Source: Candidatus Helarchaeota archaeon | Lineage (GTDB): Archaea; Asgardarchaeota; Lokiarchaeia; Helarchaeales; RDOG01 | Length of the DNA: 64,000 nt | Assembly: GCA_019058315.1 (NCBI GenBank) | Contig: JAHPZH010000007.1 | Span: forward strand, 160,001 to 224,000 | Reading direction: 5' to 3' | Shown here: piece after piece, positions 1 through 64,000 of the stretch | Layout of the letters: each line of letters starts with the position of its first letter | Position numbering within the stretch: the first letter of the stretch is position 1 | The notes under the pieces: model-generated | Databases searched by the model: none | The model's input: the letters and a program-made list of their open reading frames with translations, nothing else | Told to the model about the DNA's origin: nothing | Made by a program: the position numbers and the translations under genes

Positions 1-162
1 TTTTCTATGAAATCTTTTCTTTGATTCTAATTCAACTTTAGTAACCAAACCCATAGCAGCGGTTGCGGCTAGTTCTTCAAATGAAATTAGATATTCTTCT
101 CTACAAGGAACTAAATAAGTTCCAATTATAGCCGCATCTGAATTTTTAATATTTCTTTCCAT
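1..162 (-). CDS. N-terminal part of a probable thiolase-family protein (runs off the window edge)
   Basis: My translation from ATG at 162: MERNIKNSDAAIIGTYLVPCREEYLISFEELAATAAMGLV... resembles the thiolase N-terminus (AIIG...S..ELA..A). Co-directional with, and 19 bp after, the prenyl synthase. Not in the ORF track. Confidence 0.5.
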   Translation of the reverse strand, partial: MERNIKNSDAAIIGTYLVPCREEYLISFEELAATAAMGLVTKVELESKKRFHRK

Positions 163-181
163 TATTTTAACCTATTTAATT

Positions 182-1234
182 TTATATATCTCTAAATTGA
201 ACAAAATCTACCAAATTCGAAAAAAATTGATTAGTACTTTTAGTAAATTTTATTTTATCGAGGACCTTTCTTGCTTGATTCACGATATCCAAAGCTTTTT
301 GTTTCGTATGTTCAAGAGCTTTAGTATCTTTAAATATTTGCTTAACAGTTTTAATTTCCTTTTCTGTAATTTCAGGTTTACCTAATAATTCTTGCAATCT
401 ATCATCCTTTTTATTTGCATAAATTGTAAGTAGGGTCTTTTTACCCTCCCTAATATCACTATCAGTAGGCTTTCCAATCTTCTGCTTCTTACCAAACACT
501 CCTAAAATATCATCTCGTATTTGAAAAGCTTTTCCCAATAATAAAGCAAACTGACTTAAAAGTGATTTATCTCTTTCAGATTTATCACCTAATAATGCTC
601 CTATTAGAATTGATTTTTCAAAAAGGGCTGATGTCTTACCTTCAATCATGGCCATATAATCCTTTTCTGAAACCATTTTTAAAGGTAAGTTCTGTAAATA
701 GGTTTCATACAAAACGCCATTAATAATATCCCGATAAGCTTGCTGATAATAAGTAACAGCCTTTTTAATGATATTGGTAGAAAAATTTGATGATAAGATA
801 GGCTCAAAGCCCATATCTAATAAATAATCACCACCCAAGATACCCATTGTAACCCCAAAATCTTTCTGTTGTGATGATTGACTTAAATTATAATCAAACC
901 ATTGTTGATAAGCCACATGAAAGCTGGGTTGTCCTCGCCGTGTCACATCATGGTCAATTATATCATCATGAATTAAAGATGCATTATGTAGTAACTCTAC
1001 ACAAATGGATAATTTATGAATTGCTTCTAGACTTCTTCCACCTTTCCCCTCATATGCAGCGATTAAAGCAATAGGTCTTAGTCTCTTACCTCCTGCTAAA
1101 ATAAACTGCTTTAAATCTGAATAATATTTAATAATAAATGGATTTTTTTCGGGAATCATCTTTTTAAAAAAGAAAATTCCAATTTCCACATCAATTATCT
1201 CTTTCTCATCTTTCAGAACTTTTTGAAAATCCAT
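182..1234 (-). CDS. idsA: Polyprenyl (geranylgeranyl-type) diphosphate synthase
   Basis: GGKRLRP, FARM LIHDDIIDHDVTRRG, KT, SARM FQIRDDILG, SDIREGKKT. Confidence 0.9.
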   Translation of the reverse strand: MDFQKVLKDEKEIIDVEIGIFFFKKMIPEKNPFIIKYYSDLKQFILAGGKRLRPIALIAAYEGKGGRSLEAIHKLSICVELLHNASLIHDDIIDHDVTRRGQPSFHVAYQQWFDYNLSQSSQQKDFGVTMGILGGDYLLDMGFEPILSSNFSTNIIKKAVTYYQQAYRDIINGVLYETYLQNLPLKMVSEKDYMAMIEGKTSALFEKSILIGALLGDKSERDKSLLSQFALLLGKAFQIRDDILGVFGKKQKIGKPTDSDIREGKKTLLTIYANKKDDRLQELLGKPEITEKEIKTVKQIFKDTKALEHTKQKALDIVNQARKVLDKIKFTKSTNQFFSNLVDFVQFRDI

Positions 1235-1376
1235 TATATTTCACATAAATTATTAAAACAATTACTTAATCATATAAAGAAATAATTATATTTAGAGTAT
1301 GGTTAACTTATTTAAAATTAATCCTTTTACCACTCCAAATCCAATTCATTATTAAAATTAATAAATTTGAATTATA

Positions 1377-2438
1377 TCACTCAATGACACCAGTATTTTT
1401 CGCTAAATGCTCAGCAGCATCTGCAGTAAGTCCCGAATTTATAATTGTGTACCTATCACGCATTTTATGAGCTATAGTGAGAGCTTCTATTATTTTATCA
1501 TCTTTTACTCTCAGTTCTTTCGCATTTATAGGTGCTTTTACATATTGTAAAGCTTTTTTAATTTGTTGCCAATCCCCATCATGTAAATACATCATCATTA
1601 TTGTTCCAACCCCGCATTGTTCACCATGTAATGCATATTCAGATCCTAAGAAATCTAATGCATGAGAAAATAAATGTTCACTTCCGCTTGCAGGTCTTGA
1701 AGATCCAGCCACTGAAATTGCGATACTTGAAGTTATTAAAGCTTCAAGGACGGTTCTTACACTTTCCTCTGTTGGTTTTATCTTTTCATAATTTTGTAAA
1801 AGCATCTCTGCAGATTGTTGTGACAACATTGCGGCAAAATGCCCATAATATTCATTTTTAATCCTGTGGGCAAATTTCCAATCTAATACAGCGGTTAGAT
1901 TTGCTAAAATATCACCAACTCCCGCAGTTAATAACCTAAACGGTGCTTTCGAGATAATTTCTGTATCAGCTAGAATTGCAATTGGTGTTTGTGCAACTAC
2001 TGTGTGTTCTTGTTCCATACCTTTAACAGAAGCAAATGGGGACGCAATTCCATCATGTGATAATGTGGTTGGAACACTAATAAATGGGAGACCTAATTCA
2101 TTACTTGCCAATTTTGCTATATCAATGTTTTTTCCCCCTCCAACCCCTAAAACAAGATCTGGTTTAACCTCAATCATTTCATCTTGACACCAATTAACAT
2201 AACCCATATTTGCTTCTTTAACTTCCATGAAACTTACATTATATTTCTCGTCCTCTAATGTATGCATTAATCTATTCCCAGCAATTTTCAATGTGGTTGG
2301 TCCAGTTACAATAAAAATAGTTCTCTTACCGTTATGAGAATGGAAACCCAATTTTTCGCAAAGTTCCCCAATTTTATCTAATACACCATGTCCTATTATT
2401 ATTTTTGATGGTAGATTAATTTTATGTGCTGGAATCAT
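1377..2438 (-). CDS. egsA: sn-glycerol-1-phosphate dehydrogenase
   Basis: GVGGGKNIDIAK, SVPTTLSHDGIASP, SSRPASGSEHLFSHALD, LHGEQCGVG. Confidence 0.95.
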   Translation of the reverse strand: MIPAHKINLPSKIIIGHGVLDKIGELCEKLGFHSHNGKRTIFIVTGPTTLKIAGNRLMHTLEDEKYNVSFMEVKEANMGYVNWCQDEMIEVKPDLVLGVGGGKNIDIAKLASNELGLPFISVPTTLSHDGIASPFASVKGMEQEHTVVAQTPIAILADTEIISKAPFRLLTAGVGDILANLTAVLDWKFAHRIKNEYYGHFAAMLSQQSAEMLLQNYEKIKPTEESVRTVLEALITSSIAISVAGSSRPASGSEHLFSHALDFLGSEYALHGEQCGVGTIMMMYLHDGDWQQIKKALQYVKAPINAKELRVKDDKIIEALTIAHKMRDRYTIINSGLTADAAEHLAKNTGVIE

Positions 2439-2471
2439 TTTTTTCTTACTCCTTGTTAATGTTCTTTTAAA

Positions 2472-3377
2472 TCACCATGGCAAAATTATATTTCTAAATG
2501 GATTTGGATCTGGTAATAATAAACCTGGAAATCCAAGTAAAAATGAAAATAACCCAATAAACATTCCAAATTTTAATATTCTTTTAACAAAATGGGCATT
2601 TTCGGAAGAATCCGGATTTCTTAAGAGTAATATTATAGAAATAATCATAATTGAGTCCACTCCTCCTAAAGCAACAAATAAATATATTTCATTAAATAAT
2701 TTGAAGAAATATGGAAGAGGGGAAAGAATTATTGTGAATATTAAAAATAAAACTGCCAAATATGATCCGTTTTTTCTACCAAGTAAAACTGCTAATGTTT
2801 TAACGCCCTCTTCTTTATCTCCAACATAATCGTCAACACCTTTTGTTATTTCACGACCAATATTCATTACAAAAGCCAATAAAGCTGCCCAGAAAGAAAA
2901 TTCAATTTTATTTAATGCCGCCCCACCTAATAAGAGACAAAAAGAGGTGAGCAAACCAATTGTAATATTTCCTATAAATCCTAATTTTTTGAATTTTAAA
3001 GAATATGCAGCAATAAATACAGAACCAATTAATAAAATTAATATTGCTTGAATATTTTCAGTTAAAAAAATGATTGCATCCCCTACCACAAAAAGGGCTA
3101 TAGTTAATATAAGGGCAGTATTTCTAGATATTCTTCCTGATGGAATTGCCCGCTCTGGACAATTTATTCTATCAATTTCTACATCCTTCCAATCATTTAA
3201 AGCATGACCTGCAGAAGCAGTTAAAAATGCGGCTAGGAAGCAAATTAAAACGTTAAATAAATTCCTTTCGAGATTAAACAAGAAACCACTTGCTATGGCT
3301 CCAATCAAAACTCCAATGGCTGCTCCTATACCATTTAGAGGGCGCATAATCTGAAAAGCACCCTTTACTGCTTCCAT
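2472..3377 (-). CDS. Digeranylgeranylglyceryl phosphate synthase (UbiA family)
   Basis: MRPLN, NDWKDVEIDRINCPERAIPSG, REITKGVDDYVGDKEEG; multiple transmembrane (TM) helices; lipid gene context. Confidence 0.9.
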   Translation of the reverse strand: MEAVKGAFQIMRPLNGIGAAIGVLIGAIASGFLFNLERNLFNVLICFLAAFLTASAGHALNDWKDVEIDRINCPERAIPSGRISRNTALILTIALFVVGDAIIFLTENIQAILILLIGSVFIAAYSLKFKKLGFIGNITIGLLTSFCLLLGGAALNKIEFSFWAALLAFVMNIGREITKGVDDYVGDKEEGVKTLAVLLGRKNGSYLAVLFLIFTIILSPLPYFFKLFNEIYLFVALGGVDSIMIISIILLLRNPDSSENAHFVKRILKFGMFIGLFSFLLGFPGLLLPDPNPFRNIILPW

Positions 3378-3378
3378 A

Positions 3379-4728
3379 TTAATCTATCCCACATATTTGA
3401 TAAACATTTTGATAAATATTTGTAATATGAGAAATCCAATTGTCTAATTTATCAGGAGATTTGGGAAAATTTCTATACATTGATTTAATCGTTTTCATCT
3501 CCTTTGCAACTTTTCTCAACTTATTTAATAAAGATAATTTTCTAATACCCCTAAATACTCTCTTTATCTTATCTGTAATTCTTAATTTAAATTCCTTACC
3601 TAAGGATGCATTTAAAATGTCTTCTTCAGTCATTATTTTATGTGACATTCCATAATTAAGATCCTGGTCGTCCATTAATTGTAATAATATCCTAAATAAG
3701 TCCAAACCAGCTTGTTTAGCCCCATACCCCTTCATATACTCTAAATTATAATTCCATAAAGATTTTTTGCTAGTATCTTCTTTCTCTAATGCTGAAATTA
3801 CAGTTTTTCCTGCGATAACTCCTGCTTGCATACTAGGACCAATCCCTCCACCATGAATCGGGTTTACTTGACAAGCAGAATCTCCCACCAATACTAGCCC
3901 ATCATCAACCAGACTGTATATTGGTCTACGAGTCGGAACAACTCCACCTCCACCTTTAATGAGAGTTGAATTTTCAAATAAAGGGTCATTTAGGACATGT
4001 GTTTGAAATAATGTTTTTGGATTTTTATGATCCGGAATCATCTGGACACCCAAACCCGAGTTAACCCTCGAATCACCTTCAGGAAATATCCAATAATATC
4101 CACCAGGAGCAAAACTAGAAGTTAAATATATTTTACAGTGTTGAGTATTTTCTAAACCCGAATTTAAATCACGAATCTCTCGATAACAAACCTCCACTTC
4201 GGTAGGTTGAATTTTATCATCATAAAACATTTTAATTTTATTTCTAATTACTGCATGGAATCCACTTGCATCTATAATGATTGATGCAATTAATTTTTGC
4301 TTCGTATTTTCTTTTAAATTTTTAATATGCACTCCCCATCCATTGTCAGTAATTGGCTCTAAGACTAATGCCTCATCAATTAATGTGACTCCTGCATCTA
4401 TTGCCTCATTAACTAATCTCTGTCCGAATAAATGTCGGTTTATTATAAACCCATCTCCAGGAACTGTAAACACAGTTTCTTTATCTGGAGATATTAATTC
4501 AATGGCGGTAATTGTATTCTCTAATTCCTCACCCTTTGGCGGTCCTAATATTCCACTTAAATCTTCAAAATGATGCTGACCTATGGCATCACCACAAACT
4601 TTGTCTCCTATATTAATTCTTGGTTTCTGATCTATCATACAAACGTTAAAGCCTGCTTTTGCAATTGTTTTTGCAGTTAATGAGCCCGCAGTTCCCGAGC
4701 CGACAATAATAACATCAAATGTAGCCAT
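3379..4728 (-). CDS. Digeranylgeranylglycerophospholipid reductase (geranylgeranyl reductase family)
   Basis: FAD motif DVIIVGSGTAG, KVCGDAI, PGGYYWIFP, LVGDSACQVNPIHGGGI. Confidence 0.92.
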   Translation of the reverse strand: MATFDVIIVGSGTAGSLTAKTIAKAGFNVCMIDQKPRINIGDKVCGDAIGQHHFEDLSGILGPPKGEELENTITAIELISPDKETVFTVPGDGFIINRHLFGQRLVNEAIDAGVTLIDEALVLEPITDNGWGVHIKNLKENTKQKLIASIIIDASGFHAVIRNKIKMFYDDKIQPTEVEVCYREIRDLNSGLENTQHCKIYLTSSFAPGGYYWIFPEGDSRVNSGLGVQMIPDHKNPKTLFQTHVLNDPLFENSTLIKGGGGVVPTRRPIYSLVDDGLVLVGDSACQVNPIHGGGIGPSMQAGVIAGKTVISALEKEDTSKKSLWNYNLEYMKGYGAKQAGLDLFRILLQLMDDQDLNYGMSHKIMTEEDILNASLGKEFKLRITDKIKRVFRGIRKLSLLNKLRKVAKEMKTIKSMYRNFPKSPDKLDNWISHITNIYQNVYQICGID

Positions 4729-5009
4729 TCTGTCAATTCCAAATTTTTTTATCGTAAAAAAAAATTAATTTTGTGGAATATATTTCAAAAAAAGCTTTAA
4801 AAATCTCTATCATACCAAAAAAAAATATTTTAAAATTATAAAATATAGCGAAAAACCTTTAATTTATGATTAATTCAAAAAATTTTCAATTTTAATTGGT
4901 CTAAATGGATCTAAAGTTAATTTATTCTAATATCAAAAAGAAGTGTTTAGTTAAATAAAAAATATTTTAATGAAAGTTTTTATTAATTTTAAAGTAATTT
5001 AGGCTTTCA

Positions 5010-6092
5010 CTAAAGAGAATCAATCAGTCCTTTCCAGTCAACGTGTTTTTCAATCAATTCTTGAGCCAATTTAATTTTTTCTTTGTTTTCTAAAGATATA
5101 TATCCTTGAGCATTAGCAAGAAGTCTGGCAGTTGTGTTCGTGTCATAGGGCACAAGAATTATAGGGACATTTAGTTCTCTTGCTTTGACCAAAATTGTTA
5201 CTGGTGGATAAAGATTTCCTGTACAAATAAGTACATTAAATTGTTTTGTTTCTAAAGCAGCAGTTAATAGATCTGGTCTATCTCCTCCTGTTATTAAGCA
5301 ATTATCCACAGTCCTTCTGAAATATTTTATTGCATTCTCTGGGTTCATTGCTCCAACAAGTAGATTTTGAACTAATTTTAATCTAGCCTCTTTAGTATCC
5401 GCTTCAATGATCGAACCACCTATAATTGAAAAAATATCGTCAACAGTTGGAGAAATTAATTTTGATTCAATTGGTATTATACCCCACGTTTTAAGTCCTG
5501 TTTGATTCTTTATGACTGGAATAAATTCGGATTTTATAGTTTTAACCGCATGTGAACTTACATTATTAAACAAAATACCAGCTAACTCTGCTTTATTTAG
5601 ACTAAAATATTCTTTTTGTAAGAAAATATCATCTAATAGTGTATATTCCTCTCCATTAGTAATTACAAGACTTTTAGCTTGCAAAAATTTTCCAAAAACT
5701 GGATTACATAGTCCTAATACCGCCATATCTTGATTTCTCTGTTGTCCTTCTATGATCATAATATCGTAATTCGCAGATACTCTTTCAAATGTATCAACTA
5801 TTTTTTGAATTGTCTCCTTTCTTTTTTCTTTTGACAATACTTGAAGAATGAATTCCCTACTTAAAAGGACAGGACATAGATCTTCTGGAGATTCTTTCAA
5901 ATCTAACAAAGCTTTCATCATCATTGCATCATTATCTTGAATTACTTTACCAGTTGGAGTCTCCTTTTTGCGCCCTATAGGTTTGAAGTATCCTACTTTA
6001 TGACCTGCTTTTTTCAACAATAGAGAAAGACCTACGATAACTGCTGTTTTTCCCGAAAATCTCCTTGGTGATGTAATAAATAATTTCTTTAT
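5010..6092 (-). CDS. Phosphotransacetylase N-terminal-like protein (BioD-like P-loop + DRTGG domain)
   Basis: GYFKPIG, IIEG, ITGGDRPD. The frame stays open upstream of the track start (6020) through KKLFITSPRRFSGKTAV to ATA at 6092, downstream of SD GGAGATGA. Confidence 0.85.
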   Translation of the reverse strand: MKKLFITSPRRFSGKTAVIVGLSLLLKKAGHKVGYFKPIGRKKETPTGKVIQDNDAMMMKALLDLKESPEDLCPVLLSREFILQVLSKEKRKETIQKIVDTFERVSANYDIMIIEGQQRNQDMAVLGLCNPVFGKFLQAKSLVITNGEEYTLLDDIFLQKEYFSLNKAELAGILFNNVSSHAVKTIKSEFIPVIKNQTGLKTWGIIPIESKLISPTVDDIFSIIGGSIIEADTKEARLKLVQNLLVGAMNPENAIKYFRRTVDNCLITGGDRPDLLTAALETKQFNVLICTGNLYPPVTILVKARELNVPIILVPYDTNTTARLLANAQGYISLENKEKIKLAQELIEKHVDWKGLIDSL

Positions 6093-8224
6093 TTTTGTTC
6101 ATCTCCTATACTTAATGTGATTTTAACATCTAAAGCAACAGATTTTTTACCTTTTTCAAATACAAATAAAGGATTTACATCCAATTCATTAATAATGGGA
6201 TAATCTTTACATAATTTTCCAACTCTACAAATGACATCTACTAAAGAATCGATGTCTGAGGGTGGTTCTCCCCTAGCTCCTTTTAATAATGAATATACTT
6301 TTGTTTCACTAACCATTTTAAAGGCTTCTTTTTTACTTAATCCCTTATGATTTAAGCGAAATGCAACATCCTGGAGGAAATTTACATAAATACCTCCTAA
6401 TCCAGTCATTATTAAAGGACCAAATTGAGGGTCTCTATTCATACCAATAATTATTTCTTTAAAATTAGGTATATCGACCATCTCTTGAACTTCAATACCA
6501 TAAATTTGTGCAGTTGGCATTGCTCTTGTAACTCTGCTCATTATAGTTTTATATGTATTCCTAACTTCTTGAGCATCCTTAATCTTAATAACAACTCCAC
6601 CTATATCCGACTTATGAAGTATTTGTGGTGAACAAATTTTCATTACTACTGGATATCCAAATTTTTCTGCAACTGATACAGCCTCATCGGCGGATGTTGT
6701 AAGCTGTACTTTAGGAACTGGTATTCCGTATGCTGAAGCTATGTTAACTGCTTCGGGTTCGAGCAATACAAGTCTATTATCATCTCTAACACTTTTAAAT
6801 ATCCGATCTACTTTTGCTCGATCAATACTATCAAATTCAGCGGGTGGATCTTTTGCCTTAAGTTCCTCTTGATAATCAAAATAGAGTGATAAACCTTTTA
6901 AAGCTCTAACTCCCCTTTCTGGAAAATCATAACATGGAATATTTGCTTTAGAGAGGATTTCCGCACCTTCTTCCACACTCTTTCCTCCCATATATGCCGT
7001 AACTATAGGTTTATCCTTAAAACTTGGAGCAATTTTAACTACTTTATTTGAAGTTTCTTTAAATTCGGTCATTGCTTGAGGAGACATAAGAATTATTACC
7101 ATATGAACGTGTTCGTCTTCTAAACAAGTTTTTAGGGCAAATTCATATCGATCGCTGTCTGCATCTCCTAACACATCAACAGGATTTAGAACTGCTGCTG
7201 CAGCTGGAAGTCCCTCATGTAATTTATTAATTGTTTCTGTTAAAAATCCAGCAACTCTTAATTGATTCTTCTCAACAGCATCAGTACATATGATGCCTGG
7301 TCCACCGGCATTAGTAATAATTGCTACTCCCTTGCCTTTAGGAATTGGTTGATTTGATAAAGCAATAGCGTAATCAAATAGACTTTGCATATCATCTGCA
7401 CGTATAACCCCTGTTTGTTTAAAAGCCATCTCATAAGCGATATCTGCACCAGCAAGCGCTCCGGTATGTGATGATGCGGCTTTTGCTCCTGCGCTTGATG
7501 TACCCGATTTTAAGATTACAATAGGCTTTTTTGAGTTTTCTGCTACATCTAGAAATTTCTCTCCATTAACTATATTTTCAAGATATAGAAGAATGACTTT
7601 AGTTTCTGGATCTTTTGAAAGGGCTTCAACAAAATCGACTGAATTTAAATCTGCTTTATTTCCTAAAGAAATGAATTTACTAAAACCTATACCTTCTTGT
7701 AAACTCCAATCTAATATGGAAGTAAGCATTGCCCCTGATTGCGATATAAAAGCAATAGAACCCTTAAGCGGGGCTCTTGGAGCAAAGGTAGCATTTAATA
7801 ATGTTTTAGAACCATAACTAGTTAATCCCAAAACATTTGGTCCCAACATTCTAATTCCATATTCCTTACAGATTGAAACCAGCTTCTTTTCAAGTTCTGC
7901 TCCCTCAACACCAATTTCCTTGAATCCTGCAGATATCACAATTACTGCAGTAATCTTTTTTCGACCACATTGTTCTAATACACTTGGAACAAACTTAGCT
8001 GGAATAATAATCACTGCAAGGTCAACGTTATCTGGGACATCTTCAACAGATGGATAAGCTTTTTTTCCTAAAATTTCAGTAGCTTTGGGGTTAATTGGAT
8101 AAATTTTCCCACTATAACCGCCTTGAATTATATTGTTAAGAACGGCATATCCTACTTTAGCGGGGTTACTCGATGCTCCAATAACAGCTACTGATTCTGG
8201 ATTGAAAAACTTATCTATAATCAT
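6089..8224 (-). CDS. acdAB: ADP-forming acetate/acyl-CoA ligase, fused alpha-beta chain
   Basis: SVAVIGAS, GPNVLG, SQSGA, SHTGALAG phospho-His, TNAGGPG, NPVDVLGDA; C-terminal ATP-grasp with HKSDIGGV, DPQFGP, ELDVNP. Confidence 0.93.
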   Translation of the reverse strand: MIIDKFFNPESVAVIGASSNPAKVGYAVLNNIIQGGYSGKIYPINPKATEILGKKAYPSVEDVPDNVDLAVIIIPAKFVPSVLEQCGRKKITAVIVISAGFKEIGVEGAELEKKLVSICKEYGIRMLGPNVLGLTSYGSKTLLNATFAPRAPLKGSIAFISQSGAMLTSILDWSLQEGIGFSKFISLGNKADLNSVDFVEALSKDPETKVILLYLENIVNGEKFLDVAENSKKPIVILKSGTSSAGAKAASSHTGALAGADIAYEMAFKQTGVIRADDMQSLFDYAIALSNQPIPKGKGVAIITNAGGPGIICTDAVEKNQLRVAGFLTETINKLHEGLPAAAAVLNPVDVLGDADSDRYEFALKTCLEDEHVHMVIILMSPQAMTEFKETSNKVVKIAPSFKDKPIVTAYMGGKSVEEGAEILSKANIPCYDFPERGVRALKGLSLYFDYQEELKAKDPPAEFDSIDRAKVDRIFKSVRDDNRLVLLEPEAVNIASAYGIPVPKVQLTTSADEAVSVAEKFGYPVVMKICSPQILHKSDIGGVVIKIKDAQEVRNTYKTIMSRVTRAMPTAQIYGIEVQEMVDIPNFKEIIIGMNRDPQFGPLIMTGLGGIYVNFLQDVAFRLNHKGLSKKEAFKMVSETKVYSLLKGARGEPPSDIDSLVDVICRVGKLCKDYPIINELDVNPLFVFEKGKKSVALDVKITLSIGDEQK

Positions 8225-8309
8225 TTTTCAAAAATCCTTAATAATTTAACAAAACTGGGTTTTTTAAAATTTAAATCTTTTTTAACACACTAATTTAAAT
8301 GAATTATTA

Positions 8310-8951
8310 TTATTTTATTTGGATTGGGATATAATAAACAATATTATTTTCATTTATTGAATTAATGAAATTGAATTCTAATAATTTTTTGATATGTGGT
8401 CTTATTTGACCATGATCTAAATTTAAAATTCTCTCTAGTTCAGAAAGTCTTAATTTCTTATGGAGTTTAATTTGATGATAAATTAACTTTGTTCTTAAAT
8501 TCTTAAATAATAGTATTTCCATATCAAATTCTTCATTTGTATCAGATAAAAAATAAACTTTTTTATTCATGAATTTCTTACTTCGAAGGAAATCGAACAT
8601 TTCTAAGTATTCAAGATTTCTGAACGTTTCATAAGCACCAAGATTAAGTTCTTCCCTAATCTCCCTTACATGAGTTCCAGGATGTTCCAATATGTAATAA
8701 TATATTCTCCTACGATTTTTATTATTTAATATATTTTTCTTTGTTAAATTAAGACCTTCAATTAAATATTTCTTTTCAAATAGTTGATTTAAAGCAATGT
8801 AAATTTCTTCTTTTGAATAACTCAATTGAGAAACTGCTTCTTCAAATAAATTTTCAGCTCTTATTGCCTTCTTTTTTCCTCCTAAATCTGTCGCAATAAT
8901 TAAAATTAGTCTTTCAATAACCCCAAGCTCTTCTAAAAACAAATTAAACAC
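8310..8951 (-). CDS. Winged-helix (ArsR-like, tandem wHTH) transcriptional regulator
   Basis: NKNRRRIYYYILEHPGTHVREIREELNL and a second HTH LRLSELERILNLDHGQIRPHIKKL. Confidence 0.7.
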   Translation of the reverse strand: MFNLFLEELGVIERLILIIATDLGGKKKAIRAENLFEEAVSQLSYSKEEIYIALNQLFEKKYLIEGLNLTKKNILNNKNRRRIYYYILEHPGTHVREIREELNLGAYETFRNLEYLEMFDFLRSKKFMNKKVYFLSDTNEEFDMEILLFKNLRTKLIYHQIKLHKKLRLSELERILNLDHGQIRPHIKKLLEFNFINSINENNIVYYIPIQIK

Positions 8952-9059
8952 TCGTTTATTGTTATTTAGAATTGGAATTTTCCATTTAAAAAATTTTATG
9001 TAATTGCAATAGTTGAAATCTTATTTTACTAAAATAAAGAGATAAAAAAATAATTAATT

Positions 9060-10730
9060 TTATTTCTCAAGATTTTCTACTTTTCTTAACCATTCATCAA
9101 TTTTTTCAGTTTTGATTGTGACAAGATCTCTTAAAAGTAGTTCTTTTTCTTTTTCTGTTAGATTTTTAATAGCTTTCACTCTTGAATATATATCTGATGA
9201 TAATAATTTAAACGATTTTACCATGATATTTTCTTTATCAACAGAATAAGTGCTTTCATTGTTTCTATTTTCATCAGACTGTTTTAAAATATCTAATATT
9301 TCTTTTGCATTTAAAGTTGATTTGGATTTAGATCCATACATTGTTGTGGGTTCTTGAATTAAAGCCTTTTCTTTAGTTTTTATTATTTTTCTAATTTCTT
9401 TAGCACCTAAATATACTCCCTTAGTAGATTTTTTTTCTATTGACCTTTTAGATTCTGATTTATCCTTATATTTATACACGGCTATTGCTGTGAACGTAAT
9501 CGAGACAGCTGCAATACTACCGATGATTATAATTATAATTATTGTATAATCGTCACCTGGTATCACAATCCATGGAAAAGGACTATCAATTATATTTACG
9601 GTGAATTGATAAAAAGATGAGAATCTGGCATTTCCATCTGTGTCGTTGACGAATATTGAATATGTTATTGTTCTACCCGTGGCATTTGGAGGAATAATAC
9701 TCGTAAAATTCCAATAGCCATCTGTGGTATTCCCCGAAATAAGTGTCATGTCGAAATATTTGAATAAACCGTATAGGTCTGAATAAAGCCCGACATGAGA
9801 AACTCCAATATTATCTTTGATTCGAACTGTAATATATAATTGATCAAAAATCTGAAAATTTTGTTTATTTATCCAAATATCTAGTATTTTTGGTATTTCA
9901 CTTTCAGTTAGATTATAGACAAATTCTACTTGGTTAATGAGGAACTGTTTACATGTAGTAGTCATATAATCATCCCTAAAATAACCCTCATATGACCATA
10001 ATAAAATTCTAATATTATTTTCATACCCTTTATAATGTCCAAAATTCACATGATCACTTTGAATATTCTCTGCATATCCTATAATTTCAAAATCAGCATC
10101 AGAAGTACTAAAGGTCCTACTCGTTCTCATATAAGTAGTATCTATTGCAAATGTTAATGGTAGATTATAGGGATTGTTTAATACAGGATGACTACCTTGA
10201 GAAGATAACATCCTCTGAGCATCACTTCCACTCACCACTATACTTCCATAATTTGAATAAGACAATCCTAAAGCAAATACGAATAAACTTCCGCCCCTAC
10301 CTCTTGCTATTATAGGTTTTCCAATATCTGCTATTCCTTCTGCTTCAGTTGTAGTCCAAGCATGAGGGACGTAACCCTCTTGACAATCACCAATTAGTAA
10401 TACATCGTAAGGATCAGCTAATGACGGATCATTGAGTAACTCTTGATAATGTAATGTGCTAGTTTCATAACTTCCAAAATCTCTTAATATACGTAACCAA
10501 TTCACATCATGATCCATTGAAATATAGGAAGTATTAACAAATAAAATATCTAAATCACTAGCTTTTATCTCTAAGCGTTGATCTTCCTCATCAGTTTTGG
10601 CATACAAATTTGGGAATGAAAGGTTACTCGAATTATATATTGAATAACTGATTATAATTGCGCTGAAAATGAAAATAGCTACCACTATTAAATAAATTCC
10701 TTTATTATATTTATATCCCATTAGATTCAC
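9060..10730 (-). CDS. Membrane-anchored extracellular protein with cytoplasmic C-terminal tail
   Basis: N-terminal hydrophobic helix; beta-rich Ig-like segment (YITVRIKDNIGV...YSIFVNDTDGN) with N-x-S/T sequons; TM IIIIIIIGSIAAVSITFTAIAVY; charged tail. Likely start is ATG near 10721 after SD AGGTGA. Confidence 0.65.
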   Translation of the reverse strand: MNLMGYKYNKGIYLIVVAIFIFSAIIISYSIYNSSNLSFPNLYAKTDEEDQRLEIKASDLDILFVNTSYISMDHDVNWLRILRDFGSYETSTLHYQELLNDPSLADPYDVLLIGDCQEGYVPHAWTTTEAEGIADIGKPIIARGRGGSLFVFALGLSYSNYGSIVVSGSDAQRMLSSQGSHPVLNNPYNLPLTFAIDTTYMRTSRTFSTSDADFEIIGYAENIQSDHVNFGHYKGYENNIRILLWSYEGYFRDDYMTTTCKQFLINQVEFVYNLTESEIPKILDIWINKQNFQIFDQLYITVRIKDNIGVSHVGLYSDLYGLFKYFDMTLISGNTTDGYWNFTSIIPPNATGRTITYSIFVNDTDGNARFSSFYQFTVNIIDSPFPWIVIPGDDYTIIIIIIIGSIAAVSITFTAIAVYKYKDKSESKRSIEKKSTKGVYLGAKEIRKIIKTKEKALIQEPTTMYGSKSKSTLNAKEILDILKQSDENRNNESTYSVDKENIMVKSFKLLSSDIYSRVKAIKNLTEKEKELLLRDLVTIKTEKIDEWLRKVENLEK

Positions 10731-10872
10731 CTATTAATTTAAAGAGATTGGAAATCATCTATCTATAATCCATTCACTATTCCCATATAATAAATGGATA
10801 TGGTCCAGTTTTATCCGAATTATCACAAAAAAAATGATTTGATATTAAAAAAGGCAAATTTTTTTTAAATTT

Positions 10873-11568
10873 TTAAATTACATCATGCGAACGAATTTTA
10901 TCTAATTCAATAAGATTTTTCGATAAATCTTCTCTTATTTTTGATAAATCTTCTTCTCTATCCGCTAAAGCGTTCTTTTTAGTAAGTAATTCGATATTAA
11001 TTTTACTTAAATCCTCTTGAGCGACTTTTAAATTCTTAGTCAACTTCTCGATATTCTTTTCTATTTTTTCTCTTTTTTCAGATGTTTTATCTAATTTTTG
11101 AAATGTATCTTTTTCCTTGGCAAGCTCAAATTCTTTCTTAGAAATCTCATCTCTTAAACTTGATATCTTTTTTTCTATTTTTCCAATTTCTTCTCTATCC
11201 CCAGTTATCGCAATCTCCATTTGGGCCACACTTTTACGAACTTTAGAAATTTCAAGCTCTAATTCCGAAATTTGTTCATTAAGAAGTGCTTCTTGCATAC
11301 TTTCGGTAATTTCGTCTTCTGTAAATTCTATAATTCCTGCATTTTTAATTTCGTTTTTTTCATTAACCTTATTCCGAATTTTTTCGGCTAATTTCTCTCT
11401 TATTTTGGCGGATTCTTCTTCCATCTTTGCCAATTTCTCTTGTTCTTTTGCAATTTTGAGTTGGACTTTAATTAGTTCAAGTCTAGATTCAGCGGCGATA
11501 AGTTCTTGCTTGGCCAAATCTTTGTTTCGTTGTGCTGCTTGCTTAAGTTTCTGAATTTCTTCATCCAT
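10873..11568 (-). CDS. Long coiled-coil protein
   Basis: Continuous E/K/L-rich heptad pattern over 231 aa. Confidence 0.7.
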   Translation of the reverse strand: MDEEIQKLKQAAQRNKDLAKQELIAAESRLELIKVQLKIAKEQEKLAKMEEESAKIREKLAEKIRNKVNEKNEIKNAGIIEFTEDEITESMQEALLNEQISELELEISKVRKSVAQMEIAITGDREEIGKIEKKISSLRDEISKKEFELAKEKDTFQKLDKTSEKREKIEKNIEKLTKNLKVAQEDLSKINIELLTKKNALADREEDLSKIREDLSKNLIELDKIRSHDVI

Positions 11569-11659
11569 TTTGTTGGTTCTTCCTTATAATTTTTTTTGAC
11601 TCTTTGTATTTTTATAATCAAAGATTATTAATTTTTCTAAATAGTTTTTAAATTGGTTA

Positions 11660-12052
11660 TTAGATATTGGAATTATATAAAGTTACTTTGCTTGCCATTA
11701 TTTCTATAAAATCTCCAACTTTTATCAAATCTGTTTTTTTCACATCCAGCATTATTGAACTTGCAGGTGATAAGGATATTACTATTACCCCATCATCATA
11801 AATTTGATCAATTTTACCATGTATTATTAAATTATTGCGTTGGTAATCAATTAAAGGTTTATTTTCTGTAATTTTATTAATATTTTCTCCCCATAGTAAT
11901 TTATCATTTATATTAAATTCAACAAAATATTTAGATCCTACATTTGGTGTTTCTCCATCCCACTTGGCTGCCCCAGAGCCAAATTTGGTTTCAAACCATA
12001 TCAAGATCCTATCTTTACTTCTTTCAATAATACGCTTAACTATTATTTTCAT
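11660..12052 (-). CDS. Hypothetical beta-rich protein
   Basis: 130 aa ORF co-directional with neighbours; no family recognised. Confidence 0.6.
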   Translation of the reverse strand: MKIIVKRIIERSKDRILIWFETKFGSGAAKWDGETPNVGSKYFVEFNINDKLLWGENINKITENKPLIDYQRNNLIIHGKIDQIYDDGVIVISLSPASSIMLDVKKTDLIKVGDFIEIMASKVTLYNSNI

Positions 12053-12080
12053 ATATTTTTCACTATTTTTTCGATTTTAA

Positions 12081-12413
12081 CTAATATAACTCCCTTCTCT
12101 TTTTTTCAAATTTTTTAATAGTATCTACCTTCCGAATAATGTTTGGTCTCCATTGGGTTGCTTTTACAATTGTTCTTAGCATAACACCATTTTTACCAAT
12201 AAGTAGACCTGGTTTTCTGGCTTCAATTATTACTTCACCAAGAGCTTCATCAAACTCAATGCTTGTAATTCCTGCATTTGGTGGGCTTAATTCAATAATC
12301 TTTTTTTCAGCTTGTTCAGGCGGTAATCTATGCTTGAAATCTGAGTATTTATCTATTCTTTTTCTAATTTTTTTAGACATTTCTTTAATTTGTTTTTTAA
12401 AATCCTCTTCCAA
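12081..12413 (-). CDS. Stand-alone KH domain resembling the N-terminal KH region of aCPSF1/FttA
   Basis: IKEMSKKIRKRI...LPPEQAEKKIIEL.PPNAGITSIEFDEALGEVIIEARKPGLLIGKNG..LR.I.K.TQWRP follows the aCPSF1 KH pattern; no MBL/beta-CASP part. Confidence 0.8.
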   Translation of the reverse strand: MEEDFKKQIKEMSKKIRKRIDKYSDFKHRLPPEQAEKKIIELSPPNAGITSIEFDEALGEVIIEARKPGLLIGKNGVMLRTIVKATQWRPNIIRKVDTIKKFEKKRRELY

Positions 12414-12538
12414 TTTTATTTTCCTCGTTATTGTATTTTCATATAAGAATTAGTTAAAATGATAATTAATATCTTCCAAATTAGTAATTCTCTATATTTT
12501 TCTTTATAAAAATATTAATACAAAATAAATTATTACAT

Positions 12539-13072
12539 TTAGACATTTGCTGCATTTAATAAAGAATGGTATAAGAGCTTTGAAATAGAATTCAAATAAA
12601 TTTCAAATTCATCTTTAAATATTTTAAATAAATTTCTATAAGGATGTTCTAATATTTCTGGATTACTTTTAACCCAATTGCATTTTGGATCAAGTACAAA
12701 GTAATATTCTTTTTTTGAAATTTGCTTAAAATTTCTTATTGGAAATATTTTACACATCACAGGTTTATTCTCATGAATAGAACAACCTGAATTCTCACTA
12801 TAAAAAGGGCAAGGGAGGTTTAAAAAGTAATGAAATGTAAATTCTTCTTTGTTTAAAGGATTTACTATTTTTTCTTTGGTAATTTTTAATTTTAAATTAC
12901 GTTTTCTTGCCTCTAACTCTAAAAAGTTCTTCTCATCATTAGTTATTTGTAATTTCTTAAAAAGAGAAACACAACATCTATTTTTACATTGCTTGCATGA
13001 ATATGAATTTGAATTATTATTAATCGAATGTAAATTAATTTCAGTGAAATAAGTCTTGAAATTATTTAAAAT
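12539..13072 (-). CDS. YkgJ-family (CxxCxxxCC) Zn/Fe-S cluster protein
   Basis: The frame of track ORF 12539..12760 is open up to 13075 and encodes SCKQCKNRCC...PCPFYSENSGCSIHENKPVMCKIFP. No ATG/GTG/TTG upstream of the motif; ATT at 13072 or TTA at 13069 follows SD GGAGCTGA. Confidence 0.75.
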   Translation of the reverse strand: MLNNFKTYFTEINLHSINNNSNSYSCKQCKNRCCVSLFKKLQITNDEKNFLELEARKRNLKLKITKEKIVNPLNKEEFTFHYFLNLPCPFYSENSGCSIHENKPVMCKIFPIRNFKQISKKEYYFVLDPKCNWVKSNPEILEHPYRNLFKIFKDEFEIYLNSISKLLYHSLLNAANV

Positions 13073-13168
13073 TGGTCAGCTCCAACCGATGAAATTTTTT
13101 ATAACTATTATTTGATTATTATAATAAAATTGTTTAAAATTTGTGAATTAAAAATTTAAGTGAAATGA

Positions 13169-13507
13169 TTGCATTTATTTGTATACGGGACTTTAACAGA
13201 CGAGGTATTTCTCCACCGCGTAACTAAAAGACCATTCGGACACTTTCAAATTATTGAAGCCAAACTACCCGAATATAAAAGAGATTCATCAATAAAAATA
13301 TCAAAGTGTGACCATGATTCAGCAGTTAATGGCCGATTAATTTTAAATCTAGATAAAAATGATCTAGATCTTCTGGATTATTACGAAAGTTGTAATACTA
13401 ATAATGCTGAGTCAGATCAAAATAATTGGTATAACCGGAAAATAGTCTCTGTAATTACAAGTGATAATAAAACGTTTAATGCATACGTATACATTCCCAA
13501 TTTTTAG
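13169..13507 (+). CDS. Gamma-glutamylcyclotransferase (AIG2-like) family protein
   Basis: LFVYGTL, VNGRLI, LDLLDYYE, YNRKIVSV, AYVY. Confidence 0.88.
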   Translation: MHLFVYGTLTDEVFLHRVTKRPFGHFQIIEAKLPEYKRDSSIKISKCDHDSAVNGRLILNLDKNDLDLLDYYESCNTNNAESDQNNWYNRKIVSVITSDNKTFNAYVYIPNF

Positions 13508-13534
13508 AGTTTATAACATTTTGGTGATTAATTA

Positions 13535-14860
13535 ATGTCCATCTTCAAAAAAAAACCACTTGGCAAATGTCCTCGCTGCGGAAATGTAACACATGCAAGA
13601 TGGATTAAATTAGGTAGAGAAATTAAATGTGAAAATTGCGATTTTAAATTAAGGGTTATTGTAAAAAGAAAACAAAATTTAGAGGATAAAAAGAAGCCTT
13701 TGGGGATTGTTGATACAATAGAAGAAGCTTATGGAATTTCTATGGGTATTGAAATTGAAACTTATACCATTAGAATTTCAGCTGGAAAATATTCGATTGG
13801 ATATGACGATGTAGTATACCCTAAAGAGCAAGTTTTTGAAGATGGAGAAATATTTACCCAAGATCTTACCATTGGTTCTGAATTTAATAGTCCAGTTTTT
13901 TATCAACTTTATAATGCGTATTTTCGCTTGAAAGCCAGTCTAAGAAAATATAATGTATTCCAAGATAAAACTGAAGAAAATGTGGAAAAACGAATCTGTT
14001 TTATGGGAACATGGTTGGATGCGCCGGCGGCAACACACTTTCATATTGGATTTGGTAAAGATGGAATAGGCGAACAAGATGCGGAGTATATTGCGCAGCA
14101 TGTTCATAGTCATTTACCTTTTTTGATAGCATTATCCGCAAATTCACCAATTTTAAATAATGAAATTACTCCAATTGCCTCGAATAGGTTAAAAGAATTT
14201 CCATATTGTAATCCCATTGCTATAAAAGATTTCTTTAAAGAATACGAGAAATTAAGTGATTATCATTTTACAGAAATGAATTATAATACCTTTCCTGGAA
14301 GTGGGGAGGATACTAAACCTCCTACCCTTGAAATTAGAGTAGCTGACTCAAATATTCCCGAATATTGTATTGCTTGTCTTGCAATTATTCAAGCTATCGT
14401 ATTAAAAGCTATTAGAAAGAAAAAAGGTAAACCCGTTAAACCCCCTAACATATGTGATTATGACAATTACATTGAAGCACGAAATAATGCAATTAATGAT
14501 GGATCAAATGCAATATTATGTTGGAACAACAAACCAGCGAAAGTTCCAAAATATATTGATAAATTCTTTTATTTCTATAAAAAAGAATTAGAAGAAATCG
14601 AAATTCCACCTAAAATTTTAGATGTTTTTAAATATTTAAAATCTGGAGTTAATATGGCTGATATGATTCGGGAATCATGTTCTAAAATGAAGGAAAAAAA
14701 TCCAGCTAATTGGGAGAATGAGTTTGCTAAACAATATGTTTCAGCATTAGAACAAAATTTAGAAGGAAATGATCTCGAAAACTTCGCAGGGTATTTAGGT
14801 ATTAAACTTCCAAACATTTCCAAAACGATTTTAGGAGAAACATCATTTTATTCTCCTTAA
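13535..14860 (+). CDS. Carboxylate-amine (glutamate-cysteine ligase, GCS2-like) ligase with N-terminal zinc ribbon
   Basis: CPRC...CENC ribbon; MGIEIE, SEFNSP, THFHIG, LPFLIALSANSP, ASNRL, TLEIRVADS. Confidence 0.82.
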   Translation: MSIFKKKPLGKCPRCGNVTHARWIKLGREIKCENCDFKLRVIVKRKQNLEDKKKPLGIVDTIEEAYGISMGIEIETYTIRISAGKYSIGYDDVVYPKEQVFEDGEIFTQDLTIGSEFNSPVFYQLYNAYFRLKASLRKYNVFQDKTEENVEKRICFMGTWLDAPAATHFHIGFGKDGIGEQDAEYIAQHVHSHLPFLIALSANSPILNNEITPIASNRLKEFPYCNPIAIKDFFKEYEKLSDYHFTEMNYNTFPGSGEDTKPPTLEIRVADSNIPEYCIACLAIIQAIVLKAIRKKKGKPVKPPNICDYDNYIEARNNAINDGSNAILCWNNKPAKVPKYIDKFFYFYKKELEEIEIPPKILDVFKYLKSGVNMADMIRESCSKMKEKNPANWENEFAKQYVSALEQNLEGNDLENFAGYLGIKLPNISKTILGETSFYSP

Positions 14861-14901
14861 ATCATAACATTTTTTCCTCTAATTCTTGTTTTTCGTGTGA
14901 A

Positions 14902-15525
14902 TTATTCTTTTATGAATAAAAACGCCAGAATAAAAATCCATGACTGATAGGCATATATTGAAATCCGTTCAAATAATCCCAATAATTCAATATTATTCAT
15001 CATCAATACCGAAGTTAAGCCACCAAAACTAGCCATAATAATCAGTGTAATTATTGAATATAATCTAAATGATTTCCACTGTTTCTCACTGTAAAGACCT
15101 ATCCCAATCATTGGTATAGCTAGTACTATTAATATAATGTTTAATCCTGTGAGAATTATATGCATTGTTCCAGGGAAAGTTCCGGGCATAGGAATAGCAG
15201 TAAAAGGATCCATTGGAAAAATACTCCCCGATAATGCTGAAAATATTCCCAGAATCATAATGAATATGCCACCTAAGAATATTAATTTACTCTGCTCAAA
15301 TTTATAATATGTAATTACTCCAATTCCAAAAATAACTAACATAATTGCAGAGATAACGAAAAGCGAACTTAATAAGTAAGTATTTTTAGAACCAGCTTGA
15401 GTTAATTCACTCACCGCATTTATAATTGGACTATAGCCTTGTGTAATGATACTACCGATAATATCATTTAATAAAAATACGATGGGACCTAAAATACCAC
15501 CATAAAAGAGAAGTTTTTTATCCAT
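14902..15525 (-). CDS. DUF998-family membrane protein
   Basis: GYSPIINAVSEL, IFPMDP, GTMHIILTG, GLFERISIY; about 6 TM helices. Confidence 0.8.
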   Translation of the reverse strand: MDKKLLFYGGILGPIVFLLNDIIGSIITQGYSPIINAVSELTQAGSKNTYLLSSLFVISAIMLVIFGIGVITYYKFEQSKLIFLGGIFIMILGIFSALSGSIFPMDPFTAIPMPGTFPGTMHIILTGLNIILIVLAIPMIGIGLYSEKQWKSFRLYSIITLIIMASFGGLTSVLMMNNIELLGLFERISIYAYQSWIFILAFLFIKE

Positions 15526-15670
15526 GTCTTTATCATCACCGAATTATTATTGCAAATAATCTCGTTGCTTTATAAAATCAATGTTTTTATATCTTATTAA
15601 AAATATAATTAGATAATTTTATTTATATTTATTGATAATTATTGATAGTACTATTTTTGGTGGAGATATT

Positions 15671-17950
15671 TTGAAAAAAAGTAGCGATCAGACTAAAGAA
15701 ACGATATTAACCATGCTTTCAAACCCACTACGCTCACAAGTTCTGAAATTTCTAAGTCAACAAAGCCCATTATCATTTACGGATATAATGGAAAAATTAA
15801 AAATGGATCCCTCCACAGATGCTGGTAAATTTGGATACCATCTTAGAGCTTTGAAAGATACCCAACTAATCAGTGGTGGATCCGAATCGGGTTATAGGTT
15901 AACCAAAATTGGAGAAAAAGTAGTTGAGTTTTTATGGACTTTAGGTGATTTGATAAAATCAGAAGCTCTTGGAGAAATCCAGGTTAGAACATCAAGATAT
16001 TCAGTTGAAAAATTTGACAGAAATAAGATAGCCCTAGCTCTACAAAAAGAAGCAAATATTCCTAGAGATCTTGCTGAAGATATTTCAAAAGAAGCTGAAG
16101 AACGATTGATTAATTCAAAAATTAAATATTTTACCGCACCCTTGATACGTGAATTTGTTAATTTTATCCTTTTAGAAAGAGGTTTAGAAAATTATCGACA
16201 TGCTCTTACAAGATTGGGTCTTCCACCATATGATGTTAAAGAATTAATAAAATCACAAAAGAGCATTTCAAATCCAACATTTATAAAAAGAATAGCAGGT
16301 GATGCTATTCTGGAACAATATTTATTATTAAATGTTCTGGACCATAAAATAGCCGATGCTCATTTAAGTGGTGATATTTTCATTCCAAATGCTAATTATT
16401 TCATCTTAAGACCAAATTCTGTACAACATGATGCACGAATTTTTTTCAGTGAAGGTCTTCCAAGTATGGGCTCTCTAATTGCAATAAGCCCTCCAAAGAG
16501 CTTTAGAACCGCTTTAGGCATTATAGCAAAAATTTTTAACATTTCAAATAGCGCAAGCGACCAATCCTTTGATCATTTTAATGTATTTTTAGCCCCTTTT
16601 ATAAAAAATTTATCACAAGACGATATAAAGAAAAATATTCGAATTTTTTTGGAAGATATCGGCTATCAATTCGATTCCTCAGGAATAAATATTAATTTAG
16701 AGTTTTTAATACCTTCATATCTTCAAGATAGTCCAGCAGTTGGTCCCGATGGTAAGGTTAATGGTATTTATGGGGATTATTTGGAGGAAACACAATTATT
16801 ATTATCGTTACTATTAGATGTGCTAATAGAAGGAGATATCAAAGGGCGTCCCTTTCTTTTACCAAATCAAATTCTTAAAATTCGTCCTGAGGTATTAGCT
16901 CGTGATGAATATAAACCATTATTAATGAAAGTCCATGAGTTAATTCTAAAATTTGGAACACCTTTTTTAGTGAATGCAACGAAAGATTGGCAAACTAAAA
17001 ACGTTAATTTAACAGGAGGTCTAGATCGACTCGCGGCTACATGGAAAGAAGTAGAAGTAGATACTTTACGGACTGGAAATTTAGATTGGGTCATTATTAA
17101 TCTCCCTAGAATTGCTTATGAATCGGAAAATGACGATGATAAATTTTTTGATTTATTAGATACTAGATTAGATTTATCTTATAATGCTTTAAAGCAAAAA
17201 AAAGAAATAATTGATATAAGAATGAATGAAGATAGACTACTACCTTTCTTATCTGCTTCGGTAAAGGGAGAGCCTTATTTTCGAATTGAAAATGCCTCTT
17301 TTTCTATTAGCTATCTAGGTTTACCCCAAGCAGTTAAAATACATACGAATTCAAAAGTATCTGATCATACAGGTTTTAATTTCGCAAAACGAATATTGGT
17401 ATATTTAAATAAATTTTCAAAGGAATCTAGTGAGAAATCAGGTCTTAGGTTTACAATAAAGCAATCAATTTCAAATGGATGGGCCTTCAAACTGGCGGAA
17501 TTGGATAGAGAGTATAATATCTGGAGAAAACGAAAAATAGATGCTAAGCATCAATTCGACTTTTATACTGCAGAAAATTTATTCTCCTCAACCTCTATTC
17601 CGATGAAAAAAAGAATTCAATTAGAAGGAGAATTTCAACAGTATCTTAAAGGCGGTCATATGTCTTTAATCTCAATTGATAGTCCATCATTTGATAGTAA
17701 AAATCTATTGGAGATTACTCGTGATATTTGTAATTCTTCTATAGGAATATTTGGATACGTTCATAACCTTACTTATTGCTCTTCATGTGGTATTAGTTTA
17801 AACGGAATTCATGAAAAATGCCTTAAATGCAGCTCTGCAGGGACTAATATTAACCATTATAGCCGTCAAGTTGGACCATATAAAATTATTTCTCCACAGA
17901 ATAATATTATTATGAATAATATTAAAAATCGGCAAATTTATTCGGCATAA
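15671..17950 (+). CDS. nrdD: HTH + ATP-cone + class III ribonucleotide reductase (NrdD)-like fusion, catalytically degenerate
   Basis: ArsR-like HTH (LSNPLRSQVLKFL...GKFGYHLRAL); ATP-cone (VRTSRYSVEKFDRNKI...TAPLIREFVN); NrdD motifs ADAHLSGDIFI, LRTGNL, INLPRIA; C-terminal CxxC-CxxC. TTG start at 15671 follows SD GGTGGAGA (track start 15632). Confidence 0.85.
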   Translation: MKKSSDQTKETILTMLSNPLRSQVLKFLSQQSPLSFTDIMEKLKMDPSTDAGKFGYHLRALKDTQLISGGSESGYRLTKIGEKVVEFLWTLGDLIKSEALGEIQVRTSRYSVEKFDRNKIALALQKEANIPRDLAEDISKEAEERLINSKIKYFTAPLIREFVNFILLERGLENYRHALTRLGLPPYDVKELIKSQKSISNPTFIKRIAGDAILEQYLLLNVLDHKIADAHLSGDIFIPNANYFILRPNSVQHDARIFFSEGLPSMGSLIAISPPKSFRTALGIIAKIFNISNSASDQSFDHFNVFLAPFIKNLSQDDIKKNIRIFLEDIGYQFDSSGININLEFLIPSYLQDSPAVGPDGKVNGIYGDYLEETQLLLSLLLDVLIEGDIKGRPFLLPNQILKIRPEVLARDEYKPLLMKVHELILKFGTPFLVNATKDWQTKNVNLTGGLDRLAATWKEVEVDTLRTGNLDWVIINLPRIAYESENDDDKFFDLLDTRLDLSYNALKQKKEIIDIRMNEDRLLPFLSASVKGEPYFRIENASFSISYLGLPQAVKIHTNSKVSDHTGFNFAKRILVYLNKFSKESSEKSGLRFTIKQSISNGWAFKLAELDREYNIWRKRKIDAKHQFDFYTAENLFSSTSIPMKKRIQLEGEFQQYLKGGHMSLISIDSPSFDSKNLLEITRDICNSSIGIFGYVHNLTYCSSCGISLNGIHEKCLKCSSAGTNINHYSRQVGPYKIISPQNNIIMNNIKNRQIYSA

Positions 17951-17978
17951 ATGGTTAAAAAAGGTTCAAGGTTAGGAT

Positions 17979-18320
17979 TTAAGTTAAATCTAATTTAATA
18001 AATTCATATTCTCTGATAAATTTACGTTGTGTAATATAGCTATATGCCTCGATGACCATTTTATTTTCATAAATTCTTCCATCATATTCAACTATACCAC
18101 TAATACTAGTCGTTGTAAATTTTATCCGAATACTACTTAAAATGAAATTACCTTTACCTACTGATTTAACAGAATCTTTAACAAACCATTTTTTCATTGA
18201 TTGAGGAGATGTTTTCGAATAAGCGGTAATTACCGTCCCATCTTCAAAAAATCTAATATAATGACTATAATCCTCCAATTTACTCCTATAAATTCCATCG
18301 AATCTTAACAAATTGCCCAA
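17979..18320 (-). CDS. Hypothetical protein
   Basis: 113 aa beta-rich ORF (LRFDGIYRS...HYIRFFEDGTVI) filling an intergenic gap. Confidence 0.6.
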   Translation of the reverse strand: MGNLLRFDGIYRSKLEDYSHYIRFFEDGTVITAYSKTSPQSMKKWFVKDSVKSVGKGNFILSSIRIKFTTTSISGIVEYDGRIYENKMVIEAYSYITQRKFIREYEFIKLDLT

Positions 18321-18490
18321 CTCTAATTTTAGATTGAACTAAATAAGAGTCAAAATCAATAAAATATTGCATTTCCAAATTTTAAAAAATTTATATTTTA
18401 ATTATTACTTAACGTAAAATAGTAAATGAAGAAATTTGGGGAGTTAAAATGGAAAAATGGTTACTTCAGTTATTTAAAAGGATGATTTAA

Positions 18491-19702
18491 TTGACTTATC
18501 GAAATAGAAGACATAGAATGTATTTAGAATTCGGAGGACCAAAAATTGCCAAAAAATTTGAACTTGCTCAAGTACGTGGAATGGATGAAATTGAAAATGG
18601 AAAAGTTTCAATAATTGGTTCAGATTTAAGAGATTTGGAACAAGGAAAATCGTATCCAATTGGAATTCTTATTGAAATTGCTGGAAAAGAAGTTAAAAAA
18701 GAGTTAGAACCGATTTTTGAGTGTAGAATTAAGGATTTCACAGATAGTATTGGTAATATGTTTTATGTATATCATCGATCAGATATTTGGTTTAGATTCT
18801 CAACATTTGTCTATGAAAGAGGATTCAACTCTCTCAAAGTGTGGGGTGAAATGTTGATTGCTTCTTATCAAAGGGAATACGAAAAAATTATTGAAAAAAT
18901 CCAAATAACTTTTTTTACTGAAGAGAATAAAGTTAATGAATGGCATGAAAAAGCCACTAAGATTTATTGTTCAAGAGATGACCAAGTAAAATCTCTTTCA
19001 GACGAGAGAGTTGATACTTTTTTTGGGTGTGCTTTGTGTAATTATATTGTTCCAAATCATTTTTGTATAATCACACCAGACAGTTGTGGTCTATGCGGTT
19101 CAATAAACTGGATTAATGCAAAAGCAAGTTTTGAGCTGGATCCAAAGGGTCCAATTTTCTTCATCAGAAAGGGACAAAGTATAGATACTATTAGTGGTGA
19201 ATGGAGCGGAATTAATGAGATCATTAAGGCAAGAACCCTGGGTCAAATTGAAAGAATTCATCTTTACACGATTCTAAGCCCATTTAACCATACTAGTTGT
19301 CATTGCTTAGAGGCAGTCGCCTTTTATATACCTGAGGTTGATGGGATAGGAATTTTAAATAGAAATTTTAAAGTGCCCGCTATTAATGGATTGCCATTTT
19401 CAACTATGTCAAGTGTAATTAGGAAAGGAGAACAAAGTTATGGTTTTGTTGGAACAGCAATAGGACAAATGCGCTCCCCAAAATTTTTACAAGCTGACGG
19501 TGGATGGGATAGAATTGTTTGGATAACTAATCATGTAAAAGATCGCATTAAAGATGATATATCGATTGAAATAGTTAATAAAATCGCAACTGAATCGGAT
19601 GTAACTAATTTAATGGAATTAAAAGATTTCCTTATATTAAATAATCATCCCATAGTTAAAAAATGGACAAAAGAAATATATAATTCTAATTTTGAGGAGT
19701 AA
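18491..19702 (+). CDS. cdhC: Divergent acetyl-CoA synthase (ACDS beta subunit) paralog
   Basis: EFGGPK, GCALC...HFCIITPD...LCGSINW, HTSCHCLEAVAFYIPEVDG, NGLPFSTM, SPKFLQADGGW; TTG after SD AGGATGA. Confidence 0.85.
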   Translation: MTYRNRRHRMYLEFGGPKIAKKFELAQVRGMDEIENGKVSIIGSDLRDLEQGKSYPIGILIEIAGKEVKKELEPIFECRIKDFTDSIGNMFYVYHRSDIWFRFSTFVYERGFNSLKVWGEMLIASYQREYEKIIEKIQITFFTEENKVNEWHEKATKIYCSRDDQVKSLSDERVDTFFGCALCNYIVPNHFCIITPDSCGLCGSINWINAKASFELDPKGPIFFIRKGQSIDTISGEWSGINEIIKARTLGQIERIHLYTILSPFNHTSCHCLEAVAFYIPEVDGIGILNRNFKVPAINGLPFSTMSSVIRKGEQSYGFVGTAIGQMRSPKFLQADGGWDRIVWITNHVKDRIKDDISIEIVNKIATESDVTNLMELKDFLILNNHPIVKKWTKEIYNSNFEE

Positions 19703-19770
19703 ATGTTAACGGGATGGTTGTTCATAAGAAACTAGATACTTAAATTCGATAAATTGTTGAATTAATTATT

Positions 19771-20388
19771 GTGATTTTAGATGATGAATTGCTTGTTCCA
19801 CGTAAATTATATATAGATGCCGGAGTTCACTTTGGAACTGCCAAAAAAACTTCAAATATGGAACCATATATTTATAAAACTATTAATACGGGCAAAAACC
19901 AAATTAATCTTATTGATATTCGAAAAACAGCTGCCAGAATTCGAGTAGCAGCAAAGTTTATTTCTAGATACCACCCAAATAAAGTTCTAGTAACTTCAAA
20001 GCGAAGATATAGTCATCAAGCAATAAAAAAATTTTCAGAAATAATTGGTACAAAATATATAAAGGGGGAAATTAAACCGGGAACTTTAACAAATTATTCA
20101 TCTAAGCATTATATTGAAACGGATTTATTAATTATAATTGATCCTAAAAAAGATGTTGATGCGATAAATGAATCTTCTATTTCCAAAATACCAATAATAT
20201 GTCTGTCTAATACAGATAATAACTTCATAAATGTCGATTTGGTGATTCCGGCAAATAATAGAGGAAGAAAAGCATTAGCATTAATTTTTTGGATTTTAAC
20301 AAGGCAAGTTCTTTTGGAAAGTGGTGAAATAAAATTTTTTAGCGAATTTAATTTTCCAATTTCCGACTTCCTTTCCCCCTTACATTAA
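19771..20388 (+). CDS. rps2: 30S ribosomal protein uS2, divergent copy
   Basis: AGVHFGT, RIRVAAKFI, PGTLTN, VDLVIPANNRGRKALALIFWIL. Confidence 0.85.
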   Translation: MILDDELLVPRKLYIDAGVHFGTAKKTSNMEPYIYKTINTGKNQINLIDIRKTAARIRVAAKFISRYHPNKVLVTSKRRYSHQAIKKFSEIIGTKYIKGEIKPGTLTNYSSKHYIETDLLIIIDPKKDVDAINESSISKIPIICLSNTDNNFINVDLVIPANNRGRKALALIFWILTRQVLLESGEIKFFSEFNFPISDFLSPLH

Positions 20389-20472
20389 ATTTTATAAATA
20401 TAGTTCATATTAAGTAGAAAATCTAAATATTTGAATTAAAAAATGATTAAAGGAATATAAAAAAGGGATTTT

Positions 20473-20886
20473 ATGGTCAAGTCAAAGAAAAATCTAGATA
20501 TTTATGGTCTCATCGTAATAGATCGTTCAGAAATGACAATAGCCACATTATCTGGTGGTAAAAAAAATATTATAAAGATAATGAGTGCAGCCAAACCATT
20601 TAAACGATTGGAGCGTTGCGAAATACAGAAAAATTATAGACCCCTTATTGAACAAGCTACACAGGAGTTCTTCATTCGTGCAGGAGAACACATTAACAAT
20701 CAATTTTTAAGTCTACAATTAAAAGGGATAATTATAGGGGGAGGTGGACCAACTAAAAAATATTTCGTAAAAGGTGATTATTTAGATAATCGTTTAAAGG
20801 AAAAAATAATTGCTATAATCGATATTGGTTATTCTGGTGAGCAAGGTATTGACGATTTAATTAAAAAAGCCAAATTAATATTATAA
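20473..20886 (+). CDS. Stand-alone aRF1/eRF1 domain 2 (middle domain) lacking GGQ
   Basis: YGLIVIDRSE.TI, LIEQATQEFFIRAGEH, LKGIIIGGGGPTKKYF.KGDYLD.RL..KII.IIDIGYSGEQG. Confidence 0.8.
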   Translation: MVKSKKNLDIYGLIVIDRSEMTIATLSGGKKNIIKIMSAAKPFKRLERCEIQKNYRPLIEQATQEFFIRAGEHINNQFLSLQLKGIIIGGGGPTKKYFVKGDYLDNRLKEKIIAIIDIGYSGEQGIDDLIKKAKLIL

Positions 20887-21224
20887 AATGGCGATAATTA
20901 TAAATAAAGGAAGTAAATGTAAACTAGTGCGGTACTAGTCTAATAAATTTAAAAATTAATTACATTTTTTATGAGATTTTTTCTTCTATTTATTCTAAAA
21001 TATTTCAATTTCGAAAATTCGCATTTCTTGTATAAATGCTTATTAAATTCCTTAAAAAATTGTGGGGTTTTTATTATTTTTTAAAAATTCACTATTGTTT
21101 TGAATGGAAAAAGAGTTAGATTAATTAAAAAAATATCAATTTAATTAGATAAATTTATCAAAAAAAGTTTAAATAATAGAAAAACCCATTATGATTATCA
21201 AATTCAATTTAATTTTTAAAAGGT

Positions 21225-21395
21225 ATGGGATGTCTTGCGATGAATATTAGAACTTTTCCAAGATATTGGTATCATAGAAAGATTTTGAAAGCTCCAGTCG
21301 AGAAATCAGATGATATGGATCCCAAAATACAAGATATTAATCCCAAAATAGGAAAAGCTGACCCTGGCCCTACTAAAAAATCCAAATTAATCTAA
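21225..21395 (+). CDS. Putative small protein (56 aa; or 51 aa from ATG 21240)
   Basis: MGCLAMNIRTFPRYWYHRKILKAPVEKSDDMDPKIQDINPKIGKADPGPTKKSKLI; less AT-rich than its flanks; below the ORF-track cutoff. Confidence 0.45.
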   Translation: MGCLAMNIRTFPRYWYHRKILKAPVEKSDDMDPKIQDINPKIGKADPGPTKKSKLI

Positions 21396-21603
21396 AAACA
21401 ATTGAAATAATCCAAATTCATATTTAATTATATTTTTTTTAATTAATTATTTGTTATTTTAAATAAACGAATTATACTATTTCTAAAATTTTTATAAATA
21501 CCATAAATAAGAAAAAATTCTATTCTGAAATTTAAATTGAGATTATTTATTCTTTGGACTCAAAAAATTTATTTTATAACTGAATAAATAAAAATAGATT
21601 AAA

Positions 21604-22542
21604 TTGACTAAAACTTCTGAGATTTCATTTAATGATAGGGACATAATTTCAATCAAAGATTTAACTCGCGATGAAATTGAATACATTTTAGACATTGCAC
21701 TTAAAATGAAGAAATATCATGATGACCCTACTGATCTTTTAAAGGGAAAAATTCTCGCAACTCTTTTTTATGAGCCCAGTACTCGAACCCGTTTGAGTTT
21801 TACAAGTGCAATGTTAAAATTAGGAGGGGAAGTAATGGGGTTCAGCGATCCAAAGGCTTCATCTGCTGCAAAAGGTGAAAACTTATCTGATTCTATTCTT
21901 TGTATTGAAAGTTATTGTGATATTATAGTTATTCGTCATAAATTAGAAGGGAGTGCCAGATTAGCAGCTGAAGTTTCTAAAAATCCTATTATTAATGCTG
22001 GAAGTGGGACTCAGGAACATCCTACTCAAGCTTTATTAGATTTATTGACTATCAGGAACGAATTTAAATCATTAGATGGTCTAAAAATTGGAATGGTTGG
22101 GGATCTAAAATATGGTAGAACAGTAAAATCCCTCTCCTATGCACTTTCATTATATGATGTTGAATTATCATTCATCTCTCCTTCCATGTTAAGCATGAGA
22201 AAAGAAGTATTAAAGGATCTTGATGATGCTGGAATAAAATATGAAGAATTTTCTGATTTAAGTTCAGTTCTTCCCTCATTAGATGTGATTTACGCTACCC
22301 GTATACAAAAAGAACGTTTCCCCGATCCTGCGGATTATGAAAAAGTTCGAGGATCTTATAAAATAAACAAAGAGTTTTTAAATAATGCAAAAGATTCAAT
22401 GATTTTAATGCATCCTTTACCCAGAGTCGATGAAATAGCATTTGATGTTGATAAACTCCCTTGTTCTAGATATTTTATTCAACCGCTTAATGGTGTTTTA
22501 ATTAGGATGGCATTACTTGGGTTAGTATTAGGAAAAATATAA
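21604..22542 (+). CDS. pyrB: Aspartate carbamoyltransferase catalytic subunit
   Basis: FYEPSTRTRLSF, HPTQALLD, GDLKYGRTV, RIQKERF, HPLPRVDEI. Confidence 0.97.
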   Translation: MTKTSEISFNDRDIISIKDLTRDEIEYILDIALKMKKYHDDPTDLLKGKILATLFYEPSTRTRLSFTSAMLKLGGEVMGFSDPKASSAAKGENLSDSILCIESYCDIIVIRHKLEGSARLAAEVSKNPIINAGSGTQEHPTQALLDLLTIRNEFKSLDGLKIGMVGDLKYGRTVKSLSYALSLYDVELSFISPSMLSMRKEVLKDLDDAGIKYEEFSDLSSVLPSLDVIYATRIQKERFPDPADYEKVRGSYKINKEFLNNAKDSMILMHPLPRVDEIAFDVDKLPCSRYFIQPLNGVLIRMALLGLVLGKI

Positions 22543-22543
22543 A

Positions 22544-23023
22544 GTGAAAAAAATGGTAGAGAAAGAGCTTAGAGTTAGAAAAATCAAGCAAGGCACAGTT
22601 ATAGATCATATAAGCCCTGGAACTGCGTTAAGGGTTTTATCTATTCTTGGAATTATGGGAAAGGAGGGTCATATACTTTCCATTGCTATAAACGTTCCAA
22701 CGGGTAAAAATCAGAGTAACAGAAAAGATATTGTAAAAATTGAAAATAAAGAATTAGAGATTACCGATATTAATAAAATAGCTTTAATAAGTCCTCATGC
22801 TACAATAAATATAATTAGAGACTACAAAGTCGTTAGCAAAGAAAAAGTAAAACTTCCATCAGAACTTAAAGATATTATTAAATGCATTAATCCTAACTGC
22901 ATCACAAATAGTAGAGAACCGATAAAATCGCATTTTACAGTCGAAAATAAAGAACCAATATTATTAAGATGTAATTATTGTAATATTATTATGGATTTAA
23001 AGGATATTTTAAAAAATATATAA
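22544..23023 (+). CDS. pyrI: Aspartate carbamoyltransferase regulatory subunit
   Basis: GTVIDHI, KDIVKIE, CINPNCIT, LRCNYC. Confidence 0.96.
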   Translation: MKKMVEKELRVRKIKQGTVIDHISPGTALRVLSILGIMGKEGHILSIAINVPTGKNQSNRKDIVKIENKELEITDINKIALISPHATINIIRDYKVVSKEKVKLPSELKDIIKCINPNCITNSREPIKSHFTVENKEPILLRCNYCNIIMDLKDILKNI

Positions 23024-23050
23024 TATTTAAATAAAAGAGGTTGAAAACCT

Positions 23051-24022
23051 TTGAGTTTTTGGAAAGGAAAACACGTATCTGTAACCGGAGGCGATGGTTT
23101 TTTAGGCCGCCATCTAATTAGGATGCTAAAAGAAAAGGGAGCAATTCCATATGTAGTTAAAATTGAAGACTATGATTTGACAAAATATGAAGATTGTGAT
23201 CGTTTAGTCTCCCAAAAACCTAAAGCTGATATAATAATTCATCTTGCTGCAGTTGTAGGAGGTATTGGGATTAATAAGGATAATCCAGGGAAATTTTTCT
23301 ATGATAACTTAATGATGGGGGTCCAATTAGTAGAAACGTCTCGTTTAGCTGAGATCCCTAAAGTTGTATTAATTGGGACAATCTGTGCATATCCTAAATT
23401 TACAAATGTTCCTTTTAAAGAGGAAGATATATGGGATGGATATCCAGAAGAAACCAATGCTCCGTATGGACTTGCAAAAAAGATGTTGCTTGTTCAGAGT
23501 CAAGCATATAGGCAACAATATGGATTTAATTCAATATATCTATTGCCAGTCAACATGTATGGACCTGGTGATAACTTCGACTTATATAGCTCACATGTCA
23601 TACCAGCTCTTATTAGAAAATGCGTAGAAGCAGTTCAAAATAATAAAGATTATATCGAGGTTTGGGGAACAGGTAAAGCATCACGTGAATTTTTATATGT
23701 AGAAGATGCTGCCCGGGGAATTATGTTAGCCGCTGAGAATTATAATTCCAGTGAACCAGTAAATTTAGGAGCTGGTTTTGAAATTACCATAAAGGAACTT
23801 GTTCATAAAATTGCAAAATTAACTGGGTTTAAGGGAGAAATCCGTTGGGATTCTTCAAAACCAGATGGACAACCTAGACGAAGTTTGGACGTTTCAAGAG
23901 CAAAAAAAGCCTTTGGATATCAGGCGAAGGTAAATTTTGATGAAGGTCTAAAAAATACTATTGATTGGTTTAAAGAAAATCAAGATGTAATCTATCAAAA
24001 AGAAAAAAAGATGAGAAGTTAA
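23051..24022 (+). CDS. fcl: GDP-L-fucose synthase
   Basis: [52 protein letters not shown]. Confidence 0.93.
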
Positions 24023-24053
24023 AAAACTAAATTTTAAAATTTTAATTATTAAA

Positions 24054-24992
24054 ATGCAATGTAGGGGTATAAATATCGATCCAAATATTATGAAAGAGGT
24101 CTTGAAACAAATTAATAAAGACAGAATCTCGTCTGAATTAATTTATAATATAATTAGAGATAAAGGATGGGATTTTAAAAGGAAAGAATTATATTTAATT
24201 TCAAAATTAAGAATAGAGTTTGAGGATCCAGAATTTTGGTATTATTTGGGTCTATTTTTCTTTGAAAATTATGAATTGGATAAAAGCCAAGATATATTTT
24301 TAGAAAATGCGTTATATTGCTTTAATAAACCATTTGAAAACAATAAAAATAAAGGTAAAACCATTTTATGTGATGCTTTTGATAATCCAAAAGATATTTT
24401 TTCCTTATCATATTCAGAATATATTGAATTTTTGAACGAATCTCTTGATCATTTGATTGTGATTTATAATAAACCATGCTTTTACGAAGGTTTTTCTTTA
24501 CTTGAGGTTATTCCAAAGAAACCAGAAATAGTCGAGAGGTTTGAGGTTATTATTACAGCTGAATATAATGAACTTATTCAAGATAAAGAAAAAATATTTG
24601 GTGAACGATTACGTCAAATTCAATTTGAAAATAAATTATATGGGATTTTAAAAATATATAAAAAAATACGGCTCTCTGAACTGGCAAAAAAATTAGATTG
24701 TGAACAATCCTATTTAGAAGAAACTTTAGAAAAACTTGTTTTAGAAGAAAAAATTAATGGAACCATAAGAAATCAGTTTTTAACAATTACTAAATTACCT
24801 GAAGATCAAGAAATAATACCTATTATTACAATTAAAGAAGGTCAATGTGCTATATGCAGGGAGGAAATCAAAGAAGAATCATTAACTTGCTCAAATTGCT
24901 CTTCAAAATTCCATAAAAGCTGTTTTTCAAAATGGATTGAAAAAAGCGAATTATGTCCAGTTTGTCAAAAAGAACTTGAAATATTTGAATAA
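24054..24992 (+). CDS. Helical repeat + PCI-type winged helix + RING (C4HC3) protein, putative E3 ligase
   Basis: TPR-like PEFWYYLG...ALYCF; WH YKKIRLSELAKKLDCEQSYLEETLEKLVLEEKINGTI; CAIC-x10-CSNC-x4-HKSC..KW-x6-CPVC. Confidence 0.78.
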   Translation: MQCRGINIDPNIMKEVLKQINKDRISSELIYNIIRDKGWDFKRKELYLISKLRIEFEDPEFWYYLGLFFFENYELDKSQDIFLENALYCFNKPFENNKNKGKTILCDAFDNPKDIFSLSYSEYIEFLNESLDHLIVIYNKPCFYEGFSLLEVIPKKPEIVERFEVIITAEYNELIQDKEKIFGERLRQIQFENKLYGILKIYKKIRLSELAKKLDCEQSYLEETLEKLVLEEKINGTIRNQFLTITKLPEDQEIIPIITIKEGQCAICREEIKEESLTCSNCSSKFHKSCFSKWIEKSELCPVCQKELEIFE

Positions 24993-25051
24993 TAATAAAT
25001 AAATCATATATTTTTTATTAGAAAATTAATTTAAAATAAGTTGGGAATGAT

Positions 25052-25792
25052 ATGAGCCATGATTATTGGTTAAGAAAAGGTTTAAACGAGAGTACGAGAG
25101 AAAGGAAAATTAAATGCTTTGAAAATGCAATTCGCAAATACTCAACTCACGAAATCTTTGCATTTGATGAGTTGGGTCATTGGATTGCTGGATATTTGAA
25201 ACTTAACAACATAAATAGTTTTCTGACTTATAGATTTTTTGGAAGTGTCCATGATAGACTTGGAAATACAAGAAAAGCCATCGAATATTATAAAAAAGCA
25301 ATAGATATCGACCCTAATGATGAGTTTATCTGGCATAGAATCGCGGAAAACTATAGAAACTTGTTAAATTACGAAAAAATAATAGAATGTTATGAAAATT
25401 CAATAAAAATTGATCCAAATATAAAATTTAAATGGATTAATTTAGGAGAAGCTTATTTCAATTTAAATAAATATAAGAAAGCAATTGAATGTTATCAAAA
25501 AGCTTTAGCTATAGAAGAACATCATCTCGAACAAATTGATTTAATTAATGCATGGGAAGGTTTAGGAAATGCACATAAAGAGTTAAAAAATTATGAAAAA
25601 GCTATAAAATGTTATGAAAAAGTAATAAAACTAGATTACAATTATGATTTGGCTTGGGAAAATATGGGATTGATTTATGAGGAATTAAAAAATTATCCAA
25701 AAGCAATTGAATGTTATAAAAATGCATTAAAAATTAACAAATTTAATGAAATTGCTCAAGAACGATTAGAAAAGTGTGAGTCAAAGGAGTGA
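25052..25792 (+). CDS. Tetratricopeptide repeat protein
   Basis: About 5 repeats of W..LG..Y..L..Y.KAI.CY.KA..IDP. Confidence 0.92.
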   Translation: MSHDYWLRKGLNESTRERKIKCFENAIRKYSTHEIFAFDELGHWIAGYLKLNNINSFLTYRFFGSVHDRLGNTRKAIEYYKKAIDIDPNDEFIWHRIAENYRNLLNYEKIIECYENSIKIDPNIKFKWINLGEAYFNLNKYKKAIECYQKALAIEEHHLEQIDLINAWEGLGNAHKELKNYEKAIKCYEKVIKLDYNYDLAWENMGLIYEELKNYPKAIECYKNALKINKFNEIAQERLEKCESKE

Positions 25793-25799
25793 ATAAAAT

Positions 25800-27812
25800 A
25801 TTTCTAATATACAAGAACCAGATGTAGAAAAATTAGGTCTCTCCAAAGATATTGATGGTTTAATTAAAGCTTTAGAATATCCAAAATGGTATATTAGAAA
25901 AGATGCTGCAAAATGGCTTGGAAAATTAAAGGAATTAAAAACAGCAAAATTATTAATACAACTACTCAAGGACGAAGATTGTTATGTACGAGAGAATGCA
26001 GAGGATTCTCTTATAAGTATGGGTAGTGATGTGGTTGAACTCCTCATCCCTTATCTTAAAGACAAAAATAATAGTATTAAGGGAAATGTAGCAAGTATTC
26101 TTGGTCGTATTGGAGATAAGAGAGCAATTAAACCCCTTATGCCGCTTTTAAATGATGATGACGAAATTGTTCAAATCCGAGTATCTTATGCTCTTAAGAA
26201 TCTTGACTGGAAACCTACCGATAAACAATTAGAAATGAGTTACGAATTTGCTAAAGGTGATTGGAAAGATCCTCATACAATGGACAAAGGTCTACAAAAA
26301 ATTGAAGAAATAATAAACTCTCCTGATTTATTACCAAAACCACCTATAAAACCACCAATCAAACCAGTTCCTAAATCAAAACCTCCTATTCCATCTTTAA
26401 AAGGAAAACCATTAGAAATTATTCTTCCATATTTAAATGATAATGATGAAAATATCCGTATTGAAGCAATAAAAGCTCTTAAACATGTAAAAGACGATAA
26501 AAAAGTGAATCTTCTCATCCATTCTTTCGAAGATAAAGATGAAGATGTCAGATATGAGGCAGTTAAATCTTTAAGTAAGATAAAAAATCTTAAAGCGGTA
26601 GATTCTATAGCTCAACTTTTATGGGACGATTCCTATTTAGTTCAAAAAAAGGCATTAGAAGTCTTAAGAAAAATTGGAAATGCAAACGCGGTAGATCCTC
26701 TGATTAAAGCTCTAAAAGATAAAGTCATTTATACTGAAGCTTTTGAAACTATTGAAAAAATTGGAAAATCTGCTATTACACCTCTTATCAAATTCCTTAG
26801 GGATGAAGATTATTGGATTCGAAAAAACACAGCAGAAACTCTTAATAAACTTGGATGGAAAGCAAAGAATGAAACCGAAAAAGCTTATTATTTAATTGCA
26901 ATTGATGACTCTAAAGGGTGGGAAGAGATAGTAAAATTAGGAGATTTTGCCCTAGAACCCCTCATTAAATCATTAAGTTATAAAAAGTTTCCTAGATTTG
27001 GAGATATTATTTTTCCGGATGATAGAGCAATTGCCCTTTCTGAATTAGGAGAGATAGCATTAGAGCCTCTTATAAAGGCACTAAAGGAAGGAGATTCTAA
27101 TACAAGATGGGGTGCAGCTGAGGCTTTAACGTTTATAGGAGATGTAAGGGCTCTAGAACCCCTTGCCCAAGCTTTAAATGATGAAAATTCAGATGTGAGA
27201 CATAGCGCAATTAGTGCTTTTAGTCATTATTCAGATAAAGAAGTAATAGATGTTTATATAAAGTATAATATGTTAAAGCATAAAGATATTCGAGTCAGAT
27301 TTAGTGCAATGAGAGATATAGGTTGGAGAGAAGATTATCGATTAGTGGAACCTCTACTCCAAGCATTAAAAGAAGATAACTATAGAATTATTGATTCAGC
27401 AGTTCATTCTTTATCAAAGTTAAAAGAAAAAAGAGCAGTAGAACCTCTTATAAAATTACTTAAACATAAAGACTCGATGATTATAAGAACAGCAGCTGAA
27501 GGTCTTGGAGATATAGGAGATGTAAGAGCAGTAGAACCTCTCATAGGGATGCTTAATAATGAAGATTGGCAAATTTTAAGAGAAATAATCAATGCGCTTG
27601 GTAAAATAAGAGATAAAAAAGCAGTAGAGCCCCTTATCCAACTCTTAAATGATAAGGATAAATTTATTAGATTGGAAGCTGTAGAAGCTCTTACAAATAT
27701 TGGTGACTTTACAGCAATTGATCCGATTTATGAGACCATACAAAAAGAAAAAGTTAATTATATAGCAGAAGCTATGCAAAAAGCCTTGGAAGAGTTAAGA
27801 AAAAAAATTTAA
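25800..27812 (+). CDS. HEAT/PBS-lyase repeat protein
   Basis: Many AVEPLI..L.D....VR..A..ALG.IGD repeats; Pro-rich linker. The frame is open upstream of track start 26019 to ATT at 25800 (after SD GGAGTGA) and encodes further repeats. Confidence 0.9.
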   Translation: MSNIQEPDVEKLGLSKDIDGLIKALEYPKWYIRKDAAKWLGKLKELKTAKLLIQLLKDEDCYVRENAEDSLISMGSDVVELLIPYLKDKNNSIKGNVASILGRIGDKRAIKPLMPLLNDDDEIVQIRVSYALKNLDWKPTDKQLEMSYEFAKGDWKDPHTMDKGLQKIEEIINSPDLLPKPPIKPPIKPVPKSKPPIPSLKGKPLEIILPYLNDNDENIRIEAIKALKHVKDDKKVNLLIHSFEDKDEDVRYEAVKSLSKIKNLKAVDSIAQLLWDDSYLVQKKALEVLRKIGNANAVDPLIKALKDKVIYTEAFETIEKIGKSAITPLIKFLRDEDYWIRKNTAETLNKLGWKAKNETEKAYYLIAIDDSKGWEEIVKLGDFALEPLIKSLSYKKFPRFGDIIFPDDRAIALSELGEIALEPLIKALKEGDSNTRWGAAEALTFIGDVRALEPLAQALNDENSDVRHSAISAFSHYSDKEVIDVYIKYNMLKHKDIRVRFSAMRDIGWREDYRLVEPLLQALKEDNYRIIDSAVHSLSKLKEKRAVEPLIKLLKHKDSMIIRTAAEGLGDIGDVRAVEPLIGMLNNEDWQILREIINALGKIRDKKAVEPLIQLLNDKDKFIRLEAVEALTNIGDFTAIDPIYETIQKEKVNYIAEAMQKALEELRKKI

Positions 27813-27880
27813 TTCAATATTTTATTTTAGATTTTTTTGAACACAAACAAAATAAAAGAAAAAAAATTAGGAATATTCTG

Positions 27881-28978
27881 TTAATCTACTTTTAACAATG
27901 GATTCATTATTCCGAAAGAACCCGTTCGAACTAACGCTGCTTTTAAGAATTGGTAACCAATATCGTATGTTGAGCCATCTCCACCAATTGCAATAACAAC
28001 ACTTGGTGTTCCCTTAAAATGACCTTTAGTTTTTAAAATTCGTTGTGTAGTAGCGATTGCATCTCCTATTGTGGCAGATGTTTCAAAAAGGTGATGCATC
28101 CAAGGCACTTTCCAGCTAGGAACATCATCTTTTGAAAGTGAGACTTCTGAGCAACTCGTGTTATTTGTAATTATGACATTCTTTCCAGCTACCATATATG
28201 CGGCTAAAGCTAAATGGTTGAGTGATACTGCGAGTCCACATCCTGAGCAAAGTCCATAACCTGGTGCAAATAGATCTTGATTTGGAATCTCTTGAGGTTT
28301 AATTGTATACATTTCTATTTGAGCATCAGGATCTCCAAATGCTCTAACTAAATTAAGTATATTTTCATTACGTTGTCTATAAGATTCCCAAATTTGGTCG
28401 ATAGCATCTTCATTAAGTGTTGGTCTTACGAGATGTCTATATTTCCCTAAAAGGTTTATATATTCTACTAATTTCTCTCGATCAGGTTCAGCTTTGAGCT
28501 TTCGACTGAGATAATAAGTTGGTCTTCCATCTCTTACCTTTATAGAAAATAGGGGCCATATACCTGCATCAACTGCGAGTTTGTCGACTTTGTGTGTGAC
28601 ATTTAGTGCATGTCGCCATCCTCGATCGCATGAAGTAAGGGCTTGGATAAAAGCAGATCCGGGAGTTTTAAGTGCTTCAACAACTTTACCTATGAAATCT
28701 TGTGGGTAAGCTGCACTTACTGTTGCTAAGAAAGATGATTTCATACCTAGAAAAGCAAAACCGTTTATTATATCTTGTTTAACTCCAATTTTTCCTGGTA
28801 TTGCTTTTCCACCAGGACCAGTAGTAGTAGACGCAAAAGGGGGAGTAGAACCAGATTCCTGAATTCCCGTATTCATAAAAGCTTCGTTATCATAATTATA
28901 ATATAACATATAATTTTTTGTAGGACGTTTTAATAGATCTTGAACTTTAATTACACGTGCTTTCATTTTTTCACTCAT
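27881..28978 (-). CDS. porB: 2-oxoacid (pyruvate):ferredoxin oxidoreductase beta subunit, circularly permuted
   Basis: YDNEAFMNTGIQESGSTP near the N-terminus; APGYGLCSGCG, TSCSEV and GGDGSTYDIG in the C-terminal third; last gene of the por operon. Confidence 0.9.
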   Translation of the reverse strand: MSEKMKARVIKVQDLLKRPTKNYMLYYNYDNEAFMNTGIQESGSTPPFASTTTGPGGKAIPGKIGVKQDIINGFAFLGMKSSFLATVSAAYPQDFIGKVVEALKTPGSAFIQALTSCDRGWRHALNVTHKVDKLAVDAGIWPLFSIKVRDGRPTYYLSRKLKAEPDREKLVEYINLLGKYRHLVRPTLNEDAIDQIWESYRQRNENILNLVRAFGDPDAQIEMYTIKPQEIPNQDLFAPGYGLCSGCGLAVSLNHLALAAYMVAGKNVIITNNTSCSEVSLSKDDVPSWKVPWMHHLFETSATIGDAIATTQRILKTKGHFKGTPSVVIAIGGDGSTYDIGYQFLKAALVRTGSFGIMNPLLKVD

Positions 28979-28987
28979 ATTTATCAC

Positions 28988-30202
28988 CTATATTTCTTCA
29001 ATAACTCCTTTTTTCTCTCGTACACCGAGAAATGTATAAAGTTCTCCTTTCATATCATTTATTTTCTTCATTTTCTTCAAAGCCGCGTTAAACTCATCGT
29101 AAGTCACGTCACGACCACCTAAACCAGTAATAAAGCTGTGAACAATAGTTCCTAATGGATAGAGTGATGGTAAAACACTTTGAGTAACTTGAGGTGCGGG
29201 TGCACCAGGAGCATCATTCTTCTCTAATACTATAACCTTTTCAATTCCATTATCATTAATGATTTTACGAAGTTCTTCTGTGGGAAATGGTCTATAAGAT
29301 CTGATTTTAATCAAACCAGCATCTTTGGGGTCAAGCATCCACTGCTTCAGGGTACCACACATCGAACCAAGAGTAAGAAAAGCGATTTTTTTACCATCAA
29401 GATTGAAAGTCTCAATTCGTTCATATTTTCGACCTGTAGCTTTTTCAAATTCTTTGAATTTTTCATCCATTATTTTGGGGACATCCTTTTTTGCTACATC
29501 AATAGCTCTTCTTTGTTCCATGAAATAATCTGGGGTAACTATTCCACCCCAAGTACCGGGCTTTTCAGTAGTAATTGTATGTCTTTTAACACGGGGTGTC
29601 ATCTTGCGAACTACCTCATCTGGGATTACTTTGAATGTTTGTGCTGAATGGGAAATTATGAAACCATCATGACAGAATAATGTTGGAAATAACGATTTTT
29701 CAGCTATCATGCAACTTAATATAGCGGCATCATAGGTTTCTTGAACATTTTCAGAAAATAATTTATTCCATCCATGATCCATAAGAGTAACTTCCCAACT
29801 ATTCCAGATTGATAAATTGGGAGCATTCCAAGCTCTATTTGAAATCAACATATAAACCGGGACTCGCCACCCAACAGCCATTGGTAAACCTTCTTGCATT
29901 AATAAATAACCTTGAGATGCAGTTGCAGTGAATCCGCGAGCTCCAGCTGCAACAGCGGCAGTTATATAAGCTATTGCTGCATGTTCACTTTCAACGTTCA
30001 CGAAAGCAGATTTTAAACGTCCATGATTAACTACATCGCTTAAACCCTCAACGGATTGAGTTTGTGGCGTGATAGGAAATGCGCAAATTACATCCGGATC
30101 GGTCTGAGCGACAGCTCCAGCAACTGCATAATTTCCAGTCATAATTAAAGTTTTTTCTTCTTTGATTTCTTCAAAAAATGGCGCCATTGGAACAACACTC
30201 AT
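28988..30202 (-). CDS. porA: 2-oxoacid (pyruvate):ferredoxin oxidoreductase alpha subunit
   Basis: GNYAVA, AFPITPQT, VESEHAA, TATASQG, DGFIISH, RPFP, GLGGRDV. Confidence 0.93.
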   Translation of the reverse strand: MSVVPMAPFFEEIKEEKTLIMTGNYAVAGAVAQTDPDVICAFPITPQTQSVEGLSDVVNHGRLKSAFVNVESEHAAIAYITAAVAAGARGFTATASQGYLLMQEGLPMAVGWRVPVYMLISNRAWNAPNLSIWNSWEVTLMDHGWNKLFSENVQETYDAAILSCMIAEKSLFPTLFCHDGFIISHSAQTFKVIPDEVVRKMTPRVKRHTITTEKPGTWGGIVTPDYFMEQRRAIDVAKKDVPKIMDEKFKEFEKATGRKYERIETFNLDGKKIAFLTLGSMCGTLKQWMLDPKDAGLIKIRSYRPFPTEELRKIINDNGIEKVIVLEKNDAPGAPAPQVTQSVLPSLYPLGTIVHSFITGLGGRDVTYDEFNAALKKMKKINDMKGELYTFLGVREKKGVIEEI

Positions 30203-31131
30203 GCTTCCACCCCCGTTTTCTTTAATTCTGCAGTTAAAGCTCCTTTAGGGCATACTTCAACGCAATTTCTACAACTTTTACAATGTTTCTTATCTACTCC
30301 TACGACTTTCCATGTTCCATCAGATTGTTTTTCTCTTATTATTGAAAGATCAGGACACGTGAGAAAACATCTTTGACAATTTATGCATTTTTCAATATCA
30401 TGCTTTATAATGTAAGGACCCCATTCACCAGTTTTCACTTTTTCAGAACCACCAGGAATATACCAGATAGCACCAGTATCTAGATCTTTATAACCAAGAA
30501 GTTCAGGTTTTACATGGCTCCACTCTTTTTTAACACCCTTTTCAAGATCTAATTTTATATCAGTTTTCATGAATTCAACTGTATCATAAGCTTCTTGGAC
30601 CAATTGAACGTTTTTTTCAGCAATATTTTTCGAAAAAACTTTAAATAATGCATTTTTCACACCATCGATGGTAAATACATCTGAAGCTTTCGCAATTGCT
30701 CCAAGAATTGCGGTATTAGTAATTTCTCTCCCAAGAAGTTTTATTGAGAGGCTCGTAGCATCAATAATACCTATATTGATATCATTACGCTTAATGAATT
30801 TTTTAATCTGATCAAAGCTCATTTCTGTATTTACTATTAATGTGCCACCAGGAGGCATCCCTTCTGTTACGTCAAGTTCTTTTAAAAGAGAATCATCGAG
30901 AACTCCAACAATTTCGGGTGTATAAATTTCGGTTTGAAGTTGAACTAGTTTTGGATTTTTGCTCATAGCAGCATATGCTGCTGTTGGAGAACCCATTCTT
31001 TCCGCTCCAAATTTTGGTTGTGCTCGTCCAGGACCATCAAAGCTTTCTACGGCTAATTGTGCAGCAGTAACACCGCCTTGTCCACCTCTTGCATGGAATC
31101 GTATAAAAACAACTCTATCTTCTTTAGACAT
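30199..31131 (-). CDS. porC: 2-oxoacid:ferredoxin oxidoreductase gamma subunit fused to delta (2x[4Fe-4S]) subunit
   Basis: IRFHARGGQGGVTAA, FGAERMGSP, NTAILGA; then KTGEW, CINCQRCFLTCPD, CKSCRNCVEVCP; ATG 31131 follows SD CAGGAGA. Confidence 0.9.
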   Translation of the reverse strand: MSKEDRVVFIRFHARGGQGGVTAAQLAVESFDGPGRAQPKFGAERMGSPTAAYAAMSKNPKLVQLQTEIYTPEIVGVLDDSLLKELDVTEGMPPGGTLIVNTEMSFDQIKKFIKRNDINIGIIDATSLSIKLLGREITNTAILGAIAKASDVFTIDGVKNALFKVFSKNIAEKNVQLVQEAYDTVEFMKTDIKLDLEKGVKKEWSHVKPELLGYKDLDTGAIWYIPGGSEKVKTGEWGPYIIKHDIEKCINCQRCFLTCPDLSIIREKQSDGTWKVVGVDKKHCKSCRNCVEVCPKGALTAELKKTGVEA

Positions 31132-31323
31132 TTTAATTTCTCCTGAAACTTTTAAATTATGTATGTAATGCACATTTTAATTACATTTAAAAATTCATAT
31201 TGTTTGATCTTCTTAAAACATAGCAAACTTAGTATTATTAAAATTATTGATTTTAAAGTAAGGAGAAATAATAAATCTAATTTGAGGGAAGAAAATTTTA
31301 AAATAGGAAAAAATTTTATCCAG

Positions 31324-31716
31324 TTATTTAATTTTACTATATAATTCTTTTAAAATTTCTTTGTGTACAACTAGACCAACTAGTTTGTTATCTTCTACAA
31401 CAGCAATACGCCTTAGACGTTTTTCTAACATAATTTCAAGTATTTTCTTTAAAGAGGTCTCTGGAGAGACGGATTCTATATTTTTTTTCATAATATCCTC
31501 AACTTTCATGCCCCCAACTGAAATATTAAATCTAGAAAGCATGATGTCACGCATTGAAATCTCCCCAATAAAATTTCCTTCTAAATCGATAACTGGTAGC
31601 CCACCAATACTATTTCGAGTCATTAATAGATCAGCTGCAGCAACTTGTTCTGTTGGAGGTATTGAAATTGGATTCTTTACCATAACATCTTTGGCTTTAA
31701 TATCTTTTATCGACAT
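31324..31716 (-). CDS. CBS domain pair protein
   Basis: KAKDVM, IGGLPVID, KVEDIM, RRIAVVE..KLVGLV. Confidence 0.9.
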   Translation of the reverse strand: MSIKDIKAKDVMVKNPISIPPTEQVAAADLLMTRNSIGGLPVIDLEGNFIGEISMRDIMLSRFNISVGGMKVEDIMKKNIESVSPETSLKKILEIMLEKRLRRIAVVEDNKLVGLVVHKEILKELYSKIK

Positions 31717-31839
31717 TATTATACATTCCAGTTCCTAAATTAATAAAATATTAATTTTTGTTTTTAATAAAATTTATCATTTGTCCTTGAATTTAAAAAT
31801 TAATAAAATCATTTCATATATGAATGAGTTTGATCAGAC

Positions 31840-31962
31840 GGGTAGGTAGTCTAGCTACTTGCAGATGTAAATGCGAGCTATAATGGCTATGATTCCGGTT
31901 TCGGGACGAATTAAAAGCGAAATAATCGGAGGTCGTGGGTTCAAATCCCACCCTGCCCACCA
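31840..31962 (+). tRNA. tRNA-Pro(CGG) with a D-loop intron (~31857-31884) and a canonical 37/38 intron (31906-31923); CCA encoded
   Basis: Acceptor GGGTAGG/CCTGCCC+ACCA; T-arm GTGGG-TTCAAAT-CCCAC; anticodon stem CCGGT/ATCGG with CGG at 31902-31904; bulge-helix-bulge-like folds at both inserts. Confidence 0.88.
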
Positions 31963-31997
31963 AATAAATTTCAATATATAAAATAAATAGATTTAAA

Positions 31998-32822
31998 ATG
32001 CAAATAAAATTTATTGATAAAACTCCTGCAATTATGGTAAAAAAAAATCGAAAAAAGATTTTAATCGTATGTGATCTTCATTTAGGAATTGAAAGTTCAC
32101 AGAATGGAATGAATGTACCTTCTCAAACTACTTCTATTACAGATGAATTAATTAATTTGGTTAAAAAAGTTAAAGCTTCAGAATTAATATTATTGGGCGA
32201 TATAAAACATAGTATTCCTCAAATAGCCCCTAAAGAATGGTTAAATATACCAAAATTTTTCAAAAGACTAGTTGATATTGTCCCTGTATCAATAATTCGG
32301 GGAAATCATGATGGAGATATTGATGCTTTAATTACACCCGATATAAAGATATACAATGAGTTAATTCTTTCGGTTAATGATCATAAAATTGGCTTGATCC
32401 ACGGTCATATGATGATTCCATTATCCTTTTTTCAAACAGATACAATAATTGTTGGACATACTCATCCGGCAATTGAATTTCGTGATGAATTAGGAGTTAA
32501 ATCTTATAAAAACGTATGGATCAGAGTTAAATGGAATAAAAGAAAAATTGCTAAAGTATACCTCCAATTTCGAAATTTAAAACCCCAAAAAAATCCTTTA
32601 ATTCAATTTGAAAAAAAGTTCAATTTAAAAATTAAAGATCCAGATATTATTGTAATGCCTGTTTTTAATAAACTTATAAAAGGATATCCAATCAATTACA
32701 AACCATTAAAACTTTTAGGTCCCATATTTCAATCTGGAGCAGTTAAGTTAGATGAGGCTGAAGTAATATTACTTGATGGAACATATTTAGGTAAATTAGG
32801 TGAATTAATTATTCGGAAGTGA
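31998..32822 (+). CDS. Calcineurin-like metallophosphoesterase (archaeal SbcD-related / PdeM-like)
   Basis: DLHLG, LGDIKH, RGNHDG, HGH, GHTHPA, VMPVFN. Confidence 0.88.
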   Translation: MQIKFIDKTPAIMVKKNRKKILIVCDLHLGIESSQNGMNVPSQTTSITDELINLVKKVKASELILLGDIKHSIPQIAPKEWLNIPKFFKRLVDIVPVSIIRGNHDGDIDALITPDIKIYNELILSVNDHKIGLIHGHMMIPLSFFQTDTIIVGHTHPAIEFRDELGVKSYKNVWIRVKWNKRKIAKVYLQFRNLKPQKNPLIQFEKKFNLKIKDPDIIVMPVFNKLIKGYPINYKPLKLLGPIFQSGAVKLDEAEVILLDGTYLGKLGELIIRK

Positions 32823-32826
32823 AAAA

Positions 32827-33219
32827 ATGTCTAGAAAAATCGATGAGATAGTCAGCGATATTGAAAAAAAAGGAGCGATAAGTGGAAAAAATTTAGAATT
32901 ATTAGTCAAGGAATACGGTGAAAGATTTTGGAGAGCTCTTAGAGCTGTAAGTGAACGGGTTGTAAATAAATATACATTTACACCAAGTGGTCAGATCGTC
33001 TGGATTGTTGCAGGTAAAAATAGGGAGTATCTAATATCATTGAAGGATAAATATTGTACATGTGATGATTTTCACGTTAATGTAGTGTTGAAAAAAAATT
33101 CTGACGTTTGTTATCATATCCTAGCAAAAATGCTTGCTGAAATTTTAAATTTATATAATACATACTCCATTGAGGATGAAAATTATCCAGAAATGATGGA
33201 GGAATGGAAGCAAATATAA
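32827..33219 (+). CDS. SWIM zinc-finger protein (SWS1/ZSWIM7-like)
   Basis: PSG..VWIV.G..REY, YCTCDDF..NVV.K....CYHILA (CxC-xn-CxH). Confidence 0.85.
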   Translation: MSRKIDEIVSDIEKKGAISGKNLELLVKEYGERFWRALRAVSERVVNKYTFTPSGQIVWIVAGKNREYLISLKDKYCTCDDFHVNVVLKKNSDVCYHILAKMLAEILNLYNTYSIEDENYPEMMEEWKQI

Positions 33220-33244
33220 TAATATATCAATTGAGATTCACGAT

Positions 33245-34345
33245 ATGGATTCAAATTCATTTAGAAAAAAAGAAATATTAGTAATTGGATTTTTTATTAT
33301 CCTAATCAACCTATTTTTACTCGATTTCGGTTGGGAAATCCCTTTAGATGGATCAATTAGTGTTGGTGCGACACCTATAACGGGTATTCCCATATTACCT
33401 ACACTTCTATCATTTTTATTGTTAATACCTCTATATTTTTGGGTCTATCAAATACCTCATAACGGGCTTAAAAATTATGAAAAAGAAGAATCAAAATCAA
33501 TAATTAAAGTATTTCTATTAATTTTTTCAATCATTATAATTTTTAGAACATTTGTTTTACTAAGATACGGTTTGCCTTATGAAAAAACACCCATGATTTT
33601 CTTTATTGTACTTCAAATCATTTTTGTTGAATGTTATTATCTTAAAGATTTTGGATTTCATAAGGATAATATCTGGAAAAATATCGCATTCACATTTATC
33701 CTTTTATTTATTGTTGGAATCATATTTGTTGGAATTTTGGGTATTATCGTTTTAGGACTTTCTTCTGTTAGATTGATAGATCTAAATTTAATATTAGGAA
33801 CACCAATATCAATCAACTGGTATGGTTTGGCATCATTCCCCTTTCAACTAATTTGTGTGGGAGTTTCCGAAGAATTACTATTCAGAGGGTATTTTTTTAC
33901 AAAACTTCGTTCTACAAACTTAGGATACATTCGTTCAATTTTAGTATCTTCAGTATTTTTTGGACTTTTTCACGTGTGCTGGTATATTTCTCCTCAATCA
34001 CCATGGTTTATTTCCGATTTTGAACAAATGGTCTCTCATGTAGGGTTCACATTTATTTTTGGAATAATGATGTGTATAATTTTTGAACGGACACGAAGCC
34101 TTGTCGCCCCAATAATTATCCATGGTCTAAGTAATTCTCTAGGATCTTCAATATCTATTTCTAATTTATTTGAATTTTCTTTTGGTGAAATAACGTTTAG
34201 TGGAATATCAATCAGTGGTTTAACACCAAGTGCCGAAATATGGCTTATTATATTAACTGCAGTCACTATTATACCGATGTTTTTCTTCTTCGTAATTTCG
34301 ATTTTACCTCGTTTAACAAAATGGATTGGTGTGGAAGTTAATTAA
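33245..34345 (+). CDS. CPBP family intramembrane metalloprotease (CAAX protease type II/Abi)
   Basis: SEELLFRGY, FGLFH, IIIHGLSN; multi-TM. Confidence 0.9.
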   Translation: MDSNSFRKKEILVIGFFIILINLFLLDFGWEIPLDGSISVGATPITGIPILPTLLSFLLLIPLYFWVYQIPHNGLKNYEKEESKSIIKVFLLIFSIIIIFRTFVLLRYGLPYEKTPMIFFIVLQIIFVECYYLKDFGFHKDNIWKNIAFTFILLFIVGIIFVGILGIIVLGLSSVRLIDLNLILGTPISINWYGLASFPFQLICVGVSEELLFRGYFFTKLRSTNLGYIRSILVSSVFFGLFHVCWYISPQSPWFISDFEQMVSHVGFTFIFGIMMCIIFERTRSLVAPIIIHGLSNSLGSSISISNLFEFSFGEITFSGISISGLTPSAEIWLIILTAVTIIPMFFFFVISILPRLTKWIGVEVN

Positions 34346-34407
34346 AATCTGAGTTGAATTTACCAAAAAAAATATTTATAATAATTATTTTATAAGAAAA
34401 TGTTAGT

Positions 34408-34617
34408 GTGAGGTTTATGAAAAGTCTTCAATATCCCGGATTACCAGATTACTGGAATGATATATTAAATCAACAACCGATTACGCCAGGTCTTTCAACT
34501 GAAATGTATTCAACTTTTTATTATATTGTAATGATAATAGGAGTAGTTGCTTTAATTCTTATAGTGATATATGCTCTAACTGGCGAGGAAAAAGAAGAAC
34601 AAGTGGGATATGAATAA
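34408..34617 (+). CDS. Small single-TM membrane protein
   Basis: One hydrophobic helix and an acidic tail; SD GAGGT before ATG 34417. Confidence 0.6.
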   Translation: MRFMKSLQYPGLPDYWNDILNQQPITPGLSTEMYSTFYYIVMIIGVVALILIVIYALTGEEKEEQVGYE

Positions 34618-34706
34618 ATAATACAAGTTGATATGAATTATTCTCTATTTTTTTAATTAATTTATCTATTTAAACTTTTAAATACTTGAATTCATTTAGG
34701 AGAAAT

Positions 34707-35456
34707 ATGGTTCTTGAAATATTAGAAAAGATTAAGAAAGAGCTGGGACCGGTTTTAAAACACTCGGCAATAATTTATACAGATGGCACTGTCTTACAAA
34801 GTACATTTCCTGATAATGTTAATGTTAGAGGAATTGGAGATAATCTTGCTGAAGCATTAAGTCATCTTAATACGATAAGTGAATTTTTACAGTATGAATC
34901 AAGTGAATTCTTTAATGAATTAATTTTTCGTACTCCAAATTATTATATTCTTGCAATTCGAACTCATGCTGTAATAGTTGTATTAATTTTGGATTTATCA
35001 AAAGCTAGAGTTTGGGAACTTGATGATATTTATGAGACCATCAGCAATTATTTAGATGAAATTAAAAGCTTAGCTGATTGGGACAAGTCAGAATTCGAAA
35101 TTGAGGAAATAAAACAAGAGACTGAAAAAGTAGAGAAAGAAATAGAAAAAATAAAGGAAACTGGAAAAAAAATAAAAGAAAAAGATATTGAATTAAGAGA
35201 AGAAAAGAAAAAAATAAGGGATGAAAAAAAGGAAATTCGAGAAATAGAAAAAATTGCCCCAGAAGAAGAAGTAGACAAAATACAAAAAGATTTGGAAAAA
35301 TTAAAGAAAAAAGAGGAAAAAATTAGAAAGGAAGAAAAGAAAATTTTAAAAGAAACACAAAAACTTCGTGAAAAAAGTGAAGAAATAATACAAAAGAAAG
35401 AGGAACTTGAAGAAAAAGAGAAAGAAATTATCAAAAAGAAAGAAGAATCTGAATAA
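34707..35456 (+). CDS. Roadblock/longin-like N-terminal domain + charged coiled-coil tail
   Basis: Helix-SAIIYTDGTVLQSTFP-helix-strands pattern; about 120 aa E/K coil; ATG 34707 after SD AGGAGA. Confidence 0.6.
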   Translation: MVLEILEKIKKELGPVLKHSAIIYTDGTVLQSTFPDNVNVRGIGDNLAEALSHLNTISEFLQYESSEFFNELIFRTPNYYILAIRTHAVIVVLILDLSKARVWELDDIYETISNYLDEIKSLADWDKSEFEIEEIKQETEKVEKEIEKIKETGKKIKEKDIELREEKKKIRDEKKEIREIEKIAPEEEVDKIQKDLEKLKKKEEKIRKEEKKILKETQKLREKSEEIIQKKEELEEKEKEIIKKKEESE

Positions 35457-35518
35457 AAAGCTAAAGATTTCAAAATTTTCTTAAAAATAAAATGTTCAAA
35501 AAAAATATATAAAATAGA

Positions 35519-36961
35519 TTGAAAATGATTGCAATATTACTCACATTAATAGTGTTTATAGTTGTTATTGTTACAATAGCAACAGAAAAGATGAATAGGG
35601 CAGTTATCTCTTTACTTGGTGCCATTTTTCTGTTTTTATTCCTATTTTTTTACACCCAAAACATTAGCAATACATTAGCATTTCCTTGGAAGTTCAATTT
35701 TGAAAACCTTAGCAATTTATTGATATTAATACTAGATATTAAACCCTTTGAAAAATTGTCCTTATTATTATTTCAGAATGATTATCTTTCTCCGTTTCAA
35801 TTCTTTAATATAATTGATTTCATGGTTGGAACAAGAGAAGATAATTTTAATAATCTACATTCCATCATCTTAATTTTAGGCATCATGATTCAAGTAGGTA
35901 TTTGCCATGAAGCAGGCGTATTTCAATTTGTAGCACTAAATCTTGTTAAAAGTTCAAAAGGTGATCCTAACAGATTACTTCTTATCTGCTGTCTTCTTTC
36001 AGTATTTCTTTCTTCCATTATTAATAATATTTTAACTGTTATTGTCTTAATACCTCTAACAATTATGATTTGTAGAATGCTTAGTATCAATCCAGTACCT
36101 TACATATTGAGTGAAGCTATTTTAGTAAACATTGGTGGCATCATATTTCCCATTAGTTCTGTTCCGAATGTGCTAATTAGTGAATCAGGTGGATTAAATT
36201 TTATACATTATTTAATTTATATTGCTTGGTTCGCCATAATTCTTTTATTGGTTACTTTTTTGATATTCCAATTATATTTTAAGAAAAAATTAAAAGTCCC
36301 GGAAAGCAGATTAGTCAGAGTCCTAGAAGAATTTAATCCATGGAATTTCGTTCCTAATAAACAACTTTTTTATAGTTCAATATTTAGCTTGATTATTACT
36401 TTTATATTAATAATTGCTATTCCAACTTTCACTGATATAATTGCTTTGACTTTAGGGTTATTACTAATAATTATTAGTAAGATAAATGCTAGTGATGCTA
36501 TAAAAACCATTGATTTTGAATTAATCCTTTATCTATTGGGTATTTTTATAATCACTGGTTGTATGGATTATGTTGGTATAATTGATTCAATTGGCTTCGC
36601 ATTAAAGCACATTACAGGAGGTTCACCGCAAATTACTGCTCAAGTATCACTTTGGATACCTGCATTTCTAAGTAGTTCAATAGATAATATTCCTATTACC
36701 AGTGCTTTAATTCCTATCATGCCAATTTTAACATTTAATTTTAATACTTATCAATCTCAAGTTTCATATTTTGCTCTTGGATTCGGAACAAACCTTGGCG
36801 ATAATCTCACACCTATGGGAGACAACATTCTAGTGATGAATTTAACAAAACAACATGGAATAGAATTAAAATTTAAGCAATTTTTTAAAATTGGATTTTT
36901 AAGCACTATAATTCAACTTTCAGTAACCAGCTTTTATCTTGCCATTTTAATGTCTTTTTAA
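35519..36961 (+). CDS. ArsB/NhaD (SLC13 / P-protein-like) ion transporter
   Basis: ATEKMNRAVISLLGA, SSIINN, NIGG..FPISSVPNVLI, SSSIDNIP, GTNLGDNLTPMG. Confidence 0.88.
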   Translation: MKMIAILLTLIVFIVVIVTIATEKMNRAVISLLGAIFLFLFLFFYTQNISNTLAFPWKFNFENLSNLLILILDIKPFEKLSLLLFQNDYLSPFQFFNIIDFMVGTREDNFNNLHSIILILGIMIQVGICHEAGVFQFVALNLVKSSKGDPNRLLLICCLLSVFLSSIINNILTVIVLIPLTIMICRMLSINPVPYILSEAILVNIGGIIFPISSVPNVLISESGGLNFIHYLIYIAWFAIILLLVTFLIFQLYFKKKLKVPESRLVRVLEEFNPWNFVPNKQLFYSSIFSLIITFILIIAIPTFTDIIALTLGLLLIIISKINASDAIKTIDFELILYLLGIFIITGCMDYVGIIDSIGFALKHITGGSPQITAQVSLWIPAFLSSSIDNIPITSALIPIMPILTFNFNTYQSQVSYFALGFGTNLGDNLTPMGDNILVMNLTKQHGIELKFKQFFKIGFLSTIIQLSVTSFYLAILMSF

Positions 36962-37043
36962 TGGCTGTAAAAGAAATTAAATTGTATTGATGAATAAAAA
37001 TATAAAATCTTCAACTACACTTTTTATTACAGATTGATGAAAA

Positions 37044-38483
37044 ATGATCCAAATTATATTCACTTTAATCGTATTTATTATTGTAATTCTACTAATTGCA
37101 ACCGAAAAGATGAATAAAACAATTGCAGCCTTATTCGGAGGCATTATTCTTTTTATATTTCTGAGTTATTATACTCAAAATGTCTTAAATACGATTTCCT
37201 TACCCTTAAAATTTGACTTGGAAAATATCAATAATTTGTTAATATTATCATCAGGTGATATTCCATTATTTGAAAAATTTATTTTACTATTATTCCAAAA
37301 TGGTTACTTAACGCCAATCCAATTCTCAGATTTTGTTAATTTCATGATAGGAACAGAAGAAAATAATTTTAATAATTTACGTACAATTATTTTACTTTTA
37401 GGTATCATGATTCAAGTGGAAATTTATCATGATGCTGGAGTATTCCAATTTATTGCACTTAAACTTGTTAAAAATTCACACGGAAACCCTGAAAAATTAC
37501 TACTAATTTGTTGTCTTCTTTCTGTTTTTATGTCCTCTATTATTAGTAATAGATTAACGATAATTCTTCTCATACCTCTAACAATTATGATTTGCCGGAT
37601 ATTGAATATTAATCCAATTCCCTATATTTTAAGTGAAGCCATTCTAGTTAATATTGGCGGAATCATGTTTTTAATTAGTTCTGGTCCAAATATTTTAATC
37701 AGTCAAGCAGCTGGTTTAAATTTCGTTGATTACTTAATTCATGTTTCTTGGATCGCTCCGATTCTACTAATTATTACTTATTTTATATTTAGATTTTATT
37801 TTAAAAAACAATTCAGAATGCCAGAGCAGAATTTAATTGAAGTCTTAGAGGAATTCAACCCATGGAATTTTGTTCCTAATCGACAGCTTTTTTATAAATC
37901 TATAATTTCTTTAATCGCTACTTTTACTTTAATAATTCTATTACCTGATTATCTTGATGTTGTGGCTATGACTATAAGTGTTATTTTAATTATTTTTAGT
38001 AAACTCAAAGTTGAAGAACTTATTAAAAAAATTGACTTTGGTTTAATTCTTTACCTTCTAGCTGTTTTTATAATTACTGGGTGCTTATCATATGTAGGAA
38101 TAGTGGATTCAATCGGTTATGCACTAAGAGGTATTACAGGAGGAAATTCTATAATAACCACACAAGTAGTTTTATGGGTATCTGCAATTCTAAGTAGTTC
38201 AATAGATAATCTTCCTATTATTAGCGCAATACTTCCCTTAATGCCAATTTTAACCTTTGGTTTTACTAATCATCAATATAAATTATCATATTTTGCTCTT
38301 GGTGTGGGGTCTAATCTTGGAGATAATTTAACTCCTATGGGAGATAATATATTAGTGATGAATTTATCTGAACAACATGGAGCAAAATTAAATTTTAAGG
38401 ATTTTTTTAAGATTGGATTCTTAACAACGGTAATTCAATTGTTAATTAGTAACATAATATTAGGAATTCAAGCTGCTTTTTAG
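37044..38483 (+). CDS. ArsB/NhaD (SLC13 / P-protein-like) ion transporter, tandem paralog
   Basis: Same motifs as the upstream gene; shared blocks VLEEFNPWNFVPN and NLGDNLTPMGDNILVMNL. Confidence 0.88.
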   Translation: MIQIIFTLIVFIIVILLIATEKMNKTIAALFGGIILFIFLSYYTQNVLNTISLPLKFDLENINNLLILSSGDIPLFEKFILLLFQNGYLTPIQFSDFVNFMIGTEENNFNNLRTIILLLGIMIQVEIYHDAGVFQFIALKLVKNSHGNPEKLLLICCLLSVFMSSIISNRLTIILLIPLTIMICRILNINPIPYILSEAILVNIGGIMFLISSGPNILISQAAGLNFVDYLIHVSWIAPILLIITYFIFRFYFKKQFRMPEQNLIEVLEEFNPWNFVPNRQLFYKSIISLIATFTLIILLPDYLDVVAMTISVILIIFSKLKVEELIKKIDFGLILYLLAVFIITGCLSYVGIVDSIGYALRGITGGNSIITTQVVLWVSAILSSSIDNLPIISAILPLMPILTFGFTNHQYKLSYFALGVGSNLGDNLTPMGDNILVMNLSEQHGAKLNFKDFFKIGFLTTVIQLLISNIILGIQAAF

Positions 38484-38571
38484 ATAATTGTTCGAAAAAC
38501 GTTAATGATAAATTGAAATAAAATATAAATTATTTTAAATAGTAATCTATTTTTAAAATATTTGATTTCCA

Positions 38572-48561: not shown

Positions 48562-49017
48562 TTAATATTTGACAAGACCAGGAATTTCACTTTTTTGTAA
48601 TTTCATTTTAATCTTAAGTGCTGTTCGATCTAATAAAGATTGTCCCTCTGAAGTTAATTTTCTGCCTTTTTTTTCAATAATCTCTACTAGTCCGGCGCTT
48701 TCTAATTGTTTTAAAGCATTTCGTACGATCGATCCAGATCCCTTCATAAATATATTGGGTTTAGGGCCTCTTCTCATTCTTCCTCCATATAAATTTCGTA
48801 ATTTACTAATGCCCATAGGTTTAATATATAATTTACGTAGGATGGAAGCACATCTAATATACCACCAATCTTCTACTTGGGGAGGATTTTCTCTATGTAC
48901 TCCCGCTTTTACTGCAGAAATCCAATCTAATTCAGTAACTTGTTCATAATCATTTTTTAGAATTTCTGCTACTTCTTCTATTAAATCAGCCGCTGGAACA
49001 TCATAAATTGTTGTCAA
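48562..49017 (-). CDS. rps19e: 30S ribosomal protein eS19
   Basis: TIYDVPA, DWWYIRCASILRKLY, GSGSIVRNALKQLE.AGLV, GRKLT.EGQSLLD. Confidence 0.96.
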   Translation of the reverse strand: MTTIYDVPAADLIEEVAEILKNDYEQVTELDWISAVKAGVHRENPPQVEDWWYIRCASILRKLYIKPMGISKLRNLYGGRMRRGPKPNIFMKGSGSIVRNALKQLESAGLVEIIEKKGRKLTSEGQSLLDRTALKIKMKLQKSEIPGLVKY

Positions 49018-49170
49018 AATATCAAACCTAAAGTTATGTATTTCTAATATATAATGATAAAAAAATAAATATTAATTTTAAAAAATTTGTTACAACTTTT
49101 TTTTTAGATTAATTTTATTATTTATCTCATACAGCGAATCAAATTATATAATTGTAACGTTATTTTAATT

Positions 49171-49353
49171 TTGATTCTTATGTTTTATAACGTTAAAATA
49201 AAAAAATGGGAGCAGGACCATAACTATTATGCTAAAATTTGTGTATATGATACAAATGATGAAATCGAATATCTCATTAAATCAAACTCCAAAAATGATT
49301 TTAATAAAAAAATCTACCAAATATTGAAAAATAGTCTTACCATGAAAAATTAG
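49171..49353 (+). CDS. Possible small hypothetical protein
   Basis: 60 aa ORF in the gap between rps19e and the PhoU regulator; no motif. Confidence 0.3.
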   Translation: MILMFYNVKIKKWEQDHNYYAKICVYDTNDEIEYLIKSNSKNDFNKKIYQILKNSLTMKN

Positions 49354-49511
49354 TAATCTAAACCGCTTTTTGTTCCTTTTTTTATCTTTTCTTTCCTTGT
49401 TGCTTGAAATTGTTTTTCTAGTAAATAAAACATAAATAGTAAAAAAACATAAAAAATTCATAATAAAACATAAAAATATCACTAATTTTTTCAACTATTT
49501 CTTAATAAGGG

Positions 49512-50528
49512 TTGATTGTTTTGAGTAATAAAATCAGTGAAACTCGTAAATTGGTGAAATGGGGAAGTTCTAAAACATTGATAATGTCATTACCACGTAA
49601 TTGGACTAAAAAACATAATTTAAGTGAAAAAAATGAAGTTCAAGTATTCGAAAATTCTGATGGATCTTTATTAATTATGCCATTTCTTATGGGCGATTCG
49701 CAAAGCAAACTCGTTACAACTATTGGTGCAGATAAATATCCTGATATCTCAACACTTTCATATATAATTCAAACTGCATATCTTGATGGTAATGATGTTA
49801 TCCGAATAGAAACTAAAGCTCCTTTTTCCCAAGATAAATATATGAGAATTTCACAATTAGTCTCCAACTTATTAGGGTTTGAAATACTCTCTAAAACTCC
49901 CAATGTAATCATTATAAAGGATATTATGGATTTAAAAAACCAAAGTCTAAATGAACTTATTAAAATGGTAAGTAGAAATGTTTTAGAATTAATGGAGAAT
50001 CTGATTTATTCAATTGAACATAACGATAACTCAATAATAGATGCAATAATAAGTTCAAAAGATCATATACAAAAATATTATCTGCGTGTGCACCGTCAAT
50101 TAAGAAAAGGACTTATTCAACCCAGTATTTTAATGAAAATGGACATAAATTCTCAAGATGCTGTAGATTTCGCTTTTTTCATTGTGCATATTAATGATAT
50201 TGCGGGTTATTTAACTAGCATGGGTAAAGCAATGATGAAATCTCCTAGTTCTAAACATATTGAATTAACTCTAATTGTTCTTAAAGAAACCTATGATTTA
50301 TTAAAGTCCGGTGTAGTCTCTTTTCTCTTCAGAAAGACTACAGATGCAATTGAAGTTCTAGATAAAGCAGAATCTATTAAAACGCATAAAAGAGAAGTTG
50401 AAAATCAACTAGATTCTATCACTTCGGATGAACCCGCAACATCCTCCCAGATCATTCTGGATAACTCAGAAAAAATTATAGAATTTTCTAGATTAATTGC
50501 TTTGGCTGCTTTAAGGCGAGCTTTATAA
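49512..50528 (+). CDS. phoU: AbrB-PhoU phosphate uptake regulator family protein
   Basis: ETRKLVKWGSSKTLIMSLPRNW (AbrB), AYLDGND, GFEI, helical PhoU repeats. Confidence 0.85.
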   Translation: MIVLSNKISETRKLVKWGSSKTLIMSLPRNWTKKHNLSEKNEVQVFENSDGSLLIMPFLMGDSQSKLVTTIGADKYPDISTLSYIIQTAYLDGNDVIRIETKAPFSQDKYMRISQLVSNLLGFEILSKTPNVIIIKDIMDLKNQSLNELIKMVSRNVLELMENLIYSIEHNDNSIIDAIISSKDHIQKYYLRVHRQLRKGLIQPSILMKMDINSQDAVDFAFFIVHINDIAGYLTSMGKAMMKSPSSKHIELTLIVLKETYDLLKSGVVSFLFRKTTDAIEVLDKAESIKTHKREVENQLDSITSDEPATSSQIILDNSEKIIEFSRLIALAALRRAL

Positions 50529-50583
50529 AATCATAATCGGATATATGTATATAATCTCGTATTTTATATTAGGAGAATGATAC

Positions 50584-52071
50584 TTGCATTTTGGCTTAGT
50601 AGGAATAGCATTTTTATTCAAACTTAAATTTAAGAAAGTTTCAATAGGTCTGATAATCTTATTTTTATTTATACCGGAATTTATTTATTTAATTCTATTA
50701 GTTCTTGAGGGGTATTATCTTTCCCAATTTCCACCTATAATTTCACCATCACCTGCTTATTGGAGTCATAGTATTGTTACCAATGGAGTTATATCAGCTA
50801 TAGCCATAGCAATTACACTTATTAATAAATACGATAAATCTAATTTAATCCTTGGAATTTTGCCAATTGTAAATATATTATCCAATACTTATTCAATTTT
50901 TTATTCGGTTTATTATTTTTATCCCCTCATAGCAAATATTAACACAGAATTTATTAAAGTCCACATAGAATATGCAAATTATTTGAAATCTGCATGGGGG
51001 AAATATACAGCGTCTGCGATAATTTTCTGGCCTTGGGAAACTATTTATTGGAGCATTGATCTCATTACTTTACTTCTTTGTATAATAATCAGTATGTGGA
51101 GAATTGTAAAAAGTGAATTCGAAGAAAAAATTATTTTAAAAACAGATGATGGGGCAATAATTCCACCTGATTATTCATTAATTCGTAATTATCCACGAAT
51201 TGAAGAAATATCTATCGATGAGACTAGGATTTTTACTCAGGAAGAATGGGAAAAAACAACAAAAGCAATCAGAGATCAAATTAGCAATTATAGAATTATT
51301 AAAGGAGAAAAAATGAATTTTGAATATAAATATCCAGATTTTGGAGGAGATATTTCAAAATTTGAGAAACCAAAACTTATCAGTTATGAAAAAAAAATAA
51401 AAAATATATATTATCAACTTAATTATGACGAAAATTTCGATGATAAAGAGTTATTTGTTCATAGACTTAAAATTCCTCTAATTAAAAACGGAAAATTGTT
51501 CTTAATCCAAGTAAGAAAATATGATCAAGTATTACGAAGAGAATTGTTATATCTCTCTAAAGAAGGGATTCCTGTTTTTTTAAACCGAGGTAAAGATTTC
51601 TTTCTGGAGTTTGACTATACAAAATTCAATTATATTATAAAATTTGAGAATTTAGGACTAAATAGTATTATTGAATTTAATTACGACGAAAAAAGTGAAA
51701 CAACGAAGCAAAGAATAAATACACAACTTATTAACATCGTTAAATTATTCATTATACTTTTTGGATGTTTTAGAGAACGTATTTTATATTCCAGAGAGGA
51801 AATTGAACGTTGGAAAGTTTATGATTATAAAAATCCAGATCGAGATTATAAAATTGATATGTTACCCATTAATCTAATTGAAGTGTATAAACTTAAAAAA
51901 TCATTAGGAATTAATTTTTGGACATGGGCCGATTATTATTCAAAATGGGCATTATTTTTATATCAATTTCAACTTTTTGAAGATGGTTTCCATCCTAAAA
52001 TATTTAGACTTTATAGAATACCGGTATATACTGGGGCAACTTCTATGGATGAAAAATTACTCCAAATCTAA
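50584..52071 (+). CDS. Hypothetical protein: N-terminal multi-TM domain + soluble C-terminal domain
   Basis: About 5 TM helices with HFG...PE...WSHS (metal-dependent hydrolase-like), then about 300 aa hydrophilic. Confidence 0.55.
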   Translation: MHFGLVGIAFLFKLKFKKVSIGLIILFLFIPEFIYLILLVLEGYYLSQFPPIISPSPAYWSHSIVTNGVISAIAIAITLINKYDKSNLILGILPIVNILSNTYSIFYSVYYFYPLIANINTEFIKVHIEYANYLKSAWGKYTASAIIFWPWETIYWSIDLITLLLCIIISMWRIVKSEFEEKIILKTDDGAIIPPDYSLIRNYPRIEEISIDETRIFTQEEWEKTTKAIRDQISNYRIIKGEKMNFEYKYPDFGGDISKFEKPKLISYEKKIKNIYYQLNYDENFDDKELFVHRLKIPLIKNGKLFLIQVRKYDQVLRRELLYLSKEGIPVFLNRGKDFFLEFDYTKFNYIIKFENLGLNSIIEFNYDEKSETTKQRINTQLINIVKLFIILFGCFRERILYSREEIERWKVYDYKNPDRDYKIDMLPINLIEVYKLKKSLGINFWTWADYYSKWALFLYQFQLFEDGFHPKIFRLYRIPVYTGATSMDEKLLQI

Positions 52072-53241
52072 TGCTTTTATTAACAATTCATGTAAATCTA
52101 AAATTTCAATATCTTCCCCTGATATTTCTAAAGCATCTATTAAATTTTGGTAACAAGCGGGACAACATGTTAATATCATATCAATATCATTTTCAAGAAA
52201 ATCCTTAAGTTTCTTAGATCCTACTCCTAGTGAAATCTGATTATCTGTTACTTTTGCAAGCCCTCCTCCTCCACAACATAAAGAATCTTTCCTATTTTCT
52301 TTTAATTCTTTGAAAATAATTCCCGGTATCTTTTTTATTATGGTCCGGGGCTCTTCATAAATTTTACAATGTCTCCCTAACTCGCATGGGTCTTGATATC
52401 CAACTTTCTTTTTTATTTCTTTATTAAATTTGATTTTTCCTTCCTTTATCAATTTTTTAATGAATTCAGTTGAATGATATAGTTCGAAAGGTAATTCTTT
52501 ACCATATAAATCTGGATAAACATGTTTCCATACGCGATAGCAACCTGGGCAAGTAAAAATAATTTTTTTCACGCCAAATTCTAACATTTTTTCAATATTA
52601 TGAATTGCAAATTCTCTGGCGGTTTCAGAGTCATCACCAACGAGATAAAATGGGCTTCCACAACACCATTCCTCTTCCCCCAGAATAGTATAATCGATTT
52701 TTAAATTTTCTAATAATAAAACTACTGCTTCAGGAATTCCAAAAAGAGAACCACGAAATGAACCTTGACATCCAACAAAGAAAGCAACTTCAGCTTTTTT
52801 TAAAATTCTATCCTCAATAATATCCTCAACATTCATTTCTGTCCATAATAAACGATCTTCTTGATCCAAACCGTAAATATTTTTATTTTTTTCAAGTATT
52901 TCGTGTAATTTCGAAAGTTCAATAGGAACTGCGTTTTGATCTAGTAGATCCTTCCTTGAAGCTTGTATTATTTTTGTAGTATCTACTCCACTTGGACAAA
53001 TTTCAACACAGCGGTTGCATATTAAACAATTAAAGATATCTTGAACCATCTTTTTGCTTGGTTTTAATTTATTTTGTTGTAAACCATATGACATTAAGAT
53101 GCGACCACGAGGTCCTGTAGTTTCCCACGTTGGTCCATCTTCACCCCATGCATCATTTAAAGTAGGACAAATTGATCTACAAGTTCCACAACGAGCACAT
53201 TTTAAAATATCAATTTTTAAATCTTTTAATTTACTTGCCAC
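52057..53241 (-). CDS. glcF: (Fe-S)-binding GlcF/HdrD-like subunit with CCG domains
   Basis: CARCGTCRSICP, CLICNRCVEICP, EWCCG, TCPGC, QDPCELGR, CCGGGG, CCPAC. Confidence 0.88.
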   Translation of the reverse strand: MASKLKDLKIDILKCARCGTCRSICPTLNDAWGEDGPTWETTGPRGRILMSYGLQQNKLKPSKKMVQDIFNCLICNRCVEICPSGVDTTKIIQASRKDLLDQNAVPIELSKLHEILEKNKNIYGLDQEDRLLWTEMNVEDIIEDRILKKAEVAFFVGCQGSFRGSLFGIPEAVVLLLENLKIDYTILGEEEWCCGSPFYLVGDDSETAREFAIHNIEKMLEFGVKKIIFTCPGCYRVWKHVYPDLYGKELPFELYHSTEFIKKLIKEGKIKFNKEIKKKVGYQDPCELGRHCKIYEEPRTIIKKIPGIIFKELKENRKDSLCCGGGGLAKVTDNQISLGVGSKKLKDFLENDIDMILTCCPACYQNLIDALEISGEDIEILDLHELLIKALDLE

Positions 53242-53244
53242 GAA

Positions 53245-54657
53245 CTATTCCTCAAGATAAATTTTGTCTAGGTCTATTTTACCAGGATTTATAATGTTTT
53301 TGGGGTCAATAATTTTCTTAATTTTTCTCATTAATTTCAATTCTTCAGGTCTCTCAATTTCTAAATATTTTGATCTTGCAAGACCAATTCCGTGTTCTCC
53401 TGTAACAACTCCCCCTTCATTAATTGCTAAAAGATGAATTTCATCCATTAATTTTTCAAGTTTTTGTAAATGTGAGGGATTGTCTTTTTCAATCGTGATG
53501 GCAGGGTGGAGATTTGAATCTCCAATATGACCAAAAACGATAATAGGCAAATCATAATTAATTGAAAGATCTCTTAATTTTATTAAAATAATCGGTAGTT
53601 TTAAAAGTGGGACTGTAATATCTTCACCTACATATACTCGACTATATCCATCACGGAATCTGGTTGCAGCAACTCCCGCTGAGCTTCTTGCTTCCCAGAT
53701 TTCTATGCTTTCAGCTTTATTTTTAGCCTTTTGAATTTTAACACTTCCCGAATCCTCACAAATTTTATTAATTTTTTCAATTTCTGATTCAACATTCTCA
53801 AAGGTTCCATCAACTTCAAAGAGTAAGATTGCTTCAGCATCTTCAGGAAGTTTAATGTCAGGTCGATCTTTGTTTATCGCAATAATTGCGCTTTTATCAA
53901 GGATTTCAATAGCACTAGGTAGTACCCCAGCTTTAAAAACTTCGGGAACGGTTTTTGCTGATTTTTCTAAATCGTCATAAATAGCCATAATAACTCGAAT
54001 TTCTTGTGGAATGGGTAAAATTTCCAAAGTCATTTCGGTTATAATTCCTAATGTCCCTTCGGCTCCAATAAAAAGATTAGAAATGTCAAAATATGAATTG
54101 TTTATCTTTCTTAAACCAGTATCAAGAACATTTCCATCAGGTAGAACAATTTTTATTTTTTTTACGTAATTTCTTGTAACCCTATACTTAACTGCCCTGA
54201 GACCTCCTCCATTATTTGAAATCGTCCCTCCAATTGTAGCCATCTTACTACTACCCAAATCTATTGGATAGAATAGATTAAATGTGGAAAGATATTCATT
54301 CAAATTCGCAAGAACCACTCCAGGTTCTACGATTACTTCTAAATTTTCTATATCTAACTTCATGATATTATGCATACGAGTAAAATCAATTAAAATTCCC
54401 CCTTTTACTGGAACTGCACCTCCTGTAGTTCCTGATCCAGCTCCACGTGGTGTAACTGGAATTTGATAATTATGAGCAAATTTAACAATATCCACAACTT
54501 CTTTAGTTGATGATGGTCTTACAACAATATCTGGAGAATGTTCAAATTGAGAGACATCAAATGAATAAGTAAAAAGAACGGCATCGTCTATAGAAATATT
54601 GTTTTCCCCGACTATCGGTTTAAGTTTATCAAATAACTCTTGCCTATTCATGTTCAA
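53245..54657 (-). CDS. glcD: FAD-linked 2-hydroxyacid dehydrogenase (GlcD/D-lactate dehydrogenase-like)
   Basis: PRGAGSG..GGAVP, ATIGG..SNNGGG, GAEGTLGIIT, GHIGDSNLH, GEHGIG, DPKNIINPGK. Confidence 0.92.
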   Translation of the reverse strand: MNMNRQELFDKLKPIVGENNISIDDAVLFTYSFDVSQFEHSPDIVVRPSSTKEVVDIVKFAHNYQIPVTPRGAGSGTTGGAVPVKGGILIDFTRMHNIMKLDIENLEVIVEPGVVLANLNEYLSTFNLFYPIDLGSSKMATIGGTISNNGGGLRAVKYRVTRNYVKKIKIVLPDGNVLDTGLRKINNSYFDISNLFIGAEGTLGIITEMTLEILPIPQEIRVIMAIYDDLEKSAKTVPEVFKAGVLPSAIEILDKSAIIAINKDRPDIKLPEDAEAILLFEVDGTFENVESEIEKINKICEDSGSVKIQKAKNKAESIEIWEARSSAGVAATRFRDGYSRVYVGEDITVPLLKLPIILIKLRDLSINYDLPIIVFGHIGDSNLHPAITIEKDNPSHLQKLEKLMDEIHLLAINEGGVVTGEHGIGLARSKYLEIERPEELKLMRKIKKIIDPKNIINPGKIDLDKIYLEE

Positions 54658-54784
54658 ACTCCAAATAAATTTAATGAAATTATTCTTAAAATGATTCTCA
54701 TTTTAATAAAATTTAGTTGAGAAAGTGCAGTTTAACAGATATATTATTTAAGGAATAAGAATATAATATCTATATTCCCAAAAA

Positions 54785-55519
54785 GTGAATTTTAATATGT
54801 ACCGAAGAAAAGATTCTCCAGTAGAACAACTTTTCAACGAATTAAAATACGAAGGGGAAAGGATAGACCAAGACACTATCCAATTTGTCTCCGAAAGTGG
54901 CAATCAAGTTACAAATCTGTATTTTGATCGATTTGAAAATAAATTAGTATTTAGAGCCATGTTTTATCATGCAGATAGAATGATAGAAGGCAATATTTAC
55001 TTATTTGCTAGAATATTAGAAGAAATTTACAATGATACAGAAATTAGAGATATAATTGAAGATATTTCTCTACAAACTAAATATTTATCTATTAAACCTA
55101 CAATGGATAAACCTGAATTTGGATTTGAGCAAGTTTTATCGACAGATGAATCAACTTTTTTTGCGTATGAATTAAGCTATGAAAATAAGACCCTTGATGA
55201 ATTAAAAAAGGAAGTTGAAGAGAAACTTAATAATTCCTATGAATTGGTTGCTAATATGCAATCAAATATTGGTATGTATATTGAAAAAGCCATAAATTAT
55301 TATCTTAATCGTCCTGAAATAGAGAGAAAATTGTTAGAAATTCGAAAATTAATTTTCAAATCACAATTTTTTGGTAGTATGACCGGTAGATTTGCTCAAG
55401 AACAAAAATATAAAGCTGCAGAATTTAAAAAAGAAGCTAAAGAAAAATTTGAATTATTCAAAGAAGAAAACCCTGATGTTGATTGTGAATCGATAGAAGA
55501 GCTTTTTAAAATGGTTTAA
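54785..55519 (+). CDS. Hypothetical protein
   Basis: 244 aa ORF (likely ATG 54797); no motif recognised. Confidence 0.6.
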   Translation: MNFNMYRRKDSPVEQLFNELKYEGERIDQDTIQFVSESGNQVTNLYFDRFENKLVFRAMFYHADRMIEGNIYLFARILEEIYNDTEIRDIIEDISLQTKYLSIKPTMDKPEFGFEQVLSTDESTFFAYELSYENKTLDELKKEVEEKLNNSYELVANMQSNIGMYIEKAINYYLNRPEIERKLLEIRKLIFKSQFFGSMTGRFAQEQKYKAAEFKKEAKEKFELFKEENPDVDCESIEELFKMV

Positions 55520-56004
55520 AGATTTAATACCATTTCTAGTGCATCTTCACCATCAGAATAATAACTAATCTTGGTTTTGACTGGTTTAAAATTAAATTTT
55601 TCATAAAAGGATATTGCTGATTTATTTCCTACTCGTGCTTCTAATTTTAATTTAGTAATTTTTTTTTCATGTAATTTTTCAATAGTTTTTTTTAGTAAAA
55701 TTGATCCAAATCCCCTTCTACGATAATCTTTATCTATTACAATTGAAATAATGTGAGCTTCGTTAGCACGCAAGGATGTTATAATCTGTCCTACAATAAA
55801 TTGCTTTATTTCAGCCACTAAATAAATAATATTTGGTATTTGGGCTAATTTTGATAAGGTTTCCATTGAAAAAGGAGATTTAAAGGAGTGAATTTCAATA
55901 TAATATAGTCTATTCATATCTGATAAAGAAACTGTTCTGATTTTTAAGTCGCCAATTTGATTTTGGTTTGAATCGTCTTGTAAATCCATTTCTATATTTT
56001 CCAA
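55516..56004 (-). CDS. rimI: RimI/Ard1-like N-acetyltransferase (GNAT)
   Basis: IEIHSF..PFS, AHIISIVIDKDYRRRGFGS.LL, LEARVGN..AI.FYEK, YYSDGEDA. Confidence 0.9.
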   Translation of the reverse strand: MENIEMDLQDDSNQNQIGDLKIRTVSLSDMNRLYYIEIHSFKSPFSMETLSKLAQIPNIIYLVAEIKQFIVGQIITSLRANEAHIISIVIDKDYRRRGFGSILLKKTIEKLHEKKITKLKLEARVGNKSAISFYEKFNFKPVKTKISYYSDGEDALEMVLNL

Positions 56005-56182
56005 ATTCTTTATTGAATAAAGACTGTATTTTTAAAAAACAAATATACATTTTTATTTTATATATCTTTTATTGCTTTCTTTGATATCTTATAATTGCAT
56101 TTCTTCCCTAACCCAAAACCATTACAAATAATTTATCCAAAATGTATAAATATTACAAATCTCAATCCAAATCAAAGAATTA

Positions 56183-57139
56183 ATGAGGACTATTAGGATG
56201 TTTTGTTTAAGTCCACTAGATTTTATTGGGAGTCAACTAGAATTTTTTCTTCAAACACCAGCTGCAATTGCATTAATGATTGGAACTGTAATGATAATAA
56301 TTACGCTATTAATTTTGAAATTTCCTAAGATAAGACCATACTTCAAACCTTTATTTTGGATTTATTACATAATAGTTTTGATTCCTTATTATGCAATAGC
56401 AGGAATAATCTATGCTGTTACTTTGAGTAAAGTAGATCTCTTTAAATTTTTGAAAGAAAAAAATTTTTTGGAAAAATTTAAGGAAGTATTCACAAATCCA
56501 AAATCAATATTTAATGATATGCGTGTTAATCCACAAAAATATTATATGTGGGTGGCCGTTTATATTAATATCGTCATTATAACAATCGATATGTTCTTAA
56601 TTTCATTTTTAACTCAAAAATTCTATTGTGGTAGAGACTCTATTATTTTTGGAATTTTATCAACTACTCCAACACCAATTGCAGATCCCGTTCAGAGATG
56701 GATTATGAGATCAATTGCAGGCGTCTTCATTTGGTTTCCAACAAAATTCATGATTCATGGACTTGTAATGTTAGTTCATAAGTATGACAATTCAGATGAA
56801 CCACAAAATAGACCATGGTATGATAAAGTTAGGCTACTTTATATTTCATGGGGGTATATCCTGACTGCCGATGGTATTTGGTGTCTTGGGATGGTGATCT
56901 CGTTGCTTTTACCAACTTGGCATGGTATGATATTCACATGGCTCCTTGTTATTCCTTGTGGATTAATCGAATTGGTTTATCAGCAATATACAATTCATTG
57001 TTTATACAAGTTCAAAGATAAATTAACCAGCTGGTTAATTGGATTTATTATTTGGGGTTTGTCAATGCTTCCATTTGCAATATGTACATTTTTACTCAAT
57101 GATTTACTAAGCCCTTTTATAGTTGGTTTATTTAATTGA
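56183..57139 (+). CDS. Multi-pass membrane protein, Yip1-like
   Basis: FKEVFTNPKSIFNDM precedes a 5-TM block, as in Yip1 domains; two additional N-terminal TMs. Confidence 0.5.
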   Translation: MRTIRMFCLSPLDFIGSQLEFFLQTPAAIALMIGTVMIIITLLILKFPKIRPYFKPLFWIYYIIVLIPYYAIAGIIYAVTLSKVDLFKFLKEKNFLEKFKEVFTNPKSIFNDMRVNPQKYYMWVAVYINIVIITIDMFLISFLTQKFYCGRDSIIFGILSTTPTPIADPVQRWIMRSIAGVFIWFPTKFMIHGLVMLVHKYDNSDEPQNRPWYDKVRLLYISWGYILTADGIWCLGMVISLLLPTWHGMIFTWLLVIPCGLIELVYQQYTIHCLYKFKDKLTSWLIGFIIWGLSMLPFAICTFLLNDLLSPFIVGLFN

Positions 57140-57297
57140 AAATTATTATTATGAATTTTTTATCAAAAATTGAAGTATTTATTTAAATTTTTTAAATTAA
57201 ATTTTAACTTTATTCATGAAGTATTAATACTAGGAAGAAATTTTAAAGATAAAAGAATTAAACAAATAATTTATGTTGAATTTGTAAGGAAAAACCA

Positions 57298-58380
57298 ATG
57301 AAAATCGTTGAAAAAGATTTAAAGAAAGGAGAAATAACTCTTATAATAGAGAATTTAAATGATCTTTGGCATCTTTATAACATAATTCGACCAGATGATA
57401 TTATATATGCAAAAACATTGAGAAGATTCCGAGGAGACGAAGATTCTTTAAGATCCGATCGCGGAGAACGAATACCAGTTTATTTAGGGATAAAAGTTGA
57501 AGAATTTAATTTTCATCCCTTTTCAAATCGTTTGAGAATCAAAGGAATTATTATCGATGGACCCGATGATCTTGTTTCCCTTCATTCTTATCACACTCTT
57601 AATGTGGAAGTGCATACAGAACTTCGGATTATAAAAGGGTATTGGGAAAGTTTTGTTTTAAAGCGGATTGAAATGGCTGAAACTTCATCAACCCAGCCAG
57701 AGATTTTAATCTTAATACTTGATAAAGGTGATGCCTATTTTGCCAAAGCAACAGAAATAGGTTATAAAAAAATCGCCACAATAACTGCAAATATACCTGG
57801 AAAAAGATTCAAAGTCGACTATTATGATAAAGCTGTAGAAGATTTTTTTATTTCATTACTAAAATTAATTAATGAAAATATATCCAATGGAAATATTGAT
57901 GCAATAATTATTGCAGGACCTGGTTTTACTAAAGATCATTTCATAAAATTCTTAAAAGAAAAAGATCCAAAACTTGCGTCTACTGTACAAGTTGTTGATG
58001 CGAGTAATTCGGGGAAAAATGGGGTAATAGAAGTCATACGGAAGGGAGACACTATAAAATCTATCAAAGAAATGCGAATCACAAAGGAAGCCGAACTAGT
58101 TCAAGAATTTTTAAAAAGATTAGGTAAAAATAAGCGAAATATTGCTTATGGAATAGAAGAGATTGAGAATGCAAAAAATTATGGAGCAATTGAAACACTT
58201 CTAATAACGGATAAATTGTTAAGAATTGATAATGTAGAAAAAAGGAAAGAATTGGATGCTCTATTAAAAGAAATTGAAAAATTAGGTGGAAAAATTGTCA
58301 TAATAAGTTCATTACATTCTGCTGGTGAACAATTAGAATCGTTTAATTCTATGGCTGCCCTATTACGTTTCGAAATATAA
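57298..58380 (+). CDS. pelA: mRNA surveillance protein pelota
   Basis: ENLNDLWHLYNII, RLRIKG, YHTLNV, IIAGPGFTK, AYG..E...A..YGAIETLLITD, GEQL. Confidence 0.96.
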   Translation: MKIVEKDLKKGEITLIIENLNDLWHLYNIIRPDDIIYAKTLRRFRGDEDSLRSDRGERIPVYLGIKVEEFNFHPFSNRLRIKGIIIDGPDDLVSLHSYHTLNVEVHTELRIIKGYWESFVLKRIEMAETSSTQPEILILILDKGDAYFAKATEIGYKKIATITANIPGKRFKVDYYDKAVEDFFISLLKLINENISNGNIDAIIIAGPGFTKDHFIKFLKEKDPKLASTVQVVDASNSGKNGVIEVIRKGDTIKSIKEMRITKEAELVQEFLKRLGKNKRNIAYGIEEIENAKNYGAIETLLITDKLLRIDNVEKRKELDALLKEIEKLGGKIVIISSLHSAGEQLESFNSMAALLRFEI

Positions 58381-58418
58381 GAATTTTTATTATTTAATTT
58401 AAATCTAGGTTATTTTAT

Positions 58419-59726
58419 ATGGAAAAAAGTCTTGTTCTTAACATTTCAAATTTTCTTCCCATTTTTGGTCAAATTAAAGATCAAATGAAATTCATAATTC
58501 AAGATTTATTAGAAGGTAGTATACAAACTAAAGACTTTGTTAATTATCTTAAGAAAAGATTTCAACAAAAAAATTTGCAAATTGAGGTATTATCAAACGA
58601 GAAAAATGAAATTTTGGTAAAAATTGAGTCAATATATGATTTACCAGAAAAAGATGAAATTAAAAGACATATAAAAAACTATTTTTCTTTCGAAATAGGT
58701 GAAACTCTAATTAATAAATATACAGGGAGGAAAATCATATATATAACAAAACAATCTGGAATCCCTTTAATTGGAAATTTAGCTTTTGGTATCTTACTTC
58801 ATAATACAAACATCATTGAAATACGTCCAGTAACTGGATGTCCCCTACAATGTATTTTTTGCTCTGTAGATGAGGGAAAGAATTCTAAAATGGTTATCGA
58901 TTATATCGTTGAACCAAACTACCTAATTGAGCAAATGCAAAAAATCATTAAATTTCTAGGTCAAAATCAATTAGAAGCTCATATTTCTGCTCAGGGTGAA
59001 CCTACGATTTATCCTCATTTAGTTGAATTAATTTCAAAATTATCCAAACTTCCTGGAATCCAAACTATATCAATTCAGACCAATGGAGTACCACTAACTG
59101 AAACTTATGTAGATAAACTTGAAAAAGCAGGTCTAACTCGAATTAATCTCTCAATTAATTCTTTGGATCCAAAAAAATCAAAATTATTAGCAAATTCGGC
59201 CAGTTATGATATAGAACACATAAAAAAGATTGCGGAATATATCGCAAAAAGTAAGATTGATTTAATTTTAACTCCCATTTTAGTTCCTGGTAAAAATGAA
59301 GAAGATATTGATGAAATTATAAGATTTTCTAAAAAAATTGGAGCTGGTAAAAATTGTCCACCCTTAGGCATTCAAAATTACTTGATTTATCAATTTGGAA
59401 GAAAAGTGCCAAAATGTAAACCGTTAAGCTGGAAAGAATTTTATGATTATCTGAGAAAGTTGGAAAATAAACATAATTTAAAACATTTAGTTTTAAATAA
59501 GAAGGATTTTAACATTCATAGGCGAAAAAATCCTCAAAAACCTTTTTCTAAAGGTCAAATTATAGATCTTAAAATCATCACACAAGGAAGACGAAAAAAT
59601 CAAATGTTGGGCATAAAAGCGGGAAGAACAATTCAAATTATTAAGACAAATAAAAAAATTGGAGAAAAAATTAAAGTAAGAATAATTAAGACTGAAAGAA
59701 ATATTATTGTGGCTGAGCCTATTTAA
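58419..59726 (+). CDS. Archaeal radical SAM protein with C-terminal TRAM-like domain
   Basis: IPLIG..AFG, RPVTGCPLQCIFCSVDEG, GEP, QTNG, PVLVPG-like PILVPGKNEE. Confidence 0.88.
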   Translation: MEKSLVLNISNFLPIFGQIKDQMKFIIQDLLEGSIQTKDFVNYLKKRFQQKNLQIEVLSNEKNEILVKIESIYDLPEKDEIKRHIKNYFSFEIGETLINKYTGRKIIYITKQSGIPLIGNLAFGILLHNTNIIEIRPVTGCPLQCIFCSVDEGKNSKMVIDYIVEPNYLIEQMQKIIKFLGQNQLEAHISAQGEPTIYPHLVELISKLSKLPGIQTISIQTNGVPLTETYVDKLEKAGLTRINLSINSLDPKKSKLLANSASYDIEHIKKIAEYIAKSKIDLILTPILVPGKNEEDIDEIIRFSKKIGAGKNCPPLGIQNYLIYQFGRKVPKCKPLSWKEFYDYLRKLENKHNLKHLVLNKKDFNIHRRKNPQKPFSKGQIIDLKIITQGRRKNQMLGIKAGRTIQIIKTNKKIGEKIKVRIIKTERNIIVAEPI

Positions 59727-59923
59727 TATATAAAATAAGAAAAAATTCATTTTTTTATTTCATTATTTTAAATTACAATAGTTTTAATAATAATAATATA
59801 CATTTATATGTCTATACAATAAACATGTTAAATTTTTTAATTTATTACTCAATTACATTTATTTCTATTTTATTGCGCATTGGAGATGAAATTAAAAAAG
59901 ATTTAAAAATATGAGGCAAGATA

Positions 59924-60670
59924 ATGATGAGTCAAACACATATGGAAGATATAAGGTTCAGATTAAGAGCAATTGAGCTTTTAAAGCTATTAAAGAAAAA
60001 ATATACTTATGAAGAATTGAGTAAGCTTACTAATTTACCAATTACTGTATTAAATAGATATGTGCGAGGTCATGTTATTCCGAGTACTGATCGTGCAAAT
60101 AAATTGTTAAAGATTTTTGAAAAAAAGTATAATTTACCAAAAGAAATTCAAGCAAGAATTAAAATCAATGATGACGGTTCCTTTGATAATTCTAACATTC
60201 TAACAGATATTTTACTCTTGCGAATGATTTCTAGATTAATAGTACAAAAATTTAGTAATTTAAAAGTAAATAAAATTTTAACTGCTGCTGTTGATGGGAT
60301 TCCATTAGCAGCTTTAGTTGCTAATGAATTAGGAGTAGATTTAATAGTTGCGAAATCTAATAAAGAAGTTGGAATCACGAAATATATTGAAGAAAGTTAT
60401 TCTCCAAGTAGTTCCCGTGTATTAACCACTTTATTTCTGCCTAAACAAGCAGTTTCTAATAAAGACAAAGTATTAATAATAGATGATGTTATCAGGACTG
60501 GCAGAACTGAACTAGCTCTAGTTAATTTATGTCGAAAAGGAGGGGCGGATGTTATGGGTCTATTTAATATAATCGCAATAGGCAAGAAATGGGAAAAAAA
60601 TTTGAAATTTGATAAAAGTGAAAATATTATAGTTGATACATTAATAAAAATACCAGAACCATCTAGCTAA
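59924..60670 (+). CDS. HTH-phosphoribosyltransferase (archaeal PurR/Apt-like)
   Basis: YTYEELSKLTNLPITVLNRYVRGHVIP; LTAAVDGIP; VLIIDDVIRTGRT. Confidence 0.88.
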   Translation: MMSQTHMEDIRFRLRAIELLKLLKKKYTYEELSKLTNLPITVLNRYVRGHVIPSTDRANKLLKIFEKKYNLPKEIQARIKINDDGSFDNSNILTDILLLRMISRLIVQKFSNLKVNKILTAAVDGIPLAALVANELGVDLIVAKSNKEVGITKYIEESYSPSSSRVLTTLFLPKQAVSNKDKVLIIDDVIRTGRTELALVNLCRKGGADVMGLFNIIAIGKKWEKNLKFDKSENIIVDTLIKIPEPSS

Positions 60671-61709
60671 AAAGTTTAGGAATATTTTCTATATATGGTG
60701 GATAAATCACTTTTTTTTCCGTTATTATCGCTGTAACTAATTCGGGAGGGGTCATATCAAATGCTATATTCTCTACTTGGACTCCTTCGGGAACTATTCG
60801 GGTTTTACCACAATAAGTGACTTCCTTTGCGTCTCTATTTTCAATAATTACCTCTTGATAAGATTTTTCCATATCAATTGTCGATAAGGGTGCTGCAACA
60901 TAAAATGGGATTTTATGATAGTTTGCTAAGACAGCCACTGAATATGTCCCAATTTTATTAAAAACATGACCAGTTTTAACAATTCGATCTGCTCCCACAA
61001 CTATTTTATTAATTTTTTGTTGAGACATCAAAAATCCTGCTGTATTATCAGAAATAACTTTTACTGGAATACCTTCATAATTTAACTCAAAGGCTGTAAG
61101 TTTTGCACCTTGTAATCTAGGTCTTGTCTCATCAGCAATAACTTGTATTTTTTTATTATTTTCCCAAGCAGCTCGGATTACTCCTAATGCTGTTCCATAT
61201 TCCACAGTAGCTAAACCTCCAGCGTTACAGTGAGTTAATACTGTATCGCCAACATCAATTAATTTTTCCCCATTTGCCCCCATTTTCTTATTAATTTCAA
61301 TATCTTCCTCCCTAATCTTTAGAGCTTCTTGAATAATTTTATCCCTTTTTTGATCGTATGGTAAATCTGATTGAGTAATTTTTCCGATTCTTTTTATGGC
61401 CCAGAATAAGTTAACTGCTGTAGGTCGTGTTTTAGCTAAACGATCTGATGCTGTCTTCATAACTTCCATAAAATTTTTTTCTGTTGTGGATTGAGCGGCT
61501 AAAGCTAAACCAAGAGCTGCAGCGGCTCCAATAGCAGGCGCACCTCGAATTGTCATAATTTCTATAGCAACTGCTACTTTCTCATAGGTATCGTATTCCT
61601 TGTATACTAATTCATTAGGGAGAGCATTCTGATCAATCATAATCACTTTTCCATCTTTCCAATCAATAGTAACCAGCCTTTTTTTCATAATATTCAACTC
61701 AATATTCAA
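60663..61709 (-). CDS. mtnA: S-methyl-5-thioribose-1-phosphate isomerase
   Basis: IDQ..LP, RGAPAIG, TRPTAVNL, THCNAG.LAT..YGTALG, ETRPRLQGAKLT, NKIGT. Confidence 0.93.
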   Translation of the reverse strand: MNIELNIMKKRLVTIDWKDGKVIMIDQNALPNELVYKEYDTYEKVAVAIEIMTIRGAPAIGAAAALGLALAAQSTTEKNFMEVMKTASDRLAKTRPTAVNLFWAIKRIGKITQSDLPYDQKRDKIIQEALKIREEDIEINKKMGANGEKLIDVGDTVLTHCNAGGLATVEYGTALGVIRAAWENNKKIQVIADETRPRLQGAKLTAFELNYEGIPVKVISDNTAGFLMSQQKINKIVVGADRIVKTGHVFNKIGTYSVAVLANYHKIPFYVAAPLSTIDMEKSYQEVIIENRDAKEVTYCGKTRIVPEGVQVENIAFDMTPPELVTAIITEKKVIYPPYIENIPKLFS

Positions 61710-61745
61710 AGAATTTTTGTAGAGGATATAACTCTTTAAAATTTA

Positions 61746-62645
61746 TTGATCTTAAATATTTTTATGAAATTAATTGAACAAAAATCAATTGACATACCCA
61801 CAGAGAATATCGACTTAAAAATTCCTTCTGATACCATAGGAATAGATATGGGGCAAACACTTACAAAAATCGCATATATAAAAGAGAATCAACTTAATCT
61901 GATTTTAATATCGACTCCATCCGATGATACCACAATAAAAGATTGGTTAAAATCTAAAATAGGAATTTTTAAAAAATATAATTTTACAGGTGGTAGGGCA
62001 TTCAATATTTATAAGGATTTTTCGCAGAATTTTGAAGCAAATTTAATAAAAGAATTTGAAATAAATGGAAAAGGCATTGAAATTTTATTTTTATTAAATA
62101 AAAAACAATCATTATCACGTTCTCTTATTATATCAATAGGAACAGGGACATCAATCACATTAAAAAAAGAAAATAATGTAAAGCATTTAGGAGGTTCTGC
62201 TTTAGGAGGAGGGCTCTTTATGGGTTTAATTAAGTTTTTTTATAATATAGATGATTATCAAGAAGCTATAAAACTCTCAAAATTTGGTAATAGATATAAT
62301 GTTGATTTAAAAGTTTCTGATATTTACGATCCAGAAGATAATAGAGTTGATTATATTTTTAGAGAATTTACTGCTGCATCTTTAGCGAAATTAGAAAAAA
62401 AATCAGCTTTAAAGGAGGATGTCATTAATTCAATAATATGCTTAATAGGGGAAAATCTTGGAATAATCACAAATTTAATAGCTGATAATAATAATATCAA
62501 AAATCTTGTTTTTAGTGGGGGTTTTCTTAAAAATAATAAAGTATTAAGAAATATTTTACTAACCCTTTGTCAATTTAATAAAAAAAAGGCGATTTTTTTA
62601 AAAAATTCGGAATTTTGTGGTGCAATTGGAGCTTTATTCAACTAA
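61746..62645 (+). CDS. coaW: Type II pantothenate kinase (Fumble/CoaW-like)
   Basis: GIDMGQTLTKI, FTGG, EF, SIGTGTS, GGSALGGG.F.GL, VDLKVSDIY, TAASLAK, GAIGAL. Confidence 0.85.
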   Translation: MILNIFMKLIEQKSIDIPTENIDLKIPSDTIGIDMGQTLTKIAYIKENQLNLILISTPSDDTTIKDWLKSKIGIFKKYNFTGGRAFNIYKDFSQNFEANLIKEFEINGKGIEILFLLNKKQSLSRSLIISIGTGTSITLKKENNVKHLGGSALGGGLFMGLIKFFYNIDDYQEAIKLSKFGNRYNVDLKVSDIYDPEDNRVDYIFREFTAASLAKLEKKSALKEDVINSIICLIGENLGIITNLIADNNNIKNLVFSGGFLKNNKVLRNILLTLCQFNKKKAIFLKNSEFCGAIGALFN

Positions 62646-62798
62646 TATTTCAGCGTAATATATTCCTTGTAAAATTAGAATTCAAGATTTTCTTAATTAT
62701 TCATAAAGAGTTATAAAGCTTTAAATTAGACCTAATTTTTAATATCTAATACCTTTTTTTTCTTATAATATATTGACAAGAGTTTGGGATGATAATGA

Positions 62799-64000
62799 AT
62801 GGAAGTCTCTGACTCCCTAAAAGATGTAAAAATTAGAAAAACCAAGCTTATTAAAAAATTAACAAGGGAAGAACGTCGAAAAATTCGGGAAAAAAAAAGA
62901 GCTGAAGAAGGATTTTCCATAAAAATGAATAGATATCTTTGGTTTGTTCTTTTTTTCTCTAGTATTGTGTCTTTTTTCGATGGTTGGGGTACAGTAGCAA
63001 TCATGTTAGCGATATCAGGAGGGGGTCAAGCCGATATTTTGCGTTTTATTCAACAAGTCGGAAATCCAGATTTATTCACATATTTTGGTATCTCAAACAA
63101 CCCAATTCTTTTAGGGATAATATTAAGTATTGCAGGAACTGGAGTTGTTGCAGCAGTTTCTTTCAAGTATTTAGTTGATAAATTTGGTCGTCGCCCTCTA
63201 ACTCTTGTTACTTCTATGGGATTTATAATGTTCGCAATTTTAACTGCTTTTTCTCCTCCTGGTCCTGAAGGATTGATTATTTTTCTAATTTTCCGAATTT
63301 TTGCAAATTATTTTCTCTCAGCAGACATAGTTGTAATAATAATGGCGGAGGAAGCTCCAGATCATTTAAGAGGAAATCTAATTGGCATCATATTAGCATT
63401 TAGTGCATTTGGAGGAGTAGCCTGTGGAGTTATTCAAATGTTGAGTATTCGAGTTCCAATCGCTGGTCCTTGGGGATCGTTTATGACAGTTTGGCAGAGT
63501 TTATACTTCTTAAACATTTTAGGATTAATATTTATTATTCCTTTATTTTTCTTCCTTAAGGAAACAAAGCGATTTAAAGCAATGAAAAAGTATGAACAAT
63601 GGCGAAAGAAAAAAGGTTTAAAATCAAAAACTGGATGGGCAGTTCCTTTGCAAAAACAATATGCTCGTCCAATGGTATTAGGTTGTGTTGCTGGATTTTT
63701 AATGAATTTAATTTATTTTGGTCAAGTAACATTTTTTGGATTATATTTCGCTAAGGAATTGAAAATGTCTCCACAAACAATTGGTTTAGCAACGCTTCCA
63801 ATTATGGGGGCAGCAACTATTGCAGCGCTTATTACCGGTCCCATATTAGACCGATGGGGCAGAATACGCTCAATAGAAGCCGGATGCTATATTTTAATAG
63901 TCGGGATTGCCTTATATTCATTTCCCACTATATTTGTCTCTGGTGACATGCCGAATCCCCTTCTACAACTTATTGTTGTTATTGGCGGCGTGCTAGGTGC
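62799..64000 (+). CDS. MFS transporter (truncated by the window end)
   Basis: My translation from ATG 62799: basic N-terminus, FFDGWG, motif A LVDKFGRRPL, EEAPDHLRG, LKETKRF, second motif LDRWGR; not in the ORF track. Confidence 0.88.
   Translation, partial: MEVSDSLKDVKIRKTKLIKKLTREERRKIREKKRAEEGFSIKMNRYLWFVLFFSSIVSFFDGWGTVAIMLAISGGGQADILRFIQQVGNPDLFTYFGISNNPILLGIILSIAGTGVVAAVSFKYLVDKFGRRPLTLVTSMGFIMFAILTAFSPPGPEGLIIFLIFRIFANYFLSADIVVIIMAEEAPDHLRGNLIGIILAFSAFGGVACGVIQMLSIRVPIAGPWGSFMTVWQSLYFLNILGLIFIIPLFFFLKETKRFKAMKKYEQWRKKKGLKSKTGWAVPLQKQYARPMVLGCVAGFLMNLIYFGQVTFFGLYFAKELKMSPQTIGLATLPIMGAATIAALITGPILDRWGRIRSIEAGCYILIVGIALYSFPTIFVSGDMPNPLLQLIVVIGGVLG

What the first reader, a model, noticed from the sequence alone, without database searches (positions are those of the whole stretch)
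12081..20886. Island of intact but 'disarmed' copies of core machinery
Seen in sequence: within about 9 kb lie five homologs of essential proteins, each outside its usual operon and altered or truncated, yet without frameshifts or internal stops. They are a lone aCPSF1 KH domain, a dead NrdD, an ACS beta with an altered Cys-Gly-Cys, a drifted uS2 and a lone aRF1 middle domain without GGQ. The last three are consecutive and co-directional, with gaps under 90 bp. The two truncations follow domain boundaries. Inference: either a hotspot that captures and recycles housekeeping domains, or a selected set of pseudo-enzyme, decoy or dominant-negative regulators acting on transcription termination, translation, dNTP supply and carbon fixation (for example a dormancy switch or antiviral decoys).
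Basis: inference. Interest (0 to 1): 0.75.

Follow-up and report, generated by a model that had tools for sequence, protein, structure and literature searches.

The report
Insertion hotspot holding diverged housekeeping copies
In one large Asgard archaeal genome, a 13-kb stretch beside the pyrimidine genes has gained several young, fast-evolving but intact copies of essential genes, and these sit around an old, widespread inactive ribonucleotide-reductase homologue that carries a DNA-binding domain and is probably a regulator.

Summary
All five homologues are at the stated coordinates, all are intact, and all have canonical copies elsewhere in the genome. They are not one unit, though.

- **NrdD homologue.** It is ancient, with a winged-helix domain and an ATP-cone, and it lacks the catalytic residues. 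At least 57 clusters (50% identity) of such proteins exist. It lies next to pyrB in 31 of 32 informative relatives, so it is at its native site and is probably a nucleotide-sensing regulator (inferred).
- **Young lineage-specific copies.** ACS-beta' occurs in 4 genomes, uS2' in 2 (next to ACS-beta' both times), and the aRF1 middle domain and the aCPSF1 KH domain only here. Comparison with close relatives shows gene-sized insertions into short spacers. A sister genome carries a lone CDC48 N-domain near the same site.
- **Selection.** ACS-beta' and uS2' are under purifying selection (dN/dS 0.18-0.35). Neutral drift would rarely leave any of the four reading frames open.
- **aRF1-M'.** The scaffold is kept, but the GGQ loop is specifically changed.
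- **ACS-beta'.** It keeps all metal-binding cysteines, so it is remodelled and not shown to be dead.

I found no mobile-element, viral or defence signature, and no expression data. The hotspot reading is supported. A coordinated decoy system is not.

The parts
8310..10730 (-). Two genes (213 aa and 556 aa). They are shortened copies of a two-gene module (HTH_HVO_0163 protein plus DUF7743 protein) that occurs three more times in this genome. This is a G000-specific insertion between the ACD gene and the 231-aa gene.
   Evidence: In L197 and L199 the ACD gene and the 231-aa gene are about 85-105 bp apart.
10873..12052 (-). Backbone genes: a 231-aa coiled-coil protein and orf130. Both are conserved in close relatives. 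The 231-aa gene also lies beside the NrdD homologue in G001.
12081..12413 (-). KH': a lone KH domain, 58% identical to residues 46-136 of this genome's own aCPSF1, with the GxxG loop kept. It lies in about 437 bp of extra DNA in what is a 49-bp spacer in two close relatives.
   Evidence: dN/dS against the parent gene is 0.64 with dS 0.52.
12539..13072 (-). CxxCxxCC-domain gene of the backbone, 84% identical to the relatives' copy. It has no ATG, GTG or TTG start at the conserved N-terminus, so the ORF lister showed only 73 aa.
13169..14860 (+). GGACT-like gene and GCS2-like carboxylate-amine ligase gene. This backbone pair is conserved in close relatives and neither is a copy of core machinery.
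14902..15525 (-). DUF998 membrane protein. This is a G000-specific insertion: 752 bp here against 55 bp in L197 and L198.
15632..17950 (+). Winged-helix + ATP-cone + NrdD-like protein lacking both catalytic cysteine sites and the glycyl-radical motif. It belongs to an old, widespread family and sits at its native site beside pyrB.
17979..18320 (-). orf113, a small eight-stranded beta-barrel of the FBO_C type, divergent from ACS-beta'. In one relative (L083) the same domain is fused to the N-terminus of ACS-beta'.
18491..19702 (+). ACS-beta': the CdhC core (A2-A3 domains). All six cluster cysteines are kept. The site is remodelled (Cys-His-Cys, Phe to Ile, an extra Cys) and the terminal tethering regions are absent. 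It lies outside the cdh operon.
   Evidence: PMC13370988.
19771..20388 (+). uS2': a full-length diverged uS2 paralogue, 55% identical to the canonical copy. It lies downstream of ACS-beta' here and in L082.
20473..20886 (+). aRF1-M': a lone aRF1 middle domain. The fold is kept and the GGQ loop is replaced. It is a young in-paralogue found only in this genome.
21391..21445 (.). Second variable slot, empty here (55 bp). The sister genome (L081) has 2.76 kb at this point, with a lone CDC48 N-domain gene and two membrane/zinc-ribbon genes.
21604..23023 (+). pyrB and pyrI. pyrB is the conserved neighbour of the NrdD homologue across the class.

Best explanation
The 'island' is composite. Its backbone is ordinary chromosome of an Asgard archaeon. 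Source labels on the closest proteins read Helarchaeota or Promethearchaeota.

One of the five genes, the NrdD homologue, is an old family member at its native site next to pyrBI. It has a winged-helix domain, an ATP-cone and a catalytically dead NrdD body. It most likely acts as a nucleotide-sensing DNA-binding regulator of nucleotide metabolism, built from a whole enzyme (inferred; nothing was tested biochemically).

Around it lies a local hotspot. In this lineage, whose genome has grown to 5.8 Mb, gene-sized pieces have repeatedly been inserted into short intergenic spacers. Several of these pieces are duplicates of the organism's own essential genes: ACS-beta', uS2', aRF1-M' and KH'. After duplication they evolved about 4 to 17 times faster than their parents, yet stayed open and, where it could be measured, under purifying selection. 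They are therefore retained accessory proteins, not wreckage.

Each seems to have its own history and probably its own role:
- ACS-beta' is a detached nickel-iron-sulfur enzyme core with a consistently remodelled site, paired with a small beta-barrel protein.
- uS2' travels with ACS-beta'.
- aRF1-M' keeps its scaffold but has lost the peptide-release loop, as expected for a binding-only competitor or adaptor (inferred).
- KH' is a very recent RNA-binding fragment dropped into an operon-like array.
For: Ages and spread:
- The NrdD homologue has orthologues in 40 of 40 relatives searched.
- All 15 orthologues examined lack the catalytic motifs.
- Among 100 single-module representatives, 57 carry the winged helix and none of these has the full catalytic set; 17 without it do.
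- It lies next to pyrB in 31 of 32 relatives whose contigs can show this.
- ACS-beta', uS2', aRF1-M' and KH' were not found in the 40 relatives. Each is closest to G000's own canonical copy.

Trees:
- aRF1-M' is sister to its own aRF1 (support 89/83), with branch length 0.50 against 0.029.
- uS2' and ACS-beta' fall within the order clade on long branches, 1.11 against 0.26 and 0.97 against 0.14.

Selection:
- dN/dS is 0.23-0.35 for ACS-beta' and 0.18 for uS2'.
- The chance of the frame staying open under neutral drift is <2e-4, <=0.002, 0.003-0.017 and 0.016-0.076 for ACS-beta', uS2', aRF1-M' and KH'.
- aRF1-M' is 5/20 identical to its parent in the GGQ loop and 82/109 elsewhere (p=3e-5). Its fold is predicted with confidence (pLDDT 84).
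- ACS-beta' members share 34 signature changes and keep all six cysteines.

Insertions:
- Borders were mapped against close relatives.
- A sister genome has different cargo at the site.
- The flanks are collinear.

Background: 3114 of 4960 ORFs in this genome have a paralogue, and 84 are shortened copies. Gene duplication is reported as the main driver of large Asgard genomes (PMC13247210).
Against: - There is no expression evidence of any kind.
- aRF1-M' and KH' are known from a single genome. Selection on them rests only on comparison with the parent gene and a drift simulation. KH' has dN/dS 0.64, which I did not test against 1, and the chance of its frame staying open under drift is up to 0.08.
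- The hotspot claim rests on three or four fragmentary relatives. The contrast is five G000-specific segments in 13.4 kb against none in about 13 kb of flanks.
- Genome-wide, runs of dispersed paralogues are not rare (P=0.14).
- The mechanism of insertion is unknown. No repeats, tRNA or integrase were found.
- The regulator role of the NrdD homologue rests on domain make-up and gene neighbourhood alone. In most relatives it is convergent with pyrB, not co-transcribed.
Confidence: 0.6

Rival explanations
1. The genes form one selected system. Catalytically disarmed copies of termination, translation, dNTP and carbon-fixation proteins would act together as dominant-negative regulators or decoys, for example as a dormancy switch or antiviral bait.
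For: - aRF1-M' shows a targeted loss of the GGQ loop with the scaffold kept.
- ACS-beta' and uS2' are adjacent in both genomes that have uS2'.
- Three genomes each have a different lone domain of a core machine within a few genes of ACS-beta': aRF1-M and KH here, CDC48-N in L081, and KOW in L082.
- The copies are under purifying selection.
Against: - The members have very different ages and ranges.
- Only one pair recurs.
- The NrdD homologue is explained independently by its class-wide link to pyrB.
- ACS-beta' keeps its metal ligands.
- There are no matches to defence or phage families beyond a generic winged helix.
Confidence: 0.12
2. The young copies are cargo of a mobile element or virus that picks up host gene fragments and integrates near pyrB.
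For: - The ACS-beta'/uS2' pair sits in a different place in L082, beside SMC, which lies on another contig in G000.
- Its synonymous divergence between G000 and L082 (0.17-0.23) is lower than that of SMC (0.59).
- The cargo at the site differs between close relatives.
Against: - No integrase, transposase, tRNA, flanking repeats or RNA family was found.
- Only the NrdD body matches phage protein families; orf113 has a borderline hit to a family of unknown function (E=0.00095), and the young copies have none.
- GC and GC3 are typical of the genome.
- The insertions are separate single-gene events in several spacers, not one bounded block.
- The low-dS signal rests on a single control gene.
Confidence: 0.1
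3. The copies are neutral leftovers of duplication on their way to decay, or artefacts of assembly or binning.
For: - KH' has dN/dS 0.64 on only 91 codons.
- aRF1-M' and KH' are singletons.
- The genome is a metagenome assembly with 6.6% estimated contamination.
Against: - Open frames are very unlikely under drift for ACS-beta', uS2' and aRF1-M'.
- dN/dS between orthologues is 0.18-0.35.
- The window lies in a 275-kb contig.
- Independent assemblies carry ACS-beta' with the same flanks, and the ACS-beta'/uS2' pair.
- Short contigs from runs of another study match most of the stretch at about 95-98% identity.
- Duplicated marker genes such as uS2' would themselves inflate the contamination estimate (inference).
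Confidence: 0.06

Closest known systems
NrdR (zinc-ribbon + ATP-cone repressor of ribonucleotide reductase genes in bacteria)
   Same: It combines a DNA-binding domain with an ATP-cone, the module that senses ATP/dATP in ribonucleotide reductases. It also lies next to nucleotide-metabolism genes.
   Different: Here the DNA-binding part is an ArsR-type winged helix (DUF7347/HTH_5), not a zinc ribbon. The ATP-cone is still attached to a complete but catalytically dead NrdD body of about 550 residues. The conserved neighbour is pyrB, not nrd genes. Function is untested. I found no description in the papers I could search.
Class III anaerobic ribonucleotide reductase NrdD
   Same: The whole-length fold matches (Pfam NRDD 270 bits), with an ATP-cone and, in this copy, the C-terminal zinc-ribbon cysteines.
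   Different: It lacks both catalytic cysteine sites and the glycyl-radical motif, scores below the curated cut-off, and has an extra N-terminal winged helix.
Archaeal CdhC, the acetyl-CoA synthase subunit of the ACDS complex
   Same: It scores above the curated cut-off (428.6 against 356). The A2-A3 core and all six cluster-binding cysteines are kept.
   Different: It has Cys-His/Asn-Cys instead of Cys-Gly-Cys, and the Phe next to the proximal nickel site is Ile. There are 34 family-wide signature changes. It lacks the disordered C-terminal extension proposed to tether ACS in the supercomplex (PMC13370988). It is not in a cdh operon and is paired with, or fused to, a small beta-barrel.
Pelota/Dom34, the natural eRF1 paralogue without GGQ
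   Same: It is an eRF1-family protein that has lost the GGQ peptide-release motif while keeping the central-domain fold.
   Different: Pelota is an ancient three-domain protein. This genome has its own pelota-like paralogue at window 57298-58380 (no family model was run on it). aRF1-M' is a young single-domain copy of aRF1 itself, 67% identical, and no other stand-alone copy of 75-240 aa was found among 5.8 billion proteins.
Alternative ribosomal-protein paralogues (for example the zinc-independent paralogues of bacteria)
   Same: It is a second, diverged, full-length copy of a ribosomal protein encoded away from the ribosomal genes and kept under purifying selection.
   Different: There is no known trigger or regulatory motif. 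It is found in only two closely related genomes, always downstream of ACS-beta'. Incorporation into ribosomes is untested.

Membership tests
aRF1/eRF1 release factor (TIGR03676) | Three domains (N, M, C) scoring above the curated cut-off | tested here: not met
   Only profile positions 131-261 of 403 are matched; 122.9 bits against a cut-off of 234.7.
aRF1/eRF1 release factor (TIGR03676) | GGQ motif in the middle domain | tested here: not met
   GGQSQ is invariant in 8 canonical sequences and reads CEIQ-type here. Eight of the 9 lost invariant columns lie in this loop.
Ribosomal protein uS2, archaeal/eukaryotic type (TIGR01012) | Full-length match above the curated cut-off | tested here: met
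   216.6 bits against a cut-off of 211.5; the canonical copy scores 268. 42 of 56 invariant columns are kept.
Ribosomal protein uS2, archaeal/eukaryotic type (TIGR01012) | Assembles into the small ribosomal subunit | not testable with these tools
   This needs ribosome purification or proteomics.
CdhC / acetyl-CoA synthase beta subunit (TIGR00316) | Match above the curated cut-off, with the cysteines that hold the [4Fe-4S] and Ni-Ni cluster | tested here: met
   428.6 bits against 355.95. All six cysteines are retained in all four family members.
CdhC / acetyl-CoA synthase beta subunit (TIGR00316) | Cys-Gly-Cys motif and the conserved CQSFAPTHVC segment around the proximal nickel | tested here: not met
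   Cys-His-Cys (Cys-Asn-Cys in L083), and CN[YNH]IV..HFC in place of the conserved segment.
CdhC / acetyl-CoA synthase beta subunit (TIGR00316) | Encoded with cdhA/B/D/E and carrying the terminal tethering extension | tested here: not met
   The canonical copy lies in a cdhA-B-C-D-E cluster. This copy lies between orf113 and uS2' and ends about 70 residues earlier (PMC13370988).
Class III ribonucleotide reductase NrdD (TIGR02487) | Two catalytic cysteine sites, the C-terminal glycyl-radical motif, and a score above the cut-off | tested here: not met
   281 bits against 326. RPFCQE reads RPNSVQ, CCRL is absent, and SRITGYY reads SRQVGPY. The same losses occur in all 15 orthologues examined.
NrdR-like ATP-cone transcription regulators | A DNA-binding domain joined to an ATP-cone | tested here: met
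   DUF7347/HTH_5 at residues 25-100 and ATP-cone at residues 116-188. It is not homologous to the NrdR zinc ribbon, so this is a resemblance in how it may work, not membership.
NrdR-like ATP-cone transcription regulators | Nucleotide-dependent binding to operator DNA | not testable with these tools
   This needs binding assays. Only the conserved adjacency to pyrB is shown.
aCPSF1/FttA termination nuclease (TIGR03675) | Metallo-beta-lactamase and beta-CASP nuclease domains after the KH domains | tested here: not met
   Only profile positions 43-133 of 631 are present; 79 bits against a cut-off of 580.
Integrative mobile element or provirus | Integrase or transposase, tRNA or att target, flanking repeats, viral hallmark proteins | tested here: not met
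   None was found in the stretch or its flanks.
Known anti-phage defence systems (PADLOC) | A match of any component to a defence-system model | tested here: not met
   There were only weak generic matches: a winged helix to Csa3 and a coiled coil to SMC-like models.

The most novel reading that the evidence does not exclude
This site would be a nursery where an Asgard archaeon makes and keeps single-domain, catalytically silenced copies of its own essential machines (aRF1-M, aCPSF1-KH, CDC48-N, Spt5-KOW, uS2). These copies would act as dominant-negative competitors or adaptors on translation termination, transcription termination and protein unfolding. The ACS-beta'/uS2' pair would be a movable core of the locus. 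This would be regulation by paralogous pseudo-factors of the kind usually thought of as eukaryotic.
Probability: 0.12. Interest if true: 0.85.

Novelty: new variant of a known kind. Interest (0 to 1): 0.5.

Why it matters
Asgard archaea are the closest known relatives of eukaryotes, and their large genomes are thought to have grown mainly by gene duplication. This locus shows that process at single-gene resolution. Small insertions into spacers include domain-precise copies of essential, normally single-copy information-processing genes, and these copies are then kept under selection.

If aRF1-M' and uS2' act on ribosomes, they would be rare archaeal examples of regulation by paralogous pseudo-factors.

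Separately, the winged-helix/ATP-cone/dead-NrdD family next to pyrB is broad and robust, and I could not find it described. It gives a directly testable candidate for how these archaea sense nucleotide pools.

ACS-beta' offers a natural variant of the nickel site of acetyl-CoA synthase.

Tried and rejected
- **Complex prediction of orf113 with ACS-beta'.** No verdict (score 0.00), so it counts neither way.
- **Sequencing runs.** No RNA holder is listed, so expression could not be examined.
- **Contigs laid on the stretch.** Pieces from runs of another study match most of it at about 95-98% identity. They are short, and the gaps say nothing. A loose end inside aRF1-M' (20638) and one at 12596 could not be interpreted.
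- **The search for related loci.** With uS2' in species genomes and with ACS-beta' in metagenomes it returned only bacterial S2 genes or canonical ACS at about 50% identity. No further members of the young families turned up.
- **Foldseek of orf113 against solved structures.** Only weak avidin/lipocalin-type barrels came up (TM about 0.5). The Atlas search gave the clearer FBO_C-type match.
- **KH tree.** It was unresolved, and poorly aligned tail columns were included. I draw from it only that KH' falls within the order clade.
- **Repeats, tRNA and Rfam scans.** Nothing beyond AT-rich noise.
- **PADLOC and PHROGs.** No support for defence or viral origin.
- **Literature searches.** No description of the dead-NrdD regulator family, stand-alone aRF1 middle domains or uS2 paralogues in Asgard archaea. 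The library is incomplete, so this is not proof of novelty.
- **My first idea about the KH'-to-DUF998 stretch.** I took the whole stretch to be one insertion, judging from G001. I dropped this when closer relatives showed that orf130, CxxCxxCC, GGACT and GCS2 belong to the backbone.
- **The 73-aa ORF at 12539-12760.** I first read it as a gene remnant. It is the end of an intact CxxCxxCC gene with an unusual start.

Full report
**What is there**

The window is G000:C7:160001-224000 of a 5.79-Mb, 12-contig, ~30% GC assembly. Sources label the closest proteins Helarchaeota, Promethearchaeota or Hodarchaeota, so this is an Asgard archaeon.

- A 110-aa protein matching only the KH region of aCPSF1.
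- A 772-aa NrdD homologue that also has an N-terminal winged helix (DUF7347/HTH_5) and an ATP-cone.
- A 403-aa CdhC homologue.
- A 205-aa uS2.
- A 137-aa protein that is exactly the eRF1 middle domain.

Between them lie a GGACT-like gene, a GCS2-like ligase, a DUF998 membrane protein and two small unknown ORFs.

Canonical copies of all five exist elsewhere in the genome. The canonical CdhC lies in a cdhA-B-C-D-E cluster.

**How far each copy is altered**

- **NrdD homologue.** It lacks both catalytic cysteine sites and has SRQVGPY in place of the glycyl-radical motif SRITGYY. Two other NrdD genes in the genome keep all of these.
- **ACS-beta'.** It has Cys-His-Cys for Cys-Gly-Cys but keeps all six cluster cysteines. 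It lacks the N-terminal segment and about 70 C-terminal residues. A 2026 preprint proposes that these disordered ends tether ACS in the archaeal supercomplex (PMC13370988).
- **aRF1-M'.** It is 67% identical to its parent. In the 20-residue GGQ loop only 5 residues match, against 82 of 109 elsewhere (p=3e-5). Eight of the nine lost invariant columns lie in that loop. The domain is still predicted to fold well (pLDDT 84, with only the former GGQ loop uncertain).
- **uS2'.** It is full-length, 55% identical to the canonical copy, keeps 42 of 56 invariant columns and only just passes the curated cut-off.
- **KH'.** It keeps the GxxG loop.

**The NrdD homologue is a different kind of thing**

Orthologues occur in all 40 relatives searched. 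All 15 orthologues I aligned (the four from the same order included) lack the catalytic motifs.

In a library of 1.84 billion cluster representatives, I examined the 100 top-scoring hits of single-module length. Of these, 57 carry the winged helix, and none of those has the full catalytic set. Seventeen without the winged helix do have it.

Its gene lies next to pyrB in 31 of 32 relatives whose contigs can show this. The exception is G038. These relatives are kin, so they are not independent counts. The gene is therefore old, widespread and at its native site.

The domain make-up recalls NrdR: a DNA-binding domain plus an ATP-cone, here still attached to a whole dead enzyme. I infer a nucleotide-sensing regulator. 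This is untested, and I found no description of it in the papers I could search.

**The other four copies are young and lineage-specific**

None was found in the 40 relatives, and each is most similar to G000's own canonical gene.

- aRF1-M' is sister to its own aRF1, with a 17-fold longer branch.
- uS2' and ACS-beta' fall within the order clade, on branches 4 to 7 times longer than the canonical ones.

In a 5.8-billion-protein collection:
- No other stand-alone aRF1 middle domain of 75-240 aa was found.
- uS2' has one relative, at 92% identity.
- ACS-beta' has three relatives, at 88, 79 and 64% identity.

Their contigs are informative:
- **L082** carries ACS-beta' followed by uS2', then a KOW-only ORF whose best match in G000 is Spt5 (33% identity over 82 residues), a TPR gene and SMC.
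- **L081** carries ACS-beta' followed by a HEAT-repeat gene, a lone CDC48 N-domain gene (54% identical to G000's CDC48 over its N-terminal domains) and two membrane/zinc-ribbon genes. After these comes pyrBI-epimerase-RING-TPR-HEAT, as in the window.
- **L083** has the orf113 domain fused to the N-terminus of ACS-beta', with Cys-Asn-Cys.

**Selection**

Between orthologues, dN/dS is 0.23-0.35 for ACS-beta' and 0.18 for uS2'. Neighbouring housekeeping genes give 0.02-0.11.

I simulated neutral drift from the parent gene to the observed divergence. The frame stays open in <2e-4 (ACS-beta'), <=0.002 (uS2'), 0.003-0.017 (aRF1-M') and 0.016-0.076 (KH') of trials.

The four ACS-beta' members share 34 changes at positions that are nearly invariant in canonical CdhC. 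These include the segment around the proximal nickel (CQSFAPTHVC becomes CN[YNH]IV..HFC) and an added cysteine. That looks like a consistent remodelling of the site, not decay.

KH' is the weakest case: dN/dS is 0.64 and dS 0.52 on 91 codons.

**Insertion borders**

Two further close relatives give the left backbone. They are L197, and L199 from the same assembly as L081. The order is ACD, 231-aa gene, orf130, CxxCxxCC gene, GGACT, GCS2, NrdD homologue. Against this backbone G000 differs as follows:
- Two extra genes at 8225-10872.
- About 437 bp holding KH' inside what is a 49-bp spacer in the relatives (12053-12538).
- DUF998 (752 bp against 55 bp).
- uS2' plus aRF1-M' (19675-21121), where L081 has a HEAT gene.
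- Only 55 bp (21391-21445) where L081 has 2.76 kb that includes CDC48-N'.

About 13 kb of flanks (1377-8224 and 21446-27812) are collinear without insertions. In G002, the NrdD homologue and pyrB are 757 bp apart. The stretch is therefore a local hotspot of gene-sized insertions into spacers.

I found no tRNA, RNA family, meaningful repeat, integrase, phage or defence match. Base composition is typical of the genome.

**Genome-wide background**

3114 of 4960 ORFs have a paralogue, 84 are shortened copies and 157 are low-copy dispersed paralogues. A run of three such genes is not rare by permutation (P=0.14).

Most of the other runs are segmental duplications, and the two mosaic regions I annotated hold mainly metabolic genes. 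Ten sampled parents of other shortened copies include none that is an information-processing gene; seven carry metabolic, signalling or repeat domains and three have no Pfam match. At least one more lone domain of an informational protein exists elsewhere: an 88-aa Spt5 NGN-only ORF at C5:41377-41643.

This fits the published view that duplication drives Asgard genome growth (PMC13247210).

**Verdict**

The idea of one coordinated decoy system is not.

A hint of mobility for the ACS-beta'/uS2' pair comes from its different location in L082 and its lower synonymous divergence than SMC. It rests on one control gene.

No expression data could be found. The one complex prediction gave no verdict.

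Noticed in passing
G000:C5:642230-643585 (locus L005): A third, much more diverged CdhC paralogue (35% identity, 451 aa). It has Cys-Arg-Tyr in place of Cys-Gly-Cys, so one nickel ligand is lost. It lies next to a glycine-cleavage H protein, a MobA-like nucleotidyltransferase and a TtuA-like gene, not cdh genes.
   Followed up: partly
window 17979-18320 (-); L083:31-354: orf113 is predicted as an eight-stranded beta-barrel. Its nearest shapes are the C-terminal domain of eukaryotic F-box proteins Hrt3/FBXO9 (FBO_C; TM 0.76-0.79), and there is a weak Pfam hit to the same family. In one metagenomic relative it is fused to the N-terminus of ACS-beta'.
   Followed up: partly
window 12539-13072 (-): An intact CxxCxxCC-domain gene, 84% identical to the copy in close relatives. 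It has no ATG, GTG or TTG at its conserved N-terminus, so it probably uses another start codon. The ORF lister showed only its last 73 codons.
   Followed up: partly
window 8310-10730 (-): Shortened copies of both genes of a two-gene module (HTH_HVO_0163 protein of about 700 aa plus DUF7743 protein of 900-1800 aa). The module occurs three more times in the genome (C3:603-614 kb, C5:562-570 kb).
   Followed up: partly
L082:1740-2216 (-): Next to uS2' in a close relative lies a 158-aa ORF with only a KOW motif. Its best match in G000 is Spt5 (33% over 82 residues). This may be another lone domain of a core factor beside the ACS-beta'/uS2' pair.
   Followed up: partly
G000:C5:41377-41643 (+): An 88-aa ORF that is 44% identical to the NGN domain of this genome's Spt5 (residues 6-86 of 212). 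It is a lone-domain copy of an informational protein outside the window.
   Followed up: no
window 18712-20372 against L082:53-1723: Synonymous divergence of ACS-beta' (0.17) and uS2' (0.23) between G000 and the L082 genome is well below that of SMC (0.59), although SMC is 98% identical in protein. This could mean recent exchange of the pair, but only one control gene was available.
   Followed up: partly
window 24054-24992 (+): A protein with a PCI domain followed by a RING-H2 finger. Next to it are TPR and long HEAT-repeat proteins. These are eukaryote-like domain combinations typical of Asgard archaea.
   Followed up: no
G000:C6:232462-233748: An aconitase-family large subunit paralogue is split into two adjacent ORFs (125 and 246 aa), relative to a 416-aa copy at C5:765476-766726. 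It lies in a region with several dispersed metabolic paralogues.
   Followed up: no
G001:C53 (L069:17-2930): In the same-family relative, the space downstream of the NrdD homologue holds other lineage-specific genes: a 439-aa membrane protein and a leucine-rich-repeat protein with a zinc ribbon. The site is therefore variable at family level too.
   Followed up: partly

Follow-up and report, generated by a model that had tools for sequence, protein, structure and literature searches.

Gene content of the region

Within the window (the whole stretch of 64,000 nucleotides that was analyzed), positions 12081 to 20886 hold five homologs of core proteins, all with intact reading frames and all altered or truncated. 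Profile matches and alignments bore out everything that the initial annotation had said of these genes at the sequence level. The genes of the island and its flanks are listed by their position in the window:

8310–8951, minus strand: partial copy, the N-terminal HTH part (about 206 aa), of the 703-aa protein encoded at C3:608650-610761; 55% identity
9060–10730, minus strand: 556-aa ORF, C-terminal half matching the C-terminus of a 969-aa protein; 39% identity
10873–11568, minus strand: 231-aa ORF with no assigned function, ancestral left anchor; in relative G001 its homolog is the immediate neighbor of the NrdD-like gene
11660–12052, minus strand: o130, 130-aa protein with no assigned function, 28 bp downstream of KH' on the same strand
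12081–12413, minus strand: KH', 110 aa, stand-alone copy of aCPSF1 residues 46–136 (second KH region)
13169–13507, plus strand: GGACT (gamma-glutamyl cyclotransferase-like) accessory gene, in the upstream inserted block
13535–14860, plus strand: GCS2/YbdK-like carboxylate-amine ligase, patchy in relatives (G005 only, 42%)
14902–15525, minus strand: DUF998 membrane protein, in the upstream inserted block
15632–17950, plus strand: NrdD-like protein, 772 aa, with a wHTH (ArsR-like/DUF7347), a borderline ATP-cone and an NrdD-like core
17979–18320, minus strand: o113, 113-aa protein with no assigned function, first gene of the downstream inserted block
18491–19702, plus strand: CdhC', 403 aa, A-cluster core of ACS beta (canonical residues 26–414)
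19771–20388, plus strand: uS2', 205 aa, full-length second uS2
20473–20886, plus strand: aRF1M', 137 aa, stand-alone aRF1 middle domain (canonical residues 167–295)
21604–23023, plus strand: pyrB-pyrI, ancestral right anchor; in relative G002, pyrB lies directly 3' of the NrdD-like gene

CdhC', uS2' and aRF1M' are consecutive and read in the same direction, separated by 68 and 84 bp (below 90 bp, as claimed), and KH' lies on the opposite strand, 6 kb from the other copies and in a separate insertion block. Just upstream of the island, 8310–8951 and 9060–10730 together form a partial two-gene copy of C3:605535-610761, where the gene for the 969-aa protein adjoins that for the 703-aa protein. 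The small protein o130 resembles bacterial hypothetical proteins, which is a lead only, and each inserted block carries one such ORF (o130, o113).

Short contigs from independent sediment metagenomes, 95–98% identical, span the NrdD-like/o113, o113/CdhC' and CdhC'/uS2' junctions, which rules out an assembly chimera. In metagenome contigs, the listed strain differences in the GCS2/YbdK-like gene fall mostly at third codon positions. The contig measures 275 kb, and the base composition of the region is like that of the rest of the genome (5.8 Mb, a MAG with 6.6% estimated contamination).

The NrdD-like gene and the insertions around it

The NrdD-like protein had been called dead, which holds: it lacks the cysteine of the canonical HSQCCR loop and that of FTSISC, and the thiyl-Cys loop is lost. 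Its core scores 281 bits (cut-off 326), and its ATP-cone is borderline (PF03477, 25.7 bits against a cut-off of 25.8). The family comprises at least 50 representative clusters at 50% identity with an N-terminal HTH extension of about 100 aa, all of which lack the CCR and RxxGY motifs; their source names include Helarchaeota, Promethearchaeota, Thorarchaeota and Bathyarchaeota. In the relatives searched, the NrdD-like gene was in no case accompanied by the other four genes. By these comparisons the gene is a conserved, old resident of the locus and a member of a widespread, predicted catalytically dead family, not a recent stray copy. Most likely its product senses nucleotides and acts as a transcription factor on the pyr genes beside it.

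The ancestral order in relatives is the 231-aa gene, the NrdD-like gene and pyrB. In G002 pyrB comes immediately after the NrdD-like gene, ahead of carA/carB, and in G001 the NrdD-like gene directly abuts the homolog of 10873–11568. Synteny thus indicates that two blocks were inserted in this lineage, one on each side of the NrdD-like gene. The proposal of a hotspot that captures housekeeping domains is supported in part by these two blocks and by the third, partial two-gene copy upstream, though not for the NrdD-like gene, itself an old resident. In a sister species (L088, 92% nucleotide identity), represented by a single MAG contig of 3.9 kb and a single Logan contig of 1.7 kb, the CdhC'-uS2' adjacency is kept, and the gene 3' of uS2' differs from aRF1M'.

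Origin of, and selection on, the four copies

Canonical copies of all five genes were found elsewhere in the genome: aCPSF1 on contig C10, NrdD and uS2 on C6, and aRF1 and CdhC (the latter in the cdh operon) on C5. The copies are 54–67% identical to the canonical genes. KH' matches aCPSF1 model positions 43–133 and no other part of aCPSF1, so that the nuclease part is absent, and is 58% identical to the aCPSF1 of the same genome. aRF1M' consists of the eRF1_2 domain alone, is 67% identical to canonical aRF1, and has RCE in place of GGQ in an ungapped alignment, confirming the reported absence of GGQ; in the GGQ loop 8 of 10 invariant columns are changed, and in the strongly conserved remainder 3 of 25 (P = 3e-4). 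Among 5.8 billion protein clusters searched through a word index, aRF1M' was the sole match of 75–240 aa, and neither aRF1M' nor KH' had an ortholog in any other genome or metagenome protein set searched, making both singletons in public data.

CdhC' scores 428.6 bits with TIGR00316, above the cut-off of 355.95, and is short by about 25 residues at the N-terminus and about 65 at the C-terminus. It retains the four cubane cysteines and both Ni-binding cysteines. The altered Cys-Gly-Cys was confirmed as Cys-His-Cys (SCHC where canonical copies have SCGC), which is also present in the ortholog of the sister species. A third, more diverged CdhC copy (SCRY) lies on C5. uS2' scores 216.6 bits (cut-off 211.5; canonical uS2, 268), is 54% identical to canonical uS2, and has an ortholog 92% identical in the sister species.

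Gene trees, which the initial annotation had proposed as a check, placed each of the four copies closest to the canonical gene of its own genome, on branches 5 to 50 times longer. The aRF1 of the same genome is the sister of aRF1M' (support 98/96; branch 0.54 against 0.027), its uS2 that of uS2' (80/79; 1.33 against 0.28) and its aCPSF1 that of KH' (62/67; 1.47 against 0.027), the copy in each case having the longer branch; CdhC' is nearest to its CdhC within the order clade (1.02 against 0.13). The trees argue weakly for in-paralogy of uS2' and KH' and leave that of CdhC' undecided, and these three may have been transferred from an unsampled close relative. In 20 to 40 relatives searched we found no second uS2, aCPSF1 KH or aRF1 M domain and no comparably close second CdhC; the four copies are found solely in this lineage. 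The dS of the copies to their parents is unequal (0.5 to about 2, partly saturated), which argues against a single event and suggests that they differ in age.

About 19% of the ORFs in this genome have a paralog at ≥45% identity, and 295 of 4842 thirteen-gene windows contain at least as many dispersed paralogs as the island. Fragment copies make up 3 of the 13 genes of the island, the genome maximum (genome-wide permutation P = 0.09). The paralog density of the island is ordinary for the genome, and the clustering exceeds chance only marginally. The unusual feature is which genes are the parents, and not clustering as such; each of five other ribosomal-protein families tested occurs just once in this genome.

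Between the two species, dN/dS is 0.30–0.43 for CdhC' and 0.11–0.26 for uS2' (binomial P = 7e-5 and 1e-7 for dN/dS < 1), compared with 0.01–0.02 for the flanking SMC-like control. At least these two copies are still under selection. For aRF1M' and KH' selection was judged by comparison with the parent and by open-frame survival. Outside its rewritten loop aRF1M' has a dN/dS of about 0.11 to its parent, with dS saturated; KH' has a pairwise dN/dS of 0.66 (0.33/0.51), its own branch carries nearly all of the amino-acid changes, and it may be evolving nearly neutrally. In neutral simulations the probability that the frame stays open was < 1e-6 for CdhC', 5e-4 for uS2', 0.03 for aRF1M' and 0.06 for KH', jointly of the order of 1e-12 with indels ignored. 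Class-invariant columns are preferentially retained in uS2', CdhC' and KH', with 25–32% of them changed in uS2' and CdhC'. These patterns point to real but relaxed purifying selection on the copies, and not to decaying pseudogenes. The initial annotation had set three findings against itself, namely sole copies in the genome, dN/dS near 1 without expression, and no co-occurrence in relatives. None of these was clearly encountered; as to the last, the CdhC'-uS2' pair co-occurs, but no other combination does.

Interpretation and comparison with known systems

As its other reading, the initial annotation had proposed that the genes were selected together: as a dormancy switch, or as decoys or dominant-negatives that target transcription termination, translation, the supply of dNTPs and carbon fixation. 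We regard such a single module as very unlikely. The close spacing of CdhC', uS2' and aRF1M', the CdhC'-uS2' pair kept under purifying selection in the sister species, and folds kept while catalytic or assembly elements were specifically removed would fit such a module, as would the bacterial stand-alone Gln-less aeRF-1-type domains that gene neighborhood ties to ribosome hibernation factors (PMC6514570). However, the NrdD-like gene occurs without the others, aRF1M' and KH' occur nowhere else in the sets searched, another gene follows uS2' in the sister species, dS differs among the copies, KH' lies apart in the other block, and Pfam, NCBIfam and PHROG scans detected no hibernation factor, toxin or defense gene. 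No result supported joint action or a dormancy or antiviral link, and of the selected set there remain the dN/dS below 1 of CdhC' and uS2' and the open frames, very unlikely if neutral, in five genes that are not one set. That the copies are instead functionless relics, pseudogenes in waiting that are open by chance, is highly doubtful: the altered invariant columns of uS2' and CdhC', the dN/dS of KH', the singleton status of aRF1M' and KH' and the just mildly improbable survival of these two short frames agree with it, but the significant constraint on CdhC' and uS2', the joint open-frame probability, the preferential retention of invariant residues and the low dN/dS of aRF1M' do not.

It is unlikely that the blocks are what is left of the cargo of a mobile element or virus that took host core genes and inserted beside the NrdD-like, attachment-site-type gene. 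In archaea, including a Promethearchaeota genome, nrdD has been reported to serve as an attachment site for Tn7-like elements (bioRxiv 10.1101/2025.07.27.667033), and insertions that flank an nrdD-type gene directly on either side, the bacterial-like small ORF in each block, very long branches, typical for element-borne copies, and the differing 3' neighbors of the CdhC'-uS2' pair would be in line with this origin. Against it, the island has no transposase, integrase, TniQ, capsid or terminase; the genome gave no TniQ match, although the same search matched nothing in control genomes either; flanking direct or inverted repeats do not exceed AT-rich noise, an IMG/VR search gave no relatives, the window has no tRNA, base composition is as in the rest of the genome, and the copies stem from the lineage's own genes. 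Misbinned or misassembled orthologs of another organism, already largely refuted, are most improbable. The estimated contamination and an identity to the canonical genes that approximates the distance between related families could suggest them, but two copies are single-domain excerpts and not whole genes, aRF1M' is the strongly supported sister of the same genome's aRF1, the NrdD-like and pyrBI flanks are not matched by a second copy of their kind in the genome and are syntenic with relatives, independent metagenomes span the junctions, and the contig is long and of typical composition.

We favor, with a probability of roughly 0.6, a plastic, lineage-specific accessory zone around a conserved gene that keeps repurposed duplicates, and not a co-evolved dormancy or decoy system. 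The resident wHTH, ATP-cone and NrdD-like gene, its radical-chemistry residues lost, heads pyrimidine-synthesis genes, and the DNA inserted on both sides carries what appear to be dispersed own-genome duplicates of aCPSF1 (KH'), the cdh operon (CdhC'), whole uS2 (uS2') and aRF1 (aRF1M'). Elements required for catalysis or for joining the parent complex have been removed or rewritten while the frames were kept open, probably leaving retained young paralogs that, judging from what each has lost, may now serve as non-catalytic binding modules or alternative subunits. uS2' would be an alternative small-subunit protein, and aRF1M' an M-domain unable to read stop codons, hydrolyze peptidyl-tRNA or bind aEF1-alpha via the C domain; CdhC' would be a free Ni-Fe-S protein outside the ACDS complex, and KH' an RNA-binding module without nuclease. 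Their common factor would be a permissive location, with no demonstrated joint function. The gene content of the island is real and unusual; its operation as one system is without support.

Bacteria have zinc-independent second copies of L31, L33, L36, S14 and S18. Like these ribosomal-protein paralogs, uS2' duplicates a ribosomal protein over its full length, has diverged, and is kept by purifying selection away from the usual gene context; it differs in being uS2, in its archaeal host and in having no evident metal-motif switch, and its incorporation into ribosomes is putative. In RNRs, the ATP-cone is the module that senses nucleotides. NrdR, which represses ribonucleotide reductase genes in bacteria, combines it with a Zn-ribbon (PMC12176259, PMC9110341). 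The NrdD-like protein likewise joins a DNA-binding domain to an ATP-cone, and its gene adjoins nucleotide-synthesis genes, but it has an ArsR-like winged HTH and a whole dead NrdD core, its neighbors are pyrB/carAB and not nrd, and its DNA binding and sensing are predicted. CdhC' resembles CdhC/AcsB in exceeding the TIGR00316 cut-off and in its complete [4Fe-4S] cubane and Ni-binding cysteines; it differs in the Gly to His change, in its location outside the cdh operon and, from archaeal CdhC, in lacking 25 aa at the N-terminus and the acidic-linker/basic tail at the C-terminus.

Like the baeRF-1 families of the aeRF-1 superfamily and Dom34/Pelota, aRF1M' is a peptidyl-hydrolase middle domain without the catalytic Gln, which Pelota also lacks, and like several baeRF-1 families it has no codon-recognition or C-terminal domain (Burroughs and Aravind, 2019; PMC6514570). 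In contrast to those old clades, it appears to be a recent, lineage-specific excerpt of a true archaeal aRF1, and the two post-loop arginines tied to large-subunit binding (PMC6514570) are K-N in aRF1M'; unlike the bacterial hibernation-linked domains, it has no hibernation factor nearby. Asgard genomes are rich in duplicates, with tandem paralogs enriched in metabolic functions and at a median dN/dS of 0.37 (PMC13247210). The island differs from such tandem duplicates in that its parents are information-processing genes, which are universal and normally occur once per genome, and in that two of its copies are single-domain excerpts, and it resembles this duplication-driven expansion in its large, paralog-rich genome and in the dN/dS of its copies (0.1–0.4), which matches that median.

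Copies of core genes and their canonical counterparts

The source genome (G000) is a metagenome-assembled genome (MAG) of 5.79 Mb in 12 contigs, with approximately 30% GC and an estimated contamination of 6.6%; the window corresponds to positions 160001–224000 of contig C7. The window flanks contain ordinary chromosomal genes, encoding an ADP-forming acetyl-CoA synthetase, PyrB-PyrI, an epimerase, a RING and PCI protein and TPR proteins. Names given to the closest database proteins are Helarchaeota, Lokiarchaeota or Promethearchaeota, and the source is accordingly taken to be a Helarchaeota-like Asgard archaeon. Scans with Pfam and NCBIfam confirmed the five core-gene homologies proposed in the initial annotation:

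12081–12413, minus strand: KH', extra copy of the aCPSF1 KH domain, 110 aa, matching positions 43–133 of the aCPSF1 model alone
15632–17950: NrdD-like gene, HTH, borderline ATP-cone and NrdD core (281 bits, cut-off 326)
18491–19702: CdhC', extra copy of the ACS beta core, 403 aa
19771–20388: uS2', extra copy of uS2 (216.6 bits, NCBIfam cut-off 211.5)
20473–20886: aRF1M', extra copy of the aRF1 middle domain, an eRF1_2 domain without other domains

All five frames are open, as had been described, and CdhC', uS2' and aRF1M' indeed lie in the same direction with short gaps (68 and 84 bp). Contigs of independent sediment metagenomes from three other studies, 95–98% identical to the window, span the junctions NrdD-like/o113 (a small ORF), o113/CdhC' and CdhC'/uS2', and the gene arrangement is therefore real. 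The public runs listed as containing the stretch included no RNA run.

A whole-genome tblastn search identified a higher-scoring canonical copy for each of the five: aCPSF1 (638 aa, 922 bits, adjoining a proteasome subunit gene), NrdD (708 aa, 489 bits), CdhC (479 aa, 703 bits, within cdhA-epsilon-C-D), uS2 (211 aa, 268 bits) and aRF1 (444 aa, 505 bits). Neither a second copy of uS2, the aCPSF1 KH domain or the aRF1 middle domain, nor a second CdhC of comparable closeness, was found among the sampled relatives (20 to 40 draft MAGs). A single uS2 is present in 19 of 20 relatives searched (G002 gave no match), and uS7, uL3, uS12, uL6 and uS11 occur once each in G000. To our knowledge, surviving paralogues of universal single-copy translation and transcription genes are almost never found in prokaryotes; they are numerous in eukaryotes, whose closest relatives are the Asgard archaea. 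The contamination estimate of G000 could be raised by duplicated marker genes such as uS2.

Clustering by chance was evaluated in a crude set of 4854 ORFs of G000 by all-against-all blastp, in which 19% of the ORFs have a paralogue of at least 45% identity. The 13-gene stretch 8310–20886 contains five dispersed paralogues, a number equalled or exceeded by 295 of 4842 windows and thus not exceptional. Its three fragment copies (at most half the length of the parent) are the genome maximum for that window size, with a genome-wide permutation P of 0.09. Fragment copies elsewhere in G000 derive from expanded families (Ras-like GTPases, LRR, TPR, pentapeptide, TnpB, JAB). The distinctive feature of the locus is the identity of the parent genes.

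Several other duplicates and unusual genes were observed in G000. Along the edge of the zone, a truncated segmental duplicate (positions 8310–8951 and 9060–10730 of the window) partially copies two adjoining genes at C3:605535–610761, with 55% identity in the N-terminal HTH part and 39% in the C-terminal portion of a DUF7743 protein. A tandem pair of 480-aa genes with 65% mutual identity is located at 35519–38483. The 312-aa product of 24054–24992 carries a RING-H2 finger after its PCI domain, an arrangement that is eukaryote-like and typical of Asgard genomes. The cdh-operon gene for CODH alpha is duplicated on another contig at 83% identity (C3:67481–69868, C5:1303791–1306184). A split TnpB (IS605-family OrfB/Cas12f-like; C6:149903–151174) lies two genes from canonical uS2 and shares about 92% identity with an intact copy of 423 aa at C3:1385544–1386815, and TnpB elements have therefore probably been recently active in G000.

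Origin of the four copies and the elements they lost

All four copies are closer to the canonical gene of G000 itself than to those of relatives (Table). In the gene trees, in-paralogy is well supported for aRF1M'; for uS2', KH' and CdhC' it is the best reading, though not the exclusive one. The dS values to the parents differ, which suggests more than one duplication event, although they are partly saturated.

Table. Relationship of the four copies to the canonical genes of G000.
Copy	Identity	Tree placement (support)	Branch, copy vs canonical	Pairwise dS
KH'	58%	sister to own aCPSF1 (62/67)	1.47 vs 0.027	0.5
CdhC'	55%	own CdhC nearest, placement unresolved inside order clade	1.02 vs 0.13	about 1.9–2.0 (saturated)
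uS2'	54%	sister to own uS2 (80/79)	1.33 vs 0.28	1.0
aRF1M'	67%	sister to own aRF1 (98/96)	0.54 vs 0.027	about 1.9–2.0 (saturated)

Retro-copying was considered as an origin but not adopted: one reverse transcriptase (on C3) gives it too little support, and a DNA-level trace could not survive such divergence in any case.

Since identity to the parents is 54–67%, the fold of the copies is not in question. The catalytic or assembly elements are specifically lost. KH' matches only positions 43–133 of the 631 of TIGR03675 (aCPSF1/FttA; 79 bits, cut-off 580), and lacks the metallo-beta-lactamase and beta-CASP nuclease. CdhC' scores above the cut-off of TIGR00316 (428.6 against 355.95 bits), with the cysteines of GCxxC...HxC...LCG present, and lacks approximately 25 N-terminal and 65 C-terminal residues of archaeal CdhC, including the C-terminal extension. 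The altered Cys-Gly-Cys reported for this protein is a change of SCGC to SCHC, with the four cubane cysteines retained; no cdh genes occur among its neighbors. The genome also encodes a third CdhC paralogue (C5:642230–643585, 451 aa), which at 36% identity is far more diverged, lies outside any cdh operon, carries SCRY as its nickel motif, with one Ni-binding cysteine lost, and was found in G000 only, among 21 genomes searched.

The full-length uS2' (positions 2–193 of 196, TIGR01012/PF00318) scores above the curated cut-off and is a second copy rather than the sole, vertically inherited uS2; 15 of its 60 class-invariant columns have changed. The absence of GGQ from the aRF1 middle domain was borne out, with RCE in its place and an ungapped alignment: canonical HHAGGQSQRRYER pairs gap-free with RLERCEIQKNYRP of aRF1M'. 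Here 8 of the 10 invariant loop columns have changed, against 3 of 25 invariant columns elsewhere (P = 3e-4). The match of aRF1M' to TIGR03676 covers only positions 131–261 of 403 (122.9 bits, cut-off 234.7), without the three-domain N-M-C arrangement.

The NrdD-like gene and the blocks inserted beside it

The NrdD-like protein scores below the cut-off of TIGR02487 (281.1 against 326.35 bits; canonical copy 489). Its thiyl-radical cysteine loop is absent (canonical HSQCCRLIL aligns to NLTGGLDRL), as is the second active-site cysteine (FTSISC aligns to ININLE), and both losses are common to all HTH-bearing family members examined. At the RxxGY position the window protein reads SRQVGPYK, with the glycine retained and the tyrosine lost; the G002 orthologue stops before this motif and the G001 alignments disagree. 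The motif is not family-conserved. The gene had been described as a dead NrdD, and the catalytic motifs are indeed lost. It is not, however, a stray copy, as relatives within the family and the order have full-length orthologues (G001 56%, G006 53%, G005 49%, G002 43%). An exhaustive HMMER search returned 404 representatives at E <= 1e-30. Some 50 aligned representatives with an N-terminal HTH extension of about 100 residues all lack the CCR/GCR cysteine motif and RxxGY, and canonical NrdDs in the same alignment retain both. The NrdD-like protein thus belongs to an old, widespread pseudo-enzyme family, whose members have the source names Helarchaeota, Promethearchaeota, Thorarchaeota and Bathyarchaeota. 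Most are annotated as active anaerobic reductase, as in records from Helarchaeota, Promethearchaeota and Thorarchaeota, which can mislead metabolic reconstructions.

The ancestral gene order is visible in relatives. G002 (contig C141, 1–12094) has the NrdD-like gene followed, after approximately 770 bp, by pyrB and then carA/carB homologues, and in G001 a homologue of window 10873–11568 lies directly and divergently upstream of the NrdD-like gene. In G000, two inserted blocks flank this gene:

11660–15525, upstream block: o130 (a small ORF), KH', GGACT, GCS2-like ligase, DUF998
17979–20886, downstream block: o113, CdhC', uS2', aRF1M'

The locus is a variable accessory zone around a conserved HTH, ATP-cone and dead-NrdD gene, into which four lineage-specific duplicates have been inserted. 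Before the insertion the G000 gene adjoined pyrBI, and in G002 it heads the run of pyrB, carA and carB homologues, which suggests a role for the family in the regulation of pyrimidine synthesis. Given this conserved position, and by analogy with NrdR, the protein probably senses nucleotides and regulates the pyrimidine genes beside it.

The GCS2-like gene is patchily distributed among relatives, and o113 and o130 resemble hypothetical proteins of bacteria, no more than a lead. The GCS2/YbdK-like ligase (13535–14860) begins with a CxxC...CxxC zinc-ribbon-like segment, and a GGACT cyclotransferase gene lies directly upstream; listed differences from the metagenome strains fall mainly at third codon positions.

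A minority explanation is that the blocks are an insertion derived from a mobile element or virus. The blocks abut an nrdD-type gene, and archaeal Tn7-like elements have been reported to use nrdD genes as attachment sites (bioRxiv 10.1101/2025.07.27.667033). However, Pfam, NCBIfam and PHROG scans of the island revealed no Tn7-like transposition genes (TnsA/B/C, TniQ) or viral genes, the PHROG matches being limited to GGACT and one weak one. A TniQ search of G000 also gave no match, although the same search matched no control genome either. No meaningful direct or inverted flanking repeats, no tRNA and no Rfam family were found, base composition is uniform, and IMG/VR scans with uS2' and aRF1M' returned no relatives.

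Conservation, selection and likeness to known systems

The notion of a set that recurs in relatives stood only in part: CdhC' and uS2' adjoin in a sister species, but the set as a whole is not conserved. A uS2' orthologue (92% identical protein) is present on a 3.9-kb contig of GCA_048887025.1 (JBHLKF010000994.1) and on a Logan contig. A partial CdhC' and uS2' adjoin there, in DNA 92.3% identical to window 18712–20372. The DNA 3' of uS2' differs, with, in this order, genes for a 158-aa protein and a TPR protein and an orthologue of a gene on G000 contig C11. In the 158-aa protein (1740–2216, minus strand), an unrelated N-terminal part precedes an Spt5/NusG-type KOW domain in the last ~58 residues (TIGR00405, 34 bits, below cut-off); G000 has no orthologue, and it is possibly another excerpt of core transcription machinery.

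In 5.8 billion protein clusters, at comparable lengths, a word-indexed search with aRF1M' returned only itself, and KH' found itself and only three matches (42–54% identity). A JGI metagenome scan with uS2' gave matches at 22–23% identity only. One contig of the sediment metagenome run X3 departs from the window near the uS2' 3' end. Joints in contigs of runs X4 and X6 apparently skip the downstream block (18006 to 20949 in X4; 18089 to 21122 in X6) or the whole island (11577 to 21150 in X6). On one side each joint matches over just 21 nt of AT-rich DNA, and the joints were left out of the evidence, as was the lower contig depth over aRF1M' in the same runs. Complex prediction for CdhC' with uS2' scored 0.00 in both runs, which counts neither for nor against an interaction.

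Between the two species, with two short contigs representing the sister, dN/dS is 0.30–0.43 for CdhC' (P for dN/dS < 1, 7e-5) and 0.11–0.26 for uS2' (P = 1e-7), against 0.01–0.02 for an SMC-like control gene on the same contig. The C-H-C nickel site of CdhC' and all cubane cysteines are the same in both species. Of the suggestion of a selected set, selection is upheld between species for CdhC' and uS2'; KH' and aRF1M' were compared with the parent. Pairwise values against the parents are rough, with dS saturated for CdhC' and aRF1M': about 0.11 for aRF1M', and 0.66 for KH', in which nearly all amino-acid change falls on the KH' branch. Class-invariant columns are kept more often than variable ones in KH' (84 vs 43%), uS2' (75 vs 46%) and CdhC' (68 vs 46%). 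When substitutions were simulated neutrally from the parent sequence to the observed amino-acid identity, with indels ignored, the chance of an open frame was <1e-6 for CdhC', 5e-4 for uS2', 0.03 for aRF1M' and 0.06 for KH'. CdhC' and uS2' are under purifying selection across species, and aRF1M' and KH' show open-frame and conservation-pattern evidence, KH' being the weakest case. The dN/dS of the copies matches values reported for Asgard paralogues generally (PMC13247210).

The four copies probably serve as binding modules without catalytic activity or as alternative subunits. In a broader reading, the most conserved machinery of the cell, excerpted with domain precision or copied whole, would have been turned into regulators in this Asgard lineage. 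The second uS2 would then define a distinct class of small subunits, and the GGQ-less aRF1M' and nuclease-less KH' would contend with aRF1 and aCPSF1 for the sites that these bind, a competition that could tune translation and transcription termination. Separately, the HTH, ATP-cone and dead-NrdD protein would represent an archaeal transcription factor that senses nucleotides, not described before and widely mistaken in annotation for an active reductase. Taken jointly we consider this unlikely (probability roughly 0.15). If true, the recruitment of these copies would be a young archaeal case, still traceable, in which duplicated information-processing genes gave rise to regulatory complexity. 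A second uS2 selected across two species is a core-gene duplicate that was kept, not lost, and the loop-erased aRF1 middle domain is a dated, traceable case of duplicate retention. Should the copies be expressed, ribosome heterogeneity and termination control become testable in an Asgard lineage.

The nearest precedent for aRF1M' is the group of stand-alone aeRF-1-type domains without the catalytic Gln, for which a place in the A site of the ribosome has been proposed when translation is shut down (PMC6514570). No hibernation factor was found near aRF1M' in Pfam or NCBIfam scans. As a stand-alone middle domain lacking this Gln, aRF1M' resembles the inactive, baeRF-1-like domains (PMC6514570), a functional resemblance only; the Arg pair after the loop of the latter, thought to hold the large subunit, reads KN in aRF1M'. 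Because the tree groups it with the aRF1 proteins of its own order, aRF1M' is not a member of the baeRF-1-like clades; relative to these domains it is an independent, recent derivation.

Follow-up and report, generated by a model that had tools for sequence, protein, structure and literature searches.

Integrated decoys and baits are found as the integrated domains of plant NLRs and as the bait regions of alpha-2-macroglobulin. How ribonucleotide reductase (RNR) genes are controlled in archaea that lack NrdR is, to our knowledge, an open question. NrdR itself is a repressor of RNR genes in which a Zn-ribbon is joined to an ATP-cone (PMC9110341), and every characterised RNR is described as needing its finger-loop cysteine (PMC9531940). 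Archaeal integron cassette arrays and CALINs are enriched in Asgard genomes (PMC9668308). Here, these systems are compared with a locus in a window of 64,000 nucleotides, the whole stretch of DNA analysed, from the genome of a deep-sediment archaeon of the Helarchaeales (Table 1). On balance it is probable that two unrelated things overlap at this locus: an old NrdD-derived pseudo-enzyme or regulator, NrdD*, and four young accessory genes derived from the lineage's own genes.

Table 1. Features of the locus, in window coordinates.
Feature	Position	Strand	Description
aCPSF1 KH fragment	12081-12413	-	parent residues ~43-136; in an insertion of ~500 bp (12053-12558)
GGACT and GCS2 backbone genes	13169-14860	+	Pfam; conserved upstream of NrdD* in congeners
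DUF998 membrane protein	14902-15525	-	third insertion; unrelated cargo
NrdD*	15632-17950	+	winged helix (~25-100), ATP-cone (~116-188), dead class III RNR barrel, C-terminal Zn ribbon
Insertion with ACS-beta*/uS2*/aRF1-M	17951-20938		2,988 bp; starts directly 3' of the NrdD* stop codon
ORF113	17979-18320	-	eight-stranded beta-barrel; predicted model, pLDDT 83
Leader ORF	18449-18490	+	13 codons in frame behind a strong RBS-like GGGGAG; TAA abuts the ACS-beta* TTG
ACS-beta*	18491-19702	+	derived acetyl-CoA synthase beta
uS2*	19771-20388	+	drifted in-paralog of ribosomal protein uS2, full length; 54% to canonical
aRF1-M	20473-20886	+	middle domain of release factor 1 on its own
51-aa gene and pyrB-pyrI, backbone	21240-23023	+	directly after NrdD* in relatives without the insertion

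A preliminary description of the window had placed five altered homologs of core proteins between positions 12081 and 20886. The coordinates and identities of these ORFs were re-derived and agree with that first reading, and an intact canonical copy of each was found elsewhere in the genome: aCPSF1 on contig C10, two nrdD genes on C6 and C7, ACS-beta and aRF1 on C5, and uS2 on C6. The description had seen a single island of about 9 kb with each homolog outside its usual operon. Instead, the region comprises three separate insertions (12053-12558, 14863-15614, and 17951-20938) in a conserved backbone to which NrdD* belongs, at its usual conserved position rather than displaced. Backbone with empty sites was seen in five MAG contigs; the insertion at 17951-20938 is missing from GCA_048887025 and from three MAGs that are more distant, and the sites of the KH insertion and of the ACS-beta*/uS2*/aRF1-M block are empty in most close relatives. 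The last three genes are indeed consecutive and co-directional, and the gaps said to be under 90 bp measure 68 and 84 bp. As for what the description held would count against it (sole copies, dN/dS near 1, no co-occurrence in relatives), none was obtained in full: these are not the sole copies, dN/dS is below 1 where measurable, and co-occurrence is limited to the ACS-beta*/uS2* pair, which one relative carries at a different site.

NrdD* is an ancient pseudo-enzyme, a backbone gene independent of the nearby inserts. It shares 31% identity with the NrdD of this genome, and its predicted model (pLDDT 87.5) has the class III RNR fold, with a 10-stranded barrel that matches class III RNRs at a Foldseek E of 1e-27. 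Class III NrdD of the double-Cys MCCR subtype (PDB 8P23, 4COI, 9D3X) shares this fold, the ATP-cone, and the Zn ribbon with NrdD*. Unlike that enzyme, NrdD* has lost the beta-A and finger-loop cysteines, has a degenerate glycyl-loop context, and has an added HTH. Its finger loop reads GGLDRL, without the thiyl cysteine of MGCR/MCCR, the beta-A position is Ser, and the glycyl-radical site is RQVGPY (versus R-[IV]-T-G-Y), in which the Gly is present. A census of the 120 listed homologs, from a family of at least that size, found the beta-A Cys in none, the finger-loop CR in 10, and the Zn cysteines in 113-114. The earlier label of "dead NrdD" was apt in that both RNR catalytic cysteines are gone, but it missed the N-terminal domains: a DUF7347/ArsR-like winged helix (Pfam) and an ATP-cone that scores 25.7 bits against a Pfam cut-off of 25.8 and is called in most homologs. 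The HTH and the cone are the most conserved parts of the family, with V118-R119-T120-S121, E126, F128, K132, and I133 conserved in the latter. Members span Asgard, Bathyarchaeia, and Methanomethylicia, are annotated in databases as (active) RNR, and show dN/dS of 0.06-0.07 (own script, few pairs).

Like NrdR, NrdD* joins an ATP-cone to a DNA-binding domain, putative in its case, and is genetically linked to nrd genes: nrdD and/or pyrB adjoins it in seven of ten distant loci, among which are NrdD*-glutaredoxin-nrdD operons. NrdR consists of an N-terminal Zn-ribbon and an ATP-cone in about 150 aa (PMC9110341), whereas NrdD* has a winged helix and a whole dead barrel at roughly five times that size. 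It gives no match to the NrdR model (TIGR00244), which likewise found no match in this genome. A literature search, with many subscription papers outside its reach, found no account of a dead NrdD fused to an HTH. NrdD* is most likely an undescribed NrdR-like nucleotide-sensing regulator. In this reading, a class III RNR lost its radical chemistry while its ATP-cone, its barrel, and its Zn ribbon persisted, and a winged-helix domain was acquired; the product would act as a transcription factor sensing ATP/dATP, as NrdR does, with nrdH-nrdD and/or pyrBI as its targets. We regard such DNA binding, nucleotide sensing, and targets as quite probable. The relative orientation of NrdD* and pyrB varies between loci, so their adjacency may reflect inherited synteny rather than regulation. 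It is unlikely that NrdD* is instead an inactive subunit regulating NrdD or ATCase by protein contact, or an active RNR with other chemistry. Retention of the entire barrel in a class III RNR-like fold, of the loop Gly in 72 of the 120 listed homologs, and of GCR in some Bathyarchaeia-like members would fit such roles, but few parts of the protein vary as little as the HTH motif, and an active RNR would be missing the essential finger-loop Cys (PMC9531940).

Turning to the inserts, ACS-beta* resembles CdhC, the ACDS beta subunit (PDB 9C0S), in passing the same TIGR00316 cut-off and in its five A-cluster cysteines, which are invariant (C180, C183, C202, C270, and C272). It differs in lying outside the cdh operon, the canonical one being separate, in changes to the GGG loop and the middle-domain surface, in a dN/dS four to nine times higher (0.15-0.37 versus 0.04 for canonical; own script, few pairs), and in carrying a fused beta-barrel in one relative; its acidic C-terminal tail is also lost. 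The altered Cys-Gly-Cys of the preliminary description was borne out, with TSCHC in place of TSCGC at the distal-Ni motif (three orthologs have CHC and one has CNC). All five A-cluster ligands are nevertheless kept, and the status of ACS-beta* as "disarmed" therefore rests on its other changes. Orthologs occur at 88, 79, and 64%, while the best 80 matches in JGI metagenomes were canonical only, at about 50%. The protein has the Helarchaeales-type TILSP[YF]NHTSC motif, and the trees did not settle on one attachment point for its clade (AU p of 0.38 for grouping with own-lineage copies). Internal stops are absent from the called ORFs, as had been stated, but an in-frame TAA (18488-18490) lies between an ATG at 18449 and the ACS-beta* TTG at 18491 and is a possible 5' nonsense break. 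The neighboring ORF113 has a fold resembling the FBXO9/Hrt3 C-terminal domain and bacterial hypothetical barrels, with a weak Pfam match to FBO_C (E=0.0024). It is fused in frame to ACS-beta* in the relative P0131/L108; the queries used did not find it in GTDB contigs or 120 class genomes.

The other three inserts group with the genome's own genes. uS2* is sister to its canonical counterpart (UFBoot 84) and matches TIGR01012 over its full length, at 216.6 bits against an equivalog cut-off of 211.5; no second uS2 copy was found in 40 relatives. aRF1-M, sister to the genome's aRF1 (UFBoot 89) and 78.7% identical to it in DNA over 225 nt, matches Pfam eRF1_2 (2-129/133) and lacks the N and C domains of aRF1/eRF1. 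As described previously, its GGQ is missing, with RCE in its place, and divergence is concentrated there: 5/19 residues of the GGQ minidomain are identical versus 82/110 elsewhere (permutation p 0.005). The KH fragment, sister to the genome's aCPSF1 (UFBoot 73), comprises the end of the first KH and the second KH, without the MBL/beta-CASP nuclease. The claim that both truncations follow domain boundaries thus holds for aRF1-M, whose ends track the M domain, but not for the KH fragment, which starts at parent residue ~43-46, a position that we take from known aCPSF1 structures to lie inside the first KH domain. A protein search with aRF1-M returned only itself, no close ortholog of the KH fragment was found among 1.84 billion representatives, and the flanks held no significant degraded relics of the absent aRF1/aCPSF1 domains. 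The probability of neutral survival without a stop is at most 0.015 for aRF1-M and at most 0.06 for KH.

ACS-beta* and uS2* are under relaxed purifying selection. The dN/dS of this cargo is 0.15-0.37 (0.155 for uS2*), with p(w=1) at most 1e-4 (own script, few pairs); branch-specific values against order-level relatives are unstable because synonymous sites are saturated. In GCA_048887025 a uS2* ortholog at 92% adjoins ACS-beta* at a different site, and cassette dS is 0.16 and 0.26, versus mostly 0.46-0.82 for the backbone and 0.62 for smc on the same contig of that relative. With another site and a dS well below that of the backbone, the pair therefore moves between congeners. Own-gene origin, insertion, dN/dS below 1, and relocation were observed for these two genes; for aRF1-M and KH, own-gene origin, insertion, and selection are indicated only indirectly. 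In one relative ACS-beta* and a CDC48-N/PCI fusion occupy this same stretch ahead of pyrB, in another an Spt5-KOW fusion flanks uS2*, and in two distant Asgard genomes actin residues 7-67 occupy the bait position of an alpha-2-macroglobulin-like protein, so that similar captures recur in the lineage. The capture hotspot proposed earlier is supported: the inserts derive from the lineage's own genes, and in two relatives core-derived fusions flank this cargo.

The four young genes probably arose as copies of parts of native housekeeping genes, placed in intergenic slots of the conserved backbone, where cargo turns over fast and is exchanged among congeners. Selection would retain the reading frame and fold while releasing catalytic or partner surfaces, and on that basis the inserts are probably translated, non-catalytic binding modules. 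One reverse transcriptase gene is present on contig C3; retro-copying is therefore a possible copying mechanism. Archaeal integron arrays and CALINs (PMC9668308) similarly contain short co-directional ORFs that are mobile among relatives, but the cargo here comes from self genes, the intergenic gaps showed weak folding and no RYYYAAC..GTTRRRY core pair of attC (core-pattern and folding check), and no IntI was found in the genome, which is 94% complete, although CALINs lack IntI in any case. Neither a target-site duplication nor a repeated intergenic element was seen at the insertion, and no transposon or integron signature was found at the inserts. A sigma-70 promoter scan, a model unsuited to archaea, gave background levels. 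As to function, we tentatively favor a bait, decoy, or competitor in biological conflict. Integrated decoys are likewise duplicated host proteins with the fold kept and activity lost; unlike them, the inserts are stand-alone genes with no linked receptor, effector, or known pathogen target, and no PADLOC defence family matches the cargo.

The strongest alternative, a serious contender if short of probable, is that the inserts are ordinary short-lived paralogs produced by a high rate of duplication and domain shuffling, some with unrelated minor roles and no common decoy logic; ACS-beta* might, for example, be an Fe-S/Ni sensor or carrier with ORF113, and uS2* an alternative ribosomal subunit. 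Relative to congeners there are five or six insertions in ~25 kb with mostly unrelated cargo, the genome has about 36 drifted or fragment copies, most of them not core machinery, and the Spt5 capture begins mid-domain. The intact metal ligands of ACS-beta* and its fusion to ORF113 fit such roles, and Asgard genomes are reported to be duplication-rich (PMC13247210). Against this, the chance of three drifted or fragment copies in a row, given those genome-wide candidates, is ~0.002 (by post hoc criteria), and the recurrence of core-derived fusions next to this cargo in two relatives also argues otherwise.

Neutral decay to pseudogenes is improbable. GC1 is lower by ~0.1 in three of the four inserts, an AT-ward drift in amino acids; 24-33% of otherwise invariant sites are changed in uS2*, ACS-beta*, and aRF1-M; ACS-beta* has 5' breaks (the TAA in the window and a 5' truncation in GCA_048887025); and KH and aRF1-M are singletons. 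Yet ACS-beta*, uS2*, and ORF113 each have a dN/dS significantly under 1 (own script, few pairs), the odds of staying stop-free are low, and divergence is non-uniform. We consider very improbable the earlier suggestion of a selected five-gene dominant-negative set, a dormancy switch jointly shutting down termination, translation, dNTP supply, and carbon fixation. Five frames are open although catalytic or partner parts are missing, and three genes are co-directional with short gaps, but the ages are very different (NrdD* being ancient and independent), the insertions are separate, KH lies on the opposite strand 3 kb away, and the full set was found in no other genome, aRF1-M and KH themselves being found in none. 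An assembly chimera, contaminant DNA, or provirus-borne host mimics are scarcely credible: the MAG has 6.6% contamination and the presumed source run covers the stretch poorly, but GC of the stretch matches that of the genome, the internal and flanking junctions of 17951-20938 are bridged by contigs of runs X2 and X3 from an independent study, orthologs exist in other assemblies, viral contigs searched with uS2* gave no relative, and no integrase was found near the site.

Combining the two parts, it is rather doubtful, though conceivable, that NrdR-less archaea have made their own RNR/pyrimidine regulator from a whole class III RNR and that Helarchaeales also maintain a mobile reservoir of disarmed copies of their own essential proteins, serving as baits or decoys for toxins, proteases, or viruses. 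If true, the latter would be a prokaryotic counterpart of integrated decoys, with the actin-baited alpha-2-macroglobulin as the clearest case. Copies of the uS2* type that pass an equivalog cut-off can inflate contamination scores and disturb marker-gene phylogenies. The young cassette captures duplication, domain capture, and core-gene exchange in progress in the archaeal group nearest eukaryotes. NrdD*, which occurs across Asgard, Bathyarchaeia, and Methanomethylicia and is at present wrongly annotated as an active RNR, provides a concrete, expressible candidate for RNR control in NrdR-less archaea.

The five ORFs claimed in the preliminary description are all present with the identities given there, and its proposed check for canonical copies found an intact copy of each elsewhere in the genome (5.79 Mb in 12 contigs; completeness 94%, contamination 6.6%). 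The GC content of the region equals the genome mean, ~30%. Most of the nearest named homologs bear the label Helarchaeota, and the genome is treated here as that of an Asgard archaeon in the Helarchaeales. The KH piece is 58% identical over 91 aa to the 638-aa canonical aCPSF1, ACS-beta* is 55% identical to the 479-aa canonical ACS-beta (asterisks denote altered copies), uS2* 54% to canonical uS2, aRF1-M 67% over 129 aa to canonical aRF1, and NrdD* 31% and 24% to the two canonical NrdD proteins. By simple criteria, picked after the locus was seen, 36 drifted or fragment copies were found genome-wide, and the chance of three in a row is ~0.2%. The observation is partly confirmed, and its interpretation partly supported.

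A single island of five genes was not borne out; NrdD* belongs to a backbone that congeners share, and the other four lie in separate insertions into it. Close relatives, whose contigs match at 87% and 74% DNA identity, have the same order GGACT - GCS2 - NrdD* - 51-aa gene - pyrBI, and there the KH gene, DUF998 and the ACS-beta*/uS2*/aRF1-M block are all missing from the backbone. The block begins directly behind the NrdD* stop codon, the KH gene and DUF998 are insertions apart from it, and five or six insertions lie within ~25 kb. Contigs of an independent study span the NrdD*-ORF113, ORF113-ACS, ACS-uS2 and right-hand junctions at ~96-98% identity, which rules out an assembly artefact as the source of the block. 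Left of 12596 the sequence differs in two other strains, and the KH slot may therefore be variable within the species.

Features of the locus and related loci elsewhere (bare coordinates are window positions, the window being C7:160001-224000; C, contigs of this genome; L, individual loci)
Feature	Position	Strand	Remarks
130-aa ORF	11660-12052	-	No family; in one congener (68%, dN/dS 0.17), missing from more distant ones; shares a variable slot with the KH gene
KH piece	12081-12413	-	aCPSF1 fragment
CxxCxxCC gene	12539-12994	-	PF03692-like; congener counterpart 78% identical over 144 aa; no ATG/GTG/TTG at expected start
DUF998	14902-15525	-	
NrdD*	15632-17950	+	
Block	17951-20938		ORF113 to aRF1-M
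ORF113	17979-18320	-	
ACS-beta*	18491-19702	+	
uS2*	19771-20388	+	
aRF1-M	20473-20886	+	
51-aa gene	21240-21392	+	Conserved; separates NrdD* from pyrB in every congener examined; no Pfam hit; overlooked at an ORF cut-off of 60 aa
RING(+PCI), TPR and HEAT-repeat genes	24054-27812		Downstream of pyrBI; RING gene diverges fast, HEAT slot variable among congeners
Three-domain eRF1-family protein	57298-58380	+	Probably pelota; sole other aRF1 relative found in the genome
Adenylate-kinase-like gene	C1:76800-77435		AT-drifted second copy, in tandem
Actin remainder (L203)	C2:90962-91888		Second locus
Alpha-2-macroglobulin-like gene (L201)	C2:93982-98934		
Reverse transcriptase (L208)	C3:1195142-1198179		462 aa; sole one found in the genome; right behind a SWIM-zinc-finger gene
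Lone Spt5-NGN gene	C5:41377-41643		
Third ACS-beta (L206)	C5:642230-643585		More divergent (TSCRYF, 36%); no counterpart found in 20 relatives; neighbours presumably two GcvH-like and HdrBC-like genes
spt5 capture (L200)	C5:1246015-1247118		At 3' end of a probable membrane protein gene
Thermosome subunit	C10:149555-151237		AT-drifted second copy
Unknown domain + Spt5-like KOW fusion	L106:1740-2216		Variable slot of GCA_048887025, labelled Hodarchaeota at source; DNA 87-91% identical to this genome, label looks wrong
CDC48 N-domain + PCI-like domain fusion	L107:2313-3107		Variable slot of another congener

A domain search of NrdD* revealed a winged-helix domain and an ATP-cone, both overlooked in the preliminary description. 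The HTH-plus-cone region occurs in ~38 of 41 class-level genomes. Full-length homologs are present in Freyarchaeia/Jordarchaeia, Njordarchaeia, Atabeyarchaeia, Bathyarchaeia and Methanomethylicia. All characterised RNRs require the finger-loop cysteine (PMC9531940), and 92.6% of class III enzymes carry the beta-A cysteine (PMC9669993). Among the 120 listed NrdD* homologs, none has the beta-A cysteine and ten keep the finger-loop CR; each Zn cysteine is present in 113-114, and conservation is highest in the HTH and cone. The structure is predicted with confidence (pLDDT 87.5) and has the class III RNR fold, and dN/dS (0.06-0.07) is similar to that of backbone enzymes. In seven of the ten distant loci with usable flanks, pyrB or nrdD lies within one gene of NrdD*, and two of the distant loci read NrdD*-glutaredoxin-nrdD, NrdD* first. 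NrdR, in which nucleotide sensing goes through the ATP-cone (PMC9110341), was not found in this 94% complete genome. We infer that NrdD* probably senses nucleotides and acts as a transcription factor on RNR and/or pyrimidine genes. No description of an HTH-fused dead NrdD was found in searchable papers.

The remaining copies are young. Searches of 40 genomes of other genera returned no second uS2, lone aRF1-M gene or lone KH gene, and 20 such genomes returned no second full-length ACS-beta; in trees, uS2*, aRF1-M and the KH piece are each sister to the genome's own gene on a long branch. ACS-beta* has orthologs at 88, 79 and 64% identity and uS2* one at 92%. GCA_048887025 has nothing inserted at the NrdD* site and carries the pair near smc, adjoining the Spt5-KOW fusion. 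GCA_013375355 carries ACS-beta* upstream of its 51-aa gene, close to a HEAT gene and the CDC48-N/PCI fusion; in a Logan contig ACS-beta* is fused to an ORF113 homolog. Synonymous distances of the pair to GCA_048887025 (0.16 and 0.26) fall below those of most backbone genes (0.46-0.82) and of smc on the same contig (0.62), which indicates exchange after the species split. Values of dN/dS are significantly below 1 for ACS-beta* (0.15-0.37, versus 0.04 for the canonical gene), uS2* (0.155) and ORF113 (0.14), an eight-stranded barrel with its nearest fold matches in hypothetical proteins of bacteria and the C-terminal domain of FBXO9/Hrt3. No other occurrence of aRF1-M was found in our searches; neutral survival of its stop-free frame is unlikely (<=0.015), and less clearly so for the KH piece (<=0.06). 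The claim of no internal stops needs qualifying for ACS-beta*, where an in-frame TAA separates a well-placed ATG at 18449 from the TTG at 18491, and that of truncation on domain boundaries fails for the KH piece, whose start we take to lie within the first aCPSF1 KH domain.

ACS-beta* retains all five metal cysteines and has the Helarchaeales-type motif, and the changes in aRF1-M cluster in the GGQ loop. Since the fold is spared and catalytic surfaces are released, we tentatively favour a function of the young copies as non-catalytic baits or competitors. An equally live explanation is that they turn over as ordinary paralogs and have minor roles unrelated to one another. The proposal of a selected five-gene set acting jointly, such as a dormancy switch, is very improbable, as its members are of different ages and are nowhere else found together.

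As these loci show, segments of core genes are copied and placed at the ends of genes, where their frames stay open, and they move between sites. A recent capture of 311 nt of spt5 (residues 53-156), with 87% DNA identity, shows this process to be still under way and heedless of domain limits. Regarding the copying route, neither an integron integrase nor attC cores were found, no target-site duplication was seen, and no viral relative or defence-family match turned up. A candidate integrated bait in this genome is a stretch of actin (residues 7-67, sharing 67% identity with the genome's own actin) within a 1,650-aa alpha-2-macroglobulin-like protein with the thioester CVEQ. It sits at the bait position, directly before the segment that aligns with residue 730 of human A2M. 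The actin remainder (68-375, 43%) has a gene of its own three genes downstream, beyond a vWA gene and its paralog; the actin-at-bait arrangement recurs in a distant Asgard genome (homolog L210).

In conclusion, the mobile self-derived cassette is real and selected, and the ancient HTH-fused dead RNR is the most solid new result here.

What the first reader, a model, noticed from the sequence alone, without database searches (positions are those of the whole stretch)
15671..17950. Catalytically dead class III ribonucleotide reductase fused to an HTH: candidate nucleotide-sensing transcription factor
Seen in sequence: an intact ~760 aa ORF consisting of an ArsR-like winged HTH, an ATP-cone, a full NrdD barrel and a Zn ribbon, with the catalytic positions changed. 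The PNC cysteine reads PNS (codon 16418-16420). The finger-loop (NY)MGCR reads NLTGGL (17006-17023). The TPAES motif reads QSISNG. The glycyl-radical loop R(I/V)TGY reads RQVGPY (17864-17881). Only five cysteines remain, four of them in the Zn ribbon, and no nrdG activase is adjacent. Established: NrdD needs a thiyl-radical Cys; ATP-cones and RNR specificity sites bind (d)NTPs; bacterial NrdR couples an ATP-cone to DNA binding. Inference: an RNR scaffold repurposed as an allosteric dNTP sensor controlling transcription (an archaeal functional analogue of NrdR), or a regulatory subunit pairing with the active NrdD.
Basis: partly seen in the sequence, partly recalled or inferred. Interest (0 to 1): 0.88.

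Follow-up and report, generated by a model that had tools for sequence, protein, structure and literature searches.

The report
Dead ribonucleotide reductase turned DNA-binding regulator
This Asgard archaeal gene encodes an anaerobic ribonucleotide reductase that has lost its radical chemistry but kept its ATP-cone and gained a DNA-binding head. It belongs to an old, large archaeal family with no description in the papers I could search, usually sits beside nucleotide-synthesis genes, and is most likely a nucleotide-sensing transcription regulator.

Summary
Window 15671-17950 (+) is an intact 759-aa gene with four parts: an ArsR-type winged helix (DUF7347), an ATP-cone, an NrdD-fold body and a Zn ribbon.

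- **Catalytic residues:** all three active-site cysteines are absent, and the substrate triphosphate motif is destroyed. The radical-position glycine itself (G735) is kept.
- **Not a pseudogene:** dN/dS is 0.08 against an 89%-identical orthologue.
- **Family:** it belongs to a monophyletic family in Asgard archaea, Bathyarchaeia and Methanomethylicia, with at least 339 clusters at 50% identity. None of the 121 members examined has the full catalytic set.
- **Conservation:** the ATP-cone and the recognition helix are the best conserved parts.
- **Neighbours:** orthologues repeatedly sit next to pyrB/pyrI, and in Bathyarchaeia directly upstream of nrdH-nrdD. Here pyrBI lies 3.6 kb downstream.
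- **Rest of the genome:** it has two active-looking nrdD genes and one nrdG elsewhere. No NrdR was found.
- **No dependence on active NrdD:** two related genomes carry the dead form but no active NrdD was found in them.

The best reading (0.55) is an adenine-nucleotide-responsive transcription regulator of nucleotide-synthesis genes. DNA binding, the ligand and the operator are all unproven. The scan found this family before on other DNA (e1-3299807, e1-5422768, e1-5393580), and my independent tests agree with those follow-ups.

The parts
15671..17950 (+). Whole gene: wHTH, ATP-cone, dead NrdD body and Zn ribbon, 759 aa (P0001)
   Evidence: The start is fixed by the ribosome-binding site and by orthologue N-termini. 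dN/dS is 0.083 against L031.
15659..15665 (+). GGTGGAG ribosome-binding site, 5 nt before the TTG start
15607..15622 (+). 16-mer AATTAGATAATTTTAT in the gene's own promoter region. It resembles the core of the conserved pyr-promoter footprint. This is a weak lead only.
   Evidence: The pattern occurs 4 times in 5.8 Mb. The promoter ranks 34 of 2660 for likeness to the footprint.
15704..15931 (+). ArsR-type winged helix-turn-helix (DUF7347/HTH_5), residues 12-87. The recognition helix GKFGYHLRAL has G52, F54, Y56 and H57 invariant in the family.
   Evidence: dN/dS is 0.013 against L031.
15977..16240 (+). ATP-cone, residues 103-190. It is the most conserved domain of the family.
   Evidence: Mean column identity is 0.77, and 40 of 88 columns are at least 90% conserved. 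It is the only Pfam ATP-cone hit in the genome.
16271..17740 (+). NrdD-fold barrel, residues 201-690, catalytically disabled
   Evidence: Pfam NRDD E 3e-80. AF2 model pLDDT 88. Foldseek top hits are NrdD structures with TM 0.65-0.78 normalised to the target.
16379..16390 (+). FIPN (residues 237-240) in place of the H(Y/H)HD substrate triphosphate motif
   Evidence: Motif definition comes from PMC4493059.
16418..16420 (+). Ser250 codon at the position of the beta-A active-site Cys
   Evidence: Actives have Cys in 31 of 31; the dead family has it in 0 of 121.
17006..17023 (+). NLTGGL finger-loop remnant. The thiyl-radical Cys is absent.
17462..17479 (+). QSISNG in place of (T/Q)PAE(S/K/G). Asn lies at the position of the active-site Glu.
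17777..17830 (+). Zn ribbon CSSC...CLKC (C703, C706, C717, C720), retained
   Evidence: These cysteines are invariant in the family.
17864..17881 (+). RQVGPY loop. G735 aligns with the radical Gly, and Pro replaces the conserved Tyr.
   Evidence: Gly at this column is present in only 66 of 121 family members.
21132..21177 (+). 46-bp promoter/operator footprint upstream of the small-ORF-pyrBI operon. It contains the palindrome GATAAATTTATC and a TTTAAATA box, and is conserved in four genomes. It is a candidate target site.
21240..21395 (+). Conserved 51-aa ORF preceding pyrB (no Pfam family)
21604..23023 (+). pyrB (21604-22542) and pyrI (22544-23023), the recurrent neighbours of this gene family
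   Evidence: Synteny.

Best explanation
The gene encodes a one-component transcription regulator built from a retired class III ribonucleotide reductase. An ArsR-type winged helix at the N-terminus binds DNA. The ATP-cone behind it, inherited from the ancestral archaeal NrdD, binds adenine nucleotides (ATP against dATP). The catalytically dead NrdD barrel with its Zn ribbon acts as the scaffold, probably a dimer, that passes nucleotide-dependent conformational or oligomeric changes to the DNA-binding heads. This is broadly how bacterial NrdR couples an ATP-cone to a Zn-ribbon DNA binder. The likely targets are nucleotide-synthesis genes, first of all the neighbouring pyrBI operon and nrd genes.

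Shown here:
- the domain architecture and the fold;
- the loss of the catalytic and substrate-phosphate residues;
- strong purifying selection on every domain;
- a monophyletic family spread across Asgard archaea, Bathyarchaeia and Methanomethylicia;
- the highest conservation in the ATP-cone and the recognition helix;
- recurrent linkage to pyrBI and nrdHD;
- no NrdR found.

Inferred: DNA binding, the identity of the ligand, the regulon, and whether regulation is positive or negative.
For: 1. **Architecture and fold.**
2. **Chemistry impossible.** There is no Cys before residue 687. S250 lies at the beta-A Cys, no finger-loop Cys is present, and N lies at the active-site Glu position. The gamma-phosphate His is replaced in 64 of 64 family members but kept in 31 of 31 actives.
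3. **A functional gene.** dN/dS is 0.083 overall at dS 0.63. By domain it is 0.013 (HTH), 0.069 (cone), 0.091 (barrel) and 0.098 (tail).
4. **Family.** The HTH-bearing clade is monophyletic (SH-aLRT 100), with Bathyarchaeia, Methanomethylicia and Asgard subclades. At least 339 clusters at 50% identity match the HTH plus cone module at E<=1e-10, and the 150 best-scoring hits listed nearly all cover both domains.
5. **Conservation.** It peaks in the ATP-cone (0.77) and in the invariant recognition-helix residues G52, F54, Y56 and H57.
6. **Neighbourhood.**
   - pyrB/pyrI are adjacent in Helarchaeales relatives (L020, L031, L032).
   - They are adjacent in Atabeyarchaeia (L024/L025), in L029 and in Bathyarchaeia (L026).
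   - They are adjacent in GTDB Asgard families f16 (3 of 3), f14 (3 of 3) and f10 (1 of 1), and lie 4-8 kb away in f20.
   - In two Bathyarchaeia contigs the gene sits directly upstream of nrdH and an active-type nrdD.
7. **This genome.** No NrdR was found, and this gene holds the only Pfam ATP-cone hit.
8. **Independence from active NrdD.** The dead form occurs in two genomes whose only NRDD-family hit is the dead form itself.
9. **A candidate operator.** A 46-bp footprint conserved in four genomes lies at the pyr promoter.
Against: - No experiment or RNA data exist for any member that I could find.
- I found no operator shared across lineages, although the recognition helix is invariant.
- The likeness between the gene's own promoter and the pyr footprint is weak (rank 34 of 2660).
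- The TTATCA-N8-TGATAA palindrome upstream of the active nrdD also occurs at unrelated promoters, one of them an Lrp/AsnC gene, and shows no spacer enrichment.
- The ATP-cone carries VRTSR where the canonical motif, recalled from my own knowledge, reads V-x-K-R-D-G. Pfam scores it at the threshold, so nucleotide binding is not assured.
- pyrBI linkage is absent in Lokiarchaeia families f2/f3 (0 of 14) and in the Methanomethylicia-like and P0033 loci. Part of the linkage may be inherited gene order rather than functional coupling.
- The barrel is under as much constraint as a real sensor or enzyme would be, and carries new invariant Arg, His and Trp residues. This explanation does not account for them.
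Confidence: 0.55

Rival explanations
1. It is a transcription regulator, but the decisive sensor is the remodelled barrel rather than the ATP-cone. The former active site, now lined with family-specific invariant Arg, His, Trp and Tyr residues, binds a different anionic metabolite. Examples would be a pyrimidine-pathway intermediate, PRPP or a nucleotide held in a non-canonical pose.
For: The barrel and tail are under strong purifying selection (dN/dS 0.09-0.10). Eleven positions are invariant or nearly so in the dead family but differ in actives: D229, N304, P394, Q441, R453, W458, R467, Y536, R538, R593 and G692. In addition H253, E652 and H663 replace residues that are conserved in actives. 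The canonical triphosphate motif is lost. pyrBI is the commonest neighbour.
Against: No coordinates were available, so I could not check whether these residues line one pocket. The ATP-cone is still the most conserved domain. The new invariant residues could serve packing or inter-domain contacts instead.
Confidence: 0.15
2. It is a protein-level regulator or pseudoenzyme partner. It forms heterodimers with active NrdD, or binds NrdG or ATCase, to tune nucleotide synthesis, and the winged helix serves protein contacts rather than DNA binding.
For: NrdD enzymes are dimers in which only one monomer is active at a time (PMC11226230). The genome has two active-looking paralogues. In genome G007 the gene directly abuts pyrB and is convergent with an active nrdD.
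Against: In two genomes of Asgard family f22 (91% and 82% complete) the only NRDD-family hit is the dead form, and they carry a class I/II-type RNR instead. The ArsR signature and the invariant recognition helix are typical of DNA binders. The gene is not linked to nrdD in most lineages.
Confidence: 0.12
3. It is a decaying pseudogene or an annotation or assembly artefact.
For: The catalytic residues are lost, and the gene lies beside an insert of odd paralogues at 17979-21100.
Against: The frame is open for 759 aa. dN/dS is 0.08. Full-length orthologues occur across three archaeal lineages. A single source contig spans the region, and a contig from a second study bridges the 3' end of the gene.
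Confidence: 0.01

Closest known systems
NrdD, catalytic subunit of class III (anaerobic, glycyl-radical) ribonucleotide reductase. Solved examples are from P. copri (8P23), T. maritima (4COI), S. thermophilus (9D3X) and phage T4 (1H78). The closest sequences are the archaeal ATP-cone-bearing NrdDs such as this genome's own P0003.
   Same: It has the same ten-stranded barrel fold with TM 0.65-0.78 normalised to the target. It matches Pfam NRDD at E 3e-80. An ATP-cone lies in front of the barrel, and the C-terminal four-Cys Zn ribbon is kept. Many structural motifs are shared (AHLxG, FLAP, NLPR, LLP, GG). It is 33% identical to P0003.
   Different: It has an extra N-terminal wHTH. It lacks the beta-A Cys, the finger-loop Cys, the active-site Glu and the triphosphate His. 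Pro replaces the Tyr after the radical-position Gly. It scores below the TIGR02487 equivalog cut-off. It belongs to a separate monophyletic clade. 103 positions conserved in at least 90% of the 31 active sequences compared are changed.
NrdR, the bacterial repressor of RNR operons (Zn ribbon plus ATP-cone; PMC9110341, PMC12176259)
   Same: It has the same logic: a DNA-binding module is coupled to an ATP-cone, and the protein is genomically associated with nucleotide-synthesis genes. The genome lacks NrdR, so that niche is open.
   Different: It is not homologous outside the ATP-cone. DNA binding would be by an ArsR-type wHTH rather than a Zn ribbon. It carries a roughly 560-aa dead-enzyme body. 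There is no TIGR00244 match. The oligomeric switch and the operator are unknown.
ArsR/SmtB-family winged-helix repressors (closest solved sequence match: CadC, 3F72)
   Same: Pfam HTH_5 scores above its cut-off. The model shows the a1-a2-a3-aR-b1-b2-a5 topology. The HLxxL recognition-helix signature is present.
   Different: The head contains no cysteine, so it has no Cys-based metal site. It is fused to a very large C-terminal sensor. Pfam files it under DUF7347.
Regulators built from enzyme folds of the pathway they control, for example PyrR (a UPRTase homologue that regulates pyr genes), BirA and PutA. This comparison rests on my own knowledge and was not tested here.
   Same: It follows the same principle: an enzyme fold of the pathway is reused as the sensor of a regulator.
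   Different: PyrR, BirA and PutA keep their catalytic activity, and PyrR binds RNA. In this family catalysis is lost throughout, and the donor enzyme is a radical RNR, for which I found no precedent in the searchable literature.

Membership tests
Class III RNR catalytic subunit NrdD (as an enzyme) | NrdD barrel fold and Pfam PF13597 homology | tested here: met
   PF13597 E 3e-80. Foldseek top 36 hits are all NrdD, with TM 0.57-0.78 normalised to the target.
Class III RNR catalytic subunit NrdD (as an enzyme) | Score above the NCBIfam equivalog cut-off (TIGR02487) | tested here: not met
   281.2 bits against a cut-off of 326.35.
Class III RNR catalytic subunit NrdD (as an enzyme) | Thiyl-radical Cys in the finger loop (MGCR or MCCR; PMC9669993) | tested here: not met
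   The loop reads NLTGGL. There is no Cys before residue 687.
Class III RNR catalytic subunit NrdD (as an enzyme) | Conserved Cys on strand beta-A | tested here: not met
   S250 is at this position. Actives have Cys in 31 of 31 and the family in 0 of 121.
Class III RNR catalytic subunit NrdD (as an enzyme) | Glycyl-radical loop R-(V/I)-x-G-Y | tested here: inconclusive
   G735 aligns with the radical Gly, but the conserved Tyr is Pro736. Across the family the Gly column is G in only 66 of 121 members and A or S in 40. Radical formation cannot be tested with these tools.
Class III RNR catalytic subunit NrdD (as an enzyme) | Triphosphate-binding motif H(Y/H)HD (PMC4493059) | tested here: not met
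   The motif reads FIPN. The second His is present in 31 of 31 actives and 0 of 64 family members.
Class III RNR catalytic subunit NrdD (as an enzyme) | C-terminal four-Cys Zn site | tested here: met
   C703, C706, C717 and C720 are invariant.
NrdR | N-terminal Zn ribbon plus ATP-cone, matching TIGR00244 | tested here: not met
   There is no TIGR00244 match anywhere in the genome, this gene included. The N-terminus is a wHTH.
ATP-cone domain (PF03477) | Profile match at the gathering threshold | tested here: inconclusive
   25.7 bits against 25.8 in hmmscan of the whole protein, and 30.2 bits in the genome search. Most orthologues carry a precomputed PF03477 hit. The model shows the beta-hairpin plus helices.
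ATP-cone domain (PF03477) | Binds ATP or dATP | not testable with these tools
   It needs ITC or a structure. The N-terminal motif reads VRTSR where the canonical motif, recalled from my own knowledge, reads V-x-K-R-D-G.
ArsR/SmtB wHTH transcription factors | HTH_5 profile match and winged-helix topology | tested here: met
   HTH_5 scores 28.3-33.7 bits against a cut-off of 22. The topology is H-H-H-H-E-E-H. A family profile hits CadC 3F72 at E 9e-4.
ArsR/SmtB wHTH transcription factors | Sequence-specific DNA binding | not testable with these tools
   Only a candidate footprint is available.
DUF7347 (PF24038) | Profile match above the cut-off | tested here: met
   44.5-49.2 bits against a cut-off of 27.6.

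The most novel reading that the evidence does not exclude
This family is the archaeal counterpart of NrdR. It would be an ancient master regulator of DNA-precursor synthesis, present before the Asgard, Bathyarchaeia and Methanomethylicia lineages diverged. It would have arisen when a duplicated anaerobic RNR lost its radical chemistry and gained a winged helix. It would read the ATP/dATP ratio through its ATP-cone and directly control pyrBI and nrd promoters.
Probability: 0.4. Interest if true: 0.85.

Novelty: new variant of a known kind. Interest (0 to 1): 0.72.

Why it matters
- **An open question in archaea.** Regulation of dNTP and pyrimidine synthesis in archaea is largely unknown, and NrdR is mostly bacterial. 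A conserved, widespread candidate regulator that is easy to recognise would make the question directly testable, including in Asgard archaea, the closest prokaryotic relatives of eukaryotes.
- **A clear pseudoenzyme case.** A radical enzyme has been converted into a signalling scaffold and kept for a very long time.
- **An annotation problem.** Public records name most of these proteins 'anaerobic ribonucleoside-triphosphate reductase'. This can wrongly credit a genome with anaerobic dNTP synthesis. The f22 genomes are an example: the dead copy is their only NrdD homologue.

Tried and rejected
- **Complex prediction, two copies of residues 1-200.** No verdict was returned (score 0.32, mark 0.42). 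This says nothing either way.
- **The look-up of sequencing runs.** No RNA holder was listed, so there is no expression evidence either way.
- **Read laying.** It showed only that the source contig spans the region and that a contig from a second study bridges 17860-18390.
- **Operator hunting.**
  - The core of the pyr footprint, compared with the gene's own promoter, ranks 34 of 2660. This is too weak.
  - The pattern TATCA-N8-NGATAA shows no spacer preference genome-wide, with 27 sites at N8 against 16-35 at other spacings.
  - A perfect TTATCA-N8-TGATAA lies 94 nt upstream of active nrdD P0002. The other three perfect intergenic sites are at promoters of a lipoate ligase, an Lrp/AsnC gene with DsrE, and a Vps4-like gene. 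It may therefore be an Lrp-type box, and the pyr site matches it at only 10 of 12 positions.
  - No motif is shared between the pyrB-pyrI spacers of Helarchaeales, Atabeyarchaeia (repeated CAACCATA), the f16 genome/L029 and Bathyarchaeia.
- **phmmer of the isolated ATP-cone against PDB.** It found nothing useful, so ligand-contact residues could not be mapped.
- **Specificity-site residues (Tm Gln161/Gln218).** They could not be placed, because the alignment of that stretch is too weak (7 bits).
- **Stand-alone wHTH plus ATP-cone proteins.** Only 38 short hits appeared, mostly cut at contig ends, so a separate short form is not shown.
- **Literature.** No paper was found on DUF7347 or on an HTH-NrdD fusion. 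The Tn7 preprint mentions nrdD only as an attachment site.
- **Pseudogene reading.** It is rejected by dN/dS.
Full report
**Observation**

The ORF at 15671-17950 (+) is open and encodes 759 aa. The TTG start is supported by a GGTGGAG site at 15659-15665 and by alignment with the N-termini of orthologues.

Pfam finds three domains:
- DUF7347/HTH_5, an ArsR-type winged helix, at residues 12-87.
- An ATP-cone at residues 103-175.
- NRDD at residues 201-754, with E 3e-80.

NCBIfam's NrdD equivalog model scores 281 bits, below its cut-off of 326.

An AlphaFold2 model built on 64 family sequences is confident (pLDDT 88, pTM 0.78). Its best PDB matches are all NrdD structures, with Foldseek E from 1e-27 to 1e-19 and TM 0.65-0.78 normalised to the target.

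**Catalytic state**

The same genome (5.8 Mb, 12 contigs, 94% complete) has two other nrdD genes. One lies on contig 7, 58 kb downstream of this gene and outside the window. The other lies on contig 6. Both carry CCRL, PAE and R(V/I)TGYY. One NrdG2-type activase lies on contig 5, next to neither nrdD. No class I/II RNR was found.

I aligned the window protein with these paralogues and with profiles of P. copri and T. maritima NrdD. The results are as follows:
- S250 lies on the beta-A Cys (Tm Cys125).
- The finger-loop Cys is gone.
- Asn lies at the position of P. copri Glu581.
- The triphosphate motif defined for TmNrdD (H-Y-H-D, PMC4493059) reads FIPN.
- G735 does align with the radical glycine, but the conserved following Tyr (P. 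copri Tyr712, PMC11226230) is Pro.

**Not decay**

I compared the gene with the 89%-identical orthologue L031. dS is 0.63 and dN/dS is 0.083. By domain, dN/dS is 0.013 for the wHTH part present in that partial record, 0.069 for the cone, 0.091 for the barrel and 0.098 for the Zn/Gly tail.

**Family**

- A word-indexed search returned 799 hits. The top 120 almost all carry DUF7347 plus ATP-cone plus NRDD. Their source names place them in Helarchaeota, Lokiarchaeia, Jordarchaeia, Njordarchaeia, Atabeyarchaeia, Bathyarchaeia and Methanomethylicia/Verstraetearchaeota.
- An exhaustive phmmer of residues 1-200 finds 339 clusters at 50% identity with E<=1e-10. The 150 best-scoring hits listed nearly all cover both the HTH and the cone at the N-terminus of proteins mostly 580-800 aa long.
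- None of 121 members has the beta-A Cys, 22 have some Cys in the finger loop, 66 keep the Gly, and none has all three.
- A sub-branch has lost the whole Zn/Gly tail.
- None of the 120 closest active NrdDs has the HTH by their precomputed Pfam lists.
- In a maximum-likelihood tree the 38 HTH-bearing representatives form one clade (SH-aLRT 100). Inside it are Bathyarchaeia, Methanomethylicia and Asgard subclades, which points to an old, mainly vertically inherited gene.
- Conservation is highest in the ATP-cone: mean column identity is 0.77, and 40 of 88 columns are at least 90% conserved. G52, F54, Y56 and H57 of the recognition helix are invariant. The barrel scores 0.43-0.60.
- Compared with actives, 103 positions conserved in at least 90% of actives are changed. 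A set of new invariant residues appears: H253, R453, W458, R467, Y536, R538, R593, E652 and H663.

**Context**

In the three closest relatives the gene order is GGACT, GCS2-like, this gene, a 49-51-aa ORF, pyrB, pyrI, epimerase, RING. The window has the same order with two differences. A DUF998 gene is inserted upstream. About 3.2 kb is inserted downstream (17979-21100), holding a 113-aa ORF, an ACS-beta paralogue, a uS2 paralogue and an aRF1 M-domain.

The pyrB/pyrI pair is also adjacent in these places:
- Atabeyarchaeia, locus L029 and Bathyarchaeia.
- Asgard families f16 (3 of 3), f14 (3 of 3) and f10 (1 of 1).
- In family f20 the pair lies 4-8 kb away.

It is not linked in f2/f3 (0 of 14), nor in the P0033 and Methanomethylicia-like loci. 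In two Bathyarchaeia contigs the gene lies directly upstream of a glutaredoxin-like gene and an active-type nrdD.

The genome has no NrdR match. This gene's cone is the only Pfam ATP-cone hit in the genome.

In two f22 genomes (91% and 82% complete) the dead form is the only NRDD-family hit, and a class I/II-type RNR is present instead. The protein therefore does not depend on an active NrdD partner.

**Cis-elements**

A 46-bp block at 21132-21177 is conserved in four genomes whose flanking intergenic DNA has diverged. It contains the palindrome GATAAATTTATC and a TATA-like box, and lies upstream of the small ORF and pyrBI. It is a real footprint, but which protein binds it is unknown. The attempts to tie it to this protein statistically, or to find a motif shared across lineages, gave only weak or negative results.

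**Interpretation**

The most economical reading is an enzyme-derived one-component regulator that works like NrdR (PMC9110341). An ATP-cone would report adenine (deoxy)nucleotide status to a DNA-binding head, and the dead NrdD body would act as scaffold.

Two rivals remain:
- The barrel is a new ligand pocket.
- The protein acts at the protein level as a partner of another enzyme. The f22 genomes weaken this second rival.

**Novelty**

I found no paper on this architecture in the searchable library. The scan has met the family before in other genomes (e1-3299807, e1-5422768, e1-5393580), and those follow-ups reached the same reading.
- the dN/dS figures;
- the tree;
- the loss of the triphosphate motif;
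- the f22 genomes without active NrdD;
- the pyr footprint;
- the negative operator statistics.

Noticed in passing
window 21240-21395 (+) and 21132-21177: A conserved 49-51-aa ORF (MNIRxFPxYWYxRK...PTKKSK, no Pfam family) precedes pyrB in this genome and in three relatives. It has a 46-bp promoter/operator footprint just upstream. It could be a small protein or a leader peptide of the pyr operon.
   Followed up: partly
window 17979-21100: About 3.2 kb is inserted between this gene and the pyr operon, and is absent from the three closest relatives. It holds a 113-aa ORF (-), an ACS/CODH-beta paralogue (18491-19702), a uS2 paralogue (19771-20388) and a stand-alone aRF1 M-domain (20473-20886). 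A contig from a second study bridges 17860-18390, so that junction is not peculiar to this assembly.
   Followed up: partly
window 14902-15525 (-): A DUF998 membrane-protein gene sits between the GCS2-like gene and this gene. In relatives the GCS2-like gene ends about 45 nt before the dead-NrdD start. Here the gene has therefore acquired its own AT-rich promoter region.
   Followed up: no
G000 C7:237996-238015 (outside the window; locus L001): A perfect palindrome TTATCA-N8-TGATAA lies 94 nt upstream of the active nrdD P0002. It is one of only four perfect intergenic copies in the genome. The others are at promoters of a lipoate ligase, an Lrp/AsnC gene with DsrE, and a Vps4-like gene.
   Followed up: partly
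L040 (G007 C56) 6574-9645: In this Asgard genome the dead-NrdD gene starts one base after the stop of pyrB on the same strand. It is convergent with an active nrdD, and the genome search flagged one in-frame TAA within the match to it.
   Followed up: no
G053 and G044 (Asgard family f22): The only NRDD-family hit is the dead HTH form. A roughly 1150-1180-aa Ribonuc_red_lgC frame, matched in two pieces (possibly intein-bearing), is present instead. Annotating the dead copy as nrdD would wrongly predict anaerobic RNR capacity.
   Followed up: partly
P0132-P0142, P0152 (relatives of active P0003): Several Asgard active NrdDs are about 1160-1220 aa long and carry intein/LAGLIDADG domains (PF14528, PF14890).
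   Followed up: no
L026 8965-11166 and L028 8771-11002: The Bathyarchaeia active-type NrdDs next to the dead copy have a YQCCAYC finger-loop motif instead of MCCR, and are preceded by a glutaredoxin-like gene. They may be an NrdH-dependent subtype.
   Followed up: no

What the first reader, a model, noticed from the sequence alone, without database searches (positions are those of the whole stretch)
27881..28978. Circularly permuted PorB with the TPP-binding motif split between the protein termini
Seen in sequence: the normally C-terminal half (YDNEAFMNTGIQESGSTP...CDRGW...GKYRHL) comes first. The normally N-terminal half (APG..LCSGC, TSCSEV, PWMH.LFE, GGDGSTYDIG) comes last, within one uninterrupted ORF. 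Established: in PFOR beta subunits the order is CxxC...C...GDG-x24-27-N...C, and the GDG...N motif is contiguous. Here the permutation point falls inside that motif, so GDG is about 30 aa from the C-terminus and the Asn about 30 aa from the N-terminus. All four cluster cysteines are retained (track residues 120, 247, 250, 279). Inference: a functional natural permutant, potentially a rare genomic marker for this lineage.
Basis: partly seen in the sequence, partly recalled or inferred. Interest (0 to 1): 0.85.

Follow-up and report, generated by a model that had tools for sequence, protein, structure and literature searches.

The report
Circularly permuted oxoacid-oxidoreductase beta subunit
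This Asgard (Loki/Hel-type) archaeon encodes the thiamine- and iron-sulfur-binding subunit of a pyruvate-type 2-oxoacid:ferredoxin oxidoreductase with its two halves in swapped order; the swap is real, is conserved under purifying selection across one archaeal class, and hides the gene from standard annotation.

Summary
The gene at 27881-28978 (-), 365 aa, matches PorB in two blocks in swapped order. Residues 28-198 (numbering from the GTG three codons upstream) match PorB 120-281, and residues 239-354 match PorB 9-115.

The break lies between the helix after GDG and the strand before DNE..N. The old C- and N-termini are fused at about residue 216-218.

It is not a misassembly:
- More than 118 full-length colinear homologues exist, at 52-100% identity.
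- It was found in 65 of 78 sampled genomes of the same class, against 1 of 223 elsewhere in the phylum.
- Contigs from another study bridge the junction.

The cofactor motifs and the four cluster cysteines are invariant. dN/dS is about 0.04-0.05. The porCD-porA-porB order is conserved, and a PorA-PorB complex is predicted (0.81 against 0.00 for the controls).

After re-ordering the halves, the family forms one clade on a long stem, which fits a single origin.

NCBI labels the members "hypothetical protein". The substrate is undecided and the activity is untested. I found no paper describing the permutation. This scan has already found and confirmed the same permutation in at least eight other genomes.

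Verdict: a new variant of a known enzyme kind, probably working as an ordinary OFOR.

The parts
27881..28978 (-). Circularly permuted beta (TPP / proximal [4Fe-4S]) subunit gene, 365 aa plus stop
28913..28978 (-). Family-specific N-terminal extension (residues 1-22). The model shows a short strand (7-11) and a short helix (12-16). I10 is nearly invariant and L16 invariant.
28388..28912 (-). Block equivalent to the canonical C-terminal half of PorB (about PorB 118-285). It holds DNEAFMNTGIQES (D30-N36 at 28871-28891) and cluster Cys117 (28628-28630).
28274..28387 (-). Junction region. The old C-terminal helix runs straight into the old N-terminal segment, with the fusion point near residues 216-218.
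   Evidence: bridged by independent contigs
27926..28273 (-). Block equivalent to the canonical N-terminal half of PorB (about PorB 9-117). It holds Cys244 and Cys247 (28238-28249), Cys276 (28151-28153) and GDG 333-335 (27974-27982).
27884..27925 (-). C-terminal extension (residues 352-365). In the model it continues the post-GDG helix, and it is predicted to touch PorA.
28984..28989 (-). AGGTGA Shine-Dalgarno-like site, overlapping the porA stop codon and lying 5 nt before ATG 28978
27859..27866 (-). T8 run 15 nt after the stop codon, a likely archaeal oligo-T terminator
   Evidence: function is inferred
28988..30202 (-). porA-like alpha subunit (POR_N plus PFOR_II), 404 aa, the dedicated partner
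30199..31131 (-). Fused gamma-delta subunit (POR domain plus 2x[4Fe-4S] ferredoxin domain), 310 aa from ATG 31131

Best explanation
The gene encodes the beta subunit of a three-gene (gamma-delta / alpha / beta) 2-oxoacid:ferredoxin oxidoreductase of the Por/Vor clade. Its PP (diphosphate-binding) domain is circularly permuted.

One polypeptide carries the normally C-terminal half first: the DNE..N Mg/diphosphate loop and the fourth cluster cysteine. The old C-terminal helix is then fused directly to the old N-terminal segment. The normally N-terminal half comes last: CxxC, the third cysteine and GDG.

On folding, the two chain ends meet and rebuild the usual PP-domain topology. The TPP-Mg site and the proximal [4Fe-4S] cluster are therefore formed as in canonical PorB. 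The subunit pairs with its own PorA, which supplies the pyrimidine-binding domain. Electrons leave through the two clusters of the fused gamma-delta subunit to ferredoxin.

The permutation arose once, in an ancestor of the window's class (Loki/Hel-type Asgard archaea). The most likely route is an in-frame tandem duplication of porB followed by loss of the outer half-copies. It has been kept under purifying selection since.

Shown here: the swapped order, its conservation, the invariant cofactor residues, the operon context, and the single clade.
Inferred: correct folding, catalysis, and the duplication route.
Open: the substrate; pyruvate is only the best guess.
For: Swapped order:
- Two blocks in swapped order against PDB PorB and the OOR beta subunit and against NCBIfam PorB.
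- The profile-profile alignment carries the first block to the very C-terminus of the canonical profile (298 of 303) at residue 218.

Real and conserved:
- 228 homologues, of which the top 120 have 96-99% coverage in one alignment.
- 118 of 118 full-length members are in permuted order, against 75 of 75 other relatives in canonical order.
- 65 of 78 class genomes have it, against 1 of 223 in the rest of the phylum.
- It is present in a closed 4.36-Mb genome.
- Contigs from another study bridge the junction.

Constraint:
- DNEA.MNTGIQES, GDG and the four Cys are invariant.
- dN/dS is 0.036-0.05 overall and 0.02-0.05 in both halves (dS is saturated).

Fold:
- AF2 model with pLDDT 81.9 and pTM 0.87. 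Confidence is low only in the cofactor loops 33-66.
- The secondary-structure elements correspond one to one, in cyclic order, with a model of the genome's canonical paralogue.
- PDB PorB and PFOR chains are the top structural matches, at Z 12-13.7 over about 182 residues.

Context:
- The porCD-porA-porB order is kept in every related locus with enough flank, and PorA is 59-68% identical.
- The PorA-PorB complex scores 0.81 (three runs: 0.78, 0.81, 0.81) against a best control of 0.00. In the tool's calibration, 58 of 80 solved complexes and 2 of 110 mismatched pairs reached its mark. The runs agree in at least 99% of contacts, and partner pLDDT is 86. Like complexes have been solved, so this pass may only reflect that likeness.

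Single origin:
- The permuted clade has SH-aLRT 100, one change of state on the tree, and a stem of 1.12 substitutions per site.
- At 50% clustering of 1.84 billion proteins there is only one full-length permuted representative.
Against: - No biochemical, transcript or protein evidence was obtained here.
- I had no access to model coordinates. The spatial reunion of GDG with DNE..N is therefore inferred from topology and model confidence, not measured.
- Sequential structure aligners cover only about half of the model (TM 0.42-0.52). This is expected for a permutant, but it is not positive proof of whole-fold identity.
- The loops that bind the cofactor have low model confidence.
- The long stem branch could also mean a change of function.
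- No tandem beta-beta intermediate was seen, so the duplication route is unsupported by direct evidence.
- The complex prediction may only reflect likeness to solved PFOR complexes.
Confidence: 0.85

Rival explanations
1. Assembly artefact: a chimeric or mis-joined contig put the two halves of an ordinary porB in the wrong order.
For: The window comes from a metagenome-assembled genome (12 contigs, 6.6% contamination). The best DNA holder, X1, may be the source sample, so it is not independent.
Against: The same colinear order is seen in more than 118 proteins from many sources (NCBI, JGI, ENA, Logan) at 52-100% identity. It is seen in 66 species genomes, including a closed one. X2 record 7 (28171-28477) and X3 record 15 (27882-28396), from another study, bridge the junction, and no joints are reported.
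Confidence: 0.01
2. Non-catalytic relic: the rearranged subunit no longer binds TPP or the cluster, and survives as a structural or regulatory partner or as a slowly decaying pseudogene.
For: The protein falls below all curated cut-offs: Pfam 19.7 against 21.9, and NCBIfam PorB 204.6 against 405. It sits on a long stem branch. The cofactor loops have low model confidence. The genome has other Por/Vor-type enzymes that could do the chemistry.
Against: GDG, DNEA.MNTGIQES and all four cysteines are invariant across 118 sequences, although overall identity falls to about 52%. dN/dS is about 0.04-0.05 with no stops. A dedicated PorA at 59-68% identity and PorCD are always adjacent. The low profile scores follow from the split into two stretches, not from decay.
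Confidence: 0.05
3. Same product, different origin: the permutation arose by fission of porB into two genes, followed by re-fusion in reverse order, or by another rearrangement, rather than by tandem duplication and trimming.
For: No tandem beta-beta intermediate was found among the listed relatives. The overlap of the two termini on the canonical profile is only about 5 positions (117-122), which is too short to count as a duplication remnant.
Against: The junction keeps the complete old C-terminal helix, joined in frame to the complete old N-terminal segment with only a few extra residues. A head-to-tail duplicate gives exactly this. No split half-genes were found: the short forms P0122 and P0317 lie on contigs where many genes are broken by frameshifts.
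Confidence: 0.2
4. Functional enzyme with a new job: the permuted complex is not a pyruvate enzyme. It would be specialised for another 2-oxoacid (for example from amino-acid breakdown) or for the reductive, synthase direction, and the permutation would accompany that shift.
For: The stem is long. The genome holds 11 alpha-subunit genes, so there is much room for specialisation. None of 61 class genomes has a beta subunit that passes the PorB equivalog cut-off, so no paralogue can be named the pyruvate enzyme by profile. The fused gamma-delta subunit resembles the oxalate oxidoreductase layout.
Against: The best profile for the beta subunit is PorB (204.6 bits), above VorB (180) and OOR beta (149.5). 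The best profile for alpha is archaeal PorA. The nearest canonical relatives pass the PorB cut-off (P0124 at 460.7, P0129 at 410.9). The genome's two canonical paralogues lean towards VorB.
Confidence: 0.35

Closest known systems
PorB, beta subunit of the four-subunit archaeal pyruvate:ferredoxin oxidoreductase (Methanosarcina acetivorans, PDB 9bt4 chain C; NCBIfam NF008819)
   Same: It has the same residues for TPP-Mg binding (GDG, DNE..N) and the same four cysteines for the proximal cluster. Both halves align at E 1.5e-38 overall. It is the top structural match. The gene is likewise adjacent to PorA.
   Different: The order of the halves is swapped, and the old termini are fused. There is a new 22-residue N-terminal extension and a post-GDG helix about 12 residues longer. 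It scores only half the family cut-off. Gamma and delta are fused into one gene.
Oxalate oxidoreductase of Moorella thermoacetica (PDB 5c4i/5exd/5exe; NF045790-92)
   Same: It has a three-gene layout with a fused domain III plus ferredoxin-domain subunit. PorCD matches the OOR delta profile over positions 57-307 of 316. The beta subunit aligns in two blocks at E 2.2e-33.
   Different: The OOR beta subunit is colinear (canonical order). The scores here are far below the OOR cut-offs (149.5 against 590), and nothing points to oxalate as the substrate.
The genome's own canonical Por/Vor-type beta subunits (G000 C1:242628-243509 and C11:112866-113807)
   Same: They belong to the same superfamily, carry the same motifs, and sit next to an alpha subunit.
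   Different: They have canonical order and 300-304 aa, share only 31-37% identity with each half of the permuted protein, lean towards VorB by profile, and fall in a different part of the tree.
Domain-order rearrangements and split genes in ThDP enzymes: PP-PYR against PYR-PP order, called a circular permutation of domains in bioRxiv 10.1101/2021.03.21.436335, and the split-gene transketolase of PMC7661550
   Same: These are natural re-orderings or breaks of the ThDP-binding machinery that keep function.
   Different: Those changes lie between whole domains. Here the cut is inside the PP domain, between the two ends of the GDG-x-N motif itself. I found no described case of that.

Membership tests
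PorB equivalog (NCBIfam NF008819) | Whole-protein profile score at or above the curated cut-off (405 bits) | tested here: not met
   204.6 bits in two stretches. The shortfall comes from the swapped order.
PorB equivalog (NCBIfam NF008819) | Colinear order CxxC ... C ... GDG-x(~25)-DN..N ... C | tested here: not met
   The order here is DN..N ... C ... CxxC ... C ... GDG.
PorB / OFOR beta subunits | TPP-Mg motif residues (GDG and DNE..N) present | tested here: met
   They are invariant in the 54-sequence alignment and at least 98% conserved in the 118-sequence one.
PorB / OFOR beta subunits | Four cysteines for the proximal [4Fe-4S] cluster | tested here: met
   Cys117, 244, 247 and 276 align with the PorB cysteines and are 100% conserved.
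PorB / OFOR beta subunits | PP-domain fold | tested here: inconclusive
   Each half matches: Z 12-13.7 over about 182 residues, TM 0.42-0.52. The secondary-structure elements correspond one to one in cyclic order with a canonical model. No permutation-aware superposition could be run.
PorB / OFOR beta subunits | Encoded beside, and binding, an alpha (PorA) subunit with gamma and delta modules | tested here: met
   The porCD-porA-porB operon is present here and in relatives. The complex is predicted at 0.81 against a best control of 0.00 (58 of 80 solved and 2 of 110 mismatched pairs reached the mark); this is a prediction only and may rest on likeness to solved complexes.
PorB / OFOR beta subunits | CoA-dependent oxidative decarboxylation of pyruvate, or another 2-oxoacid, with ferredoxin | not testable with these tools
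   This needs anaerobic biochemistry.
Pfam TPP_enzyme_C (PF02775) | Score at or above the gathering threshold over the whole domain | tested here: not met
   19.7 against 21.9 bits, with only profile positions 77-150 matched, at residues 29-115.
VorB subfamily (NF008818) and oxalate oxidoreductase beta (NF045792) | Profile score at or above the cut-off (405 and 590 bits) | tested here: not met
   180 and 149.5 bits, both lower than the PorB score.

The most novel reading that the evidence does not exclude
The permutation is not neutral. The conserved new chain ends are an N-terminal strand plus short helix, and a post-GDG helix lengthened by about 12 residues that is predicted to lie on PorA. 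These ends would make closure of the TPP-Mg site depend on docking with the alpha subunit. That would give the class a differently assembled or regulated 2-oxoacid:ferredoxin oxidoreductase with its own substrate. The swap would also be a clean rare genomic change that defines the Loki/Hel-type class.
Probability: 0.15. Interest if true: 0.75.

Novelty: new variant of a known kind. Interest (0 to 1): 0.62.

Why it matters
First, it is a natural circular permutation that cuts the PP domain between the two ends of the GDG-x-N motif shared by thiamine enzymes. It shows that the cofactor site can be built from the two ends of a chain, which is useful for protein-engineering and fold-evolution work.

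Second, it hides a central-metabolism gene. Pfam and NCBIfam cut-offs fail, and NCBI records call the protein "hypothetical". Metabolic reconstructions of Asgard archaea can therefore score this oxidoreductase as lacking its beta subunit.

Third, its near-exclusive presence in one class (65 of 78 genomes against 1 of 223) makes it a candidate rare genomic change for Asgard systematics, and a check on mis-binned contigs.

The enzyme chemistry itself is probably ordinary.

Tried and rejected
- RNA evidence: no RNA holder was listed for this stretch, so nothing can be said about expression.
- Read mapping: only assembled contigs were available, not raw reads. They show bridging, not depth.
- Split-gene idea: the short relatives P0122 (257 aa) and P0317 (278 aa) looked like half-genes. 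They lie on contigs where POR, POR_N and hydrolase genes are also broken, so I rejected them as frameshift artefacts.
- Occurrence outside the class: the only hit (G211) is cut by the end of a 2.8-kb contig in a bin with 8% contamination, and it reads like the class consensus. I treat it as probable mis-binning.
- Duplication remnants at the termini: the canonical profile aligns the N-terminus from position about 116-118 and the C-terminus up to about 122. An overlap of about 5 positions is too short to use as evidence.
- Deciding Por against Vor by curated cut-offs: 0 of 61 class genomes have any beta subunit above the PorB cut-off (best 398.5 bits), so the substrate could not be assigned.
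- Whole-fold superposition: Foldseek and VIA-align are sequential and cover only one block. Model coordinates are not exposed, so no permutation-aware alignment or GDG-to-DNE distance could be computed.
- hhalign printed only the best block.
- Atlas look-alikes: the nearest clusters are ordinary pyruvate synthase beta subunits (0.95), which adds nothing.
- Taxonomy of the nearest canonical relatives: the sources give almost no names, apart from an 852-aa fused form from Altiarchaeales.
- Literature: four full-text searches found no description of a permuted PorB or OFOR beta subunit.

Full report
**What is there.**
On the minus strand lies a three-gene operon.
- The first gene is a fused gamma-delta subunit, 30199-31131. 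It has a POR domain plus two ferredoxin-type cluster motifs.
- The second is an alpha subunit, 28988-30202, with POR_N plus PFOR_II.
- The third is the gene in question, 27881-28978.

The ORF finder starts the last gene at GTG 28987. However, AGGTGA at 28984-28989 overlaps the porA stop codon and precedes ATG 28978, and the homologues begin with the same MSE.... A T8 run follows the stop codon.

Against the solved PorB of Methanosarcina acetivorans (9bt4 chain C), the protein aligns in two blocks in swapped order. In GTG-start numbering, residues 28-198 match PorB 120-281, and residues 239-354 match PorB 9-115.

The oxalate oxidoreductase beta subunit gives the same picture, and so does the NCBIfam PorB profile. 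Pfam's TPP_enzyme_C sees only its second half, near the N-terminus, and falls below threshold.

A profile-profile alignment carries the first block to the very end of the canonical profile at residue 218. The old C-terminal helix is therefore joined almost directly to the old N-terminal segment.

The new ends map to canonical profile positions about 117-122. This is the loop between the helix that follows GDG and the strand that leads to DNE..N. In sequence terms the motif is thus split. GDG sits 30-32 residues from the C-terminus and DNEAFMN at residues 30-36. By the general layout of PP domains (my knowledge, not tested here), that loop lies on the side of the sheet away from the cofactor.

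**It is not an artefact.**
- A word-indexed search found 228 homologues. The best 120 cover 96-99% of the query in one alignment, at 52-100% identity and 350-375 residues.
- In my own domain parsing, all 118 full-length members have the permuted order, and all 75 other relatives with both halves have the canonical order.
- An exhaustive search of 1.84 billion cluster representatives found one full-length permuted representative plus fragments. Nearly all the other listed matches align in two stretches, in canonical order, at 44% identity or less; the few one-stretch exceptions are short pieces that hold a single half.
- A sample of 301 species genomes of the phylum gave full-length colinear matches in 65 of 78 genomes of the window's class, and in 1 of 223 others.
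- That single outside copy is cut by the end of a 2.8-kb contig in a bin with 8% contamination.
- A closed 4.36-Mb genome, labelled Ca. Harpocratesius repetitus in NCBI, has the same operon.
- Contigs from runs of another study tile the gene and bridge the internal junction, and no joints are reported.

**It is constrained.**
Across 118 sequences the stretch DNEAFMNTGIQES, the GDG triplet and the four cysteines (117, 244, 247, 276) are invariant or nearly so. Against two relatives at 84-90% protein identity, dN/dS is 0.036-0.05 overall. It is 0.02-0.05 in each half and 0.05-0.27 in the linker and the terminal extensions. dS is saturated, so these ratios are rough.

**Fold and partners.**
The AF2 model is confident (pLDDT 81.9, pTM 0.87). 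The exception is the loops at 33-66, which bind the cofactor in relatives.

Its helices and strands correspond one to one, in cyclic order, to those of a model of the genome's canonical paralogue (pLDDT 94.3). The additions are a short N-terminal strand and helix (7-16), and a post-GDG helix that runs to residue 363, compared with 16 residues in the canonical model.

Sequential structure aligners put PorB and PFOR chains on top but cover only one block: Z 12-13.7 over about 182 residues, TM 0.42-0.52. This is expected for a permutant.

The complex with PorA scored 0.81 (runs 0.78, 0.81, 0.81) against a best control of 0.00. In the tool's calibration, 58 of 80 solved complexes and 2 of 110 mismatched pairs reached its mark. 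The runs agree in at least 99% of contacts, and partner pLDDT is 86. The beta-side interface spans residues 266-362, including the lengthened C-terminal helix. Like complexes have been solved, so this pass shows likeness rather than proving binding.

The porCD-porA-porB order is kept in every related locus with enough flank. PorA is 59-68% identical there, against 28-34% to the alpha subunits of the canonical paralogues.

**Origin.**
I re-ordered the halves in silico and built a tree with 75 canonical relatives. The 24 permuted sequences form one clade (SH-aLRT 100) on a stem of 1.12 substitutions per site, and they are not sister to the genome's own canonical copies.

This fits a single old event. 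The complete old C-terminus fused in frame to the complete old N-terminus is what a tandem duplicate trimmed at both ends would leave. I found no intermediate, though, and the overlap at the termini is too short to count. The duplication route therefore remains an inference.

**Function.**
The best profiles are PorB for the beta subunit and archaeal PorA for the alpha subunit, and the nearest canonical relatives pass the PorB cut-off. The genome's two canonical Por/Vor-type beta subunits lean towards VorB. The genome holds 11 alpha-type genes in all.

No beta subunit in 61 genomes of the class passes the PorB cut-off, so the substrate cannot be assigned. Pyruvate is only the best guess.

**Known or new.**
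Four full-text searches found no description of a permuted OFOR beta subunit. The literature does use "circular permutation" for the order of whole PP and PYR domains among ThDP enzyme groups (bioRxiv 10.1101/2021.03.21.436335), which is a different level of change.

NCBI records name the members "hypothetical protein", while JGI names some of them as an oxidoreductase beta subunit.

This scan has met the same permutation before, in at least eight other genomes, and each was confirmed by a follow-up agent. I re-tested the core claims independently on this DNA. I did not test their claims about expression or about named cultured species.

**Verdict.**
This is a real, conserved and apparently undescribed variant of a well-known enzyme subunit. 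It most likely works as an ordinary 2-oxoacid:ferredoxin oxidoreductase.

Noticed in passing
window 24054-27812 (+); L022:5132-7676: Downstream of porB lie a RING/PCI-like gene, a TPR gene and a HEAT-repeat gene. In a relative at 84% PorB identity, a 311-aa PCI(weak)/zf-RING_2 gene and a 538-aa gene sit in the same position next to porB, so this neighbourhood is conserved.
   Followed up: no
window 31324-31716 (-); L020:1262-1654, L021:165-557: A 130-aa CBS-pair protein lies directly upstream of the operon, here and in the closest relatives. It may be a small-molecule-sensing neighbour of the oxidoreductase.
   Followed up: no
L009:2085-2231: About 740 nt downstream of the full permuted porB of genome G252, a second stretch matches residues 314-362 of the protein (the GDG end) at 61% identity. 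It could be a partial duplicate or a fragment.
   Followed up: no
G000 (own genome), 11 places listed: The genome carries 11 genes with a POR_N alpha-subunit domain, eight of them strong matches. This is an unusually large repertoire of 2-oxoacid:ferredoxin oxidoreductases.
   Followed up: partly
P0123 (852 aa) and P0141 (562 aa): The most similar canonical relative by phmmer is an 852-aa fused protein whose cluster-mates are labelled Altiarchaeales. Another relative fuses PorB to a hydroxyacylglutathione-hydrolase-like domain.
   Followed up: no
L024 and L025 (ENA contigs): Many genes on these contigs, including POR, POR_N and hydrolase genes, are split into adjacent short ORFs. This points to frameshift errors in those assemblies, so proteins from them look falsely truncated.
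   Followed up: partly
window 28979-28987 and 31132-31173: The mechanical ORF starts of porB (GTG 28987) and porCD (GTG 31173) are probably too far upstream. Shine-Dalgarno-like sites precede ATG 28978 and ATG 31131.
   Followed up: yes
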